A stretch of 47,534 bases of DNA from positions 1 through 47,534 of the forward strand of contig JAZTWE010000006.1 of NCBI GenBank assembly GCA_045635705.1, written 5' to 3'. Shown piece by piece: positions 1-47,534 of this stretch. The stretch comes from Candidatus Enterousia sp. (GTDB lineage Bacteria > Pseudomonadota > Alphaproteobacteria > Rs-D84). The position numbers and the translations under genes were made by a program. A model generated the notes under the pieces. It saw only the letters and a list, made by a program, of their open reading frames with translations, made no database searches and was not told the origin of the DNA. Every line of letters begins with the position of its first letter. Within the stretch, counting starts at the first letter, position 1.

Positions 1-1
1 T

Positions 2-184
2 GGCTCACAGAACGACATGGCTACGATCCGACTTGTTGCCGCGTACTTGCAGGGCCAGGGTGTGGCCCAATCGCGTTTTGAAATAATCGGTATGGGTTCG
101 TCGAATCCAATTGCGTCCAACAGTACTGTTGATGGTCGTGCCCAAAACAGACGCGTTGAAATCAAGATTATTCCAAATAAATAA
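2..184 (+). CDS. OmpA-family (OmpA_C/MotB-like) peptidoglycan-binding protein, C-terminal fragment; 5' end outside window
   Basis: Frame 2 reads ...FEIIGMGSSNPIASNSTVDGRAQNRRVEIKIIPNK, then TAA at 182-184. The ...G-R-A-x-N-R-R-V-E-I ending is the classic OmpA C-terminal signature. Confidence 0.8.
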   Translation, partial: GSQNDMATIRLVAAYLQGQGVAQSRFEIIGMGSSNPIASNSTVDGRAQNRRVEIKIIPNK

Positions 185-210
185 AAAATCCCGCTTCGGC
201 GGGATTTTTA
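185..210 (+). terminator. Rho-independent terminator
   Basis: A-tract, stem ATCCCGC / loop TTCG / stem GCGGGAT, then T-run, immediately after the stop codon. Confidence 0.8.
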
Positions 211-231
211 TTTATTCGTGCAAATTCACGC

Positions 232-369
232 TTGCTAAAAATGGTGCAATGCGTTAGAATACAAGGCGTAGAAAAGAAAAAACAATGCCGAAAAAAATGG
301 GACGATTTTCCGCGGCATAATTTTTTTTGAAAAAATCCCTGAAATCTGCATTTTTTATTCCCCCTTTTT
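232..369 (+). promoter_or_regulatory. Conserved expression cassette, copy 1: sigma70-like promoter plus about 105-nt leader containing an 11-codon uORF
   Basis: TTGCTA (232-237), N17, TAGAAT (255-260). uORF ATG 285 to TAA 320 encodes MPKKMGRFSAA. The leader from about 275 to 369 is almost identical to 14545-14639 and to the reverse complement of 27099-27193. Confidence 0.6.
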
Positions 370-1401
370 ATGCCGAATCTAATCGTCGGGTTGGGTGCAG
401 TTTTTTTGATAATATGCTCAATAACAAGTGTGTCGTATGGTGCAAGCAGGCCATCGTGTGTACATTGTTCTTCGTCTAGCTTGGGGGGCGAGAATAGCTG
501 TCATTCAGCGGGTTGGAATAGTAATGTGGGTGCCTTTTATGGCTATGATGATAGTTGTCATTGTATTGCAAGTCCTAACATTAATTGTGTCATAAGTAAT
601 CACGATACCGTGGTTTATTCAGTAAAGGAATGTTATGAAGATTCTGACTGTGGTACAGGAAAAGCGTGTCTTTCCAATAAGTGTGAATCAAAAACTACTT
701 CTTGTAGCTACAAGGATACAGATTGGACCACCAGTGGCAGTGTACAAACAAAAGTAGCTGGCAGTTATAATTCTTCTTCTGGTAGTTGTGTTTACACTAC
801 TTATGTTCGATGTAGTTCAGCTTATTACAGTTCGGCTGGGATATCAGAAACAAGCAGTTCTTCTTCAACGGTGGCAACACTGACATCTAAGTTAGGTTGC
901 GCAAAGTGTCCTAGTTATTCGAGTTCTGTGGCTGGTTCAGATAGTATCGCAGACTGTTTGTGTAACAGTGGGTATTATATGTCCAGTAATACCTGTCAAC
1001 GTTGTCCTGCGTTTGGTCAAAGTGAGTCGTGCTATGATATTGTTTATCAGGTTTTTAATGACTATTTTGGTTGGAATGATACTGACAGATATGATAATGA
1101 TGGTATTGACACACTAGATGACTATGGTCCAGGTGTTGATGATTTTGAAGATCTTGTTAACGAGATTGGTGTTTTATTCAAAGGCGAAGAAGATTTGTGT
1201 GGGCATCTAGATTGCAGGGAAAACTACACCGGTTACACAATGATTTCGTTGATAGAAGTAATAGATAGTTATTTTGGTGTGGGGACGCAGTATGGCCTCA
1301 GTCCCCAGGGTTCAGCAGCAATATCGAAATGTTTTATTCCTGTTGGTAATTATGTAAACGATATTGGTGCTTTTACAATAACAAGTCCATGTGGTTATTA
1401 A
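370..1401 (+). CDS. Secreted cysteine-rich protein, MP(K/N)xIVGLG family member 1
   Basis: 343-aa ORF. N-terminal signal peptide MPNLIVGLGAVFLIICSITSVSYG is shared with 14640 and 27098(-). Many Cys, including C-A-K-C-P and C-Q-R-C-P modules; a Ser-rich tract; an acidic D/E-rich C-terminal half; ends ...DIGAFTITSPCGY. No SD; C/T-rich region upstream of the ATG. Confidence 0.75.
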   Translation: MPNLIVGLGAVFLIICSITSVSYGASRPSCVHCSSSSLGGENSCHSAGWNSNVGAFYGYDDSCHCIASPNINCVISNHDTVVYSVKECYEDSDCGTGKACLSNKCESKTTSCSYKDTDWTTSGSVQTKVAGSYNSSSGSCVYTTYVRCSSAYYSSAGISETSSSSSTVATLTSKLGCAKCPSYSSSVAGSDSIADCLCNSGYYMSSNTCQRCPAFGQSESCYDIVYQVFNDYFGWNDTDRYDNDGIDTLDDYGPGVDDFEDLVNEIGVLFKGEEDLCGHLDCRENYTGYTMISLIEVIDSYFGVGTQYGLSPQGSAAISKCFIPVGNYVNDIGAFTITSPCGY

Positions 1402-1424
1402 AAAACCGCCGGTTGGCGGTTTTT

Positions 1425-1427
<3 letters not shown>
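1401..1427. terminator. Bidirectional rho-independent terminator between convergent genes
   Basis: AAAAA-ACCGCC-GGTT-GGCGGT-TTTTTT; overlaps the mreB stop codon (1425-1427). Confidence 0.8.
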
Positions 1428-2513
<1,086 letters not shown>

Positions 2514-2587
2514 TCACGATATTCAAAAAATCAAGGCGACCCGATAAATTTATTTGATTTATCATATATTGTGGTATTATAGCCGCT

Positions 2588-2941
2588 ATGCGAGATACAA
2601 TAAAAAATCATAATGACTTTTTAATGCCGTTGTCCAATCCGACGGCCAAGTGTGCATACTTTCTGGTTCGGACCAAATTGGCAAAGTTTACCGGTGATGC
2701 GCGTTATGGTCTGACCGCGACCAAGCGAACATTTAAGTTCGCGGTTCAGCGCAATCGTGCAAAGCGTTTATTGCGTGATTGGATTCGTCACAATCAACAC
2801 TTGTTGCGTCCTGATTGGGATTATGTTTTTATTGCCCGTCGTGATATTTTGGATGCATCACGTGACGCCGGGCGCGAGGCTATGCGCAAAGCATTGCGTT
2901 ACATCGCAAAACAAGAAATAGATGTCACAACCACAGAATAA
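2588..2941 (+). CDS. rnpA: Ribonuclease P protein component
   Basis: 117-aa basic protein with the FAVQRNRAKRLLRDWIR motif (RNR-motif region of RnpA). Followed by an overlapping yidD, as in the conserved rnpA-yidD arrangement. Confidence 0.85.
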   Translation: MRDTIKNHNDFLMPLSNPTAKCAYFLVRTKLAKFTGDARYGLTATKRTFKFAVQRNRAKRLLRDWIRHNQHLLRPDWDYVFIARRDILDASRDAGREAMRKALRYIAKQEIDVTTTE

Positions 2942-3161
2942 TATTTTTCAGAAAATTGCAATAAAAATGGTGCGGCTGTACCAGTGCGCAATTTCACCGT
3001 TTACTGGTGGTCGTGCGGCGTGTCGCTTTACACCAACATGCAGTGAATATACCCGCCAGGCAATTGAAAAATATGGTACGATACGCGGTACCATAATGGG
3101 TATTCGCCGAATTATGCGTTGTCGTCCTGGGGGCGGGTTTGGTTATGACCCTGTCCCTTGA
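2922..3161 (+). CDS. yidD: Membrane protein insertion efficiency factor YidD
   Basis: LYQCAISPFTGGRAACRFTPTCSEYTRQAIEKYGTIRG...RCRPGGGFGYDPVP is the YidD signature. Overlaps the rnpA 3' end by 20 nt. An alternative start is at 2967. Confidence 0.88.
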   Translation: MSQPQNNIFQKIAIKMVRLYQCAISPFTGGRAACRFTPTCSEYTRQAIEKYGTIRGTIMGIRRIMRCRPGGGFGYDPVP

Positions 3162-3219
3162 CAAGTCGCTTGTTTATGATAGAATTTACACTTGCAAGAT
3201 TAATTTATACAAAGGATTT

Positions 3220-3663
3220 ATGATGTCTTTTCGTGCAACCGTAGAGTCTATGTCAAAAATTATGGACGATATGGGTATTACAGAATTGGATTTAGAACGC
3301 CAGTTCTTGTTCGGTTTGTACCGCAAACACATTCACCTGTCAAAGCAAAAGGTTGCGGCCGTTGCTGCGGGTACAACAATCACGGATGCCCCTGGTGAAA
3401 AGTCTGATATGTGTGACAAGGCGATTAACGGTTATGCATTAAAATCACCAATGGTTGGTGTTGTGTACCTGGCCCCAGAACCAGGTGCTGAAACATTTGT
3501 CACCGTTGGCAAATCGGTCAAGGCGGGCGATACCGTTGCCTTGGTCGAAGCAATGAAAACATTTAACCCAATTAAGTCTGATCGCGATGGCGTTATCAAG
3601 GAAATATTGGTATCTGACGGTGCGGCGGTTGAATTTGACCAGCCATTGATTGTCATTGAATAA
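3220..3663 (+). CDS. accB: Acetyl-CoA carboxylase biotin carboxyl carrier protein
   Basis: C-terminal biotinyl domain with the EAMKTFN biotinylation motif (E-A-M-K). ORF open from 3139, but the ATG at 3220 is preceded by AAAGGA. Followed by accC. Confidence 0.88.
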   Translation: MMSFRATVESMSKIMDDMGITELDLERQFLFGLYRKHIHLSKQKVAAVAAGTTITDAPGEKSDMCDKAINGYALKSPMVGVVYLAPEPGAETFVTVGKSVKAGDTVALVEAMKTFNPIKSDRDGVIKEILVSDGAAVEFDQPLIVIE

Positions 3664-3678
3664 TTTTGGACGCGTGTT

Positions 3679-5025
3679 ATGCCACAAATAAAGAAAGTTT
3701 TAATTGCCAATCGTGGTGAAATTGCATTGCGAATCATTCGTGCGTGTCGCGATATGGGTATTCGTACGGTTGCGGTTTATTCAACTGCGGACCGCGATGC
3801 GATGCATGTCCAGTTGGCGGATGAATCTGTATGCATTGGGCCGGCCCCGGCCAAGGATTCGTATCTGAATGAATCTGCGATTTTAACAGCGGCATTATTA
3901 ACAAATGCGGATGCGATTCACCCAGGCTATGGTTTCTTGTCAGAACGCGCCGACTTTGCACGCAAGGTTGAACAGCATGACATGATTTGGATTGGCCCGT
4001 CACCTGATATGATTGAAAAAATGGGGGACAAGGTTAACGCAAAACGCACGGCGATTGAATGTGGATTGCCGGTTGTTCCTGGGTCTGATGGTGCGGTTGA
4101 AACGGTTGATGCGGCATTGGCATGCGCCGAAAAAATCGGATACCCTGTTATGTTAAAGGCGGCATCGGGTGGTGGTGGTCGTGGTATGCGCCCGGTTATG
4201 AATGCCGACGAAATGGCCGAAGCGTTTCAGATTACCCGTGCCGAAGCAAAATCGTCATTCGGTGACGACACGATTTATATTGAAAAGTTATTATTACACC
4301 CGCGCCACATTGAATTTCAGGTGCTGGGCGACCTGCATGGCAATGTTGTAATCTTTGGTGAACGCGATTGTTCGTTGCAGCGTCGTAATCAAAAAGTTAT
4401 GGAAGAATGCCCTGCGGCGGCCTTGTCGCAAAAGCAGCGCGATGACATGATTGAAATTTGCAAAACCGCGGCAAAAAAGATGGGCTATACCAACGCGGGT
4501 ACATTTGAATTTATGTTCGAAGATGGCAAATTCTATTTCCTGGAAATGAATACCAGATTACAGGTTGAACACCCCGTCACCGAAATGGTTTATGGTGTTG
4601 ACCTGGTCCGTGAACAGATTCGCGTTGCGGCGGGTGAAAAGTTGGGATATAACCAGTCTAATGTTATTCCGAACGGTCATGCGATTGAATTCCGTATCAA
4701 TGCCGAAGATTCTGAAACATTTGTTCCAAACCCTGGGACGATTTCGCTGTATGCACCATCGGGTGGTTTGGGTGTTCGTGTGGACAGTGCGGTATATACC
4801 GGCTATACAATTCCACCGACCTATGATTCAATGATTGCAAAGTTGATTGTTCATGCCCAAAACAGACCGGCGTGCATTATGCGTGCGACGCGTGCGCTGG
4901 ACGAATTTGTTATCGAGGGTGTAAAAACAACAATCCCGTTGCAGCAGAAATTGTTAAAGAACAAGGATGTAAAGCAACTGAATTTTGATAACCATTGGTT
5001 GGAAGAATTCTTGAAAAAAGAATAA
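3679..5025 (+). CDS. accC: Acetyl-CoA carboxylase biotin carboxylase subunit
   Basis: 448 aa. MPQIKKVLIANRGEIALRIIRACRDMGI..., ATP-grasp motif KAASGGGGRGMR, and EMNTRLQVEHPVTE. Confidence 0.95.
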   Translation: MPQIKKVLIANRGEIALRIIRACRDMGIRTVAVYSTADRDAMHVQLADESVCIGPAPAKDSYLNESAILTAALLTNADAIHPGYGFLSERADFARKVEQHDMIWIGPSPDMIEKMGDKVNAKRTAIECGLPVVPGSDGAVETVDAALACAEKIGYPVMLKAASGGGGRGMRPVMNADEMAEAFQITRAEAKSSFGDDTIYIEKLLLHPRHIEFQVLGDLHGNVVIFGERDCSLQRRNQKVMEECPAAALSQKQRDDMIEICKTAAKKMGYTNAGTFEFMFEDGKFYFLEMNTRLQVEHPVTEMVYGVDLVREQIRVAAGEKLGYNQSNVIPNGHAIEFRINAEDSETFVPNPGTISLYAPSGGLGVRVDSAVYTGYTIPPTYDSMIAKLIVHAQNRPACIMRATRALDEFVIEGVKTTIPLQQKLLKNKDVKQLNFDNHWLEEFLKKE

Positions 5026-5052
5026 AAAACACCGGCAGTTGCCGGTGTTTTT
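5026..5052 (+). terminator. Rho-independent terminator after accC
   Basis: CACCGGC-AGTT-GCCGGTG followed by TTTTT. Confidence 0.8.
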
Positions 5053-5060
5053 CTAAACTC

Positions 5061-5079
5061 TGGTGGGTGGTATTGGACT
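5061..5079. repeat. 19-bp direct duplication of the 3' end of tRNA-Val (att-like scar)
   Basis: TGGTGGGTGGTATTGGACT at 5061-5079 is identical to 5234-5252, which is the CCA end, acceptor arm and T arm of the tRNA on the minus strand. Confidence 0.7.
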
Positions 5080-5233
5080 GGCCTGGCGGCCGCACGGGCG
5101 CAAATCGGCGTTTGCCGACCGCGATACTGCCGTCTCGCTTTTGCTGGTTGTCGAACCAACGCTTGTTGGTTCTTGCGTCCACCACCACAATCCATAAATA
5201 AAATCCCCGGGACACGCCCGGGGCTGTTATTCA

Positions 5234-5310
5234 TGGTGGGTGGTATTGGACTCGAACCAACGACCTTTACGATGTCAACGTAACGCTCTAACCAACTGAG
5301 CTAACCACCC
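5234..5310 (-). tRNA. tRNA-Val (anticodon GAC), CCA encoded
   Basis: The reverse complement folds as a cloverleaf: GGGTGGT / GCTC-AGTTGGTTA-GAGC / TTACG-TTGACAT-CGTAA / AGGTC / GTTGG-TTCGAGT-CCAAT / ACCACCC-A-CCA. 77 nt. Confidence 0.9.
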
Positions 5311-5346
5311 GAAAAAGCCCACTGATTATAACAAAGAAAAATCAGA

Positions 5347-5553
5347 TTGCAAATGATATTTGCGATAAGATATAATACCGATTGTAATAGGGAACCTATT
5401 ATGCGAGATTAGAACTCTCGCGCGATAGTCGTCTGCGCAGACGTTAATTGCTCCAACCAATGGTTGGAGGGCGATGAATATATTGAATAGTCGCTGAGCA
5501 TACTATCGTGCAAAGTTCTAACCTCCAACCACCCTATATTCGGTGGTTTTTTT
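5347..5553 (+). ncRNA. Candidate structured RNA (sRNA or attenuator/riboswitch-like leader) with its own promoter and terminator
   Basis: TTGCAA (5347-5352), N18, TATAAT (5371-5376). There is long-range pairing TTAGAACT...AGTTCTAA and CGATAGT...ACTATCG, and internal hairpins GTCTGC-GCAGAC and CTCCAACC-AAT-GGTTGGAG (5451-5469). A second CTCCAACC (5523-5530) overlaps the terminator AACCACC-N8-GGTGGTT plus T-run (5527-5553). Confidence 0.4.
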
Positions 5554-5578
5554 GTTTAACAAAAACATGGGGGCAAAA

Positions 5579-5764
5579 ATGCGCATTGGTCAGGAAATAG
5601 AAAGTATTCGTATAAAACGCGGCTTGGCAATTATTGATATGTGCGATACCCTGGCAACCGACGAAGCCGGCTATCATCGTATTATTATTGGCCGGGACCG
5701 ACCAACAATCTATCAGTTAATAATGGTAATTAACGACACGCATCACCCATTACATACAATATAA
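5579..5764 (+). CDS. Small XRE/Cro-type helix-turn-helix protein
   Basis: MRIGQEIESIRIKRGLAIIDMCDTLATDEAGYHRIIIGRDRPTIYQLIMV... matches the Cro/C1 HTH layout. ORF open from 5543, but that part overlaps the terminator; a GGGGG run lies 5-9 nt before the ATG at 5579. Confidence 0.55.
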   Translation: MRIGQEIESIRIKRGLAIIDMCDTLATDEAGYHRIIIGRDRPTIYQLIMVINDTHHPLHTI

Positions 5765-5791
5765 AAAAACCGGCAATTGCCGGCTTTTTTC
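5763..5791. terminator. Bidirectional terminator
   Basis: AAAAAAA-CCGGC-AATT-GCCGG-CTTTTTT between convergent genes. Confidence 0.75.
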
Positions 5792-6388
5792 TTATAATAA
5801 ACACGCCAGTGTCGCGCTGGTGTTTTTCAGCATAAACCATCCAATTCTGTAATCTGTGGCATACACGGTTAAAACAAATAACGCCAATATTCCGATAACC
5901 AGTATCACACTGCCGCGTTTTCCACGCATACAGTACAACGAAATATTATAGAACAAGAATAATACATACGCGTCGACCAACATACTGATAATCCACATTG
6001 AAGTGCAATTAAATGCCAACGCATTCACAACCAGTATTACCGGATACATAAAGAATATCGATGCCAATCCCTTGACCGCGATTTCCCAGTCGCGTTCACC
6101 ACCTGTAATTTCGGACACCAGCATCATCAGCCCGCCCATAACAAACAGCAGTGTCACCGCCAGCACAGGCACAATAATAATCGCCGTGAATATTGCGCCA
6201 ATTGTTATTGTTGCGCCACCCATCAGACGAATCAGCAACACCAATATTCCGCCAATCAGACCATAAATAAACGCCTTTAACATTGATTCTTCCATATTGC
6301 CATCGGCGACGATTTTTGTAAAAAAGCGTTTAGGGTTAATAATAACATTTTTAATATGCTGAAATGCTTTCTTAAATTTTTTTATCAT
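5792..6388 (-). CDS. Multi-pass inner-membrane protein, Yip1-domain-like
   Basis: 198 aa. A polar N-terminus (NPKRFFTKIV...) is followed by about 5 hydrophobic helices, resembling the bacterial YIP1 family. Assignment by pattern only. Confidence 0.5.
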   Translation of the reverse strand: MIKKFKKAFQHIKNVIINPKRFFTKIVADGNMEESMLKAFIYGLIGGILVLLIRLMGGATITIGAIFTAIIIVPVLAVTLLFVMGGLMMLVSEITGGERDWEIAVKGLASIFFMYPVILVVNALAFNCTSMWIISMLVDAYVLFLFYNISLYCMRGKRGSVILVIGILALFVLTVYATDYRIGWFMLKNTSATLACLL

Positions 6389-6444
6389 AATTGCAACCCC
6401 TGGTTTGATTATTTATATTTTTGCTTTATAATTACAAAAAATCA

Positions 6445-7797
6445 ATGGAAAAAGTGATGATAAAAATAACAATTGCTGGGCGTCCTAATACGGGTAAGTC
6501 CACATTATTTAATGCACTGACTGGGACGCGCGATGCGCTGGTGCACGATCGTCCGGGTGTCACACGTGATACTATTGGTGGCACATTTCGTGACCGCCCG
6601 TATCAGTTGTTGGATACCGCCGGCTTGGAAAATGCCAAGAATGGAATCGCACTGGATTCAACGAATATGGCGATTGATGCAATTATGTCTGCGGATGCGG
6701 TGTTGTTTGTGGTTGATGGCCGTGTTGGATTGACTAACGAAGATTTAGACTGGGCCCGCCTGGTTCGTCGCAAGACCCGCGCCCCTGTGTTGCTGTTGGT
6801 GAACAAGACAGAATCTGCCAAGCGACTGACTAATATTCATGATTTTTATAAATTGGGCTTTGGTGAACCGACCCTAATATCGGCAGAACACAAAACTGGT
6901 TTTGATAAAATCTATGAATTTTTGGACGAAATTGCGGGCGATACGGCTGATATGCCAGCCGCACCAACATTGCGTGATGATACGCGTATCAAGATTGCAG
7001 TTTTGGGCCAGCCAAATGTCGGCAAATCTACATTCGTAAATCGTGTTTTGGGCCAGCAAAAGCAAATCGTTCGCGATGCCCCGGGCATAACGCGCGATAC
7101 GGTTAAAATCCCAACCAAGTTCTATGGCCGTGATATTATTTTGATGGATACGGCCGGCCTGCGTCGCAAGGCAGGGGTCACCGATGATGTTGAAACATTG
7201 TCGGCGTTAAAGTCCTTGGATGCGATTGAAAAATCTGATGTTGTTATATTGATGGTTGACGCGACCCGTAATATTGAAAACCAGGCATTGGGGATTGCGG
7301 CGCGTGTATACAACGCGGGCAAGATTTTATGTGTTGCCTTGAACAAGTGGGATTTGGTTGAGCCTGAAATTCGCGATGAAAAACTGTTAAAGTTAAAGCA
7401 TCAGTTTTCAAATTCATTTCATCAAATTATTAAACCAATGATATTGGCGATTTCTGCGGAAAAGGGCACAGGTGTACAAAATATGTTCAAACGCATCTAT
7501 GAACAGTGGGACATTTCTTCGGCCCAGGCACCAACCAGTTTGATAAACAGAATTGTTGAAAAACTGGTCGCTGAACGCCAGCCACCAATGTCGCGCCTGA
7601 AACGCCCAATGAAAATTAAGTTTGCGCGCCAAACAGGCCGCCATCCAATGCGCATAACAATCAATGTCGGTGGGGCATCTGATATCCCAGAATCATATAC
7701 GCGTTATTTGCGTCGTGGCATTGCAACGGCATTAAAATGGGAACATTTGCCTGTTGTAATTGAATATGAAAAAGCCGATAATCCATACGATGAATAA
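6445..7797 (+). CDS. der: Ribosome-biogenesis GTPase Der (EngA), tandem GTPase domains
   Basis: Two G-domains: GRPNTGKSTLFN...DTAG and GQPNVGKSTFVN...DTAGLRR, each with NKxD (NKTE/NKWD), plus a KH-like C-terminus. ORF opens at TTG 6421; ATG 6445 or 6457 is the likely start. Confidence 0.93.
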   Translation: MEKVMIKITIAGRPNTGKSTLFNALTGTRDALVHDRPGVTRDTIGGTFRDRPYQLLDTAGLENAKNGIALDSTNMAIDAIMSADAVLFVVDGRVGLTNEDLDWARLVRRKTRAPVLLLVNKTESAKRLTNIHDFYKLGFGEPTLISAEHKTGFDKIYEFLDEIAGDTADMPAAPTLRDDTRIKIAVLGQPNVGKSTFVNRVLGQQKQIVRDAPGITRDTVKIPTKFYGRDIILMDTAGLRRKAGVTDDVETLSALKSLDAIEKSDVVILMVDATRNIENQALGIAARVYNAGKILCVALNKWDLVEPEIRDEKLLKLKHQFSNSFHQIIKPMILAISAEKGTGVQNMFKRIYEQWDISSAQAPTSLINRIVEKLVAERQPPMSRLKRPMKIKFARQTGRHPMRITINVGGASDIPESYTRYLRRGIATALKWEHLPVVIEYEKADNPYDE

Positions 7798-7840
7798 CTT
7801 GGGTTAATTGGTCATCAATGGTATGCTTCAAACCATACCA

Positions 7841-7870
7841 AAATCGCCCCGTTTGGGGCGATTGTTTTTT
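7841..7870. terminator. Bidirectional terminator
   Basis: AATCGCCCC-GTTT-GGGGCGATT followed by a T-run, preceded by a second small hairpin GGTATG...CATACC. Confidence 0.75.
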
Positions 7871-7873
7871 GTC

Positions 7874-8395
7874 TTAGCGGCGGCGTTGTTTTAATTTGTA
7901 TTTTGCCGAATGTATTGTATCGATTTCTTTTTTTACATCATCCGCCCCCAGGAACAACATCTTGTTTGCCAGTGGTGTTTGTTTCCACTTGGTTCCCCAG
8001 CCGGTCAGCATCTTAATTAAGTAATCCAAGTCACAGTTTGCATAATTATTGCGCACATATTCAAGTGCCCCATGGACGGATAGCATTTCATCTTGGTGGA
8101 AACCACATTCTGTGAATGAGGGAATTTTCCCAGTTGCATACATTGCCCGAATATTGTCCCAATTTGCATATGTTTCTTTTTCCACGGGCCCCAATTGCCA
8201 TGCATAGAATTGATATTGTGCCATCGGTGATGTGTGCAGTATTCTATGCTGGCGACACCGATATGCGTATTCAATATATACCAGGTACAACAGTCGCATC
8301 AGTTTTCTGTTTTGTACACTGTCTATATTTTTAGATGACATTAATTGGCTGATTAAATACAGGGTTGTTTGATTTTTTTGATACACAGAATCCAT
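7874..8395 (-). CDS. Panacea/SocA-like (DUF4065) domain protein, solitary
   Basis: NRKLMRLLYLVYIEYAYRCRQ...YAWQLGPVEKETYANW matches the K-L-x-K-L-L-Y ... A-W-x-x-G-P-V-x-x-x-x-Y core of DUF4065 antitoxin-type domains. 173 aa, no signal peptide. Confidence 0.6.
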   Translation of the reverse strand: MDSVYQKNQTTLYLISQLMSSKNIDSVQNRKLMRLLYLVYIEYAYRCRQHRILHTSPMAQYQFYAWQLGPVEKETYANWDNIRAMYATGKIPSFTECGFHQDEMLSVHGALEYVRNNYANCDLDYLIKMLTGWGTKWKQTPLANKMLFLGADDVKKEIDTIHSAKYKLKQRRR

Positions 8396-8511
8396 AACCT
8401 TTCCTTTTTGCGATATTCAGCATAGCCCAATCGCTGAATAAAAATCAAGTATCATATTGATTTATGCAAAATATGATTTATAATTTTTGCGATAAAATCA
8501 AAGGACAAAGA

Positions 8512-10503
8512 ATGGCAAAAAAGTATCTGATTACATCGGCATTACCATATGTAAATTATAATCTGCATATTGGGCATTTGGTTGGTTGTTTGCTGCCCAG
8601 TGATGTTTATGCACGCTTTTGTCGCGCACGTGGTCGCGATGTATTGTATGTCTGTGGTGCTGATGAACACGGTACGGCCAGTGAAATTGGTGCAATGAAA
8701 GAAAATATGCCGGTTGAAGAATATGTTGATAAATATCGCGCAGCGCATATTGACGCGGTGAAAAACTTTAATTTGTCATTTGATGTTTATGGCCGTACGC
8801 ATACGCAAAAGCACAATGATTTGATTCAGTCATTGTTTAAGCGTCTGGACGACCAGGGCATGTTGGTTGAAAAAACATCTGTTCAACCATATTCGATAAA
8901 GGACGAAATGTTCTTGGCTGATCGTTTTGTTATTGGAACCTGTCCGCGTTGTGGTTTTGATGGTGCGTATGGGAACGAGTGTGGTAAATGTGGCGCGACC
9001 CTGGAACCAGAACAGTTGATAAACCCGCACAGTGCGATAACAAAGGATTCACCTGTTGAAATGCGTGAAACAAAACATCTTTATTTCAAGACCAGTGAAA
9101 TGCAGGATAAATTGCGTGCATGGATTGATAGTCGTCGTGGCTGGCCCAAGACCGCATTGGCAATCGCCAACAAGTGGCTGGACGAAGGATTGCGTGACAG
9201 TCCAATTACCCGTGACTTGAAATGGGGAATCCCGGTAAACAAACCAGGGTACGAAAACAAGGTTTTCTATGTTTGGTTTGACGCACCATGGGGCTATGTT
9301 TCAATTTCCCAGGCGGCAAATGACAACTGGGCCGACTGGTGGCATGGTGGTGACGATGTTCATTATACTCAGTTTATGGGCAAGGATAATGTATCGTTTC
9401 ACTCAATCTTTTTCCCTGCCCAGGAATTGGCAATGAATGACAACTGGAAAACAGTTGATACATTAAAGGCATTTAATTTCTTAAACTATAACGGGGCCAA
9501 GATTTCAAAATCAACAGGCAACGGGATATTCTTGAACGATGCGATTGCCGATGCGCCTGCGGATATGTGGCGTTATGCAATTATTGCATCTGCCCCAGAA
9601 ACAGATGATACAGATTTCACAATCGCGCGTTTCGCAGATATTGTAAACAAAGACTTGAACGGAATGCTGGGGAATTTTGTTAGCCGCGTATGTAAACTGA
9701 CCGCAAAAAACTTTGGCGCGAATGTACCAGCGGCAGGCGCGTGGGATTGTGATCTGGAATCAAAAGTCAATGACAAGTTGGCGGAATTGACCGCTGCGCT
9801 GGATGCATGTGAATTCCGTAATGCCATTGCTGCATTGCGTGGTCTGTATGCGATTGGCAATGAATACATGACAATTCATGAACCATGGTCACTGGTTAAA
9901 AATGGTGACATGTCAGCGGCCGGTGCGGTATTGAATCAGTGTTTTCAATTGATTGATTTGTATGCCCGTGTGTCGGCACCGTTTATCCCAACGGCTGCTG
10001 AAAAGATGCAAAATGTATTCGCGCAAACACACGATTTATCATGGCCTGAAAAATATGAACATCGTATAAAGGATGGTGCAGAATTTGTTGTCCCAGAAAA
10101 TCTGTTCAATCGTATTGATGACGAAATGGTTGCGCGTTTGACAGAAAAGTATGCGCCAAAGAAAGTCGATAATACGCCAAAGCCAACAATTGCAAAAATC
10201 GTGTCGGTTCAAAAGCACCCGTCACGCGATGACTTGAATGTGTTATCTGTGGAATATGGTGCGGACAAACCGGTACAGATTGTCTGTGCGGCGCCAAATG
10301 TACGCGCTGGGATGATTGGCGTGTTGGCACCTGTGGGGTGCGCGCTGCCGGGCGCGAAAAAGCCGATTGCCCAACGCACAGTTGCAGGCATTGAATCATA
10401 CGGCATGATGTGCGGCGCATCAGAACTTGGGATTGGTGACGATGATGCAAATATCATTGAACTGTCCAGCGATGCGGTTGTGGGTGCTGTTTTTGTGAAA
10501 TAA
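8512..10503 (+). CDS. metG: Methionyl-tRNA synthetase with C-terminal tRNA-binding (Trbp111/EMAPII-like) domain
   Basis: MAKKYLITSALPYVNYNLHIGHL (HIGH motif), zinc knuckle CPRCG...CGKCG, and KISKS (KMSKS motif). The C-terminal domain reads AKIVSVQKHPSRDDLNVLSV...IESYGMMCGASELGI. AAGGA lies before the ATG at 8512; ORF open from 8464. Confidence 0.95.
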   Translation: MAKKYLITSALPYVNYNLHIGHLVGCLLPSDVYARFCRARGRDVLYVCGADEHGTASEIGAMKENMPVEEYVDKYRAAHIDAVKNFNLSFDVYGRTHTQKHNDLIQSLFKRLDDQGMLVEKTSVQPYSIKDEMFLADRFVIGTCPRCGFDGAYGNECGKCGATLEPEQLINPHSAITKDSPVEMRETKHLYFKTSEMQDKLRAWIDSRRGWPKTALAIANKWLDEGLRDSPITRDLKWGIPVNKPGYENKVFYVWFDAPWGYVSISQAANDNWADWWHGGDDVHYTQFMGKDNVSFHSIFFPAQELAMNDNWKTVDTLKAFNFLNYNGAKISKSTGNGIFLNDAIADAPADMWRYAIIASAPETDDTDFTIARFADIVNKDLNGMLGNFVSRVCKLTAKNFGANVPAAGAWDCDLESKVNDKLAELTAALDACEFRNAIAALRGLYAIGNEYMTIHEPWSLVKNGDMSAAGAVLNQCFQLIDLYARVSAPFIPTAAEKMQNVFAQTHDLSWPEKYEHRIKDGAEFVVPENLFNRIDDEMVARLTEKYAPKKVDNTPKPTIAKIVSVQKHPSRDDLNVLSVEYGADKPVQIVCAAPNVRAGMIGVLAPVGCALPGAKKPIAQRTVAGIESYGMMCGASELGIGDDDANIIELSSDAVVGAVFVK

Positions 10504-11049
10504 ATGAATAACGATAAATTGCGTGTTGTATTATTGTCTTGTTGTGCGCCATGCAGTGCGGGCGCAATTAAACAACTGGCCGATGGTGCAATTGCCGGCG
10601 TTGATGATTTTATTGTTTTGTTTTATAACCCAAATATTTTCCCAGAATCTGAATACACAAAGCGCATGGCGGAACAGATAAAATACTGTGAATCTATCGG
10701 TGTGAAATATGCGGTTCTTGAATACGACCACGATGCGTGGCGCGATGCTGTGCGCGGGCATGAATCCGCGCCTGAGCGTGGCCCACGGTGCAGTCTTTGC
10801 TTTGGATATCGTTTTCGTCGTGCTGAAAAATTTGCCCGTGAAAATGGGTATAATGCAATTGCCAGCGTACTGGGTGTTTCCCGTCACAAAGACCAGGTTC
10901 AGGTCGATGTCGCTGCCCAAACAGTGTGCGATGGCATTGAATATTTACCAATTAAATGGGACGAAAATTTGCGTGTACAGATTAACCGTGAATCTGATTT
11001 TTATCGTCAAAATTATTGCGGTTGCGAATTCAGTATTCGCAAAGTATAA
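10504..11049 (+). CDS. queH: Epoxyqueuosine reductase QueH (DUF208)
   Basis: LLSCCAPCS..., FYNPNIFPESEY, RCSLCF and the C-terminal YRQNYCGCEFS motifs are characteristic of QueH. The ATG directly abuts the metG stop. Confidence 0.88.
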   Translation: MNNDKLRVVLLSCCAPCSAGAIKQLADGAIAGVDDFIVLFYNPNIFPESEYTKRMAEQIKYCESIGVKYAVLEYDHDAWRDAVRGHESAPERGPRCSLCFGYRFRRAEKFARENGYNAIASVLGVSRHKDQVQVDVAAQTVCDGIEYLPIKWDENLRVQINRESDFYRQNYCGCEFSIRKV

Positions 11050-11078
11050 TTCAAATACAATTTAACAAAAGGCAAAGT

Positions 11079-11954
11079 ATGTCATCTATTTTTGTTTTTC
11101 CAGGCCAGGGCGCACAAAGCGTTGGTATGGGGCGTGAACTTTATGAAAACAATGCGTCTGCGCGTGCTGTTTTTGACGAAGTGGATTCTGCGCTGGGCGA
11201 AAAATTATCAGATATTATTTTTAATGGACCGGCGGACGAATTGACATTGACCGCAAATGTTCAGCCCGCGATTATGGCAACATCAATTGCAATGTTGTAC
11301 GCATCGGGTGCAGCGTTGCCTGAATATGTGGCGGGACACAGTTTGGGTGAATATACCGCGCTGTGTGCGGCGGGTGCGTTATCGGTTGGTGATGCGGCAC
11401 GGCTGTTGCGTGTGCGTGGCAACGCAATGCAAAGTGCGGTTGCGGTTGGCGATGGATTGACAGCGGTGATATTGGGTATGGATATTGATACGGTGCGTGA
11501 AATCTGTGCCGGTACTGATTGTGATGTTGCCAATGATAATTCCCCCGGCCAGGTTGTTGTATCTGGTCTGCGGTCTGCGGTTGAACGGGTTTTGGAAACG
11601 GCCAAGGCAAACGGTGCAAAACGTGCAATGCCATTGGCATTATCTGTGCCGGTTCATTGTCGGGCGCAACAGCCAGCGGCAGACGCAATGCGTGCGGCAC
11701 TGGATGCCACTGAATTAAAGGCACCAATCGTACCAATTATTTTGAATAAAACATGTGCACCAACAACCGATGTTAATGAAATCAAGGAAGCGTTGGTTTA
11801 TCAAATGACCCATGGTGTCCGTTGGCGCGAAAGTGTATTGAATATGGTTGATTTGGGTATCACAGAACAGATAGAGGTTGGACCTGGTAATGTCCTGACT
11901 GGCCTGTGTTCCCGTATTACAGATAAAATAACCCCAAAGAAATTGGAGATATAA
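11079..11954 (+). CDS. fabD: Malonyl-CoA:ACP transacylase
   Basis: MSSIFVFPGQGAQSVGMG..., active-site GHSLGEY, and NSPGQVVVSG. ORF open from 11016. Confidence 0.93.
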   Translation: MSSIFVFPGQGAQSVGMGRELYENNASARAVFDEVDSALGEKLSDIIFNGPADELTLTANVQPAIMATSIAMLYASGAALPEYVAGHSLGEYTALCAAGALSVGDAARLLRVRGNAMQSAVAVGDGLTAVILGMDIDTVREICAGTDCDVANDNSPGQVVVSGLRSAVERVLETAKANGAKRAMPLALSVPVHCRAQQPAADAMRAALDATELKAPIVPIILNKTCAPTTDVNEIKEALVYQMTHGVRWRESVLNMVDLGITEQIEVGPGNVLTGLCSRITDKITPKKLEI

Positions 11955-11956
11955 TT

Positions 11957-12685
11957 ATGTTTGATTTATCAGGAAAAGTAGCATTGATTACTGGCGCAAC
12001 CGGTGGTATCGGTGGTGCAATTGCCCGCAAAATGAAAGAGGCGGGCGCGACAGTTGTTGTATCTGGTCGCAATGTGGCAAAGATGGATGCTGAATTTGGC
12101 GATGAATATATCAAGATACCATGTGACTTGGCGGCCGATGGTGGTGCTGTTGAATTGGTTATGAATACGATTGAACGTGCGGGCAAGATTGATATCTTGA
12201 TTAACAATGCGGGTATCACACGCGACACATTGTTGATGCGTATGTCTGATGAACAGTTTGACGAAGTAATTAATACAAACCTGCGTTCTTGTTTCAAGAT
12301 GTGTCGTGCGGTCATTATGCCAATGATGAAGAATCGTTTTGGTCGTATTATTAATATGGCATCAATCATTGGCGCGATTGGTGGCCCCGGCCAGGCGAAC
12401 TATGCCGCATCCAAGGGTGGAATGATTGCGATGACAAAATCTATCGCGGCCGAGGTTGCATCCCGCGGCATCACCGCGAATGCAATTGCACCGGGGTTTA
12501 TTAAAACACCAATGACTGATGTTTTACCAGATGAATTAAAGAAGTCGTACCTGGCACAAATACCGGCCGGTCGTTTTGGCGAACCTGATGATATTGCAAA
12601 TGCATGCGTGTTCTTGGCATCTGACGAAGCGTCATACATCAACGGTCAAACATTACATGTAAATGGTGGTATGGGCAGATTCTAA
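11957..12685 (+). CDS. fabG: 3-oxoacyl-ACP reductase
   Basis: SDR motifs: TGATGGIGGAIA, NNAG, Y-x-x-x-K (YAASKGG). Located directly after fabD. Confidence 0.92.
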   Translation: MFDLSGKVALITGATGGIGGAIARKMKEAGATVVVSGRNVAKMDAEFGDEYIKIPCDLAADGGAVELVMNTIERAGKIDILINNAGITRDTLLMRMSDEQFDEVINTNLRSCFKMCRAVIMPMMKNRFGRIINMASIIGAIGGPGQANYAASKGGMIAMTKSIAAEVASRGITANAIAPGFIKTPMTDVLPDELKKSYLAQIPAGRFGEPDDIANACVFLASDEASYINGQTLHVNGGMGRF

Positions 12686-12728
12686 AACGCCCTGCGTTTT
12701 AGAATCAAAATTGCGGCAGCAATTTTTA

Positions 12729-12790
12729 AGCCACGGATGAGTGGAACACGAACGCAGTGGCGTGTCATTCCGGCGCAGGCCGGAATCCAG
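12729..12790. repeat. Degenerate copy of the palindromic intergenic repeat family
   Basis: AAGCCACGGATGA ... GTCATTCCGGCGCAGGCCGGAATCCAGG shares AAGCCACGG(G)ATGA and GTCATTCCGG motifs with 27275-27390 and 42625-42833. It translates as VIPAQAGIQ in the spurious mnmG N-terminal extension. Confidence 0.55.
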
Positions 12791-12835
12791 GTAAATAGAG
12801 TTGCGACGCAGTCGCGCAAATTTATACGATACAAA

Positions 12836-14479
12836 ATGCAAAACTATGATGTGATTATTATTGGTGGTGGGCATGCAGGGGTCGAAGCGGCGGCTGCATC
12901 TGCCCGTCGTGGTGCAAAAACACTGTTGTTGACCCAGGCAGAATCTGACCTGGGGGCGTTGTCGTGCAACCCCAGTATTGGTGGTCCCGGAAAATCACAG
13001 ATGGTTGCAGAAATGGATAGTTTGGGCGGTGTAATGCCCCGTGCTGCGGATATGTCTGGTATTCATTTTCGTACACTAAACGCATCGCATGGTGCCGCGA
13101 CCCAGGCCTTGCGTGCCCAAATTGACCGCGATTTATATCATAAAGCAATTGTTGATATTTTGGGTCAGTATAAAAATTTGGAAATTAAATACGAACCTGT
13201 ACTGGATTTAGATATTGAATCAAAAACCATAAACAATTTGTATGTTGCAAAATCGATTGTTTTGACCACGGGGACTTTCCTGGGTGGTTTGGTAACCCGC
13301 GGCACAGAAAAGATTTCATCAGGACGCTTGCAAGATGATGGTACATACCAGGCGGCGGATAAAAATATATCTGGGGTATTGGCGCGTGCAGGATTTAACT
13401 TGTTGCGCTTAAAGACAGGAACGCCGGCACGAATAAAAAAATCATCGATTGATTTTTCTGTCTGTGAATTACAGCCCGGTGACACGCCACACGATTGGTT
13501 CAGTGATGGTGATGAAAATAATAATTATGATTCCGTGTGTTATATCACCCACACCACTGAAACCACGCACCAGGTTATTCGTGACAATATAACAAACGCA
13601 CCAATGTACAATGGTGATATTCAAGGTACAGGTCCCCGCTATTGTCCCAGCCTGGAAGACAAGGTTATGCGTTTTCCCGATCACTTGTCGCATCATGTTT
13701 TTTTGGAGCCTGAGGGCTATAACAGCGACCTGATTTACCCTAATGGTATTTCAACCAGTTTTGGTTCTGATGTCCAGGACAAATGGATTCGCACAATCCC
13801 GGGGCTGGAAAATGCCGAAATTGTACGATATGGCTATGCAATTGAATATGATGCCATTGATGCGCGTGCCTTGAACGATAAATTACAAAGCAAAGATTTG
13901 CCACATTTGTTCTTTGCCGGGCAAATCAACGGCACATCTGGCTATGAAGAAGCCGCGGCCCAGGGGCTGGTTGCCGGTGCAAACGCGGTGGCATTTGCGT
14001 GTGGTTTGGAATACTTGGTGCTTGACCGAACCAATGCGATGATTGGTGTTTTGATTGACGATATAACCACACTGGGGGTTGACGAACCGTATCGTATGTT
14101 TACATCACGCGCAGAATATCGTTTGTCGTTGCGCGCCGATAACGCGATTGCACGACTGGGACAAATGGGCGTTGATTTGGGCCTGATAAGCGCGGAAAAA
14201 TATGCTGAAAAATTAAAGCGCAAAGAAAAAATCATTGCTGAAAATGATAAATTCTATGCGGGGTATATCGCGCGCAACGAACGCGAAATTGCCGCCTATC
14301 GCCGTGATGCAAATATGAAGATTCCACATGGGTTTGACTATCGTGGTCTGCCCGGGTTAACGAACGAGTTAATTGAAAAATTAACGGCAACGCGCCCTGA
14401 AAATATCGCTGATTTATCGCGTATCCCTGGTATGACCCCGGCGGGGATTATGGTTGTCTTGCGCAAGATAAAAAGTTAA
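12836..14479 (+). CDS. mnmG: tRNA uridine 5-carboxymethylaminomethyl modification enzyme MnmG (GidA)
   Basis: MQNYDVIIIGGGHAGVEAA (FAD fold), GALSCNPSIGG, LKTGTPARI, GPRYCPSLEDK, FFAGQINGTSGYEEAAAQG. About 547 aa from the ATG at 12836. Confidence 0.93.
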   Translation: MQNYDVIIIGGGHAGVEAAAASARRGAKTLLLTQAESDLGALSCNPSIGGPGKSQMVAEMDSLGGVMPRAADMSGIHFRTLNASHGAATQALRAQIDRDLYHKAIVDILGQYKNLEIKYEPVLDLDIESKTINNLYVAKSIVLTTGTFLGGLVTRGTEKISSGRLQDDGTYQAADKNISGVLARAGFNLLRLKTGTPARIKKSSIDFSVCELQPGDTPHDWFSDGDENNNYDSVCYITHTTETTHQVIRDNITNAPMYNGDIQGTGPRYCPSLEDKVMRFPDHLSHHVFLEPEGYNSDLIYPNGISTSFGSDVQDKWIRTIPGLENAEIVRYGYAIEYDAIDARALNDKLQSKDLPHLFFAGQINGTSGYEEAAAQGLVAGANAVAFACGLEYLVLDRTNAMIGVLIDDITTLGVDEPYRMFTSRAEYRLSLRADNAIARLGQMGVDLGLISAEKYAEKLKRKEKIIAENDKFYAGYIARNEREIAAYRRDANMKIPHGFDYRGLPGLTNELIEKLTATRPENIADLSRIPGMTPAGIMVVLRKIKS

Positions 14480-14501
14480 ACAATATACCGATAAAAACAT
14501 A

Positions 14502-14639
14502 TTGCCTAAAATTGCGCAAGGCGTTATAATCTGTGGTGTAGAAAGTAAAAAACAATGCCGAAAAAAATGGGACGATTTTCTTCGGCATAATTTTTTTTGA
14601 AAAAATCCCTGAAATCTGCATTTTTTATTCCCCCTTTTT
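14502..14639 (+). promoter_or_regulatory. Conserved expression cassette, copy 2: promoter plus leader with uORF/hairpin
   Basis: TTGCCT (14502-14507), N17, TATAAT (14525-14530). uORF 14555-14590 encodes MPKKMGRFSSA. Hairpin arms are ATGCCGAA (14555-14562) and TTCGGCAT (14581-14588), with inner AAAA/TTTT pairs, followed by AA plus T8 (14591-14598). No SD before the ATG at 14640. Confidence 0.65.
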
Positions 14640-15725
14640 ATGCCGAAAATAATCGTCGGTTTGGGTGTGGCTATGCTGGGGACAGTATTGAATATCGGGG
14701 CGGCGCAATCAGGAACTGTATATTCGGGCGTATGCGCAACCAGCAGTCAAAATTCAAACAAAGGGTATTATGTTGTTGATTATTTCTCTGATGCGGCCCC
14801 ATATCAGATTAGCGCAATCCCATCAATATCGACGGTGTATAAAGGTTGTACGGCTGGAACCTATTATAAAATTTTGCCACAAAATTATAACTTTCCGACA
14901 AGTTCTGCTTTTTACGGTACTAGTGGGATAGTCTATTCTTGTTCCAGTTGCGTATCGGGCTATGAATTACAAACTATTTCTGGACCGTTTTTGTATGCGG
15001 ATGTCAGCTCAGGCAGCAATGAAGTTATGTGCACATCTGTTTCTGGTGCGACAATAAAATATTGTGTGCCATCTGGCAGCAGTTCAGGCACCTGTTCATC
15101 TTCGAATTGTGTTTCCGGGAATTGGTATTCGCATAGCACAGGATATGTGTCGCGTGATTATCGATATTGTTCGTCGGGGACATGCGTGACAGAAACACAA
15201 TATGCGTGTGATTATGGTTATTTTGGTAATTCTGGTTCAACATCAGCCAGTGGTTGTACCAAGTGTCCCCCGTTGCGCCTGGCATTTAAAAATCTAGAAA
15301 CAGGCAACGTGGGATATCATGATTACCCAACAACAACCCCGTATGTGGCAATGACATCACTTACAGGATGTTATGTCATTGCCGAACCAAATGTGACAGA
15401 ATTTGTGGATACTGCAGGAACATTTGTGATGGGTGACGGGTATGGCAGCCTAACCAATTCCTGTTATCTTAGTTATGGACAATGTAATAATGTTGTCCCT
15501 GTATGTAATAAGAATACAGCGTCTGGTATTCAGGGGATTCAGACCGCGGCCAGTGGTGGAACCGTGTGCTGGTGTAATATCCCGCAAACAGGAAAAAGCT
15601 TCAAGCATTTTGATTCAGCGGCCTGTTCTTCTGCGTGCACTACGTCGGCCTGTCTTCAAAGGATAATGGGCCATTCGGCTAGTGGCTATGCCCCAACTGT
15701 TTCGCTGACCGATTTAGGGTGCTGA
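14640..15725 (+). CDS. Secreted cysteine-rich protein, MPKIIVGLG family member 2
   Basis: 361 aa. Signal peptide MPKIIVGLGVAMLGTVLNIGAAQS; its first 16 codons are identical at DNA level to 27098(-). Contains a C-T-K-C-P module, DTAGTF motif and a VCWCN...C-x3-C-x3-C C-terminal module. Confidence 0.75.
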   Translation: MPKIIVGLGVAMLGTVLNIGAAQSGTVYSGVCATSSQNSNKGYYVVDYFSDAAPYQISAIPSISTVYKGCTAGTYYKILPQNYNFPTSSAFYGTSGIVYSCSSCVSGYELQTISGPFLYADVSSGSNEVMCTSVSGATIKYCVPSGSSSGTCSSSNCVSGNWYSHSTGYVSRDYRYCSSGTCVTETQYACDYGYFGNSGSTSASGCTKCPPLRLAFKNLETGNVGYHDYPTTTPYVAMTSLTGCYVIAEPNVTEFVDTAGTFVMGDGYGSLTNSCYLSYGQCNNVVPVCNKNTASGIQGIQTAASGGTVCWCNIPQTGKSFKHFDSAACSSACTTSACLQRIMGHSASGYAPTVSLTDLGC

Positions 15726-15775
15726 TAAAAAACAACTGGAAATTATCCCAAATATGTTTTACAGTCTGTGCCATC

Positions 15776-15851
15776 GCCGGTGTAGCTCAGCTGGTAGAGC
15801 ATCTCATTCGTAATGAGGGGGCCGCAGGTTCAAGTCCTGCCACCGGCACCA
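15776..15851 (+). tRNA. tRNA-Thr (anticodon CGT), CCA encoded
   Basis: Cloverleaf: GCCGGTG / GCTC-AGCTGGTA-GAGC / TCTCA-TTCGTAA-TGAGG / GGGCC / GCAGG-TTCAAGT-CCTGC / CACCGGC-A-CCA. 76 nt. Confidence 0.9.
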
Positions 15852-15858
15852 CAAATAA

Positions 15859-15884
15859 ACCGCCCATTTGGGCGGTGTTTTTTA
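15859..15884. terminator. Terminator after tRNA-Thr (bidirectional)
   Basis: ACCGCCC-ATTT-GGGCGGT followed by a T-rich run. Confidence 0.75.
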
Positions 15885-16274
15885 TTTTTGATATTGGACA
15901 GTTTCCATAATCTTTTTCAAGACTTCTGATTTCATCGCTTCTTGTTTCTGTAATGCGTCTATTTTTTGTTTCAGTGTGAACAAAACACGACCAATTAAAA
16001 ATGGCTTGCGAATAATGCCTGTATCGCCATTTGGTGTTTTGACAACGATTTCTGTTGGAATGTCTTGGTTGCTGTATTGGTCGGCCTTGTAATTTGCCTT
16101 GATTGTAATACCATTAACCAAGAATTCGTTTTTATTGTTTGGGTTGATGATAATTGAATCAGAATTATCAACCAATGAAATAATTGAATTTGCAAATTCG
16201 CGATCTGCGCGTGGTGCGCGAACCAGTGCGTCATTCAAGATCAGCAAAATCGCGCGTGCGTTATTGTTTTTCAT
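15882..16274 (-). CDS. Hypothetical cytoplasmic protein
   Basis: 130-aa ORF with no signal peptide and no motif I recognise. Bounded by a terminator and an AT-rich divergent promoter region. Confidence 0.4.
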   Translation of the reverse strand: MKNNNARAILLILNDALVRAPRADREFANSIISLVDNSDSIIINPNNKNEFLVNGITIKANYKADQYSNQDIPTEIVVKTPNGDTGIIRKPFLIGRVLFTLKQKIDALQKQEAMKSEVLKKIMETVQYQK

Positions 16275-16414
16275 ATTAAAACTCCTTGTGTTTTATGATT
16301 TATTACATCTATTATTATAATACAATAATTACATTTGTCAATACTTGTTATAAATAAATTCATTTGCCTTATAGTACTTGCAATTTCGGGATTTTCATTG
16401 TAATCTGTGTGTCG

Positions 16415-16496
16415 ATGAAACAGGCAACAATAATTATTATTAGATAACGGTCGCACGCGCTTTGGCGGTGGCTGGGGCGCATACGCGCCCGTTTTT
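16415..16496 (+). promoter_or_regulatory. Candidate ileS attenuator: Ile-rich leader peptide plus intrinsic terminator
   Basis: ATG 16415 to TAA 16447 encodes MKQATIIIIR, with four consecutive Ile codons ATA ATT ATT ATT at 16430-16441. Hairpin GGGCGC-ATAC-GCGCCC (16475-16490) is followed by GTTTTT, 30 nt upstream of the ileS ATG. Confidence 0.45.
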
Positions 16497-16526
16497 AATA
16501 TAAAACACAAGACGGAGTATTAAACT

Positions 16527-19500
16527 ATGTCATATCCAAAAACAGACCCACGTGCTAATTTCCCAAAACTAGAACACAAGTTATTAGCATACTGGCGTGA
16601 AAATGATACATTCCATAAATCGTTGGATAAAACAAAGTCTGGACGACCATTCTCGTTCTTTGATGGTCCGCCATTTGCGAATGGTTTGCCACACTGGGGA
16701 CATTTGGGTGTGTCGGTTGTCAAAGATATGATTTCGCGTTTCCAGACAATGTCTGGGCATCATGTTAGACGTGAACTGGGCTGGGATTGCCATGGTTTGC
16801 CAGCGGAAAATTCCGTTGAAAAAAAGGTTGGCAAATCCGCCAAAGATATTGTTGCAAATGATGGTATTGCGGCATTTTGTGATATGTGTCGCAGCGATGT
16901 TATGACATATACAAATGAATGGAATGCCTTTATTTCGCGTATGGGTCGTTGGGTTGATATTGGCGATGGATATGGTTATAAAACAATGAACAAAGACTAT
17001 ATGGAATCCATGCTGTGGACATTAAAGTCTTTGTATGAAAAAGGGTTATTGTACAAAGATTACAGTGTCAATCCATTTGACTGGGTAAATGGAACGGTTG
17101 TATCTAATTCCGAAGCGTCCCAGGATTATCGTGAAATTGTTGATGATGCGGTAACGGTTTGGTTTGAACTGGAAAATGGCGATCGTGTAATTGCGTGGAC
17201 GACAACACCATGGACATTACCGGCTAATTCTGCATTGGCGGTAAATCCAAATATGATATACCTGCGCATGCAGGATGATGACGGTGCGGTTTATGTTGTT
17301 GCAGAAAGCCGCTTGAAGGCATATGAAAAACAATTTGCAAACGCAACGGAAATAGGGCGTATAACCGGGGCTGAATTGGCAGGCATGCATTATACGCCAT
17401 TGTTCCCATACTATGCGGGTCAGTCTGATTTATTGTTCCAGGTTATCCCAGCGGATTATGTATCTGATTCTGACGGTACAGGTATTGTTCATATTGCACC
17501 GGCCTATGGTGCCGACGACTTCTGGGCAGCAAAGAATATTGACCCAAAGTTTCCGGTTTTATTAAATGTTGATAATTATGGGAACTTTGATGAAACGGTA
17601 ACTGATTTTGCAGGTCAGAATATATTTGCTGCAACACCGGCGATATTGGATTGGTTAAAAACAAACGGTCGTTTGGTTAAGAAAGAACAATACAAACACA
17701 GTTATCCATTTGGTGACCGCAGCAAAGAAAAATTAATCTATCGTGCGACTGACTCTTGGTATATCGATGTGCCAAAGGTCAAAGACAAATTGATTGCAAA
17801 TAACGCAAAAGTTAATTGGACAAGTGCGGGTGAACGTTTCCGTTCATGGATTGAAAATGCGCGTCCGTGGTCAATTTCACGAAATCGTTTCTGGGGGATG
17901 CCATTGCCAATTTGGGAACGCGACGGCGAATACAAAGTATTTGGGTCAATCGCAGAACTGGAAGAATTCTTTGGGGTTACAATCGAAGATTTACATCGTC
18001 CAACATTGGACAGACTGGAAAAAGACGGTTGGAAACGTATCCCAGATGTACTGGATTGCTGGGTTGAATCGGGTTCTATGCCATGGGCATCGTTGCATTA
18101 TCCGTTTGAAAACAAAGAACGGTTTGAGGCAACTTTCCCCGCTGATTATATTATCGAAGGACAAGATCAAACACGTGGTTGGTTCTATGCGTTGATGGTT
18201 TTGGCGACAGCGCTATTTGACAAGCCGGCATTTATGGCGGTATCTGCAAATGGTATGATTGTTGATGAAAACAAGAAAAAGTTTTCGAAATCATTAAAGA
18301 ACTTTGTTAACCCAGAACAACAGATTGAACAATACGGTGCAGATGCCATCCGTCTGTTTGTGCTGGGGTCAAACTTTATGAAAGCAGAACCAGTTCCGGT
18401 TGATAAAGAAGGAAAAGTATTCATTGAATCAACAAAAACAATTCAAACACCACTGTGGAATGCGTATCACTTCTTTACACTTTACGCGAACGCGGGTGGT
18501 GTTGTTGCGCATGAAATGGCAACCCCGACAACTGCGCTGGATAAATATATCTTGGCTGAATTAAATGTCTTGATTGATGTTGTGAAAAATTCACTGGATG
18601 AATATAAGCCGGATGTTGCAATCAAAGAATTTGTTCGGTTCTTGGATATTTTGAATAACTGGTATATCCGTCGTGGTCGCGCACGTTTTTGGGACGAAGA
18701 ACAAGATGCGTTCGACACATTATACACTGTCCTGACGACATTTTGTCGTGTTTTGGCTCCATTTGCACCATTTGTATCAGAATACATTTATCGCAATTTA
18801 ACGGGGGCAGAATCCGTGCATCTAACAGATTTCCCTGTTGCGCAAAAATTTGATGCAAAAATTGTTGATGATATGCGTCGTGTACAGTCAATTGTTTCAA
18901 CTGGAAAACAGTTGCGCGAACAGTACAAATTGCGCAATCGTTTACCATTGGCAGATATGACAATTGCAGGTGCGAATTTAAGTGAATATGCCGACATTAT
19001 TCGTGACGAATTGAATGTAAAAAATATCCAATTTGTTGAAAATATTGATGATGTTGCAGATTCTTTTATTTATCTGATTACGCCACGGATTGGGGCGCGT
19101 TTGGGTGGTGCACTAAAAGAAATTATCCCAGCGGTTAAACGTGGTGATTATGATTTGGTTGGTGACAAATTGGTCGCAGCGGGTCACACATTAAATTCGG
19201 ATGAATTTGAAAATCGCCTGACTGTAAAGGATGGTATCACAGGTGCCGCATTACCTGATAATACCGCTGTTGTAGTATTGGATACAAATGTTACAGCGGA
19301 CTTGGTCGCCGAAGGGCTGGCAAACGATGCCCTGCGCTTTATCCAAGATACGCGCAAGGCTGCCGGCCTGGATGTATCCGACCGTATTGTTTTGTCGTAC
19401 GCGGGCGACCCTGCAATTGTCAGCGCAATTGACCAACACAAAAAACGCATCATGCACGAAGCGTTGATTGTTGAAATGGTTCCGGCTGACGGCGAATATT

Positions 19501-19550
19501 CGACCGAAATCGAAGGATATAACCTGAACATATCTGTAAAAAAAGCATAA
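16527..19550 (+). CDS. ileS: Isoleucyl-tRNA synthetase, type 2 (eukaryote-like) form
   Basis: 1007 aa. The start MSYPKTDPRANFPKLEHKLLAYWRENDTF and PFANGLPHWGHL (HIGH region) are typical of type-2 IleRS. KFSKS (KMSKS) is present; no C-terminal zinc-finger extension as in the E. coli type. GGAG lies upstream of the ATG. Confidence 0.93.
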   Translation: MSYPKTDPRANFPKLEHKLLAYWRENDTFHKSLDKTKSGRPFSFFDGPPFANGLPHWGHLGVSVVKDMISRFQTMSGHHVRRELGWDCHGLPAENSVEKKVGKSAKDIVANDGIAAFCDMCRSDVMTYTNEWNAFISRMGRWVDIGDGYGYKTMNKDYMESMLWTLKSLYEKGLLYKDYSVNPFDWVNGTVVSNSEASQDYREIVDDAVTVWFELENGDRVIAWTTTPWTLPANSALAVNPNMIYLRMQDDDGAVYVVAESRLKAYEKQFANATEIGRITGAELAGMHYTPLFPYYAGQSDLLFQVIPADYVSDSDGTGIVHIAPAYGADDFWAAKNIDPKFPVLLNVDNYGNFDETVTDFAGQNIFAATPAILDWLKTNGRLVKKEQYKHSYPFGDRSKEKLIYRATDSWYIDVPKVKDKLIANNAKVNWTSAGERFRSWIENARPWSISRNRFWGMPLPIWERDGEYKVFGSIAELEEFFGVTIEDLHRPTLDRLEKDGWKRIPDVLDCWVESGSMPWASLHYPFENKERFEATFPADYIIEGQDQTRGWFYALMVLATALFDKPAFMAVSANGMIVDENKKKFSKSLKNFVNPEQQIEQYGADAIRLFVLGSNFMKAEPVPVDKEGKVFIESTKTIQTPLWNAYHFFTLYANAGGVVAHEMATPTTALDKYILAELNVLIDVVKNSLDEYKPDVAIKEFVRFLDILNNWYIRRGRARFWDEEQDAFDTLYTVLTTFCRVLAPFAPFVSEYIYRNLTGAESVHLTDFPVAQKFDAKIVDDMRRVQSIVSTGKQLREQYKLRNRLPLADMTIAGANLSEYADIIRDELNVKNIQFVENIDDVADSFIYLITPRIGARLGGALKEIIPAVKRGDYDLVGDKLVAAGHTLNSDEFENRLTVKDGITGAALPDNTAVVVLDTNVTADLVAEGLANDALRFIQDTRKAAGLDVSDRIVLSYAGDPAIVSAIDQHKKRIMHEALIVEMVPADGEYSTEIEGYNLNISVKKA

Positions 19551-19575
19551 GGTTAAAAATATGGATAACTATTGT

Positions 19576-19779
19576 ATGAAATTCTTTTATGCGGAAAAAC
19601 ATTCAGACCCCTATGGGTGTCCGTCGTTAATGCGCTATAGCGGCGTTTGTAAAAAGACCGACAAGTGTCCGTATAAAATGGAACTAACGCTTGCTGAATG
19701 GGCGATACTGGATAACCTGCGTATTGTAAAGCAGCAGAACCAGGAATTATTGGATTTGATGAAACCGCAAACAAGATAG
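19576..19779 (+). CDS. Small 4-Cys module protein (one module plus helical tail)
   Basis: MKFFYAEKHSDPYGCPSLMRYSGVCKKTDKCPYKMELTLAEWAILDNL... ORF open from 19561. Shares the MKF-x-Y start and CP...G-x-CK...CP module with the next gene. Confidence 0.5.
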   Translation: MKFFYAEKHSDPYGCPSLMRYSGVCKKTDKCPYKMELTLAEWAILDNLRIVKQQNQELLDLMKPQTR

Positions 19780-19792
19780 TAAAGGATAAAAC

Positions 19793-20206
19793 ATGAAATT
19801 TCCATACTTATACTGTGGCAATATCGGGACAAAGTGTCCTGAAAAGTTGCCCGATGGTCGTTGTAAATTAACCGAACGCATCCCAGACGTGGAACGTTGC
19901 CCTGATTCTGTTGTGGTTGAAAACCCGGAAAGCGGATTCTTGATTAAGTACCTGTATAATATTCGCAGTGGCACGCCACGCATTATCACAACAACGACCC
20001 AGCCAATGCAGACATATCCAAACAATCTGTATTGCACACAGATTGACCGGGCCTGTCCACATCAAACGCCGGGTGGTAAATGCAAACTGCATGAAAATAT
20101 CCCATGTGCGGCAGATTGCCCGAATGAAATTTATTTAACCGAAGAAATGGAATTGATAACGCGCCTGTTGCAATTTGTTCATCGTGATAAAGATAAACAG
20201 AAATAA
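19793..20206 (+). CDS. Small Cys-module protein (two tandem copies of the same module)
   Basis: YLYCGNIGTKCPEKLPDGRCKLTERIPDVERCP and NLYCTQIDRACPHQTPGGKCKLHENIPCAADCP are internal repeats. The stop abuts the nth ATG. Confidence 0.55.
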   Translation: MKFPYLYCGNIGTKCPEKLPDGRCKLTERIPDVERCPDSVVVENPESGFLIKYLYNIRSGTPRIITTTTQPMQTYPNNLYCTQIDRACPHQTPGGKCKLHENIPCAADCPNEIYLTEEMELITRLLQFVHRDKDKQK

Positions 20207-20845
20207 ATGAAACTGACACCGCAAAGATATTTTGAATTAGTGCCGCCGACTGTTGATATGACAATTCGGTCGGAACTGTATCACACCAATGAATTTAACT
20301 TTGCGGTGGCGGTTATCTTATCGGCCCAGGCGACGGACAAAAAAGTGAACGAAGTCACACCCGAACTATTTCGCATCGCCCCCACACCACAAAAAATGCT
20401 GGATTTGGGAATTGATGGGCTGCGTGAACATATACGCGTTATTTCATTCTTTAATAACAAGGCGAAAAACATTATTGCATTGGCGGAAAAATTAGTTGCT
20501 GAAAATATGACCGAAACATTTCCCGCCAAATATCATAACCGTGACGCGTTGATGAAATTGCCCGGCATTGGGCAAAAGACTGCAAATGTTGTCTGTAATG
20601 TTTTATGGGGTGCACCAAATATTGGCGTTGATACACATGTTTTTCGCAATGCGCATCGATATGGCTGGGTTGATGATATCGACAATACCCCTGAAAAGGT
20701 CGAAGCAAAATTATTAAAGAAAATTCCAAAAAAATATCATCCGATTGTAAATCATGTAATGGTTTTGCATGGCCGATATGTGTGCACGGCACTGCGCCCA
20801 AAATGCGAAAAGTGTCCTGTAGCAAAATGGTGTCCGGCAAAATAA
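20207..20845 (+). CDS. nth: Endonuclease III (DNA glycosylase/AP lyase)
   Basis: HhH-GPD motif LMKLPGIGQKTANVV, catalytic-region VDTHV, and C-terminal 4Fe-4S ligands C-x6-C-x2-C-x5-C (CTALRPKCEKCPVAKWC). Confidence 0.92.
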   Translation: MKLTPQRYFELVPPTVDMTIRSELYHTNEFNFAVAVILSAQATDKKVNEVTPELFRIAPTPQKMLDLGIDGLREHIRVISFFNNKAKNIIALAEKLVAENMTETFPAKYHNRDALMKLPGIGQKTANVVCNVLWGAPNIGVDTHVFRNAHRYGWVDDIDNTPEKVEAKLLKKIPKKYHPIVNHVMVLHGRYVCTALRPKCEKCPVAKWCPAK

Positions 20846-20868
20846 AAACGCCCAACGGGCGTTTTTTT
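20846..20868. terminator. Bidirectional terminator
   Basis: AAAAACGCCC-AAC-GGGCGTTTTTTT between convergent nth and lpxI. Confidence 0.75.
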
Positions 20869-21700
20869 ATTCGTCCAATGCCATAATAAATATTCCCAAT
20901 TTGTCGGCCTGTTTAATCACAGCGGGTTTATTTACAATAAAGCATGTTTTTGTATTAACGACAATCCCGCGCAGGTTTGCCGCGGCAACCGCGTTCACGG
21001 TATCAACACCAATCGCAGGAATATCAATGCGTAAATCTTGGCCAGGTTTTGTCATTTTCGCGAACACACCGCTTTTGCGTTTGCGCGCACTGCGCATCGC
21101 GACCACGCGTTCCAGCATTTTTGCAGTACCTTCGGCGGCCTCTACGGCGATGACCTGTTTGTCGACAACAACAGATGCCCCGATATCTGCCACGCCGATT
21201 GTGTGTGAAACCTCTATGGCGCGGTCAATATTTTTCTTGTCCGCCGCGGTTGGTTTTGTTTTTGTCTGAATGCCGGCCACCTCGAATGTTAATTCAGGTG
21301 CGATATCCTGGGCGGCGACAATTTCAAATCCGCGTTTTTCCAGTGCCTTGTTTAATGCAACAGCCATTGAATCATACCCCCGTTGATTTTTTAAGATACT
21401 AATTAACACCCCCAGTGACCATAAATCTGGGCGAATATCTGACAGGTTTGGATGCCCCAGTGCGCCGACAAATGTGACCTTGTGTATTCCGCGTTTGCGC
21501 ACCGCGCGCACCGCCGCCCCGGCACCGCCCAGGCGAATTACCATATCGGGGTTCAGGCGCATGTCTACAAAGTTTTTCAACCCCACAACAAACACATCCC
21601 ATCCCGCACGCACCAGCGCATCCCGCGTAAAAAACGGCAGGTCCAACGCCCCAGCCACCAGTGCAATTTTCTTGTCATTATTTTGTTTTTTCATACCCAT
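20867..21700 (-). CDS. lpxI: UDP-2,3-diacylglucosamine pyrophosphatase LpxI (DUF1009)
   Basis: IALVAGALDLPFFTRDALVRAGWDVFVVGL..., DIGASVVVDKQVIAVEAAEGTAKMLERV and KMTKPGQDLRIDIPAIGVDTV match the LpxI family layout. ORF open to 21730. Confidence 0.8.
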   Translation of the reverse strand: MGMKKQNNDKKIALVAGALDLPFFTRDALVRAGWDVFVVGLKNFVDMRLNPDMVIRLGGAGAAVRAVRKRGIHKVTFVGALGHPNLSDIRPDLWSLGVLISILKNQRGYDSMAVALNKALEKRGFEIVAAQDIAPELTFEVAGIQTKTKPTAADKKNIDRAIEVSHTIGVADIGASVVVDKQVIAVEAAEGTAKMLERVVAMRSARKRKSGVFAKMTKPGQDLRIDIPAIGVDTVNAVAAANLRGIVVNTKTCFIVNKPAVIKQADKLGIFIMALDE

Positions 21701-21776
21701 TATGGTACGCGTAAATGTGACTGGAATCAAGTTTCAATTTATGATAAAATTATTACAATAATAATAGGCACACAAA

Positions 21777-22541
21777 ATGAAGAAAATATATAGTTTCGCT
21801 TTTTTTACATCGTTATTACTGACGGCCACGGCCAATGCCGGCTATGACAGTAATCGCTTTCAGTCTGAAATTATGCAGGGTCTGGACCTGATAAGTGCGC
21901 GAACAACAGTTGTTGAAGAGGTTGCACCCGGCGAACTGGGGCGTGAGGTTTATGAAATCGCGACTGCGGTTGATATGCCTGAAATTCAGATGTTTATTCC
22001 GACCACAATGTATGTTCGCATGGGTGGCGGCCTGAATTTGGGCTTTGCCACGACCAAGGCCGCATACAACGGTGCTGAATATGAATCATCAGGCAGTTAT
22101 AGTACCCAAATCGGATTGGGGTGGAATCTGTCATCGTATGTTCGTACAGAAATTGATTTCCAGGCATCGACATTTACATTTTCTGACCTGACTGACATGC
22201 AGGCGACATCTAAAACGATTGGCGGAATGTTGTATTTTGACTTTGCCCGTCGTTATGTCCAGACTGGTGACATTACCCGTCGTCGCACATTTGTTCCATT
22301 TATGGGATTGGGTGCGGGCGTTGGTGTTTATGAATTCGAAGGTGCCGGTGGTGCCGACGGTGCGCTGATTGCGGCCCCACGCGCGACACTTGGGTTTAAT
22401 GTAATGTTTACTGATTTGATTGGCATTGATATTGCCTATCAGTACCAGATGATTATCGGCAATGGTTTTGGTTGGGATACGCGTGCGGGTGGCGTTGACA
22501 ACATCAGTAATCTGATGGCGACATTTCGTGTGAATTTCTGA
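21777..22541 (+). CDS. Outer-membrane beta-barrel protein (Omp25/OmpA-TM-like)
   Basis: Signal peptide MKKIYSFAFFTSLLLTATANA, alternating aromatic/Gly beta-strand pattern, C-terminal ...MATFRVNF (terminal Phe beta-signal). Confidence 0.7.
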   Translation: MKKIYSFAFFTSLLLTATANAGYDSNRFQSEIMQGLDLISARTTVVEEVAPGELGREVYEIATAVDMPEIQMFIPTTMYVRMGGGLNLGFATTKAAYNGAEYESSGSYSTQIGLGWNLSSYVRTEIDFQASTFTFSDLTDMQATSKTIGGMLYFDFARRYVQTGDITRRRTFVPFMGLGAGVGVYEFEGAGGADGALIAAPRATLGFNVMFTDLIGIDIAYQYQMIIGNGFGWDTRAGGVDNISNLMATFRVNF

Positions 22542-22556
22542 TAAAGGGTTAAACAG

Positions 22557-23210
22557 ATGAAGACAAAATTATTCTTATTCGCGTTGTGTTTTTTACCGAT
22601 GGCGGCGAATGCCGCGATACCTTATCGCGTGGAACAGGTTAAAATGCCCGATCCAATAACCCCCACCGGCTATGATGCCGAGGCTTTGGCCCGTCTAAAA
22701 AGATTCTATATCGGGGGCAGTTATAACTTTTCCCTGTGGCAGGACTACACCAATGACAAAGATATGCATGCCAGTGGAAAAAATTCTTCTGGGTTTGATG
22801 TTGTTGCCGGGTTGCGCCTGTATGATATTTTCAGACTAGAAGCGAACTATATCCACACCGATGTAAAATATGATGTCTTTTCTTTGACTGGTGACATGGC
22901 AATGTTAAACGCAATATTTGATGCGCGCATTGATAACCTGTATCGCATATTCCGCAGCCAAATGTTGGTTCCGTATGTCGGACTGGGTGCTGGTTTATCG
23001 TGGAATCGTGCCGCCGATGATGTAAAACTGGATAAAAAGATAACGCCTGTATTGGCGGCGTTGGCGGGGCTGTCGGTTGAATTTAATGATATCTTTGCCC
23101 TGGATTTTGGGTACAAGTATTTTTATATGTTTGACCCCCAGGCTGATGTTATGCCTGATATAAACCCAACCGCGCACCAGTTTCGCGTTGGTGCCCGCCT
23201 GCATTTCTGA
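22557..23210 (+). CDS. Outer-membrane beta-barrel protein
   Basis: Signal peptide MKTKLFLFALCFLPMAANA, beta-strand pattern, C-terminal ...FRVGARLHF. Confidence 0.7.
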   Translation: MKTKLFLFALCFLPMAANAAIPYRVEQVKMPDPITPTGYDAEALARLKRFYIGGSYNFSLWQDYTNDKDMHASGKNSSGFDVVAGLRLYDIFRLEANYIHTDVKYDVFSLTGDMAMLNAIFDARIDNLYRIFRSQMLVPYVGLGAGLSWNRAADDVKLDKKITPVLAALAGLSVEFNDIFALDFGYKYFYMFDPQADVMPDINPTAHQFRVGARLHF

Positions 23211-23221
23211 TAGGGAAAATT

Positions 23222-24145
23222 ATGAAATCTTGTCCGTTTTTTGGAAAATGTGGCGGTTGTAAATTTGATTTTACAGCCGCCAATTATCGTGAACAAAAGG
23301 TCACAGAACTAAACTCTATCCCGCAATTGGGTGCGCCCGTTTGGATTGCGCCGGGGTTGCGTCGTCGTGCTGACTTTTGCTTTGCGGGCAATGATTTTGG
23401 TTTTTTTGAACGTGGGTCCAAGAATATTATACCGGTGCGGGATTGTCCGAATTTATCCGCGGAAATAAACAGTGTGTTGCCACACTTGGCACAACTGCCA
23501 TGGGCGGGCGCGGGCAGTTGCCTGGTCACCCAGTGTGATAATGGCATTGATGTTTATGTCACCAGTTCTGTTCCATATTTTCCGCCTGAATTTCGTGATG
23601 CGGTATTGAAATTACCGGTAATAAGATTTGTGTGGAACGATAAAGTTATTAAACAGTCTGAACAACCGATAATAAGTTTTGGTGATGTGTCCGTGGAATA
23701 CCCCAGTGGCGCATTTTTGCAGCCAACGGTTTCAGGGGCGGATGCGTTGCGTGATATGGTTGTGTCCCGTGCATCTGGCGCGCGCCGTGTTGCAGATTTG
23801 TTTTGTGGACTGGGAAATTTTACCTATGCCTTGTCGGCTGATGGATTTGATATTGTTGGTGCGGGTGTAAAGCGGGATTTGTTCAAAAATCCACTGACTG
23901 TTGGGATGCTGAATACATACGATTGTGTTGTTATGGATCCGCCGCGTGCGGGTGCAATGGCACAGTGCAAAACATTGGTTCACAGTACTGTTCGTCGCAT
24001 TATTTATGTGTCGTGTAATCCGGCGACTTTTGCCCGTGATATGGATATACTGACCCGTGGTGGATATAAATTAACGGAATTGACACCTGTGGATCAATTC
24101 GTGGGCAGTCATCATTGGGAACTATTTTCTGTATTTGATAAATAA
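23222..24145 (+). CDS. SAM-dependent RNA (uracil-5-)-methyltransferase, TrmA/RlmD family
   Basis: N-terminal Cys cluster CPFFGKCGGCKF, SAM motif DLFCGLGNFT, VVMDPPRAG, and catalytic region IIYVSCNPATFARD. Confidence 0.8.
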   Translation: MKSCPFFGKCGGCKFDFTAANYREQKVTELNSIPQLGAPVWIAPGLRRRADFCFAGNDFGFFERGSKNIIPVRDCPNLSAEINSVLPHLAQLPWAGAGSCLVTQCDNGIDVYVTSSVPYFPPEFRDAVLKLPVIRFVWNDKVIKQSEQPIISFGDVSVEYPSGAFLQPTVSGADALRDMVVSRASGARRVADLFCGLGNFTYALSADGFDIVGAGVKRDLFKNPLTVGMLNTYDCVVMDPPRAGAMAQCKTLVHSTVRRIIYVSCNPATFARDMDILTRGGYKLTELTPVDQFVGSHHWELFSVFDK

Positions 24146-24155
24146 GATTGTGTTG

Positions 24156-25115
24156 TTATACAACCTCGGTCACGGCGCGCAGTGCCCCGTCACGGGACAG
24201 TTGCACGACCCGGATTTTCTTTTTCATTTCCGCGATAAGTTCTGTGCGGTTATACGCCGGCTGGGTATGCAGGATTCTATCTGCGAATGCGGCGTATGCA
24301 GCCTCGGCTGATTCTGCGTGAATTGTTGTATAAAAGTGGTCGTGCCCCGTCCCCAGCATTTCCCACAGAACAGATGCGTTGTCTGTTGAAATTTCACCGC
24401 CAATAATAACATCAGGTGTCATTCTGACAACCAAATCCAACAGGCGCGCGTAATTAAAGTCATTGGTCTGTTCGGTGCGCGATAAAACAAAGTGTACACG
24501 ATTTGCCTGGGGAACGCGTATTTCGCGCGCGTCTTCGACCGTGATAACACGGCTGTTTTTATCAATCAGTGTCAACAGGTGATTCAAAAATGTGGTTTTC
24601 CCAGTTGCGGTTGCACCACTAATCAAAATAGGACTGCCGTCATTTATTGCGGTCATCAGTCGGTCGTACGGGTCGTCCGGGCGCACATTTTCGCGTGGCT
24701 TTACCCGCATCAGTGGTCGTCCGCGTGCCAATCCATAGTCTGACAGTTCGATTTCTGCGGCATTTCCGCCACGAATATTCATTGCGACGCCACCCGTCAC
24801 ATCGTGTTCGTCGTATTGAACATTTGGACCTGCGATTGCGGTAAATCTGTGATTGCCCGGCAGGGTCGCATACACAACAGGCATTCCATGAATTGGGTCA
24901 AATGGTCGTTCATAAATATTTGCCACCGTATGAATCAGGTCAACCAGGTATTGTTTTGATAAAACCTCTGACTGATATGAAACCCACGGAACGCGCGCCC
25001 CGTGCAGGCGCATCCACACTTCGCCCGCATGGTTAATTGCGATTTCTTCTACAAACGATGGTTTATAGAATTCTTCCAATGGTCTTAACAAAGATTCCAG
25101 AACAACATTTGACAT
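24156..25115 (-). CDS. VirB11/TrbB-family secretion ATPase, solitary
   Basis: EEIAINHAGEVWM (VirB11 N-domain), Walker A ILISGATATGKTTFLN, VITVEDAREI, DLVVRMTPDVIIGGEI, and His box GHDHFYTTIHAES. ORF open to 25151; AAGGGG precedes the ATG at 25115. Confidence 0.75.
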   Translation of the reverse strand: MSNVVLESLLRPLEEFYKPSFVEEIAINHAGEVWMRLHGARVPWVSYQSEVLSKQYLVDLIHTVANIYERPFDPIHGMPVVYATLPGNHRFTAIAGPNVQYDEHDVTGGVAMNIRGGNAAEIELSDYGLARGRPLMRVKPRENVRPDDPYDRLMTAINDGSPILISGATATGKTTFLNHLLTLIDKNSRVITVEDAREIRVPQANRVHFVLSRTEQTNDFNYARLLDLVVRMTPDVIIGGEISTDNASVLWEMLGTGHDHFYTTIHAESAEAAYAAFADRILHTQPAYNRTELIAEMKKKIRVVQLSRDGALRAVTEVV

Positions 25116-25191
25116 CCCCTTAATTTTACCATAAATCCACCCTTGAATCAAAAAGGTTTATTTGATAAAATCAAAAAAAAGAGAGATTGCT

Positions 25192-25755
25192 ATGAAAAAA
25201 TCTATTTTGTTTTGTCTGTGTGGTGCATTGTTCTTGGCGGGATGTGTATCGTCATCTGATACCCCATACAACACGCGCGATTTTGCCCAGGGTGGTGCCG
25301 ATGCGCCATTGTATAACGAACGCACCAGTGATTTTATGCAGGCTGACAACCAATACGCAAACATCGATTCATACAAGCCGAAAACAGCGGCTGAAATCGA
25401 ACAGAGCAATAATCGCTGGAACACATCGCGTGTTGAAACGCGCTGGCAAGAATACAAGGGAACAATGGTTCGTGTGCAAATCTTGCTGGGCAATACCGAT
25501 ATGCGTGAAATGCGCCTGCGCATGATGCAGAATGCTGATGGTATGGATGTTGATGGTGATGCGCGTACAATTTTGGCCGCGGTTGCAGATTATGAAATGA
25601 AACGTGTATGTGGCCGCAATGCTGACAGTATCGTTATGGTATACGACCAACCTTCGTTTGAGGCTATGCGCCCAACCCCATATTTTGATTATAGAATCGA
25701 AGCCGAGGGCGCAACAATGCGTGAATACGGTTTCCGTTGTGTGTATAACAATTAA
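25192..25755 (+). CDS. Lipoprotein of unknown function
   Basis: MKKSILFCLCGALFLAGC has a lipobox (L-A-G-C). ORF open from 25162. Confidence 0.65.
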   Translation: MKKSILFCLCGALFLAGCVSSSDTPYNTRDFAQGGADAPLYNERTSDFMQADNQYANIDSYKPKTAAEIEQSNNRWNTSRVETRWQEYKGTMVRVQILLGNTDMREMRLRMMQNADGMDVDGDARTILAAVADYEMKRVCGRNADSIVMVYDQPSFEAMRPTPYFDYRIEAEGATMREYGFRCVYNN

Positions 25756-25771
25756 ACAAAAAGGATAAAGG

Positions 25772-26098
25772 ATGAAAAAAATGATGTCTGTTTTGGGTAT
25801 GTTTGGTGCATTGGCTTTGGCGGCATGTGGTAATAACGGTGCCGAAAATGGTGACACAGTTGTTATTAATTTTGCCGGCTTCCTGGATGGTGTTCAGTTC
25901 GAAGGTGGCACCGCCGAAGGATTCCCATTAACATTGGGCAGTGGCCAGTTCGTCCCAGGGTTCGAAGAACAGTTGATTGGCGCCGTCAAGGGCGAAGAAC
26001 GCGATGTAAATATCACATTCCCTGAACAGTATGTTGCCGGATTGGCGGGTAAATCCGTTGTATTCAAGGTCAAGGTTGTTGACATCGTTGAAAAATAA
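25772..26098 (+). CDS. Lipoprotein carrying a trigger-factor-type FKBP peptidyl-prolyl isomerase domain
   Basis: Lipobox LALAAC, then [44 protein letters not shown]...[22 protein letters not shown]. This closely parallels the trigger factor PPIase domain consensus. Confidence 0.75.
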
Positions 26099-26116
26099 TC
26101 ACGATATTTAATAAAT

Positions 26117-26149
26117 AAAAAACGCTTGGGTTAATCCCAAGCGTTTTTT
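26117..26149. terminator. Bidirectional terminator
   Basis: AAAAAACGCTTGGG-TTAAT-CCCAAGCGTTTTTT. Confidence 0.8.
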
Positions 26150-26150
26150 A

Positions 26151-27098
26151 TCAGTTGCACCCAATCGCATTACGGACAATTTCATTGGATGCAATTAGGG
26201 ATTGGCACATTTTTGTACATAAATTTTGTCGTGGGCAACTCTCAGCAGCCATAACGCTTTTACGCTTACTTGAGATATTACACCAACAGTATGTATCAAG
26301 GGCGCTAGAATTGTTTTTTATGTTACTGTCGACCTGATACAATTCCCCGGCGGTCGTAGAACACACACCTATGACATTACCGCTTTCGTTGTTATAGTCC
26401 ATGCAACTGTCGGAATAATGGCAATCATCGTCATACATGAATGTCCCCGTGCTGTCTGTACGACTGGCGTCCGACTGTACCAGATAGCAATCATATACAG
26501 AATTGCTGCCCTGGTCGATATTTATCACATCGGATGCCAGTTTCCCCGTCGGGCACAATGTGCACCCGGAACATGAAGCCGACATGTCGGTTTCGTTATA
26601 TGTGCATTTGGGGGTTCCGTAATGATTTGCTACGCATTCTGCATCCACCAGTACCTCACAATACGAATCTGATGTTCCTGGTTCACGGCATACCGCCGAT
26701 AGCGTCATATCATACCCAACAGGGTCAAACAAGATGGGAATAATACAATCATCATCATCATTGCATTCAATCGCCCCTATGACGGGGATGTCCCCAATAT
26801 CAGGATCGAGCATCCCACCATTAAGCTGGCATCCCTGGACGGTTGTTGATAAGGCCTTGCCGCTGGAATCTTTACATGGGATTGTTATGTATGTCGTGCC
26901 GAGTGTATATGTTGAACTACAACTTGCGCATCCACGAATTGTATATGAAACGCCTGTGCTTCCTGATGGGCAGCGTTGTGTGCTTTGTGCACCGTATGTT
27001 AGACAATTTACGGGTTCTACATCTGCCGCCATTGCACCTGTTGATAACAGTACTGTCCCCAGCATAGCCACACCCAAACCGACGATTATTTTCGGCAT
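26151..27098 (-). CDS. Secreted cysteine-rich protein, MPKIIVGLG family member 3
   Basis: 315 aa. Signal peptide MPKIIVGLGVAMLGTVLLSTGAMA, C-T-L-C-P-T-G module, DSTGTF motif, and YCWCN...C-x5-C-x3-C C-terminal module. The 5' end plus upstream 138 bp are identical to copy 2. Confidence 0.75.
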   Translation of the reverse strand: MPKIIVGLGVAMLGTVLLSTGAMAADVEPVNCLTYGAQSTQRCPSGSTGVSYTIRGCASCSSTYTLGTTYITIPCKDSSGKALSTTVQGCQLNGGMLDPDIGDIPVIGAIECNDDDDCIIPILFDPVGYDMTLSAVCREPGTSDSYCEVLVDAECVANHYGTPKCTYNETDMSASCSGCTLCPTGKLASDVINIDQGSNSVYDCYLVQSDASRTDSTGTFMYDDDCHYSDSCMDYNNESGNVIGVCSTTAGELYQVDSNIKNNSSALDTYCWCNISSKRKSVMAAESCPRQNLCTKMCQSLIASNEIVRNAIGCN

Positions 27099-27236
27099 AA
27101 AAAGGGGGAATAAAAAATGCAGATTTCAGGGATTTTTTCAAAAAAAATTATGCCGCGGAAAATCGTCCCATTTTTTTCGGCATTGTTTTTTACTTTCTAC
27201 ACCACAGATTATAACGCCTTGCGCAATTTTAGGCAA
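27099..27236 (-). promoter_or_regulatory. Conserved expression cassette, copy 3 (inverted relative to copy 2)
   Basis: The reverse complement carries TTGCCT (27236-27231), N17, TATAAT (27213-27208), and uORF 27183-27148 (MPKKMGRFSAA). It is identical to 14502-14639 except a CG/TT dinucleotide in the 3' hairpin arm. Confidence 0.65.
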
Positions 27237-27274
27237 GCACGAAAAACATAATATTTACCCATGTCTCACTTTGC

Positions 27275-27390
27275 ATATCATCCCGTGGTCATCCGTCTGC
27301 GCTTTGCTGCGTCGAGACAAAAGCCACGGGATGACAGAATTTTTTTGCAAAAATTCTGTTTATAAATACTCAACCAAACTTTTGTTTATA
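27275..27390. repeat. Partial copy of the MITE-like palindromic repeat
   Basis: TCATCCCGTGG...CCACGGGATGACAGAATTTTTTTGCAAAAATTCTGTTTATAAATACTCAACCAAACTTTTGTTTAT matches the right half of 42625-42833 with a few substitutions. Confidence 0.65.
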
Positions 27391-27445
27391 TAAGTAATTA
27401 TTTATTCCACATTCGAACTCTGTACTCTGAAATCTGAAAACTGAT

Positions 27446-27472
27446 AAAAAATCCCCCAAATGGGGGATTTTT
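27446..27472. terminator. Terminator downstream of the ABC permease gene
   Basis: AAAAAATCCCCC-AAAT-GGGGGATTTTT. Confidence 0.8.
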
Positions 27473-28688
27473 ATTCGTATCTTAAACTGTCAATTGGGTT
27501 CAGTTTCGCGGCCTTTAATGCGGGCATTACCCCCGATGCCAATCCAACAACAACTGCTACCGACACCGACAGGACAACTGGCCAAATACTAAACGGCACA
27601 TTGTACCCCAGTACAAATCGACCAACCCCCTGGGACAGACCCACACCAATCACCAGTCCAATCATTGAACCAATAAATGAAATAAATACAGATTCAGACA
27701 AGAACTGAATAATAATCTGGCGTTCGCGTGCGCCAATCGCCTTGCGTATACCGATTTCGCGCGTGCGTTCTGCAACCGATACCAGCATCATATTCATAAT
27801 CCCAATTGCACCGACCAACAGTGACACTGCCGCAATCGCAATCAGCAATAATTTCATATACCCTGTTACGGTTTCCATTGTTTCCATGATTTGCTTCATA
27901 TCCATAATTTGAAAGTCGTCTGCTGCATCGTCTTGCAGTCTGTGTCGCTGTCGCAACAGTGCGGTAATTTGTTCAATTGCAATATTGTTATCTGCATCTG
28001 GGAATATTTTCAGCGCAATCATTTGTACTGCGTTTGGAAAGCGGCTGCCTTGCAGACGTTTTTTTAATGTCGTCACAGGAATGATTACCATGTCGTCCTG
28101 GCTGCCCATTGCAGAATCACCCTTGGCCTTGGTGACACCAATAACAACAAAAGGTACATTTTGAATACGAATAACTTCGCCCACCGGATTTTCAGGCAGT
28201 CCCAATTCCTGGGCGGTTTCTGGGCCAATAACCGCATGCGTTGATGCGTTGCGCACGGCATTTTGTTCAAAGAATGTGCCTTGTTCCATTTCGATATTTT
28301 GAACCGTGGCATAGCCCGGGTACACCCCCATCATTGATGTAGCCCAGTTTTTATTGCCATACACCACCTGGGCCGACCCTTGTTGTACGGGTGAAATCGC
28401 CGCCACATCAGGCAGACGCGCAATAAATTCGGCGTCATCAATGGTCAGTGTCTGACGACTGCCTGTACGAACGCCGGCCTGTTGCGCGGCCCCCGCACGA
28501 ATCATAATTGTATTTGTCCCCAGTGACGAAAACTGTCCCGTGATTTCAGATTGTACTGTTTCGCCCACCGCCACCATAATCACCACCGCCATAACGCCGA
28601 TAACAATCCCCAGCACCGTCAGGAATGAACGGATTTTATTTCCGCTGATGGACAACCATGATTCCTTGAAAATGTCATTAAAAGTCAT
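27471..28688 (-). CDS. MacB-type ABC transporter permease (MacB periplasmic core plus FtsX domain)
   Basis: 405 aa. NKIRSFLTVLGIVIGVMAVVIMVAVGE..., a large periplasmic loop, and a C-terminal FtsX-type 3-helix bundle with REIGIRKAIGA. Confidence 0.85.
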   Translation of the reverse strand: MTFNDIFKESWLSISGNKIRSFLTVLGIVIGVMAVVIMVAVGETVQSEITGQFSSLGTNTIMIRAGAAQQAGVRTGSRQTLTIDDAEFIARLPDVAAISPVQQGSAQVVYGNKNWATSMMGVYPGYATVQNIEMEQGTFFEQNAVRNASTHAVIGPETAQELGLPENPVGEVIRIQNVPFVVIGVTKAKGDSAMGSQDDMVIIPVTTLKKRLQGSRFPNAVQMIALKIFPDADNNIAIEQITALLRQRHRLQDDAADDFQIMDMKQIMETMETVTGYMKLLLIAIAAVSLLVGAIGIMNMMLVSVAERTREIGIRKAIGARERQIIIQFLSESVFISFIGSMIGLVIGVGLSQGVGRFVLGYNVPFSIWPVVLSVSVAVVVGLASGVMPALKAAKLNPIDSLRYE

Positions 28689-28711
28689 TTGTTTCCCCCC
28701 GAAATTATCAA

Positions 28712-29434
28712 TTACAGATTGCGGTCATCTTTTGGAATTTTTCCGTCATAGTTAATTTTGCCGTCACGAATATGAATGAGTCTGTTTGCGTATTTTGCGA
28801 TATCAAATTCGTGTGTAATCATAACAATTGTTATGCCCAATTCCTGGTTCAGTTTTTTAAAGAACTTTAATATTTCATTCCCCATTTTACTGTCCAGTGC
28901 CCCTGTTGGTTCGTCGGCCAAAATCAGTTTCGGTTCCCCGGCCAGTGCGCGCGCAATCGCGACGCGCTGCTTCATCCCCCCTGACAACTGTGTCGGCAGG
29001 TATGTTTCAAATTGTTCCAGTCCGACACGGCGCAGCATTTCGCGTGCACGCGAAATGCGTTCGTCCATTGGCAACCCGCGATACATCAACGGCAACATAA
29101 CATTGTCCAGTACGCTGCGCTTTGGCAACAGGTTAAACTGTTGAAAAACAAACCCAATAAATTCATTTCTGACAATGGCCAGTTCGTCATTTGTCATACC
29201 GGTAATATCGCGACCGTACAATTCGTATGTTCCACTGGTTGGGGTATCCAGTGCACCAATAATATTCATGCATGTTGATTTGCCCGACCCCGACGGTCCC
29301 ATAATTGCGACAAATTCGCCCGCCTGAACGGTAAAGTTAATATCAAACAGCACCTGTTGCTTTCCGCCAATTTCCAGTGGAAAACTTTTGTTGATTTTTT
29401 TCAGTGCGATAATGGTTTCTGGTGATTTTTTCAT
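28712..29434 (-). CDS. ABC transporter ATP-binding protein (MacB/LolD-like)
   Basis: Walker A GPSGSGKST, Q-loop, signature LSGGMKQRVAIARAL, Walker B ILADEPTGALD, and H-loop ITHE. Confidence 0.92.
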   Translation of the reverse strand: MKKSPETIIALKKINKSFPLEIGGKQQVLFDINFTVQAGEFVAIMGPSGSGKSTCMNIIGALDTPTSGTYELYGRDITGMTNDELAIVRNEFIGFVFQQFNLLPKRSVLDNVMLPLMYRGLPMDERISRAREMLRRVGLEQFETYLPTQLSGGMKQRVAIARALAGEPKLILADEPTGALDSKMGNEILKFFKKLNQELGITIVMITHEFDIAKYANRLIHIRDGKINYDGKIPKDDRNL

Positions 29435-29485
29435 TTTTACCCCTGCTACATCACAATATTATATCATACGAACTGATTATGCATT

Positions 29486-29514
29486 AAAAAAATCCCGCCA
29501 TTTGACGGGATTTT
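29486..29514 (-). terminator. Terminator downstream of skp-like gene
   Basis: The minus strand reads ATCCCG-TCAAATGG-CGGGAT followed by T7. Confidence 0.7.
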
Positions 29515-29530
29515 GTCATTGTTTTTTGGC

Positions 29531-30193
29531 TTAGAAACCCTGGGGTTTATCCATTTTTACGCTGGAAACCTTTTTGTCCAACGCAGAAATAATTTCGTTT
29601 GTGATATCCAGGTTTGCGGCATCTGCACCCATGCGTGCAAAACGACCGTCAATTACCAACGACAAATTCTTTTTTGCAATTGTGCCTTCGATAATCGGAT
29701 CCAAGTGCTTTGTCTGCAAATCAGCCAATGCCTTTTGATATGACATTTCGATGCTTTGTGCGCGTTCTGTCAGTTCGCGTTGCAATTTTGTCACCTTGTT
29801 TTGATAGTCAACAACACGGCGTTGCAGTGCTTCGCGTGATAAAACATCTTGTGACTTTTCGATTTCAACTTTTTCTTTTTCCAAATCTTTCTGTTGTTTG
29901 GTCAGTTCATCACGCAACTTTTCTTCGTATTTTTCCTTTTGCTTGCGCAAATCAGCCAATGCCTTGGCATCTGTTTGAATTGCATCCATACGAATAACAG
30001 CAATGCGCAGGTTCGCACCATTTGCTGCATCTGTGGATACTGTTTCCATTGCTTCGGCAACTGTTGCGCCATTATTACCATTCAGTGCAGATACCGCCCA
30101 TACACCCAACGCCGCCACAACGATAACAATCGCCGCGATAATGCCAGTTTTTTTATAGTTCTGTACAGGATTTGTATTATTTGTTTTTACCAT
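29531..30193 (-). CDS. OmpH/Skp-family periplasmic chaperone-like protein
   Basis: N-terminal hydrophobic segment, then IAVIRMDAIQTDAKALADLRKQKEKYEEKL... a long coiled coil, ending with LDITNEIISALDKK as in the OmpH family. Confidence 0.65.
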   Translation of the reverse strand: MVKTNNTNPVQNYKKTGIIAAIVIVVAALGVWAVSALNGNNGATVAEAMETVSTDAANGANLRIAVIRMDAIQTDAKALADLRKQKEKYEEKLRDELTKQQKDLEKEKVEIEKSQDVLSREALQRRVVDYQNKVTKLQRELTERAQSIEMSYQKALADLQTKHLDPIIEGTIAKKNLSLVIDGRFARMGADAANLDITNEIISALDKKVSSVKMDKPQGF

Positions 30194-30269
30194 TTTCCGT
30201 CCTTTTATGTTTGTTATGTGTTGACTATAACAATAAAAATATAAAATGAAAAGGGAAAGTTATCTTTTT

Positions 30270-30953
30270 CTATCGCGCTGGGGCCAATCTGATTTCAACC
30301 CGTCGATTGGTCAGGCGACCAATATCATCCTGGGCGGCGATTGGGCGTGCTGCGCCACGGCCAACAATAAACATGCGCGCGGTATTTACCCCATGCTGGG
30401 CCAAGTACACGCCCACGCGTTGCGCCATATCCAGCGACAGTGCCGCCGCCGCATTTGCATCACGCATTGCATCGGTGTATCCGGCAATTTCAATAAATGT
30501 TGCATCATATTGGCGTAATAATTTTGCGATTGTATTCAGCGTGTCGTCACCCGTGGCTGATATATCTGCGACATTTAGTTCCATAATTGCATCACGCACC
30601 AGTATTATAACAACATCACTGCCCGCGCGCTGTACGGAAATTCCCGGCTTGCGCAGTGCATCATACAGTGCAAATTCCAATCGCGACATATAATCCAGTA
30701 TAACCGCATTATCGTTTGTTAATTTGTCGCCGTATTCCATCGCGGCAGATGTGTTCGTGTTATCAACGACCAACTTTCCACCCGCCCCCAGGTATACTGG
30801 CCGCTTTGCCATACGCGACATTTCATTCATATCTGTAAAGCTGGCGCCATTCAGGTATTGTGACCATGTATTGCGTTGCGGACTGCTGTATGGGGCGCAC
30901 GCCCACATTGTACCGACAACAGCAATCAAAGACACAATATTAAATAACTTCAT
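30270..30953 (-). CDS. OmpA_C-domain (peptidoglycan-associated) lipoprotein-like protein
   Basis: Signal MKLFNIVSLIAVVGTMWAC. The C-terminal part reads IEIAGYTDAMRDANAAAALSLDMAQRVGVYLAQHG...GRGAARPIA...NRRVEIRL (OmpA_C signature). The ATG shares one nt with the stop of the upstream pilin gene. Confidence 0.75.
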   Translation of the reverse strand: MKLFNIVSLIAVVGTMWACAPYSSPQRNTWSQYLNGASFTDMNEMSRMAKRPVYLGAGGKLVVDNTNTSAAMEYGDKLTNDNAVILDYMSRLEFALYDALRKPGISVQRAGSDVVIILVRDAIMELNVADISATGDDTLNTIAKLLRQYDATFIEIAGYTDAMRDANAAAALSLDMAQRVGVYLAQHGVNTARMFIVGRGAARPIAAQDDIGRLTNRRVEIRLAPAR

Positions 30954-31411
30954 TATTCAACAATAAATGATATTTGGTTTGTCGCAGATGAAAAGCAATA
31001 ATCGTTTCCATCCAGTTCATATCCGTTAATCAGAACGGCGTTTGCCCACTTTGGTACACTGGTTTCAAAATAGTCACATTCACCTTCGCTTAAATCAACC
31101 AGGTTAATTGAAAAGGATTTTCCATCTGCGCTGGCAACAACATTCCAGTCTGCGCCACCTAATGGTGCCGCATCAGAATCCAGCGCGCCTGCCTTGATTA
31201 AATAGTCAACCGATATCCCGGTATAATCGCCGCGCATTTCCATCAAGGTTTTTGTGTCGCGCGCAATCTGTTCCATTGTTGCTTCTGCGATTTTGCGTTC
31301 CTGGCCGCTGTGGACGATTTTGTACGCGCCCATTGCACCCACAGTCATCAGTCCCGTCACCGCCAGCACACCAATAACTTCGATTAACGAACGTCCAGAT
31401 TCTGCCTTCAT
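30953..31411 (-). CDS. Type IV pilin-like protein (class III signal peptide)
   Basis: MKAESG/RSLIEVIGVLAVTGLMTVGAMGAY: short basic leader ending in Gly, Glu at +5, hydrophobic helix. A C-terminal Cys pair (GECDY...DYCF) is typical of the pilin disulfide loop. The ATG shares one nt with the dnaX stop (TAATG). Confidence 0.7.
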   Translation of the reverse strand: MKAESGRSLIEVIGVLAVTGLMTVGAMGAYKIVHSGQERKIAEATMEQIARDTKTLMEMRGDYTGISVDYLIKAGALDSDAAPLGGADWNVVASADGKSFSINLVDLSEGECDYFETSVPKWANAVLINGYELDGNDYCFSSATNQISFIVE

Positions 31412-32976
31412 TATTTTACTCCTACGATTTCTGCGTTTTCAAACAGGCTCATTGCGCTGGCGACCAATGGGTCCGCGGCCAGTTCTTGTTGTTTTTGTTC
31501 AGATACGGTTTGGTTGTGCATGCTTTCCATCATGCGTTCCAAAATCCATTGCCGGCCTGTTTTGTCGGCCAAGAATGTTGATAGTTTATGTGCAAAATCC
31601 ATGTCGCCCTTGCGGTCAAAGTACTTGATTTTTCCATCAGCGAATTCGGCAATTTCGATATTGCTGCTGTAATACGAAAACAACAATATTTCCTTGTTTT
31701 CTTGCAATGCACGTGCCAGGTCTGCCCCTGATTCAATCGTGCATGATTTTTCTTGGGCTTTTGGTTCCTGGGTGGTGTCTGCGGCCATGCGACTGGCCAA
31801 GATATTTTTTACATCACGAACACGGTTTTCGGATTCTTGCTGTTTTAATATTTCTGGTACCGACGGCATATCTGCGATATGCATCATACGAATAACCAGC
31901 ATATCAAAGCACTGTTTTTGATTGCCTGCGGCCTGCATTTCTGAAACAGATGCGACCATAACCTGCCAAATTCTGGACAGGGTATTTACCGACACGCGTG
32001 AATTTATATCGCGAATTTGTGCGCGCTGATCGGCGGTATATGGTGAATTAAGCACATCACCCGCGCGCAGCGCTGGGTGCATACGGGTTGCCCAGTGTGT
32101 CCATTCCATCATATCGGTCAGCAGCATTGATAAATCTGCCCCGTTGTTATAGATTTCATCGGCTTTGTTCAACGCCGCGGCGGTATCACCAGACAAAAGT
32201 GTCTTCATAAAATCGACAACAACCCCACGGTCTGCGCGTTTCAGCATGTCCAGGACGGCGGCCTCGTCAACCTTGCCACCGGTTTGTGCGATTGCCTGGT
32301 CCAACAGTGATAACCCGTCACGCACTGATCCGTCTGCGGCGCGGGCTAATAATTCATTCGCCCCGTCGGACAGTTCAATTTGTTCCTGGCCTGCAATCCA
32401 TTCAAAGTGTTTTTTTAATGTTTCAACCGGTACGCGCACCAAATCAAATCGCTGGCAACGCGACAGAATTGTCACCGGTACCTTGCGAATTTCTGTAGTT
32501 GCCAGGATAAATATAACATGCGCTGGTGGTTCTTCCAGTGTCTTTAACAGCGCGTTAAATGCGCTGGTCGACAGCATGTGTACTTCGTCGATAATATATA
32601 CCTTGTACCGACCGTTTGTTGGGCGGTATTGCGCTGCATCCAATATATCGCGCATATTGTCAACGCCGGTGTGTGACGCTGCGTCAATTTCCATAACATC
32701 GATATGCTGACCGGCGGCAATTGCACGACAGTTTTCGCATGTTCCGCATGGTGTTGCGGTCGCCCTATCTGACGACAGGCAATTTAACGCCTTGGCCAAT
32801 ATGCGGGCCGTACTGGTTTTTCCAGTACCACGAATGCCCGTGAAAATATAGGCGTGCGCAATACGCGAAGTGTTAATCGCGGTCGTCAGTGTTTTTACCA
32901 AAACATCCTGGCCGATAAGTGATTTGAAATCCTGGCTGCGATATTTGCGTGCTAAAACGGTATAGTTAGTATCCAT
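31411..32976 (-). CDS. dnaX: DNA polymerase III subunit gamma/tau
   Basis: LARKYRSQDFKSLIGQD, Walker A GIRGTGKTSTARILAK, zinc module C-x-x-C...C-x-x-C (TPCGTCENC), DEVHMLS, and SRCQRFDL. Confidence 0.93.
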   Translation of the reverse strand: MDTNYTVLARKYRSQDFKSLIGQDVLVKTLTTAINTSRIAHAYIFTGIRGTGKTSTARILAKALNCLSSDRATATPCGTCENCRAIAAGQHIDVMEIDAASHTGVDNMRDILDAAQYRPTNGRYKVYIIDEVHMLSTSAFNALLKTLEEPPAHVIFILATTEIRKVPVTILSRCQRFDLVRVPVETLKKHFEWIAGQEQIELSDGANELLARAADGSVRDGLSLLDQAIAQTGGKVDEAAVLDMLKRADRGVVVDFMKTLLSGDTAAALNKADEIYNNGADLSMLLTDMMEWTHWATRMHPALRAGDVLNSPYTADQRAQIRDINSRVSVNTLSRIWQVMVASVSEMQAAGNQKQCFDMLVIRMMHIADMPSVPEILKQQESENRVRDVKNILASRMAADTTQEPKAQEKSCTIESGADLARALQENKEILLFSYYSSNIEIAEFADGKIKYFDRKGDMDFAHKLSTFLADKTGRQWILERMMESMHNQTVSEQKQQELAADPLVASAMSLFENAEIVGVK

Positions 32977-33030
32977 GCTTAAAACTTCCTTTTGCCTTAG
33001 AATAGCAAACTGACATCAGATTTCAATAAA

Positions 33031-33056
33031 TAAAATCCCCAGTGGCGGGGATTTTT
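33031..33056 (-). terminator. Probable terminator downstream of rluD
   Basis: AAAATCCCC-AGTGGC-GGGGATTTTT palindrome; short T-run on the minus strand. Confidence 0.55.
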
Positions 33057-34011
33057 ACATATCTTCCAGTATCGCTTTCAGTTCTTGCATATCATCGGGC
33101 AACCGTGATTTGAATTTCATTTGTGCGCCTGTGACTGGATGCGTGAATTCCAATACTTCTGCGTGCAGCATTTGCCCATCGTGTTCGCGCAAAAAATCCA
33201 ACAGATATGGATCGCGCACCGACCCCAATCGCGCGGCCCCACGGCCATATAGCGGATCGCACAATACCGGGAAGCCGTGCGCCGATAAATGTACGCGAAT
33301 TTGATGTGTACGCCCCGTCATCAGGTTGCATCGAAATTGTGACACGCCGGCGCGCGGCCATGCATTTACAACCGATACCTGAGTATGGGCGGGCTTGCCA
33401 CCTGATTTTACCATTGTCATTTTTTGACGATTGCGTGACGAACGGGCAATGTTACCAGTGATATCTGCGCCCTCCCAGTTTGGAATGCCCCAAACAAAGG
33501 TGACATATTTCCGGGTCAGATTGTGTTCTGAAAACATTTTGACCAATCCGCGAAATGCCGCATCTGATTTTGCAAATACCATAACGCCACTGGTATCTTT
33601 GTCCAGTCTGTGCACCACCCCTGGACGCGTTGCGCCCCCCAGCATCGACAGCCCTGTATGCGCCAAGATATTTTGTACAAATGTACCTGTCTTGTTTCCG
33701 GCTGACGGGTACATAACAACACCGCGCGGTTTGTTTATAACGATTATGTCATCGTCTTCGAACAAAATATCTAATTCAAAGTCATTTGAAATATTGTCTG
33801 TCGCAACATCGGTGACGGCATCTGGCACGGTGACTGCGAACTTGTCCCCGGGACGAATTTTTTCTGAAAACTTTACCGGTGCATCATTGCGCATAACCTG
33901 AAAGCGTTGAATTTCGCTGCGCGAAAATTCAGGCATCTGTGTCGACAAAAATTTATCCACCCGCACAGATTCCGTGTCATCTGGAACAATAAATTCACGA
34001 ACAGTTGTCAT
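33055..34011 (-). CDS. rluD: 23S rRNA pseudouridine synthase, RluA family (RluD-like, with S4 domain)
   Basis: S4-like N-terminus (VRVDKFLS...), catalytic HRLDKDTSGVMVFAK, and GRTHQIRVHL. Confidence 0.9.
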   Translation of the reverse strand: MTTVREFIVPDDTESVRVDKFLSTQMPEFSRSEIQRFQVMRNDAPVKFSEKIRPGDKFAVTVPDAVTDVATDNISNDFELDILFEDDDIIVINKPRGVVMYPSAGNKTGTFVQNILAHTGLSMLGGATRPGVVHRLDKDTSGVMVFAKSDAAFRGLVKMFSEHNLTRKYVTFVWGIPNWEGADITGNIARSSRNRQKMTMVKSGGKPAHTQVSVVNAWPRAGVSQFRCNLMTGRTHQIRVHLSAHGFPVLCDPLYGRGAARLGSVRDPYLLDFLREHDGQMLHAEVLEFTHPVTGAQMKFKSRLPDDMQELKAILEDM

Positions 34012-34020
34012 TTACCAAAC

Positions 34021-34476
34021 CTATTTATATTCGTCCCAATCTGGTCCCTTGTCGCAATCAGACAAATCAATTGTTAAATCGCGTCCATCGCTTTTTACAG
34101 GGCATGTTAAAATTCCGGTTGTTGTTTTTTCATCTGCGTCGCGCGCAATATTTTGCCACGCAAATTTAATCTCTGTCGGGGCGGCGACACACGCAATGCG
34201 CATATGATGGTTTTGCTTGCCGTCTGGTCCAATCCAAATATAGACCCCGTCGCCTAATCCATAGCATGGAAATCCATCTAAATAATACAACGCCAATCCG
34301 CGCCCAACCAGTGATTTATCAGACCGAAAACTGCCACGGTATTCAGACAATTGTAATCCTGTCACCGCTTCCCAATCTGTGCTGGTTGAAAAAATGCTAA
34401 CGCGTGGCGCGACCTGTGTGTCCGCCGCCATTGCAGATGTGCATACGAATAACATCAACGCAATAAACTTTTTCAT
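34021..34476 (-). CDS. Small secreted protein of unknown function
   Basis: Signal peptide MKKFIALMLFVCTSAMA/AD. The ATG overlaps the upstream stop (ATGA at 34473-34476). It ends 9 nt before the rluD start. Confidence 0.55.
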   Translation of the reverse strand: MKKFIALMLFVCTSAMAADTQVAPRVSIFSTSTDWEAVTGLQLSEYRGSFRSDKSLVGRGLALYYLDGFPCYGLGDGVYIWIGPDGKQNHHMRIACVAAPTEIKFAWQNIARDADEKTTTGILTCPVKSDGRDLTIDLSDCDKGPDWDEYK

Positions 34477-34997
34477 TCTTCGTCCCCCATTACTTGCAGC
34501 CCGGATAACTTTGCACTGACGCGTTTTACCCCCGCAACCGGCACAGATAAAGTATGCCGGAAATTAACGGTTGCCCCGGAATCCAGCAGTGTTGCCGACG
34601 GCATAAATTTCTGTTGGGCGATAACGTGTCCGTCATCACCATGCGAAACAATTATTAAATCAGGCACCCCATAAATTTCAGCCGATTGATTTGTAATTGA
34701 ACCACTGACCACCAGTTGTGTTTTGCCATTTTCATCGGTTGTGGTTTCAATCCCGGTCACTGCTGCGACCAGTGGCTGTGCCTGTGGGCTATTAACATTA
34801 TGATGCACAATTACCACAACCGTAAATATAATCGCAGACAACAGTGCGCACAGTGATGCAAAAAATGTCAGCCAAGTATTGCGCCGTGACGGCATTGCAA
34901 CCGTCCAAGAATGTCCACAGATTGCGCATTTAACCGGTGTTGTTGGCGCGTTATTCAGGTTGTATTCTGTTTTACAAAATTCGCATTTTATTTTCAT
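34473..34997 (-). CDS. MJ0042-type zinc-ribbon membrane protein with DUF3426-like periplasmic domain
   Basis: MKIKCEFCKTEYNL...VKCAICGHSW (C-x2-C...C-x2-C ribbon), one TM helix (WLTFFASLCALLSAIIFTVVVIV), then a beta-rich C-terminal domain. Confidence 0.6.
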   Translation of the reverse strand: MKIKCEFCKTEYNLNNAPTTPVKCAICGHSWTVAMPSRRNTWLTFFASLCALLSAIIFTVVVIVHHNVNSPQAQPLVAAVTGIETTTDENGKTQLVVSGSITNQSAEIYGVPDLIIVSHGDDGHVIAQQKFMPSATLLDSGATVNFRHTLSVPVAGVKRVSAKLSGLQVMGDEE

Positions 34998-35017
34998 GAT
35001 TCTACTTATACCATAAA

Positions 35018-43592: not shown

Positions 43593-43862
43593 ATGAAAAG
43601 GTTGATGTTTTGTTTTATAACATTGTCTGCCATGGCGGTTGAACCAGGCACAGAATGTCCGCCTGGACGTGTTTTATTAGATGCCCCATATGTAAGTTTG
43701 GTTTCTGATTCTTGTCCTGTTGGGACAATCGATATGGGGCCAGCAGAATCTTGTTTGGGCTTGTTCATAGCAGATACATGTTATATGTACGCACCGGTGG
43801 GCGTATCGTACACTGATACCAGTGGGACATACGAATACATAGAACCGTGTGCAATGCAGTAA
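43593..43862 (+). CDS. Short secreted Cys-rich protein carrying the family D-x-x-G-T-(F/Y) motif
   Basis: Signal MKRLMFCFITLSAMA. ECPPGRV and SCPVGT (C-P-x-G) motifs. The C-terminus DTSGTYEYIEPCAMQ parallels DIGAFTITSPCGY, DTAGTFVMG and DSTGTFMYDDDC in the long paralogs. Confidence 0.6.
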   Translation: MKRLMFCFITLSAMAVEPGTECPPGRVLLDAPYVSLVSDSCPVGTIDMGPAESCLGLFIADTCYMYAPVGVSYTDTSGTYEYIEPCAMQ

Positions 43863-43889
43863 AAAATCCCCCGTTTGGGGGATTTTTTA
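43861..43889. terminator. Bidirectional terminator
   Basis: AAAAAATCCCCC-GTTT-GGGGGATTTTTT. Confidence 0.8.
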
Positions 43890-45155
43890 TGGACACTGTG
43901 CCAATTGTCGCAAGACATTTTGTACATCGTTGTTTATTGATACTGTAATCTCGCGCTGCAGGCCGTCCTTGTATGTATAATTAAATTGTGTGTCTTTAAA
44001 TTCTGGCAATGCATTGTAAACCTGTTGGAACGGTGCCAGCATTGCTGTAAACCACTGGCGGCCACGACACAGGCATCCGTTGCGAACATCAGCCGCCACC
44101 ACAGATGTTGCGGTGTTTGGATATTGGCTGTCCAGGTCATAATCGGTCATCATCAGGCAACGCGACCCAAAGCCATAGAAATTCGCATCGTCTGACAAGA
44201 ATTTGTACACCAGTCCATCGCTGGCCCCGGCTTGCTTTAATGCGTGTGCCATACCGTCTGTGCAACATGCCTGGGCGCTGCGCATCAGCATTTTATATCT
44301 GTCCAGCAGTGGTGCAGAAACTTCTTCGTTCGCAGTAATATGTTTGTTACAGTTTGCTGCGGCAACAAAGTCACTAATTTTTGTGTCGCGTAATTTTGGA
44401 CTGCGTGGCGAAACTGTTTCACGAACGATTGGTTTGCGTCGCCAAATTTCACATTCTGTTTCTGATTCAAATGGGCAGCCATCATCGTTGCCAAATGTTT
44501 CCTGTACGATGACGGTCATGTCCTGGGCGACATATTCCTTGCGTGGTGCACTTTCGAACCACAGGTTGTCGGCCGGTTTTTGTGGTGCCAACAATTCCTC
44601 GACGCGTGCGCGCGTTGCAGCCGCATCGGCCATATTTTGTTGATATAACTGCATTGGATCAGGTTCGCCTGCATCACGCAGATAAATTTCTAGTGTGTCG
44701 GCCAAGAACCAATCGCTAAAATCTTTGTATTTATAGCTGGCAATTGAATCATCCCAAATTGGCACGCCATCGCGCCAGTCAACCGTTTTGTCGGCGGTTG
44801 GGCCGCTGTATTCGCCATGCACGCCGTCCCACAGTGCGGGGCGCGTGTCTTCTGGTACTGGCTTTATAGACAGCATTTTTGCGCTAACTGTGCGCATGGG
44901 AATTTGTGTCGTTGGAATGTATTCAAATTCAGGTTCGTTATCCAACCAACCTGTTTCAACAACAGGTGGTGTTGGCTTTGCAACGATATGAATTCTTGAT
45001 TCGCCAGATGGCGTTTCAAAATTTTCGTATGTTTCAAACCCGTCATATACAATCTGTGACAGTTCACAATCAGCCCCTGTGCAATCAGAACAGTGACCCG
45101 ATATCGCGCCACATAAACACAGCAGTGACGAAAAAATAAATATTTTGGTTTTCAT
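43887..45155 (-). CDS. Secreted Cys-containing protein of unknown function
   Basis: ATG at 45155 gives the signal peptide MKTKIFIFSSLLCLCGAISG. About 422 aa, with an acidic middle and a Cys-rich C-terminal third (AQACCTDG..., NGCLCRGRQW, terminal QCP). ORF open to 45203. Confidence 0.6.
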   Translation of the reverse strand: MKTKIFIFSSLLCLCGAISGHCSDCTGADCELSQIVYDGFETYENFETPSGESRIHIVAKPTPPVVETGWLDNEPEFEYIPTTQIPMRTVSAKMLSIKPVPEDTRPALWDGVHGEYSGPTADKTVDWRDGVPIWDDSIASYKYKDFSDWFLADTLEIYLRDAGEPDPMQLYQQNMADAAATRARVEELLAPQKPADNLWFESAPRKEYVAQDMTVIVQETFGNDDGCPFESETECEIWRRKPIVRETVSPRSPKLRDTKISDFVAAANCNKHITANEEVSAPLLDRYKMLMRSAQACCTDGMAHALKQAGASDGLVYKFLSDDANFYGFGSRCLMMTDYDLDSQYPNTATSVVAADVRNGCLCRGRQWFTAMLAPFQQVYNALPEFKDTQFNYTYKDGLQREITVSINNDVQNVLRQLAQCP

Positions 45156-45278
45156 GCCTATAATTATATCACAAAAAAGAATTGTTTTAAACAGGTTTTT
45201 CAATCTTGTTTTTTGGTTGAGGTTTTATCTATGGCTGGCTATACTGTGAATATATTCATAATACCAAAAGGAATAAAG

Positions 45279-46172
45279 ATGAAAAAAATATCAATTTTTG
45301 CATTTTTGGCTGTTGTTTCAATGCCTGCATTTGCAACAGAAATGGTGGACCAGGAATTGTCTCTTGCAGAGCAAGCTGCCCAAAATACAAACGAGGAATA
45401 TCCTGAGGTTAAAACATCAGAAACAAGCAGTTTGCTGCATGGTGTTCAGCTAGGTGTGGGGGTATCTGCTACGGGTGGGTTGAATGGTTTTGTTGGTTAT
45501 GCAAACAAAGATTTTGACTCCTTTTGGGCAAAAAGATTTGGGGTTCGTTTTGATTTTGCCATGACTAAGCCTGTGAAGTCGTTGATAGATAAAGGCATTG
45601 ATTCAGTAATCGGTGACGATGGTGTTGATGTTGGTGATAGTTTGACAATTACAGATGGAAAAATAGATGCCCAGCATTTTGCTGCTTTGGTTGATTTTTA
45701 TCCATTTGGTAATACATGGTTCTTGGGCGGCTGGCGTATAACGGGTGGTTATGCATTTGGTAATATGGATATGTCTGCAAACATCGCAGGAACATTTGAT
45801 GGGCCATCTGGTCGCTATGAATTTGAATTGGCGGGTCAGAAATACGCATACACTGGCAATTCTGTGCATGGTACCGCGGATTTAGATTGGAAGTATCGTG
45901 GCCCATATTTGGGAACTGGTTTTGATATTGGGTTATTCGCAGGGTTAAAGATTTATGTCGATGCAGGTGTTGTGTTTACAAACAAATCTGCTGAATTGTC
46001 GTTGGATGTTCCGACAACAAATCTGCAACAGTTTGATGGTACGACCTGGGTTGCGGCGGACGTGCCCGAACTGGAAGTGGTTAAAGAAAAAGTTTTGGCC
46101 GATGCGCAATCTGATTTAAATGATTTAAAGTTTTATCCTATGGTAAAGCTTGGATTTATGTATCGTTTCTAA
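45279..46172 (+). CDS. Outer-membrane protein, tandem paralog A
   Basis: AAGGA, then an ATG at 45279. Signal MKKISIFAFLAVVSMPAFA. C-terminus YPMVKLGFMYRF (aromatic-x-aromatic beta-signal). Clearly alignable with the next gene, e.g. WKYRGPYLGTGFDIGLFAGLKIYVDAGVVFTNK vs WRYHGPYLGTGFDIGIYRGLKMFIDMGVVFTNR. Confidence 0.7.
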   Translation: MKKISIFAFLAVVSMPAFATEMVDQELSLAEQAAQNTNEEYPEVKTSETSSLLHGVQLGVGVSATGGLNGFVGYANKDFDSFWAKRFGVRFDFAMTKPVKSLIDKGIDSVIGDDGVDVGDSLTITDGKIDAQHFAALVDFYPFGNTWFLGGWRITGGYAFGNMDMSANIAGTFDGPSGRYEFELAGQKYAYTGNSVHGTADLDWKYRGPYLGTGFDIGLFAGLKIYVDAGVVFTNKSAELSLDVPTTNLQQFDGTTWVAADVPELEVVKEKVLADAQSDLNDLKFYPMVKLGFMYRF

Positions 46173-46203
46173 AAAATAGCCACCTGCAGGTGGCTGTTTT
46201 TTT
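46172..46203 (+). terminator. Rho-independent terminator between the tandem paralogs
   Basis: AGCCACCTG-CAGGTGGCT palindrome followed by a T-run. Confidence 0.75.
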
Positions 46204-46255
46204 GCGGAATTTACGCCCGTTGTTCTGTTTTTATATGTGGTGTATTATTTTTTCT

Positions 46256-47050
46256 ATGAAATACACTGTTGCGATTTTTGCCTTGTTGATTATGTGGCCT
46301 GGGTTGTCTGTCGCAGGTTTGTTGAACGGAACTCAGTTTGGACTTGGGGTGTCGCTGACCAGTGGGATAAATGCGTCTGTTGGGTACCATAATCCGGCCA
46401 GCACCAGTTGTTGGGCGCGATATTTTGGGGTGCGCCTGGATGTTGCAAATACGGGGTCGGTAAAGTCTGCGGTTGATTCTGTGGCAGATGCGATTATGGG
46501 CGATGGCATTGATGTTGGTGATGGGGTGCGTATTCATGATGGCAAGATAGATGCGTGGAATTCGTCAGTCTTGCTTGATTGGTATCCTTTGCAGGGGGTA
46601 TGGCGATTATCCGGTGGCTATTATTGGGGAAATATGAATATGGCGGCCGCAATCAGTGGCAGTGTTGTTGGCGCACCAACCCAGCGTTTTTATTTTTACC
46701 TGGCTGGCGACCATTACTATTACAATGGTAATAATTTCAGTGGGAATACTCAGATAGATTGGCGCTATCACGGGCCTTATCTGGGCACAGGGTTTGATAT
46801 TGGTATCTATCGTGGATTGAAAATGTTTATAGATATGGGGGTGGTGTTTACGAATCGTCCTGCACAAATAACGATACATATCCCGCACGAGCAACTATAC
46901 ATATATAATAAAACAACAGGCAACTGGGCGCCGGTGACAATCCCGCAACTCGATTCGGATGTGGCGCGTGCAACGAATGACGGTAACCGTAAATTGTCAG
47001 ACTTTAAATACTATCCAGTTGTAAAACTGGGGCTGCTATACAGATTTTAA
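46256..47050 (+). CDS. Outer-membrane protein, tandem paralog B
   Basis: MKYTVAIFALLIMWPGLSVAG signal; C-terminus YPVVKLGLLYRF. ORF open from 46190. Confidence 0.7.
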   Translation: MKYTVAIFALLIMWPGLSVAGLLNGTQFGLGVSLTSGINASVGYHNPASTSCWARYFGVRLDVANTGSVKSAVDSVADAIMGDGIDVGDGVRIHDGKIDAWNSSVLLDWYPLQGVWRLSGGYYWGNMNMAAAISGSVVGAPTQRFYFYLAGDHYYYNGNNFSGNTQIDWRYHGPYLGTGFDIGIYRGLKMFIDMGVVFTNRPAQITIHIPHEQLYIYNKTTGNWAPVTIPQLDSDVARATNDGNRKLSDFKYYPVVKLGLLYRF

Positions 47051-47233
47051 GCGTTTTTTTACGATTCGTGGCAATATACGAATCGTGTTTTGCACAGAAT
47101 TTATCTCAAAACCGAATCATTTTTTTAGGTATATAAAAATAAAAAATAAAAAATTTTTTAATGCAAAAATGGCGGAAAACTGGGGTTTTTTCCTGTTTTT
47201 GAAATTTTTTGAAAATTATTTTTGAAAAAGCGC

Positions 47234-47262
47234 TTGACTTTTTTGAAGTTTGAGCGCATACT
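47234..47262 (+). promoter_or_regulatory. Strong sigma70-type promoter with upstream A/T-tract (UP-element-like) region, possibly for an rRNA or other stable-RNA operon
   Basis: TTGACT (47234-47239), N17, CATACT (47257-47262), preceded by about 130 bp of phased A- and T-tracts (47100-47230). No ORF follows in the remaining 270 nt, which contain several hairpins. Confidence 0.35.
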
Positions 47263-47534
47263 AAGCGGGCTTTCAAGTTGAGACAACAAACAAAAAGACA
47301 CTCAACCCCTGAAATTCTGCGGTTTACGGGACAAACGGTATGAATAGGGTTCCTGATAAACTACGCAAACATTGTGAATAAAAGCAGCTCATCAAAATTC
47401 AAGAAGGGATGTGCAGACAGTTGAATTTGGAATATCCAAACTTTGACTAAGTCAAAAGTGCATATCCTAGACAGGTAGTAGGTTTACATATTAAACCTCG
47501 TTAAAAACTTGTCTTGCGAATTATATATATGTAA

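What the first reader, a model, noticed from the sequence alone, without database searches (positions are those of the whole stretch)
370..1401. Family of secreted cysteine-rich proteins with hypervariable bodies and eukaryote-like C-x-x-C-P modules
**Members.** 370-1401, 14640-15725 and 26151-27098(-), plus the short genes 43119-43583 and 43593-43862.

**Shared short motifs in otherwise unalignable, Cys-dense sequences.**
- The MP(K/N)xIVGLG signal peptide (long members only).
- C-x-(K/R/L)-C-P modules: GCAKCPSY, TCQRCPAF, GCTKCPP, GCTLCPTG.
- A D-x-x-G-(T/A)-(F/Y) motif followed by Cys.
- A C-terminal CWC(N/R)...C-x3-5-C-x3-C module, present in 14640, 27098(-) and 43119.

**Possible affinities (inference).** Stretches such as C..CP.G.Y....GS.S...C.C..GYY in member 1 recall ephrin-receptor-like/GCC2-GCC3 repeats and protist surface-antigen CxxC repeats. 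These are otherwise eukaryotic.

**Interpretation.** A conserved expression module with divergent exposed bodies is the pattern expected of a variable surface or secreted antigen, adhesin or host-mimicry family.
Basis: partly seen in the sequence, partly recalled or inferred. Interest (0 to 1): 0.7.

Follow-up and report, generated by a model that had tools for sequence, protein, structure and literature searches.

The report
Flip-switch genes for secreted cysteine-rich proteins
Three genes for secreted cysteine-rich proteins in this small-genome gut bacterium each carry an ~80-base DNA segment that can flip to supply or remove the gene's ribosome-binding site and start codon, an undescribed on/off switch that would let the cell vary its surface.

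Summary
The ORFs and motifs are real. The "conserved expression module" is a promoter, a leader hairpin and a 79-nt invertible cassette. The cassette is bounded by GACG...CGTC at 305-383, 14575-14653 and 27085-27163(-).

As assembled, all three copies read TTCCCCCTTTTT-ATG, with no Shine-Dalgarno (OFF). Reverse-complemented, each gives GGGGGA-N8-ATG plus 10 sense codons in frame (MQISGIFSKKI-MP(R/K)KIVGLG...).

The same geometry holds in 43 of 47 distinct related loci: 40 OFF, 3 ON, none functional both ways. These come from gut Alphaproteobacteria MAGs (Candidatus Enterousia and relatives, which the literature places in order Rs-D84 with genomes under 1 Mb); one MAG has 22 copies.

Two metagenome contigs carry the identical locus with 100% identical flanks and the 78-nt core exactly reverse-complemented.

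The "MP(N/K)xIVGL signal peptide" is the right recombination arm.

Bodies share a C-x-x-C-P...D-x-x-G-T-F...C module. Independent profiles support it for 370, 14640, 27098(-) and 43593, but not 43119. Two relatives pass Pfam thresholds for ephrin-receptor-like or TNFR-like repeats; the window proteins do not.

The recombinase is unidentified, and protein function is inferred.

The parts
232..260 (+). Promoter of member 1 (TTGCTA-17 nt-TAGAAT)
   Evidence: Promoter scan. The same promoter is conserved in all three copies and in relatives.
261..300 (+). Fixed part of the leader of member 1. It includes the left arm and loop of the hairpin (GCCGAAAAAAATGG), which lie outside the invertible cassette.
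   Evidence: Alignment of the three copies and about 45 related loci. No Rfam family matches.
301..304 (.). Left crossover core GACG of switch 1
   Evidence: By homology with L054 versus L061/L089, where the inversion boundaries fall inside GACG/CGTC.
305..383 (.). Invertible cassette of member 1 (79 nt), assembled OFF. On the minus strand it carries GGGGGA (359-364) and ATG (349-351), followed by 10 sense codons. It also contains the apparent start ATG at 370-372.
   Evidence: The reverse complement gives MQISGIFSKKI-MPRKIV-GLG in frame.
384..387 (.). Right crossover core CGTC of switch 1, inside codons 5-6 of the annotated ORF
370..1401 (+). Member 1 ORF as read in the OFF state. It is a cysteine-rich secreted protein (25 Cys in 343 aa) with a divergent body. 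Its C-terminal end ...CFIPVGNYVNDIGAFTITSPCGY matches the family module.
   Evidence: module profile E=5.2e-6.
14502..14530 (+). Promoter of member 2 (TTGCCT-17 nt-TATAAT)
14571..14657 (.). Switch 2: GACG (14571-14574), 79-nt invertible cassette (14575-14653, OFF), CGTC (14654-14657)
14640..15725 (+). Member 2 ORF (OFF reading). It has the family module plus a C-terminal CWCN domain. Relatives P0002 and P0003 are 40-41% identical.
27208..27236 (-). Promoter of member 3
27081..27167 (.). Switch 3 (gene on the minus strand): GACG (27164-27167), cassette (27085-27163, OFF), CGTC (27081-27084)
26151..27098 (-). Member 3 ORF (OFF reading). It has the family module plus the CWCN domain. Closest relatives are L018 and the P0004/P0007 group.
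43593..43862 (+). Short relative of the body family. It contains only the ...CY..P.G....D.SGTYEY...C module, has an ordinary signal peptide and Shine-Dalgarno, and has no switch.
   Evidence: E=1.7e-5 to L044; E=4.6e-4.
43119..43583 (+). Doubtful member. It is a secreted protein with only 6 Cys and shares the CWC tripeptide. Membership is not established.
   Evidence: E=0.011 against noise at 0.052.

Best explanation
Each of the three long genes is controlled by its own miniature DNA-inversion switch (inverton). Together they form a phase-variable family of secreted, disulfide-rich proteins.

**Architecture.**
- A fixed sigma-70-type promoter transcribes a leader with a hairpin.
- Immediately downstream lies a 78/79-nt cassette bounded by the inverted tetranucleotides GACG and CGTC.
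- The cassette has imperfect 15-18-nt inverted arms. The left arm is the 3' half of the hairpin. The right arm encodes M-P-N/K-L/I-N/I-V.

**OFF, as assembled in this window.** The sense strand ahead of the ORF is pyrimidine-rich (TTCCCCCTTTTT), with no Shine-Dalgarno. The ORF begins at a weak or accidental ATG/GTG/TTG.

**ON, after inversion.**
- The cassette presents GGGGGA 8 nt upstream of an ATG.
- That ATG is followed by 10 codons and the swapped arm, in frame with the body.
- This adds a positively charged N-region (MQISGIFSKKI-MPRKIV-) to the hydrophobic core, making a complete Sec signal peptide.

**Shown.**
- The cassette geometry.
- Its conservation across loci.
- The natural existence of both orientations at identical loci.

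**Inferred.**
- Inversion is catalysed by a site-specific recombinase encoded elsewhere in the genome.
- Switching is frequent and reversible within a population.
- Only the ON orientation yields protein.
- The products are surface-exposed or secreted proteins whose combinatorial expression varies the cell surface of a host-dependent gut bacterium. Possible pressures are immunity, phage or partner-cell attachment.
For: 1. **Module identity in the window.** 98% and about 90% identity over 170-189 nt, against 25-29% protein identity downstream.
2. **Start signals on the opposite strand.** In 44 of 46 distinct loci the reverse complement of the spacer has an SD-like motif (GGGGGA, GGGAGA or AGGAGA) 5-8 nt before an ATG. 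Exactly 10 sense codons follow, with 0 of 46 containing a stop.
3. **Stricter test over the whole cassette including arms.** 40 loci are OFF, 3 are ON, 4 are variant and 0 are functional both ways.
4. **Same locus in both orientations.** L054 and L061/L089 have identical flanks (117 nt upstream and 86 nt downstream). Their 78-nt core is an exact reverse complement bounded by GACG/CGTC. L054 reads GGGGGA-N9-ATG in frame.
5. **Same gene in both states in one 90% protein cluster.** P0004 and P0006 begin MQKSGVFNCNF-MPKINVGL. P0007 begins MPNLNVGL. The 15-nt arms are exactly swapped at the DNA level.
6. **An orthologous pair.** L012 is ON and L031 is OFF.
7. **Start-codon variation.** ATG/GTG/TTG at the apparent start is explained if that position is an internal M/V/L codon.
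8. **Copy number.** 22 copies in one MAG, and 3 in this 47.5-kb contig.
9. **Lineage.** The carrier MAGs are labelled Candidatus Enterousia or unclassified Alphaproteobacteria. The literature describes Enterousia (order Rs-D84) genomes as under 1 Mb and metabolically dependent (PMC12306168).
10. **Fast-evolving bodies.**
Against: - No recombinase gene lies in the window. The only candidates seen are XerC-like genes 2-3 genes away from family genes in two other MAGs, and these may simply be housekeeping Xer.
- The segment is very short. About 78-86 bp between crossovers is below the loop sizes usual for known invertases (own knowledge). Exact identity at the crossover is only 4 bp in the clean pair.
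- Both orientations were seen between assemblies, not within one clonal population. Switching rate and reversibility are therefore unproven.
- L091 (ON) and L052 (OFF) share flanks and swapped arms, but their 51-nt spacers differ by about 25%. Simple inversion is not the only process acting.
- In the window the OFF-state start is an ATG, so OFF may be leaky.
- Secretion, disulfide bonding and surface exposure are inferred from sequence only. AlphaFold models were unusable (pLDDT 46 and 35).
Confidence: 0.85

Rival explanations
1. The inversions are rare evolutionary accidents fixed in different strains. They would be quasi-palindrome or template-switch mutations at the hairpin, not a programmed reversible switch. 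The conserved 5' module would simply be a shared promoter and leader kept uniform by gene conversion.
For: Both orientations were observed only between assemblies. No dedicated invertase was found. The segment is unusually short. L091 and L052 differ in spacer allele as well as orientation.
Against: - The silent-strand SD, ATG, 10-codon frame and stop-free arms are maintained in 40 OFF loci that differ at many nucleotide positions. This needs continuing selection on the inverted state.
- Inversion boundaries are precise and the same in independent pairs.
- The flanks of L054 and L061 are 100% identical, so the event is very recent.
Confidence: 0.07
2. The conserved leader is a cis-regulatory RNA (riboswitch, attenuator or protein-binding leader). 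It would control translation of an SD-less mRNA. The GGGA hairpin loop would pair with the UCCC/CCCCC tracts, or the TTCGGCAT arm would alternately pair with the two ATGCCGAA copies.
For: The hairpin, the complementary GGGA/UCCC tracts and the duplicated ATGCCGAA are present. The region is conserved across species.
Against: - No Rfam family reaches threshold.
- The complementary tracts are fully explained as an SD on the other strand and as recombination arms.
- DNA inversion is directly observed.
- RNA folding gives the same arm-arm stem and energy in both states.
- An RNA role for the fixed hairpin could still coexist with the switch.
Confidence: 0.05
3. Assembly artefact: the inverted cassettes are mis-assemblies caused by inverted repeats.
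For: All data are metagenome assemblies. Repeats are multi-copy within genomes.
Against: - Exact identity at the boundaries is only 4 bp in L054/L061, far below assembler k-mers.
- ON states recur in independent samples and assemblers (L004, L005, L091, L054, L010, L012).
- Every ON state yields a perfect SD-ATG in-frame fusion.
Confidence: 0.02

Closest known systems
Mycoplasma penetrans mpl (P35) lipoprotein family with one invertible promoter per gene (Horino et al. 2003, as summarised in PMC2268961)
   Same: - A large family (38 genes) of variable surface proteins in a reduced-genome, host-dependent bacterium.
- The genes are scattered at several loci.
- Each gene is switched ON/OFF independently by its own small DNA inversion just upstream, which allows combinatorial expression.
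   Different: - There the invertible element carries the promoter. Here the promoter is fixed, and the element carries the Shine-Dalgarno, the start codon and the first 17 codons.
- Here one repeat arm lies inside the coding sequence.
- The products are lipoproteins there. Here they are cysteine-rich Sec-type secreted proteins with no lipobox.
- The host is an alphaproteobacterium, not a mollicute.
Mycoplasma agalactiae vpma / M. bovis vsp / M. pulmonis vsa systems driven by Xer-like tyrosine recombinases (PMC2268961)
   Same: - Conserved 5' regions and signal sequences on divergent bodies.
- Recombination sites in the 5' UTR or 5' coding region.
- A Xer-family recombinase acts as invertase. 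XerC-like genes lie near family genes in two related MAGs.
   Different: - Those systems move a single promoter or expression site among clustered silent genes.
- Here every gene keeps its own promoter and its own private cassette, and the genes are dispersed among housekeeping genes.
- The recombinase here is unidentified.
Clostridioides difficile cwpV and flgB switches: invertons located in the 5' leader between promoter and ORF (PMC2784873 and PMC5386303, listed; mechanism from own knowledge)
   Same: The switch lies downstream of a fixed promoter and acts after transcription initiation on a surface-protein gene.
   Different: - Those act through terminator formation or Rho-dependent effects on the leader RNA and do not contain the start codon.
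- They are 150-200 bp long.
- They are single-copy per target.
'Partial intergenic invertons' found by PhaVa and by Milman et al. (PMC10028968)
   Same: This is the generic class: one inverted repeat in the intergenic region and the other inside the gene.
   Different: - That paper treats many of them as probable shufflon-type systems that swap homologous domains, and reports that they are significantly longer than other invertons.
- This one is about 80 bp and toggles the translation start of one gene.
- It is multiplied across a gene family in an uncultured lineage not covered by isolate surveys.
Ephrin-receptor-like / TNFR-type cysteine-rich repeats (Pfam PF07699, PF23091)
   Same: The C-x-x-C-P-x-G-x-Y spacing recurs. 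Two switch-bearing relatives pass Pfam gathering scores: L017 scores 43.9 bits against a cutoff of 23.1, and L008 scores 43.8 against 33.2.
   Different: - The window proteins give no hit at E<=10.
- m1 against L017 gives E=0.24.
- Structure models are too poor to test the fold.

Membership tests
Site-specific DNA-inversion phase-variation switch (inverton) | A segment bounded by inverted repeats | tested here: met
   The cassette is bounded by GACG...CGTC and has 15-18-nt imperfect arms, 12-18 of 18 matches per locus.
Site-specific DNA-inversion phase-variation switch (inverton) | Both orientations occur naturally at the same locus with precise, reproducible boundaries | tested here: met
   L054 versus L061/L089 is an exact reverse complement with identical flanks. 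P0004/P0006 versus P0007 have swapped arms.
Site-specific DNA-inversion phase-variation switch (inverton) | Orientation changes an expression determinant | tested here: met
   Tested in silico only. The SD, the ATG and the in-frame extension are present in one orientation only in 43 of 47 loci. Expression itself was not measured.
Site-specific DNA-inversion phase-variation switch (inverton) | A cognate site-specific recombinase | tested here: inconclusive
   None is in the window. XerC-like genes lie near family genes in L036 and L023, scoring below the XerC equivalog cutoff. None was found in the other held loci.
Site-specific DNA-inversion phase-variation switch (inverton) | Reversible, high-frequency switching within a clonal population | not testable with these tools
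   This needs reads or cultures. Only assemblies were available.
Ephrin_rec_like / TNFR-like cysteine-rich repeat proteins | A significant match to the Pfam profile (PF07699 or PF23091) in the window proteins | tested here: not met
   There is no hit for any of the five window proteins at E<=10. Relatives L017 and L008 do pass.
Rs-D84 cysteine-rich secreted family defined here | The C-x-x-C-P ... C-Y-x-P ... D-x-x-G-T-(F/Y)-x-(F/Y)-x-x-x-C module | tested here: met
   A profile built from non-window members gives 2.3e-11 (m3), 5.2e-6 (m1), 6.5e-4 (m2) and 4.6e-4 (43593). 43119 does not match.
Mycoplasma-type variable surface lipoproteins | A lipobox (L-x-[GAS]-C) at the signal-peptide cleavage site | tested here: not met
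   The signal peptides end in A-x-A-type sites (..NIGAAQS..TGAMAAD..SVSYGAS) with no lipobox Cys (read directly).

The most novel reading that the evidence does not exclude
The switch may use a recombination mechanism unlike the classical invertases.

- It inverts only about 78-86 bp.
- Exact identity at the crossover can be as little as 4 bp (GACG).
- The left arm doubles as half of a conserved hairpin or cruciform whose other half is a direct repeat of the right arm.
- Cassettes appear to be exchanged between loci: same flanks, different spacer allele in L091 versus L052.

This could mean a structure-guided or otherwise non-canonical recombinase. Such an enzyme would work on tightly bent or extruded DNA, and it would also shuffle start-codon cassettes among more than 20 loci in a genome under 1 Mb.
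Probability: 0.15. Interest if true: 0.9.

Novelty: new variant of a known kind. Interest (0 to 1): 0.74.

Why it matters
**A major trait for an unstudied lineage.** Candidatus Enterousia (order Rs-D84) is a widespread, uncultured gut lineage with genomes under 1 Mb and no assigned lifestyle (PMC12306168). Up to about 22 individually switchable genes for secreted cysteine-rich proteins would be a large genomic investment. It is comparable to the variable lipoprotein families of mycoplasmas. It argues for intimate, antagonistic contact with a host, a partner cell or phages.

**An unusual mechanism.** The inverton flips the ribosome-binding site, the start codon and the N-region of the signal peptide, while the promoter stays fixed. 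At about 80 bp it is, to my knowledge, shorter than characterised invertons.

**Consequences for annotation and surveys.**
- Gene callers mis-start or truncate the OFF genes. NCBI-1401 as 291 aa, and P0002 starts 14 codons late.
- The short, imperfect repeats may also make such switches hard for repeat-based inverton detection to find (inference).

**A testable prediction.** Read-level orientation ratios at defined coordinates can be measured in existing gut metagenomes.

Tried and rejected
**Searches that gave nothing usable.**
- Pfam and NCBIfam on the five proteins gave nothing at threshold.
- Homology search with 370-1401 found only itself.
- An N-terminal profile of ON-form peptides against the 5.8-billion-protein set found nothing.
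- The first metagenome pattern, GACGTTTAGATTCGGCACAAA, found nothing.

**Structure.** AlphaFold2 gave pLDDT 46 for member 2 (5-sequence alignment) and 35 for member 1 (single sequence). Both were too poor for fold searches, so none were run.

**Leader as a known RNA.** Rfam found no match at gathering or permissive thresholds.

**OFF-state terminator.** I considered that the hairpin plus U-run in the window copies forms a terminator. The terminator scan did not flag it, and the U-run is absent in other species.

**Small peptide from the OFF-state minus strand.** This ORF was called as a 44-48-aa gene in L001 and L052. I set it aside for two reasons:
- The only antisense promoter-like site (436-409) is at chance level.
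- The ORF's conservation is explained by the arms and the promoter.

**Integron attC-like site.** I considered this from memory. There are no cassette arrays, and the core motifs do not fit.

**Recombinase hunt.** A regex search over all held loci found only two XerC-like genes.

**Genome-wide SD usage.** The check was uninformative, because the mechanical ORF starts are unreliable.
Full report
**1. What is in the window**

The 47.5-kb window is a complete contig of a bacterial chromosome with about 44% GC.
- It carries housekeeping genes: MreB, AccC, Der, MetRS, QueH, FabD/FabG-like, MnmG, IleRS, Nth-like, LpxI and DnaX. DnaX has the DUF3646 C-terminal domain.
- The three long ORFs of the finding (m1 370-1401, m2 14640-15725, m3 26151-27098 minus strand) encode proteins of 315-361 aa with 23-25 cysteines.
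- None matches a Pfam or NCBIfam family at threshold.

**2. The shared 5' end is a DNA module, not a protein motif**

- Aligning 200 nt upstream plus 110 nt of coding sequence shows near identity from a TTGCxx-17-TA(T/G)AAT promoter to about codon 17. Similarity then collapses abruptly.
- Repeat finding gives 189 nt at 98% for m2/m3 and 166-173 nt at 89-90% for m1.
- A 36-mer from the module occurs exactly three times, against 0 expected.
- Downstream, m2 and m3 are 25-29% identical as proteins. m1 is not alignable pairwise.
- There is no Shine-Dalgarno ahead of the three ATGs. The sequence there is TTATTCCCCCTTTTT-ATG.

**3. Relatives and organism**

- m2 has only four relatives among 5.8 billion protein clusters. 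m1 has none.
- A DNA pattern for the conserved first codons found 41 true loci in species-representative genomes. All are gut MAGs labelled Candidatus Enterousia or Alphaproteobacteria bacterium, from roe deer, sheep and other hosts. One MAG (RGIG3991) contributes 22.
- The literature places Enterousia in the uncultured order Rs-D84. Its genomes are mostly under 1 Mb and lack most biosynthetic pathways (PMC12306168).
- A full HMMER scan of 1.84 billion representative proteins with an m2-type profile found only 52 hits at E<=1e-3. Many of these have ordinary MKK signal peptides.

**4. The module contains an invertible cassette**

In all related loci the leader has three parts in order:
- a hairpin (GCCGAATCC-AATGGGAC-GATT....CGGCA);
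- a 50/51-nt spacer;
- the conserved "start" (A/G/T)TGCCGAA(TC/AA)TAA(A/T)(C/T)GTCGG.

In a few loci (L004/L005, L010, L012) the spacer is the reverse complement of the usual one. It then reads SD-N(5-8)-ATG plus 10 codons in frame with the ORF, giving MQKSGVFNCNF-MPKINVGL and similar.

Reverse-complementing the spacer of every other locus gives the same thing.
- 44 of 46 distinct loci have an SD-like motif followed by an ATG at the fixed position. None of the 46 has a stop in the 10 codons.
- A stricter test used the whole 78/79-nt cassette including the arms. It classed 40 loci OFF, 3 ON, 4 variant and none functional in both orientations.
- The SD sequence itself varies (GGGGGA, GGGAGA, AGGAGA, GAGGGA) while staying SD-like. 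The N-terminal peptide M(Q/R)K(S/T)G is conserved. Selection therefore acts on the strand that is silent in the assembled state.

**5. Direct evidence for inversion**

- A metagenome scan with the fixed part of the hairpin returned 11 true loci. L054 and L061/L089 are the same locus. The 117 nt upstream and 86 nt downstream are 100% identical, and the central 78 nt is an exact reverse complement. The boundary ambiguity is confined to GACG...CGTC.
- L054 is ON (GGGGGA-N9-ATG CGG ATT..., in frame). L061 and L089 are OFF.
- Independently, one 90%-identity protein cluster holds P0004 and P0006 (MQKSGVFNCNF-MPKINVGL...) and P0007 (MPNLNVGL...).
- At the DNA level the 15-nt arms of L052 (OFF), GTTTATTTTCGGCAT and GTGCCGAATCTAAAC, reappear exactly reverse-complemented and swapped in L004/L091 (ON).
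- The arms therefore flip with the spacer, and crossover is at the outer GACG/CGTC. This explains two things: why the "signal peptide" MP(N/K)(L/I)(N/I)V alternates, and why its first codon is ATG, GTG or TTG. In the ON protein it is an internal M/V/L codon.

**6. The window copies**

| Copy | Promoter | GACG | Cassette | CGTC |
|---|---|---|---|---|
| m1 | 232-260 | 301-304 | 305-383 | 384-387 |
| m2 | 14502-14530 | 14571-14574 | 14575-14653 | 14654-14657 |
| m3 (minus) | 27208-27236 | 27164-27167 | 27085-27163 | 27081-27084 |

- All three copies are OFF.
- Flipping gives GGGGGA-ATAAAAA-ATG and MQISGIFSKKI-MP(R/K)KIV-GLG... in frame.
- The ON form adds K/R residues ahead of the hydrophobic core. 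The OFF-state N-terminus of m1 (MPNLIVGLGAVFLII) has no positive charge. The ON form is therefore also the better Sec signal peptide; this is an inference.
- NCBI's own annotation truncates m1 to 291 aa.

**7. The protein bodies**

- Single-linkage BLAST of mature parts joins 41 of 49 proteins, including m1, m2, m3 and 43593, but not 43119.
- A recurrent module is C-x-x-C-P ... (S/T)-x-C-Y-(V/I/L)-P ... D-x-x-G-T-(F/Y)-x-(F/Y)-x-x-(D)-C-Y-Y. Many members end there. m2, m3, P0002 and P0004 add a CWCN...C...C domain.
- Profiles trained only on non-window members recover exactly m3, m1, 43593 and m2 among 622 window ORFs, with E from 2.3e-11 to 6.5e-4 and the next ORF at 0.34. The CWC profile recovers m2 and m3 (1e-9, 2e-8), but 43119 only marginally (0.011 against noise at 0.052).
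- Two switch-bearing relatives pass Pfam gathering thresholds for Ephrin_rec_like (L017) and TNFR_ELAPOR1_6th (L008). The family is thus related to TNFR/ephrin-type cysteine-rich repeats. This is not demonstrable for m1 itself.
- Some switch-bearing genes encode cysteine-poor proteins (L012/L031 at 3.6% Cys; L015 with a single Cys, in its signal peptide). The switch is therefore not tied to one body type.
- MetRS is 73% identical between this organism and that of L052. The closest family matches are 31% for m3 and 40-41% for m2, with relatives whose source organisms need not be the same.
- AlphaFold models were unusable.

**8. What is not known**

- No recombinase is encoded in the window.
- XerC-like genes lie 2-3 genes from family genes in two MAGs, but they could be housekeeping genes.
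- The 4-bp exact core in the clean pair and the ~80-bp loop are unusual for classical tyrosine or serine invertases (own knowledge).
- L091 (ON) and L052 (OFF) share flanks and arms but carry different spacer alleles. L052's spacer is nearly identical (49 of 51 nt) to that of another gene's switch, L013. This hints at cassette exchange between loci. L004 and L091 also read GATG at the left core, possibly a locked-ON variant.
- m2 and m3 are inverted relative to each other, 12.4 kb apart, with 98% identical modules. Inter-locus recombination is therefore conceivable. It was not tested.

**9. Comparison and novelty**

- Functionally this is closest to the Mycoplasma penetrans mpl family, which has one small inverton per gene. 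It also resembles the Xer-driven vpma/vsp/vsa systems (PMC2268961), the 5'-leader switches of C. difficile, and the generic "partial intergenic invertons" (PMC10028968).
- It differs in what is flipped: the SD, the start codon and the signal-peptide N-region, with a fixed promoter.
- It also differs in size (about 80 bp), in copy number relative to genome size, in the cysteine-rich TNFR-like cargo, and in lineage.
- Full-text searches found nothing on phase variation in Enterousia or Rs-D84. They found no description of an SD/start-codon inverton of this kind.
- I rate it a new variant of a known kind.

Noticed in passing
window 27321-27394 and 42765-42837; also 42625-42655 / 42803-42833: A repeated intergenic element, about 75 nt at 91% identity, contains small palindromes (CAGAATTTTTGCAAAAATTCTG, GTCATCCCGTGGCTTGACCACGGGAC) and an inverted pair of GATAAATAAAAGTTTAGATAAGTATTTATAA. 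Region 42662-42798 weakly resembles Rfam WsnRNA46 (Wolbachia sRNA 46) on both strands, at 38.7 bits against a gathering score of 65.3.
   Followed up: partly
window 27376-27389, 42626-42639(-), 42819-42832; L001 253-266, L011, L017, L028, L044 and others: The motif AAACTTTTRTTTAT occurs 4 times in the window (one of them with one mismatch), against 0.09 expected. It sits roughly 85-215 nt upstream of the switch leader in several related loci from different MAGs. It could be a regulator site or part of a mobile repeat.
   Followed up: partly
L004 / L091 versus L052 (related loci): ON-state contigs from four samples read GATG instead of GACG at the left crossover core, and they carry a different spacer allele from the OFF-state contig with identical flanks. 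This suggests a possible locked-ON variant and cassette exchange between loci.
   Followed up: partly
window 238-351 minus strand; L001 318-452(-); L052 70-216(-): In the OFF orientation the SD-ATG heads a 38-48-aa hydrophobic ORF that reads back through the hairpin and the promoter. Gene callers annotate it in relatives. There is no convincing antisense promoter.
   Followed up: partly
window 42870-43118: About 230 nt of apparently structured leader, including the hairpin CTCCTGAACATATTGTCAGGAGG, lies between a promoter-like TATAAT and the well-SD'd gene at 43119. No Rfam match was found.
   Followed up: partly
window 35018-38986(-) and 39435-42593(+): Four large ORFs (450, 403, 488 and 1052 aa) have no Pfam match at all. 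They lie next to the 43119/43593 small secreted-protein genes.
   Followed up: no
window 45213-46172 and 46190-47050: Two tandem paralogous ORFs of unknown function share a 90-nt stretch at 70% identity. Neither has a Pfam match.
   Followed up: no
window 1-183 and L004 1-627: Member 1 follows an OmpA-like gene ending ...AQNRRVEIKIIPNK plus a terminator. This is the same position as the P0004 gene in a related organism, although the two bodies are very different. It may be positional conservation with body replacement.
   Followed up: partly
L036 2435-3349(+), L023 6535-7443(-): XerC-like tyrosine recombinase genes (292 and 291 bits, below the 335-bit equivalog cutoff) lie 2-3 genes away from switch-bearing genes in two different MAGs.
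   Followed up: partly

What the first reader, a model, noticed from the sequence alone, without database searches (positions are those of the whole stretch)
14502..14687. Triplicated promoter-leader-signal-peptide cassette whose leader holds an 11-codon uORF exactly spanning a terminator-like hairpin
**Repeat structure.**
- 14502-14687 (+) and 27236-27051 (-) are identical apart from one dinucleotide: TT at 14581-14582 versus CG at 27156-27157.
- The leader part recurs at about 275-382 (+).
- Identity begins exactly at the -35 hexamer and stops 16 codons into the CDS. After that the three proteins diverge completely.

**Leader features (copy 2).**
- The uORF ATG CCG AAA AAA ATG GGA CGA TTT TCT TCG GCA TAA lies at 14555-14590.
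- Its start codon opens the 5' arm ATGCCGAA. Its stop overlaps the end of the 3' arm TTCGGCAT.
- The stem extends by AAAA/TTTT around an 8-nt loop and is followed by AA plus T8. That is the architecture of an intrinsic terminator.
- The main ORF starts with the same octamer ATGCCGAA (14640-14647). The 3' arm could therefore pair either with the uORF start or with the main start codon.
- The main start has no Shine-Dalgarno sequence (ATTCCCCCTTTTT-ATG), although most other genes here do.

**Interpretation (inference).** This looks like a translation-coupled attenuator or start-codon sequestration switch that coordinates all family members. I do not know a described equivalent.
Basis: partly seen in the sequence, partly recalled or inferred. 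Interest (0 to 1): 0.8.

Follow-up and report, generated by a model that had tools for sequence, protein, structure and literature searches.

The report
Flippable ribosome-site switch before surface genes
The repeated "leader" in front of three secreted-protein genes is most likely a tiny invertible DNA switch (about 87 bp) carrying the ribosome-binding site and start codon, so each gene can be turned on or off by flipping; it is not an RNA attenuator with a leader peptide.

Summary
**Observation:** confirmed. Three promoter–leader–signal-peptide cassettes exist: 232-397 (+), 14502-14690 (+) and 27236-27048 (-). Each has the hairpin, the 11-codon uORF, a T8 run and a main start without a Shine-Dalgarno (SD) sequence.

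**Comparison with relatives** (Ca. Enterousia and related gut Alphaproteobacteria; 9 further distinct leaders in the window's orientation and one in the opposite orientation) changes the reading:
- The uORF start is ATG, CTG or ACG.
- The uORF is 9 to 41 codons long.
- The T-run occurs only in this genome.
- RNA hairpin stability is often no better than that of shuffled sequence.

**What is conserved:**
- The hairpin's 3' arm and the gene start form inverted repeats around a 50-51-bp segment.
- The minus strand of that segment carries a strong SD, an ATG and 10 codons.
- Flipped, this is in frame with the gene in all 12 such leaders, and it is in frame as found in the flipped one.

**Both orientations exist at one orthologous locus** (L036 versus L037/L034). 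The inner parts of the repeats are swapped exactly as an inversion predicts. The flipped form yields the called protein MQKSGVFNCNF-MPKINVGL….

**Best explanation (confidence about 0.7):** each gene has its own phase-variable inverton carrying the ribosome-binding site and start codon. In this genome the OFF orientation also places a cwpV-like terminator at the junction.

**Not shown:** the recombinase, and mixed orientations within a single sample.

**Novelty:** new variant of a known kind.

The parts
14502..14530 (+). Fixed sigma-70-type promoter of cassette 2, outside the invertible unit: -35 TTGCCT at 14502-14507 and -10 TATAAT at 14525-14530
   Evidence: scores it 10/12 with a 17-nt spacer. 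Both hexamers are conserved in all aligned leaders.
14555..14588 (+). Left site, a 34-bp imperfect palindrome: ATGCCGAAAAAAA-TGGGACGA-TTTTCTTCGGCAT. The 5' arm is read as an outer half-site. The 3' arm (14571-14588) is the left inverted repeat (IRL).
   Evidence: The element is exactly 34 nt in all 14 leaders. RNA stability varies from -4.5 to -14.4 kcal/mol. The block AATGGGACGATTTTC is invariant in 7 leaders.
14555..14590 (+). Read here as a by-product of the 5' arm being a copy of the gene-start half-site, not as a conserved leader peptide.
   Evidence: Start codon ATG/CTG/ACG and length 9-41 codons across leaders.
14591..14598 (+). T8 run, 2 nt after the hairpin. With the hairpin it forms a terminator-like junction only in the present (OFF) orientation. 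On the minus strand it encodes part of S-K-K-I of the N-terminal extension.
   Evidence: It is absent after the hairpin in all 9 other OFF-type leaders. In a modelled ON orientation the hairpin is followed by AAAAAGGGGG.
14589..14639 (-). 51-bp invertible core. On the minus strand it carries SD GGGGGA (complement of 14629-14634), ATG (complement of 14619-14621) and 10 further codons (MQISGIFSKKI).
   Evidence: segment length 50-51 nt; the SD..ATG is in frame (33 nt) with the main ORF after inversion in all 12 OFF-type leaders, and in frame as found in the two ON-type loci. The real flipped state is seen in L034/L037.
14571..14657 (.). Whole predicted invertible unit of cassette 2 (87 bp), bounded by the perfect inverted cores GACGATT (14571-14577) and AATCGTC (14651-14657).
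   Evidence: One search gives the coordinates. The crossover is placed at the core because the inner repeat parts are swapped between L036 and L037.
14640..14657 (+). Right inverted repeat (IRR), ATGCCGAAAATAATCGTC. It equals the first 6 codons of the main ORF as annotated.
   Evidence: The NTG codon is ATG, GTG or TTG across leaders.
14640..15725 (+). Family gene 2: a 361-aa Cys-rich secreted protein. It has no SD in the present orientation. The predicted ON form begins MQISGIFSKKIMPKKIVGLG…
14448..14621 (-). 57-aa antisense ORF created by the backward-facing SD and ATG reading through IRL and the promoter. Read as a decoy or annotation artefact that marks the OFF orientation.
   Evidence: 14 clusters of such peptides exist in public data.
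232..260 (+). Promoter of cassette 1: -35 TTGCTA at 232-237 and -10 TAGAAT at 255-260.
285..318 (+). Left site (hairpin) of cassette 1.
301..387 (.). Predicted invertible unit of cassette 1. The core segment 319-369 is identical to that of cassette 2.
370..1401 (+). Family gene 1 (343 aa), directly downstream of an ompA-like gene and its terminator. L034 and L037 sit at the same kind of position.
27208..27236 (-). Promoter of cassette 3.
27150..27183 (-). Left site (hairpin) of cassette 3.
27081..27167 (.). Predicted invertible unit of cassette 3.
26151..27098 (-). Family gene 3 (315 aa).

Best explanation
**What it is.** Each of the three cassettes is a small DNA-inversion switch (an inverton) lying between a fixed promoter and a gene for a Cys-rich secreted protein.

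**Anatomy.**
- They flank a 51-bp segment.
- That segment carries a strong Shine-Dalgarno sequence, an ATG and 10 codons, which at present point backwards.

**OFF, the state assembled at all three window loci.**
- The mRNA has no SD in front of a weak NTG start.
- In this genome only, the left-site hairpin is followed by U8 contributed by the segment. This would act as a terminator at the junction.

**ON, after inversion between the cores GACGATT and AATCGTC (an 87-bp unit).**
- The SD and ATG face the gene, in frame.
- The protein would begin MQISGIFSKKI-MPKKIVGLG….
- The U-run is replaced by A5G5.

**The upstream ATGCCGAA 5' arm.** It is read as the outer half-site of a palindromic recombinase-binding site. 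The uORF is an incidental consequence of that.

**Shown.**
- The repeat anatomy.
- Conservation of the backward SD-ATG-10-codon unit, in frame.
- Both orientations at one orthologous locus in different samples.

**Inferred.**
- That switching is enzymatic, reversible and frequent.
- That it controls translation.
- The terminator role.
- The half-site role of the 5' arm.
For: 1. **Opposite orientation exists elsewhere.** L034 carries the same promoter, 5' arm and gene start. Its inter-repeat segment is the reverse complement of the one in the window. There it supplies SD GGGGGA-7 nt-ATG in frame, which gives the called protein P0004, MQKSGVFNCNFMPKINVGL….

2. **Both states occur at one orthologous locus.**
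   - L036 (OFF, P0010) and L037 (ON, P0009) share 149/150 upstream nt, the same 5' arm and the same downstream sequence. Their genes are 95% identical.
   - The 81-bp middle is 56% identical when aligned directly, against about 84% over the 73 nt that overlap when one is reverse-complemented.
   - The inner repeat parts are exactly swapped. OFF-left ATTTTCGGCAT is the reverse complement of ON-right ATGCCGAAAAT. OFF-right GTGCCGAATCT is the reverse complement of ON-left AGATTCGGCAC.
   - The ON form was recovered on four contigs from two loci. Four assembly records are known and a fifth is unlisted.

3. **The architecture is invariant.** In all 14 leaders examined (12 distinct OFF-type, 2 ON) the left element is 34 nt, the segment is 50-51 nt, and an SD (GGGGGA, GGGAGG or GGGT) precedes an ATG plus 10 codons. 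There are no stop codons. In the 12 OFF-type leaders the unit is exactly 33 nt from, and in frame with, the gene's NTG once inverted; in the two ON loci it is so as found. The proteins themselves are at most about 40% identical.

4. **OFF-type leaders are common.** 14 clusters of OFF-type antisense peptides on about 30 contigs show the same layout.

5. **Hints of coding constraint on the repeats.**
   - The gene's first codon and its IRL counterpart vary only among ATG, GTG and TTG (M/V/L).
   - The one difference between copies 2 and 3 (TT versus CG) changes Lys AAG to Arg CGG in the antisense, ON-state frame.

6. **A degenerate fourth half-site.** The sequence just downstream of the right core matches the reverse complement of the 5' arm at 6-10 of 16 positions. 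Controls give 4.0 ± 1.8.

7. **Orientation-dependent terminator.** In the window the hairpin (-13/-14 kcal/mol in copy 2) is followed by U8 only in the OFF orientation. In a modelled ON orientation it is followed by AAAAAGGGGG. This parallels the published cwpV OFF-state junction terminator (PMC2784873).

8. **Biological context fits phase variation.** The family is multi-copy and divergent, and encodes secreted Cys-rich proteins. The lineage is gut-associated with reduced genomes of under 1 Mb.
Against: - No recombinase gene was found. There was no Phage_integrase, Resolvase or IS110-type Pfam hit among about 44 window ORFs. None appeared among the called genes of loci L001-L004 and L034-L043.
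- The two orientations were seen only between samples or strains, never as a mixture within one sample. Reads could not be examined.
- Only one locus lineage (downstream of ompA) was seen ON.
- L036 and L037 differ at about 12 of 73 positions in the segment beyond the inversion itself. They are therefore not simple isomers.
- 87 bp between the crossover points is very short for a recombinase synapse.
- The inverted repeats are imperfect: 7-8-bp perfect cores plus mismatched inner parts.
- The ON loci have two substitutions in the left core (GAGATG versus GGGACG). The ON state could be fixed there.
Confidence: 0.7

Rival explanations
1. An RNA-level switch in which translation of an 11-codon uORF spanning a terminator hairpin, or alternative pairing of the 3' arm with the uORF start or the main start, sets termination and start-codon access.
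For: - In this genome the hairpin plus U8 meets terminator criteria in copy 2.
- The minimum-free-energy fold of the full leader pairs the 3' arm with the main start.
- The leader is conserved far beyond recent paralogy.
Against: - The uORF AUG is absent in 3 of 12 distinct OFF-type leaders, the uORF has no SD, and its length varies from 9 to 41 codons.
- The U-run is absent in 9 of 9 OFF-type leaders outside the window.
- The hairpin is no more stable than shuffled sequence in 5 of 11 leaders, and no compensatory pairs are seen.
- The whole-leader z-score is -1.25.
- The model does not explain the conserved backward SD-ATG-10 codons in frame, or the inverted orientation in L034 and L037.
Confidence: 0.1
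2. There is no switching. The inversion in the L034/L037 lineage was a single evolutionary event mediated by the short inverted repeats, for example by replication template switching. Elsewhere the backward SD-ATG unit is conserved because the antisense small ORF (36-78 aa) is a real gene, or because the sequence has another function at the DNA level.
For: - Only one locus lineage is seen flipped, and its left core carries two substitutions.
- The antisense ORF has a strong SD and is found in 14 clusters.
- No recombinase was found.
Against: - The antisense ORF is conserved only over its first ~38 residues, the stretch fixed by the leader and promoter DNA. Beyond that the tail is unrelated and total length varies from 36 to 78 aa. 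It also runs antisense across the promoter.
- No conserved antisense promoter exists. The only minus-strand candidate lies in unique coding sequence of copy 2.
- The exact 33-nt in-frame relation to the gene in all 12 OFF-type leaders is unexplained unless the ON state is used.
- OFF (L036) and ON (L037) occur with 149/150 identical upstream flanks.
Confidence: 0.12
3. The repeated NTGCCGAA…AATCGTC motifs (two direct copies and one inverted) are operator sites for a transcription factor that co-regulates the family. The RNA and inversion features are incidental.
For: - Three copies of a 14-18-nt motif occur at fixed spacing downstream of the promoter.
- Spacing is conserved without gaps.
Against: - This does not explain the orientation polymorphism with swapped inner repeats.
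- It does not explain the conserved backward ribosome-binding site and start codon in frame.
- No regulator gene is linked to the cassettes.
Confidence: 0.05

Closest known systems
cwpV switch of Clostridioides difficile (Emerson et al. 2009, PMC2784873)
   Same: - The promoter is fixed upstream of the invertible region.
- In the OFF orientation a stem-loop forms at the junction of the left inverted repeat and the inverted segment, followed by poly-U. It lies about 60 nt into the transcript.
- The gene encodes a surface or secreted protein.
   Different: - cwpV inverts 195 bp flanked by 21-bp repeats. The segment contains neither promoter nor ORF, and its RBS and ATG lie outside it.
- Here the unit is about 87 bp and carries the SD, the start codon and the first codons.
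- The right repeat lies inside the coding sequence.
- The terminator feature is present only in this genome, not in relatives.
- RecV is known for cwpV. No recombinase is identified here.
Mycoplasma penetrans mpl (P35 family) promoter inversions. From my own knowledge (Horino et al. 2003); the original paper was not retrieved or read here (it surfaced only as term matches in other papers).
   Same: - A multigene family of variable surface proteins in a reduced-genome, host-associated bacterium.
- Each gene has its own small invertible element, so members switch independently.
   Different: - In mpl the invertible element carries the promoter.
- Here the promoter is outside the unit and invariant. 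What flips is the translation-initiation region.
Ureaplasma MBA/UU376 and UU172 elements, and the Mycoplasma vsa/vsp/vpma systems (PMC3047005, PMC2268961)
   Same: - Site-specific inversions occur at short inverted repeats in or near the 5' end of surface-protein genes.
- The repeats lie within the N-terminal coding region.
- The organisms have reduced genomes.
   Different: - Those systems move one expression site or 5' end between alternative genes by inverting kilobase-sized segments.
- Here each gene keeps its own promoter and body, and only about 87 bp flips.
'Partial intergenic' invertons and gene-altering programmed inversions from surveys (PMC10028968, PMC9881135)
   Same: One inverted repeat lies in the intergenic leader and the other inside the CDS.
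   Different: - The surveys describe these mainly as long, shufflon-like swaps of coding modules.
- Milman et al. required repeats of at least 22 bp linked to CDS pairs on opposing strands.
- I found no described case in which an element under 100 bp flips only the SD and start codon.
Leader-peptide attenuation (ermC or cat type) and intrinsic-terminator attenuators
   Same: A three-segment topology: a mimic, an anti-start segment and the start. In this genome there is also a hairpin followed by a U-run.
   Different: A conserved translatable leader ORF and a conserved terminator are both lacking in relatives.

Membership tests
Site-specific DNA-inversion phase-variation switch (inverton) | Inverted repeats flank the invertible segment | tested here: met
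   IRL GACGATTTTCTTCGGCAT and IRR ATGCCGAAAATAATCGTC have perfect 7-bp cores (14571-14577 and 14651-14657). The same arrangement is present in all 14 leaders.
Site-specific DNA-inversion phase-variation switch (inverton) | Both orientations are found at the same locus | tested here: met
   L036 (OFF) versus L037 and L034 (ON): identical flanks (149/150), inverted middle and swapped inner repeats. This holds between samples only, not within one sample.
Site-specific DNA-inversion phase-variation switch (inverton) | Reversible switching within a clonal population | not testable with these tools
   Needs read-level data or cultures.
Site-specific DNA-inversion phase-variation switch (inverton) | A dedicated tyrosine or serine recombinase (or Piv-type invertase) | tested here: inconclusive
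   No such Pfam domain was found in about 44 window ORFs or in the called genes of the fetched loci with gene calls (L001-L004, L034-L043). The window is only 47.5 kb of a genome likely under 1 Mb, so the enzyme may be encoded elsewhere.
Site-specific DNA-inversion phase-variation switch (inverton) | The segment carries an orientation-dependent expression signal | tested here: met
   SD, ATG and 10 codons, in frame with the gene in all 12 OFF-type leaders once inverted and in both ON loci as found. This rests on sequence only; expression was not measured.
Invertible-promoter switches (fimS, Bacteroides PS loci, M. penetrans mpl) | The promoter lies inside the invertible segment | tested here: not met
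   The only promoter-like site (10/12) lies upstream of the left repeat. By inspection, no promoter-like hexamers occur in the 51-bp segment in either orientation.
cwpV-type switch (inversion between promoter and ORF creating an OFF-state terminator) | Stem-loop plus poly-U at the junction of the left repeat and the segment, in one orientation only | tested here: met
   Window copies: hairpin of -9.8 to -13.1 kcal/mol followed by AA and U8 when OFF, and by A5G5 in the modelled ON state. This is not conserved in relatives (0 of 9).
cwpV-type switch (inversion between promoter and ORF creating an OFF-state terminator) | The inverted region contains none of the ORF or its RBS | tested here: not met
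   The unit contains the SD, the start codon and the first codons.
Leader-peptide (uORF) translational or transcriptional attenuator | A conserved, translatable leader ORF | tested here: not met
   Start codon ATG/CTG/ACG, no SD, 9-41 codons, peptide not conserved.
Intrinsic-terminator attenuator or riboswitch-like leader | A conserved hairpin followed by a U-run, and covariation supporting the RNA structure | tested here: not met
   The U-run is specific to the window. The hairpin z-score is about 0 in 5 of 11 leaders. There is no Rfam hit.

The most novel reading that the evidence does not exclude
A previously undescribed class of "translational micro-inverton". It is a self-contained unit of about 87 bp, among the smallest programmed inversions. 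It flips only the Shine-Dalgarno sequence, the start codon and an 11-codon N-terminal extension. The right recombination site lies in the first codons of the gene. One copy sits in front of every member of a variable Cys-rich secreted-protein family in reduced-genome gut Alphaproteobacteria (Rs-D84 / Ca. Enterousia). In some lineages the OFF state is reinforced by a junction terminator.
Probability: 0.6. Interest if true: 0.8.

Novelty: new variant of a known kind. Interest (0 to 1): 0.68.

Why it matters
**If confirmed, three things follow.**
- Phase variation by DNA inversion would extend from promoters, terminators and coding modules to the translation-initiation region itself.
- The element is far below the size that inverton finders and recombinase-synapse models usually consider.
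- An uncultured, genome-reduced gut lineage would be shown to have a mycoplasma-like repertoire of individually switchable surface proteins. This bears on how it interacts with hosts or partner cells.

**There is also a practical annotation lesson.**
- In the OFF state, gene callers truncate family genes. P0002 starts at an internal ATG.
- They miss some genes entirely, as in L041.
- They call spurious 36-78-aa antisense "proteins"; 14 such clusters are in public databases.

Tried and rejected
**Searches that gave nothing useful**
- Rfam, gathering thresholds, whole window: only two tRNAs.
- Exact-protein look-ups of window proteins: not on record.
- The metagenome-contig scan with TGGGACGATTTTCNNNGGCAT returned 25 loci, all chance hits inside unrelated coding sequence. 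L008 from the genome scan was also a chance hit.
- A profile search with the family alignment found only 5 clusters.
- A PDB profile search of the family found nothing. Pfam gave only sub-threshold hits.
- The recombinase search of window ORFs was negative.
- My pattern search for extra IRL-like sites in the window used a spacer one base too long and is uninformative. One search already shows only three cassettes.

**Ideas considered and dropped**
- CsrA-type GGA-loop binding: recalled only. I recall that CsrA is generally lacking in Alphaproteobacteria, and the loop is not conserved in L034.
- An internal promoter between the T8 run and the ATG: no acceptable -10 hexamer.
- A conserved mini-ORF MGRFS: its ATG is lost in L034, L036 and L038.
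- An RNA thermometer or a pseudoknot between GGGA and UCCC: too few sequences, and the UCCC/CCCCC blocks are explained as the complements of the GGG Gly codon and the SD.
Full report
**1.

The window is one complete NCBI contig. It carries three copies of a cassette made of a promoter, a leader and a signal peptide.
- Copies 14502-14690 (+) and 27236-27048 (-) are 98% identical over 189 nt.
- Copy 225/232-397 (+) is 89-90% identical.
- Copies 2 and 3 differ only by TT versus CG at 14581-14582.

Copy 2 has these features:
- -35 TTGCCT at 14502-07 and -10 TATAAT at 14525-30
- hairpin at 14555-14588
- uORF at 14555-14590
- T8 at 14591-14598
- main ATG at 14640, with no SD

The three genes are 370-1401, 14640-15725 and 27098-26151. 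They encode Cys-rich secreted proteins that are distant paralogues, not unrelated sequences. They have no significant Pfam hit and no PDB relatives. Rfam has nothing for the leader.

**2. Relatives**

The family is rare in public data.
- A protein search found P0002-P0005.
- A DNA pattern from the most conserved leader block found three loci in GTDB genomes. L005 is from Candidatus Enterousia sp. L006 and L007 are from an Alphaproteobacteria MAG from roe-deer rectum.
- Ca. Enterousia (order Rs-D84) comprises uncultured gut bacteria with genomes under 1 Mb (PMC12306168).
- The JGI metagenome scan gave only chance hits.
- Further leaders came from contigs encoding family proteins or the small antisense ORF: L001-L004 and L034-L043.

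The leaders align essentially without gaps, and the seven-leader alignment has 83% mean column identity. The proteins are only about 21-43% identical. The leader is therefore under selection well beyond recent paralogy.

**3. The RNA-attenuator features are not what is conserved**

There are 12 distinct leaders in the window's orientation.
- The uORF start is ATG in nine, CTG in one and ACG in two.
- There is never an SD in front of the uORF.
- The uORF is 9, 11, 22 or 41 codons long, and 24 codons in the flipped loci.
- A T-run after the hairpin occurs only in the three window copies, and in 0 of the 9 other leaders in that orientation.
- The 34-nt hairpin ranges from -4.5 to -14.4 kcal/mol.
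- It is indistinguishable from shuffled sequence in 5 of 11 leaders. Mismatches are not compensated.
- The whole-leader fold has z = -1.25.

**4. What is conserved**

- The left element is always 34 nt.
- The distance from its end (…GGCAT) to the gene's NTGCC is always 50-51 nt.
- The minus strand of that segment always reads SD (GGGGGA, GGGAGG or GGGT), a 6-8-nt spacer, ATG and 10 sense codons.
- In the 12 leaders in the window's orientation, this unit is exactly 33 nt from, and in frame with, the gene's first codon once the segment is inverted. In the two flipped loci it is so as found.
- The blocks I first took for RNA motifs (CCCTGNTTTCTGCAT and CCCCC) are the complements of codons 1-5 (MQKSG) and of the SD.
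- The 3' arm and the gene start are inverted repeats. Their perfect cores are GACGATT and AATCGTC in the window, and GACGTTTA and TAAACGTC in L036.

**5. Both orientations exist**

- In L034/L035 and in L037 the segment is the reverse complement of the usual one. The SD and ATG face the gene, and gene callers produce MQKSGVFNCNF-MPKINVGL… (P0004, P0009).
- P0010 belongs to the same 90% cluster but starts at MPNLNVGL. Its locus, L036, has the usual orientation.

L036 and L037 compare as follows:
- 149/150 identical upstream nucleotides
- the same 5' arm and the same downstream sequence
- genes 95% identical
- the 81-bp middle aligns at 56% directly, against about 84% over the 73 nt that overlap as a reverse complement

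The inner repeat parts are swapped exactly. ATTTTCGGCAT on the left of L036 is the reverse complement of ATGCCGAAAAT on the right of L037. GTGCCGAATCT on the right of L036 is the reverse complement of AGATTCGGCAC on the left of L037. This is what an inversion with crossover in the outer cores predicts.

An assembly artefact is unlikely.
- Several contigs were built with k = 141, which spans the whole unit.
- The ON form appears on four contigs from two loci. Four assembly records are known and a fifth is unlisted.

The locus lies downstream of an ompA-like gene and its terminator, as does window copy 1.

**6. Model**

- The promoter is fixed and lies outside the unit.
- In the assembled state, all three window cassettes have the SD and ATG facing backwards. 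I read this as OFF.
- That arrangement creates a 38-57-aa antisense ORF. Such ORFs form 14 clusters on about 30 contigs in public databases. They are useful markers of OFF loci.
- Inverting 14571-14657 would give …GGGGGAATAAAAAATG CAG… in frame. The protein would begin MQISGIFSKKIMPKKIVGLGVAML.

In this genome alone, the segment contributes U8 two nucleotides after the left-site hairpin when OFF, and A5G5 when ON.
- This reproduces the published logic of the C. difficile cwpV switch. There the OFF-state stem-loop plus poly-U forms at the junction of the left repeat and the inversion region (PMC2784873).

The 5' arm is best read as the outer half of a palindromic recombination site, 13-8-13 in the window. 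A degenerate fourth half-site lies just downstream of the right core, matching at 6-10 of 16 positions. Controls give 4.0 ± 1.8. This point is suggestive only.

Two observations fit coding constraint on the repeats in the ON frame:
- The dinucleotide difference between copies 2 and 3 is Lys AAG to Arg CGG in that frame.
- The NTG codons of both repeats vary only among M, V and L.

**7. Weak points**

- No recombinase was found in the window or near the other loci.
- Mixed orientations within a single sample could not be tested.
- Only one locus lineage is seen ON. Its left core has two substitutions, so it may be locked.
- The L036 segment differs from the reverse-complemented L037 segment at about 12 positions. 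It is identical to the L006 segment. This implies exchange of segments between loci, by gene conversion or inter-cassette recombination, in addition to inversion.
- 87 bp is very short for synapsis. The segment is rich in A/T tracts, which might help bending. That is my inference and was not tested.

**8. Comparison with known systems, and novelty**

- The kind, DNA-inversion phase variation of surface proteins, is well known.
- The closest systems are cwpV (fixed promoter, OFF-state junction terminator), M. penetrans mpl (one small switch per family member, but carrying the promoter; from my own knowledge) and the Ureaplasma and Mycoplasma systems with repeats in 5' coding regions (PMC3047005, PMC2268961).
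- Surveys list "partial intergenic" invertons, mainly as long, shufflon-like elements (PMC10028968; PMC9881135).
- In seven literature searches and five papers read, I found no described element that flips only the SD, start codon and first codons. Such a search cannot prove absence.

**Verdict.** New variant of a known kind, interest about 0.68, confidence in the inverton reading about 0.7.

Noticed in passing
window 42625-42833; partial copy at 27321-27394; also L001 ~185-290, L006 ~2230-2250, L007 ~2200-2220, L040 ~10135-10160: A ~210-bp element bounded by 31-bp inverted repeats that are 97% complementary (GATAAATAAAAGTTTAGATAAGTATTTATAA / its complement), 147 bp apart, with internal GC hairpins. 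One-armed copies or the motif TAAACTTTTATTTATC recur just upstream of family-gene promoters in several genomes. It could be a MITE-like repeat or a second, conventional-sized inverton. A good promoter (TTGAAC-17-TATAAT) lies just after it at about 42843-42871.
   Followed up: partly
window 14502-14690 versus 27048-27236: Cassettes 2 and 3 are inverted 189-bp near-identical repeats 12.4 kb apart. All three cassettes share an identical hairpin, T8 run and 51-bp segment, although the promoter of copy 1 has diverged. This points to concerted evolution or exchange between cassettes, and to possible large chromosomal inversions.
   Followed up: partly
L034 733-830, L037 1675-1772 versus L036 150-247: The two ON-orientation loci carry two substitutions in the left core (CAAAGAGATGTTTA versus CAAAGGGACGTTTA in the OFF locus). 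The ON state might be locked in that strain.
   Followed up: no
window 370-1401, 14640-15725, 26151-27098 and homologues P0002-P0019: The family proteins are rich in CxxC…GY(E/Y/T) and C..GYY motifs, with conserved CTKCP and CWCN motifs and many ending in LGC. By eye and from memory this resembles furin-like or Giardia-VSP-type cysteine repeats. No significant Pfam or PDB sequence hit was found.
   Followed up: partly
L001 470, L041 ~9980, L038 ~9972; proteins P0002, P0003, P0011-P0014: Public gene calls for this family are systematically wrong in the OFF state. Starts are placed at internal ATGs. The L041 gene (TTG start) is not called at all. 36-78-aa antisense ORFs across the leader and promoter are called as proteins.
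   Followed up: yes
window 181-212, 1398-1429, 27444-27475, 33028-33059, 42591-42622, 43859-43890 and others: A very uniform family of bidirectional terminators (AAAAAATCCCCC-N4-GGGGGATTTTT), at -16 to -19 kcal/mol. They are tighter and more GC-rich than the leader hairpin.
   Followed up: partly
window 25738-25782, 43085-43129, 45245-45289; 45617-45706 / 46501-46590: Three ORFs share a similar RBS-plus-MKK(I/L) start region. ORFs 45213-46172 and 46190-47050 are tandem paralogues with no Pfam hit. They may be another small secreted-protein family.
   Followed up: no
window ~20000-26000 and ~39000: The GC-skew sign and the dominant gene strand flip together: plus-strand genes up to about 24 kb, minus-strand genes from 24-39 kb, then plus-strand again. 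This may reflect a past rearrangement or a terminus-like region. Cassette 3 sits at the first boundary.
   Followed up: no
window 35018-42593: Four large adjacent ORFs (450, 403, 488 and 1052 aa) have no Pfam hit at all.
   Followed up: no

What the first reader, a model, noticed from the sequence alone, without database searches (positions are those of the whole stretch)
16378..16526. Possible leader-peptide attenuator for ileS: MKQATIIIIR followed by an intrinsic terminator
**What is seen.**
- Directly upstream of ileS there is a 10-codon ORF (16415-16447) containing four consecutive Ile codons (ATA ATT ATT ATT) preceded by Thr.
- 27 nt later lies a GC-rich hairpin GGGCGC-ATAC-GCGCCC plus GTTTTT (16475-16496).
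- The ileS SD and ATG (16527) follow.
- A plausible promoter, TTGCAA-N17-TAATCT, lies at 16378-16406.

**Background.** Leader-peptide attenuation is established for amino-acid operons and for pheST in E. coli. I am not aware of it for ileS in this kind of organism.

**Caveats.**
- The Ile run sits in low-complexity AT-rich DNA.
- The uORF has no SD; it may be nearly leaderless from that promoter.
- I could not find a convincing antiterminator helix by eye.
Basis: partly seen in the sequence, partly recalled or inferred. Interest (0 to 1): 0.6.

Follow-up and report, generated by a model that had tools for sequence, protein, structure and literature searches.

The report
Isoleucine leader-peptide attenuator before ileS
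A ten-codon mini-gene with four isoleucine codons, followed by three competing RNA hairpins ending in a transcription stop, precedes the isoleucyl-tRNA synthetase gene; it is a well-conserved new example of a textbook ribosome-operated switch, not a new kind of device.

Summary

The antiterminator exists. GCGCUUUGGC (16457-16466) pairs with GCUGGGGCGC (16471-16480). This helix excludes both the hairpin just after the mini-ORF (16448-16474) and the terminator (16475-16490 plus U-tract).

**Conservation.**
- A covariance model of the element hits once per genome in 140 of 151 genomes of the family (Candidatus Enterousia and relatives, uncultured gut Alphaproteobacteria).
- In 81 of 84 loci it lies 8-123 nt before ileS.
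- All 82 distinct copies keep an 8-11 codon frame with 3-5 consecutive Ile codons.
- Ile codon positions 1-2 are fixed, and position 3 varies among A/T/C.
- All three helices are kept, with compensatory changes.
- A sigma-70-type promoter ends 7-8 nt before the ATG in most loci, so the mRNA is probably leaderless.

**Reading.** This is an Ile-tRNA-sensing, ribosome-mediated transcription attenuator of ileS.

**What is not settled.** The Ile codons lie upstream of the first hairpin rather than inside it. The direction of the response (starvation gives read-through) is therefore inferred, not shown.

**Prior knowledge.** Published precedent is thin: a Caulobacter "ileS leader CDS" is named but has no described mechanism. 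This scan already found the same element in other genomes.

The parts
16378..16406 (+). Sigma-70-type promoter: -35 TTGCAA (16378-16383), 17-nt spacer, -10 TAATCT (16401-16406). The predicted start is at or 1-2 nt before the A of the uORF ATG.
   Evidence: Sequence. In 51 of 84 related loci a TAnnnT hexamer ends 7-8 nt before the uORF ATG, in nearly all of these with a -35 (TTGAxx/TTGCxx/TGGAAA) 17 nt upstream of it. Most of the 11 further loci that my TAnnnT scan missed carry TATAAA at about the same distance. The start site itself is not mapped.
16415..16447 (+). Leader peptide ORF MKQATIIIIR* (10 codons plus stop), with no Shine-Dalgarno sequence; probably leaderless.
   Evidence: All 82 distinct homologous copies have an 8-11 codon frame. 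Starts are ATG in 80 and GTG in 2; stops are TAA in 80 and TAG in 2. N-terminal codons vary freely and indels come in multiples of three.
16430..16441 (+). Regulatory run of four Ile codons, ATA ATT ATT ATT.
   Evidence: The Ile run is 4 codons long in 69 copies, 3 in 10 and 5 in 3. Codon use in the run is ATT 195, ATA 107, ATC 19. The conservation pattern has period 3. The distance from the last Ile codon to the switch is fixed at 17-18 nt in 77 of 82 copies.
16448..16474 (+). Hairpin 1, the anti-antiterminator (the '1:2' helix): CGGUCGC-A-CGC / loop GCUUUG / GCG-GUGGCUG.
   Evidence: MFE fold. Energy is -15.3 kcal/mol. Hairpin 1 and the terminator were counted together: 90.3% of cells paired, 9 of 14 pairs with compensatory change, 0 of 500 shuffles as high (the alignment was fitted to this structure).
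16457..16480 (+). Antiterminator (the '2:3' helix). The 5' arm GCGCUUUGGC (16457-16466) pairs with the 3' arm GCUGGGGCGC (16471-16480). It uses the loop and inner stem of hairpin 1 and the whole 5' arm of the terminator.
   Evidence: Predicted by RNAalifold. It is the MFE of the transcript lacking the terminator's 3' arm in all 24 species tested. 92.6% of cells are paired against at most 67% in slid controls, and 5 of 10 pairs have compensatory change with 0 of 500 shuffles as high. Three-way covariation is seen in L079 and L021.
16475..16496 (+). Intrinsic terminator (the '3:4' helix): GGGCGC-AUAC-GCGCCC, then G UUUUU.
   Evidence: Energy is -13.3 kcal/mol. 98.8% of cells are paired, 4 of 6 pairs have compensatory change, and the loop is variable.
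16515..19550 (+). ileS: Shine-Dalgarno GGAG (16515-16518) and coding sequence 16527-19550 (type-2 IleRS, 1007 aa). No room or signal for a separate promoter after the terminator.
   Evidence: Pfam. In 81 of 84 loci ileS starts 8-123 nt after the element on the same strand; the gap is 8-56 nt in 80 of them.

Best explanation
This is a ribosome-mediated (leader-peptide) transcription attenuator that couples ileS transcription to the supply of charged tRNA-Ile, the product of IleRS itself.

**Proposed sequence of events.**
1. Transcription starts at or next to the A of the mini-ORF's ATG, giving a leaderless mRNA.
2. A 70S ribosome translates MKQATIIIIR while RNA polymerase synthesises the next 50 nt.
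3. That stretch can form three mutually exclusive helices: hairpin 1 (16448-16474), the antiterminator (16457-16466 with 16471-16480) and the terminator (16475-16490 plus U-tract).
4. With no ribosome on the 3' end of the mini-ORF, hairpin 1 folds first. This locks away the antiterminator's 5' arm, so the terminator forms and ileS is not transcribed.
5. If a ribosome still occupies the last codons of the mini-ORF when the G-rich segment 16471-16480 emerges, hairpin 1 is melted. The antiterminator then forms and polymerase reads through into ileS.
6. The four Ile codons make the ribosome's arrival and residence time depend on Ile-tRNA-Ile. The ATA codon is read by the lysidine tRNA-Ile2, and ATT by tRNA-Ile(GAU).
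7. I infer that a shortage of charged tRNA-Ile increases read-through, which gives negative feedback on IleRS.

**Shown here.**
- The conserved, translated-looking Ile-run ORF.
- The three competing helices and their covariation.
- The fixed spacing between the Ile run and the switch.
- The promoter spacing.
- The exclusive association with ileS.

**Inferred.**
- Translation of the ORF.
- The transcription start.
- Real termination at 16496.
- The direction of the response.
For: **(1) Coding signature.**
- All 82 distinct copies keep the frame, with 3-5 consecutive Ile codons.
- Positions 1-2 of the Ile codons are 95-100% conserved. Position 3 varies A/T/C and is never G.
- N-terminal residues vary freely.

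**(2) Distribution.**
- Model R1 hits once per genome in 140 of 151 family genomes, 15 of 18 genera.
- It hits 79 of 80 named Enterousia-like loci.
- ileS follows in 81 of 84 loci.
- A crude scan found no other such leader in this genome.

**(3) Switch.**
- The antiterminator is found by RNAalifold.
- It is the MFE before segment 4 exists in 24 of 24 species.
- It is 92.6% paired, with 5 of 10 pairs compensatory.
- Hairpin 1 plus terminator are 90.3% paired, with 9 of 14 pairs compensatory.
- Hairpin 1's loop GCUUUG is almost invariant while the terminator loop varies freely. The loop's second role as the antiterminator arm explains this.

**(4) Kinetics and energetics in the window.**
- Hairpin 1 is -15.3 kcal/mol and the antiterminator about -15.8 kcal/mol; hairpin 1 emerges 6 nt earlier.
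- The direct refolding barrier is about 18.6 kcal/mol without a ribosome. It falls to 5-8 kcal/mol once the 5' arm is masked to +38..+42.
- Hairpin 1 plus terminator (-28.6 kcal/mol) is the final MFE.

**(5) Position dependence.** The free-energy difference G(antiterminator) minus G(terminator), averaged over 24 species, depends on how far the RNA is masked:
- +2.7 kcal/mol with nothing masked.
- About +0.1 when masked through stop+9/10.
- +3.5 to +6.2 when masked through stop+12..14.

**(6) Spacing and promoter.**
- The spacing from Ile run to switch is fixed at 17-18 nt in 77 of 82 copies.
- The -10 hexamer ends 7-8 nt before the ATG in at least 51 of 84 loci.

**(7) ATA decoding.** A TilS-family gene is present and three tRNA(CAU) genes are found, so ATA can be decoded by a separate Ile isoacceptor.
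Against: - **No experimental data.** There is no transcription start, no 3'-end mapping and no ribosome profiling.
- **The geometry differs from trp and his leaders.**
  - The last Ile codon starts 13-14 nt before the core of hairpin 1, and 9 nt before its base in the window.
  - A ribosome waiting with that codon in its A site, excluding pairing for about 8-13 nt downstream, melts at most the lower stem.
  - The position most favourable to the antiterminator (leading edge at +40/41) corresponds to a ribosome with the Lys or stop codon in the A site.
  - The sign of the response therefore depends on timing assumptions and is not derivable from sequence.
- **The stop codon position varies** (+3 nt in 6 copies, +6 in 74 copies and +9 in 1 copy from the last Ile codon).
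- **Covariation in the antiterminator is modest** because its arms are nearly invariant.
- **The A3 alignment was fitted to hairpin 1 plus terminator.** Those counts therefore lean towards that structure.
Confidence: 0.8

Rival explanations
1. Same parts, opposite sign: a translation-coupling sensor.
- Read-through needs a ribosome that has reached the stop codon in step with polymerase. That ribosome melts hairpin 1 and leaves the antiterminator free.
- A ribosome held up on the Ile codons lets hairpin 1 and the terminator form.
- Ile-tRNA shortage would then lower ileS transcription.
For: - Geometry: with an exclusion distance of A+8..10, a ribosome with the stop codon in the A site puts its edge at +39..41. 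That is exactly the optimum for the antiterminator.
- A ribosome with the last Ile codon in the A site leaves hairpin 1 almost intact.
Against: - It would create positive feedback on an essential enzyme: less IleRS gives less charged tRNA, which gives still less IleRS. This is opposite to every characterised aaRS control (T-box, pheST, thrS; general knowledge).
- A pure coupling sensor would not need Ile codons, yet the run of Ile codons is the most conserved feature of the ORF.
- The stop position is not fixed, whereas the Ile-run position is.
Confidence: 0.12
2. The RNA is a ligand-, tRNA- or protein-binding riboswitch, and the mini-ORF is incidental. Candidates are a degenerate T-box or an IleRS-binding operator like the one at thrS.
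For: - The 3' arm of hairpin 1 reads GGUGGCU, reminiscent of the T-box core.
- The same genome has a T-box-like leader before aspS.
Against: - No Rfam family matches 16100-16700, even at E <= 10.
- There is no Stem I or specifier loop.
- The UGG of the would-be bulge is not conserved across genera; GUUG, AUUG, UAAG and GACU occur at those columns.
- tRNA-Ile would need UGGU, not UGGC (general knowledge).
- The frame, start, stop and synonymous Ile codon changes are conserved, and an untranslated RNA does not explain that.
Confidence: 0.04
3. The mini-ORF encodes a functional hydrophobic micropeptide, or the hairpin is merely the terminator of the upstream transcription unit (tRNA-Thr), with ileS expressed from elsewhere.
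For: - In 14 of 84 loci tRNA-Thr(CGU) lies directly upstream of the element.
- Leader peptides can have functions in trans, for example peTrpL in Sinorhizobium (PMC7298713, listed).
Against: - Only the Ile run is conserved in the peptide.
- Most loci have their own promoter abutting the ATG.
- In the window tRNA-Thr has its own terminator at 15859-15876, and a divergent gene intervenes.
- The 8-56 nt between terminator and ileS in 80 of 84 loci leave no room for a promoter.
- A conserved antiterminator has no role in a plain terminator.
Confidence: 0.04

Closest known systems
E. coli pheM-pheST attenuator (leader peptide with Phe codons upstream of phenylalanyl-tRNA synthetase)
   Same: - A short leader ORF rich in the cognate codon, followed by alternative hairpins and an intrinsic terminator.
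- It controls an aminoacyl-tRNA synthetase gene, so the enzyme's own product (charged tRNA) is the signal.
   Different: - No sequence relationship.
- The target here is ileS and the codons are Ile.
- The ORF is 10 codons and the whole device is about 82 nt.
- The mRNA is probably leaderless.
- The regulatory codons lie upstream of the first hairpin rather than inside it.
Classical amino-acid operon attenuators (trpL, hisL, leuL, ilvL, thrL of enterobacteria; Yanofsky 1981)
   Same: - Three mutually exclusive helices (1:2, 2:3, 3:4).
- A run of regulatory codons.
- An intrinsic terminator.
   Different: - It regulates a synthetase gene, not a biosynthetic operon.
- No Rfam leader family matches.
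- It is much more compact.
- Segment 1 begins only after the stop codon.
'ileS leader CDS' CCNA_03934 of Caulobacter crescentus (Schrader et al. 2014, PMC4117421)
   Same: - A small translated ORF upstream of ileS in an alphaproteobacterium.
- It was detected by ribosome profiling and named as a leader.
   Different: - The paper uses it only as a control and gives no mechanism.
- Caulobacter ileS is 969 aa and lies upstream of lspA, so it looks like type 1. Homology of the leaders is untested.
Leaderless poly-cysteine short ORFs of mycobacteria (bioRxiv 10.1101/834739, listed)
   Same: A leaderless mRNA that begins with a short ORF carrying a run of one codon, and that attenuates the downstream genes in response to that amino acid.
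   Different: - Cysteine and Actinobacteria, and different downstream genes.
- I did not read that paper's mechanism in detail.
T-box riboswitches upstream of ileS (Firmicutes; translational T-boxes of Actinobacteria, PMC1262725)
   Same: - The same gene.
- The same physiological signal, tRNA-Ile charging.
- Terminator/antiterminator logic in Firmicutes.
   Different: T-boxes bind tRNA directly and need no translation. The T-box features are absent here.

Membership tests
Ribosome-mediated (leader-peptide) transcription attenuators | A short ORF upstream of the regulated gene carrying a cluster of codons for the cognate amino acid. | tested here: met
   MKQATIIIIR* at 16415-16447. All 82 distinct homologues keep a run of 3-5 Ile codons, with a period-3 conservation pattern.
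Ribosome-mediated (leader-peptide) transcription attenuators | An intrinsic terminator between the leader ORF and the structural gene, with no promoter after it. | tested here: met
   A 6-bp G+C stem plus U5 at 16475-16496. The helix is 98.8% paired across 84 sequences. ileS starts 8-56 nt after the element in 80 of 84 loci. Actual termination was not measured.
Ribosome-mediated (leader-peptide) transcription attenuators | An antiterminator helix mutually exclusive with the terminator. | tested here: met
   16457-16466 pairs with 16471-16480. 92.6% of cells are paired against at most 67% in slid controls, and 5 of 10 pairs are compensatory. It is the MFE before segment 4 in 24 of 24 species.
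Ribosome-mediated (leader-peptide) transcription attenuators | An upstream helix (1:2) that pre-empts the antiterminator and whose 5' strand is covered by a ribosome stalled at the regulatory codons. | tested here: inconclusive
   Hairpin 1 exists, is conserved and excludes the antiterminator. However, its core starts 13-14 nt after the first base of the last Ile codon. A ribosome stalled there covers only its base. Full masking needs the A site on the Lys or stop codon.
Ribosome-mediated (leader-peptide) transcription attenuators | The leader ORF is translated, and read-through rises when the cognate charged tRNA is scarce. | not testable with these tools
Translation is inferred from the coding-type conservation only.
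T-box riboswitch (RF00230) | Stem I with a specifier loop, the conserved T-box sequence, and a UGGN bulge that pairs with the tRNA 3' end. | tested here: not met
   No RF00230 hit in 16100-16700 at E <= 10. The only hit in the genome is upstream of aspS. UGG is not conserved at the candidate bulge across genera.
Rfam amino-acid leader families (Leu, His, Thr, Trp leaders and others) | A match to the curated covariance model. | tested here: not met
   cmscan of all 4227 families over 16100-16700 gave three weak matches, all upstream of the leader (16101-16238) and far below their gathering scores; none is an amino-acid leader family.

The most novel reading that the evidence does not exclude
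The device may be a timer rather than a classical stall-and-mask attenuator.
- The Ile codons sit upstream of the RNA switch and only delay the ribosome.
- The antiterminator forms only if the ribosome's leading edge is at about +40/41 (A site on the last two positions of the ORF) at the moment the G-rich strand emerges.
- That would give a band-pass response: off when replete, on at moderate shortage, off again at severe starvation.
- The conserved first codon ATA, alongside ATT/ATC, would make the leader report on both Ile isoacceptors, and so also on lysidine formation by TilS.
- Together with the different Ile-rich leaders seen before ileS in other alphaproteobacterial families, this would mean that ribosome-based sensing has been invented repeatedly for this one synthetase gene.
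Probability: 0.3. Interest if true: 0.55.

Novelty: new member of a known kind. Interest (0 to 1): 0.4.

Why it matters
- **Regulation of the gene.** It shows how uncultured, reduced-genome gut Alphaproteobacteria (Candidatus Enterousia and relatives, genomes of about 0.8-1 Mb) regulate an essential synthetase without a T-box or a protein regulator. The whole device is 82 nt and uses the translating ribosome as the sensor.
- **Extension of a known mechanism.** Among aminoacyl-tRNA synthetases, leader-peptide attenuation is experimentally established mainly for E. coli pheST. This extends it to ileS, and to what is probably a leaderless transcript.
- **A compact test system.**
  - With 82 natural sequence variants it could be used to ask how ribosome position is converted into an RNA folding decision.
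  - The regulatory codons lie outside the first hairpin here, so it tests the classical model at its limits.
- **Annotation.** The covariance model built here could annotate the element in several hundred metagenome-assembled genomes.

Tried and rejected
- **Rfam scan of the leader.** Nothing relevant was found, so membership of a T-box or a known leader family is rejected.
- **T-box-like reading of GGUGGCU.** Rejected because UGG is not conserved across genera and there is no Stem I.
- **A long-range A-U helix between the Ile codons and the U-tract / AAUAU.**
  - I considered it by eye. L011 and L019 looked compensatory.
  - I dropped it because the pairing is not consistent in other species (for example L020, L023).
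  - The U-tract is inside the polymerase at the moment of decision.
- **Looking for 2:3 pairing by eye among the GCGC motifs.** This failed; RNAalifold found the helix.
- **Equilibrium masking analysis.** In the window the terminator state is favoured thermodynamically at every mask, so control must be kinetic.
- **Direct-path barrier estimates.** These are crude because the saddle equals the open chain.
- **Scan of the whole genome for other codon-run leaders followed by terminators.** Only ileS was found. One Asn-rich candidate is the end of an upstream gene lying before an outer-membrane protein gene.
- **Sampling 40 other alphaproteobacterial families.**
  - Clear Ile-rich uORFs with terminator-like hairpins were seen in two further families with type-2 ileS (L103, L110).
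  - One type-2 locus (L105) has an Ile-Ile-Pro-stop ORF end inside a terminator-like hairpin, seen by eye only.
  - Nothing convincing was seen before type-1 ileS.
- **The look-up of sequencing runs was closed.** No transcript evidence could be obtained.
- **Literature.** There is no published mechanism for an ileS leader peptide; only the Caulobacter annotation exists.
Full report
**1. The observation**

- TTGCAA-N17-TAATCT at 16378-16406.
- The ORF ATG AAA CAG GCA ACA ATA ATT ATT ATT AGA TAA (MKQATIIIIR*) at 16415-16447.
- The hairpin GGGCGC-AUAC-GCGCCC at 16475-16490, followed by G UUUUU to 16496.
- GGAG at 16515-16518 and the ileS ATG at 16527.

The downstream ORF (16527-19550, 1007 aa) matches tRNA-synt_1 (2e-114), Anticodon_1 and DUF5915. 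I read this as a type-2 isoleucyl-tRNA synthetase.

The consensus scan reports the terminator. The 131-nt leader folds better than shuffles, z = -2.69.

The genome is 0.81 Mb, about 80% complete, with 44.5% G+C. Ile makes up 6.6% of codons, split ATT 56%, ATC 25% and ATA 19%. The Ile run is therefore not background low-complexity DNA.

**2. What organism**

The closest ileS loci in public genomes carry record titles 'MAG: Candidatus Enterousia sp.' or 'Alphaproteobacteria bacterium'. They come from sheep, goat, yak, deer, buffalo and mouse gut.

**3. Comparative test**

I extracted the region upstream of ileS in 24 other species of the genus, whose IleRS N-termini are 66-87% identical to the window's.
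- All 24 have an in-frame mini-ORF with ATA ATT ATT ATT or a close variant. It is followed by a G+C-rich segment and a terminator.
- Six genomes of a sister family (g3) have a short intergenic region with no such leader.

A covariance model (R1) was built from the 24 leaders, with hairpin 1 and the terminator as its structure.
- It hits exactly once per genome in 140 of 151 genomes sampled from the family. That is 107 of 108 in the genus and 15 of 18 genera.
- It hits 79 of 80 named loci.
- In 81 of 84 aligned loci ileS begins 8-123 nt after the element on the same strand (8-56 nt in 80 of them). For the other three the short flank gave no hit.

**4. The mini-ORF behaves as coding sequence**

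Among 82 distinct copies:

| Feature | Counts |
|---|---|
| Start codon | ATG 80, GTG 2 |
| Stop codon | TAA 80, TAG 2 |
| Length (codons) | 10 in 69, 9 in 9, 11 in 3, 8 in 1 |
| Longest Ile run | 4 in 69, 3 in 10, 5 in 3 |
| Ile codons in the run | ATT 195, ATA 107, ATC 19 |

- Residues 2-5 vary freely (K/N/Q/T/A/R/Y/F and others), and length changes are whole codons.
- Column by column, the first two positions of each Ile codon are 95-100% conserved. Third positions vary, for example T48/A31/C2 in the fourth codon, and are never G. This is the pattern expected if the codons' meaning is under selection, not the RNA sequence.
- No other leader of this type was found in the genome by a crude scan.

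**5. The switch**

RNAalifold on the 24 leaders proposes one.

In window numbering, +1 is the A of the uORF ATG at 16415. G43-C52 (16457-16466, GCGCUUUGGC) pairs with G57-C66 (16471-16480, GCUGGGGCGC). There are five G-C/C-G pairs at the outer end, four G-U pairs, then G51-C58 and C52-G57 closing the loop.

This helix overlaps both neighbours, so the three helices are mutually exclusive:
- It takes the inner stem and the loop of hairpin 1 (C34-G60, 16448-16474).
- It takes the entire 5' arm of the terminator (G61-C66).

On the 84-sequence alignment A3:

| Measure | Antiterminator | Hairpin 1 + terminator |
|---|---|---|
| Cells forming standard pairs | 92.6% (at most 67% with partners slid by 1-3 columns) | 90.3% |
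| Pairs with compensatory change | 5 of 10 | 9 of 14 |
| Shuffles reaching that number | 0 of 500 | 0 of 500 |
| Covariation score | reached by 2 of 500 shuffles | reached by 0 of 500 shuffles |

Two caveats apply:
- A3 was fitted to hairpin 1 plus terminator.
- Relatedness inflates shuffle tests.

Two further observations argue for the antiterminator:
- There are three-way changes. In L079, segment 2 has C>U, segment 3 has G>A and segment 4 has C>U. In L021, UGCGC>UACGC, GCGC>GCGU and GCGCC>ACGCC.
- Hairpin 1's loop GCUUUG is almost invariant. The terminator's loop varies freely (AUAC, AUGG, GUUU, ACAG, AUAUG and others).

**6. Energetics in the window**

| Structure | Energy (kcal/mol) |
|---|---|
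| Hairpin 1 | -15.3 |
| Antiterminator | about -15.8 |
| Terminator | -13.3 |
| Hairpin 1 + terminator | -28.6 |

- As the chain grows, hairpin 1 is the MFE once +58..+64 has emerged. The antiterminator is the MFE from +66 to +72. Hairpin 1 plus terminator is the MFE from +74 on.
- In all 24 species the antiterminator is the MFE of the transcript that still lacks the terminator's 3' arm.
- Hairpin 1 forms first. The direct refolding barrier to the antiterminator is about 18.6 kcal/mol. An untranslated leader should therefore go on to terminate.
- Masking the 5' arm to +38..+42 lowers the remnant of hairpin 1 to -5.1..-1.9 kcal/mol and the barrier to 5-8 kcal/mol.
- G(antiterminator) minus G(terminator), averaged over 24 species, depends on the masked length:

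| RNA masked through | Mean difference (kcal/mol) |
|---|---|
| nothing | +2.7 |
| stop+9/10 | about +0.1 |
| stop+12..14 | +3.5 to +6.2 |

The switch is thus sensitive to a shift of one codon in ribosome position.

**7. Where the ribosome has to be: the open point**

- The distance from the first base of the last Ile codon to the first invariant antiterminator pair is 17-18 nt in 77 of 82 copies.
- The distance from that base to the core of hairpin 1 is 13-14 nt in 78 of 82 copies.
- The stop codon is not fixed. It lies +6 nt from the last Ile codon in 74 copies, +3 in 6 and +9 in 1.
- So the Ile run, not the stop, is the geometric reference.

The position favourable to the antiterminator depends on the distance over which a ribosome is assumed to exclude pairing. 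Toeprints, footprints and frameshift spacers give a range of roughly A+8 to A+13 (general knowledge).

| Assumed exclusion | A-site codon that puts the leading edge at +40/41 |
|---|---|
| A+9/10 | stop codon |
| A+12/13 | Lys codon |
| A+15/16 | last Ile codon |

- Unlike trpL, where the Trp codons lie inside segment 1, a ribosome waiting at the last Ile codon melts at most the base of hairpin 1.
- I therefore favour a timing reading. Slow decoding of four successive Ile codons keeps the ribosome on the 3' end of the ORF when the G-rich strand emerges. A fast ribosome has already left, so hairpin 1 and the terminator form.
- The sign (shortage gives read-through) rests on two arguments. One is analogy with all known synthetase controls. 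The other is that the opposite sign would be a runaway positive feedback. It is not shown here.

**8. Promoter and 5' end**

- In 51 of 84 loci a TAnnnT hexamer ends 7-8 nt before the uORF ATG. Nearly all of these have a -35 (TTGAxx/TTGCxx/TGGAAA) 17 nt upstream of it. Several are perfect TTGACA-N16-TATAAT.
- Most of the 11 loci that my TAnnnT scan missed have TATAAA at about the same distance.
- A start 7-8 nt after the -10 falls on or next to the A of the ATG. This fits the lack of a Shine-Dalgarno sequence, so the mRNA is probably leaderless.
- In 14 loci tRNA-Thr(CGU) lies directly upstream. A few of these also have their own promoter.
- In the window tRNA-Thr is at 15776-15851 with its own terminator at 15859-15876. 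A divergent 130-aa ORF (15882-16274, minus strand) has been inserted between it and the leader.

**9. Isoacceptors**

- The first Ile codon is ATA in 76 of 82 copies, and the fourth is often ATA outside the genus.
- ATA needs the lysidine-modified tRNA-Ile2. A TilS-family gene is present and three tRNA(CAU) genes are found.
- tRNA-Ile(GAU) was not found in this 80%-complete assembly.
- That the leader samples both isoacceptors is an inference.

**10. Rivals rejected**

- *T-box or other riboswitch:* no Rfam match, no Stem I, UGG not conserved, and the coding signature is left unexplained.
- *Plain terminator of tRNA-Thr plus a chance ORF:* excluded by the conservation, the dedicated promoter and the antiterminator.
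- *Micropeptide:* only the Ile run is conserved.

**11. Known relatives and novelty**

- The mechanism is the textbook one (Yanofsky 1981).
- Its closest functional analogue is the pheM-pheST attenuator of E. coli.
[quoted passage not shown] It was seen by ribosome profiling and used as a control, with no mechanism given (PMC4117421).
- The other ileS controls in the library are T-boxes in Firmicutes and Actinobacteria (PMC1262725).
- Leaderless codon-run uORF attenuators are described for cysteine in mycobacteria (bioRxiv 10.1101/834739).
- This scan has already reported the same element from other Enterousia-like genomes, with the same reading. Other Ile-rich ileS leaders were noted in Alphaproteobacteria and CPR bacteria. 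My analysis was made independently before I read those notes, and it agrees with them.
- I file it as a new member of a known kind.

**12. Limits**

- No transcript or ribosome data could be consulted.
- E-values of R1 are rough.
- Related genomes are not independent.
- The barrier estimates are crude.

Noticed in passing
G000 contig C11:16423-16459 (-), locus L001 about 1480-1640 (-); also L143, L144, L147: A divergent T-box-like leader lies upstream of aspS. It has the core AGGGUGGCACCGCG, and UGGC fits the G73 of tRNA-Asp. GAC triplets sit in a possible specifier region. Sub-threshold RF00230 hits (20-90 bits; mostly one, up to three, per genome) occur in 27 of 41 genomes of the order, and lie directly before aspS in 3 of 6 loci checked. 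As far as I know, T-boxes are not usually reported from Alphaproteobacteria.
   Followed up: partly
L035, L039 (family f6); L103, L105, L110 (other alphaproteobacterial families with type-2 ileS): Different Ile-rich mini-ORFs precede ileS elsewhere. L035 has MFQINQEIIFRIPVWGN* and L039 has MFNQKIIYRIPCGGQ*, each with a CCCC..GGGG hairpin inside the ORF. L103 has MSDIRSISIIISIIIP*, whose stop lies inside a terminator-like hairpin. L105 has an ORF ending Ile-Ile-Pro-stop inside a similar hairpin (seen by eye). L110 has MKYLKINSVIIIKI* followed by a two-helix antiterminator/terminator switch. This suggests repeated invention of Ile leaders for this gene.
   Followed up: partly
window 15882-16341 (-): A 130-aa ORF with no Pfam match has a perfect consensus promoter, TTGACA-N16-TATAAT (16341..16314, minus strand). 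It is wedged between tRNA-Thr(CGU) (15776-15851) and the ileS leader. In 14 of 84 relatives the tRNA directly abuts the leader, so this gene looks like an insertion.
   Followed up: no
window 15859-15876: A perfectly palindromic hairpin ACCGCCC-AUUU-GGGCGGU lies just after tRNA-Thr. It scores as a terminator on both strands and would serve both tRNA-Thr and the convergent 130-aa ORF.
   Followed up: no
A3 alignment, columns 19-30 (window 16430-16441): The first Ile codon of the run is ATA in 76 of 82 copies, although ATA is the rarest Ile codon in the genome's genes (19%). Outside the genus the fourth codon is usually ATA as well.
   Followed up: partly
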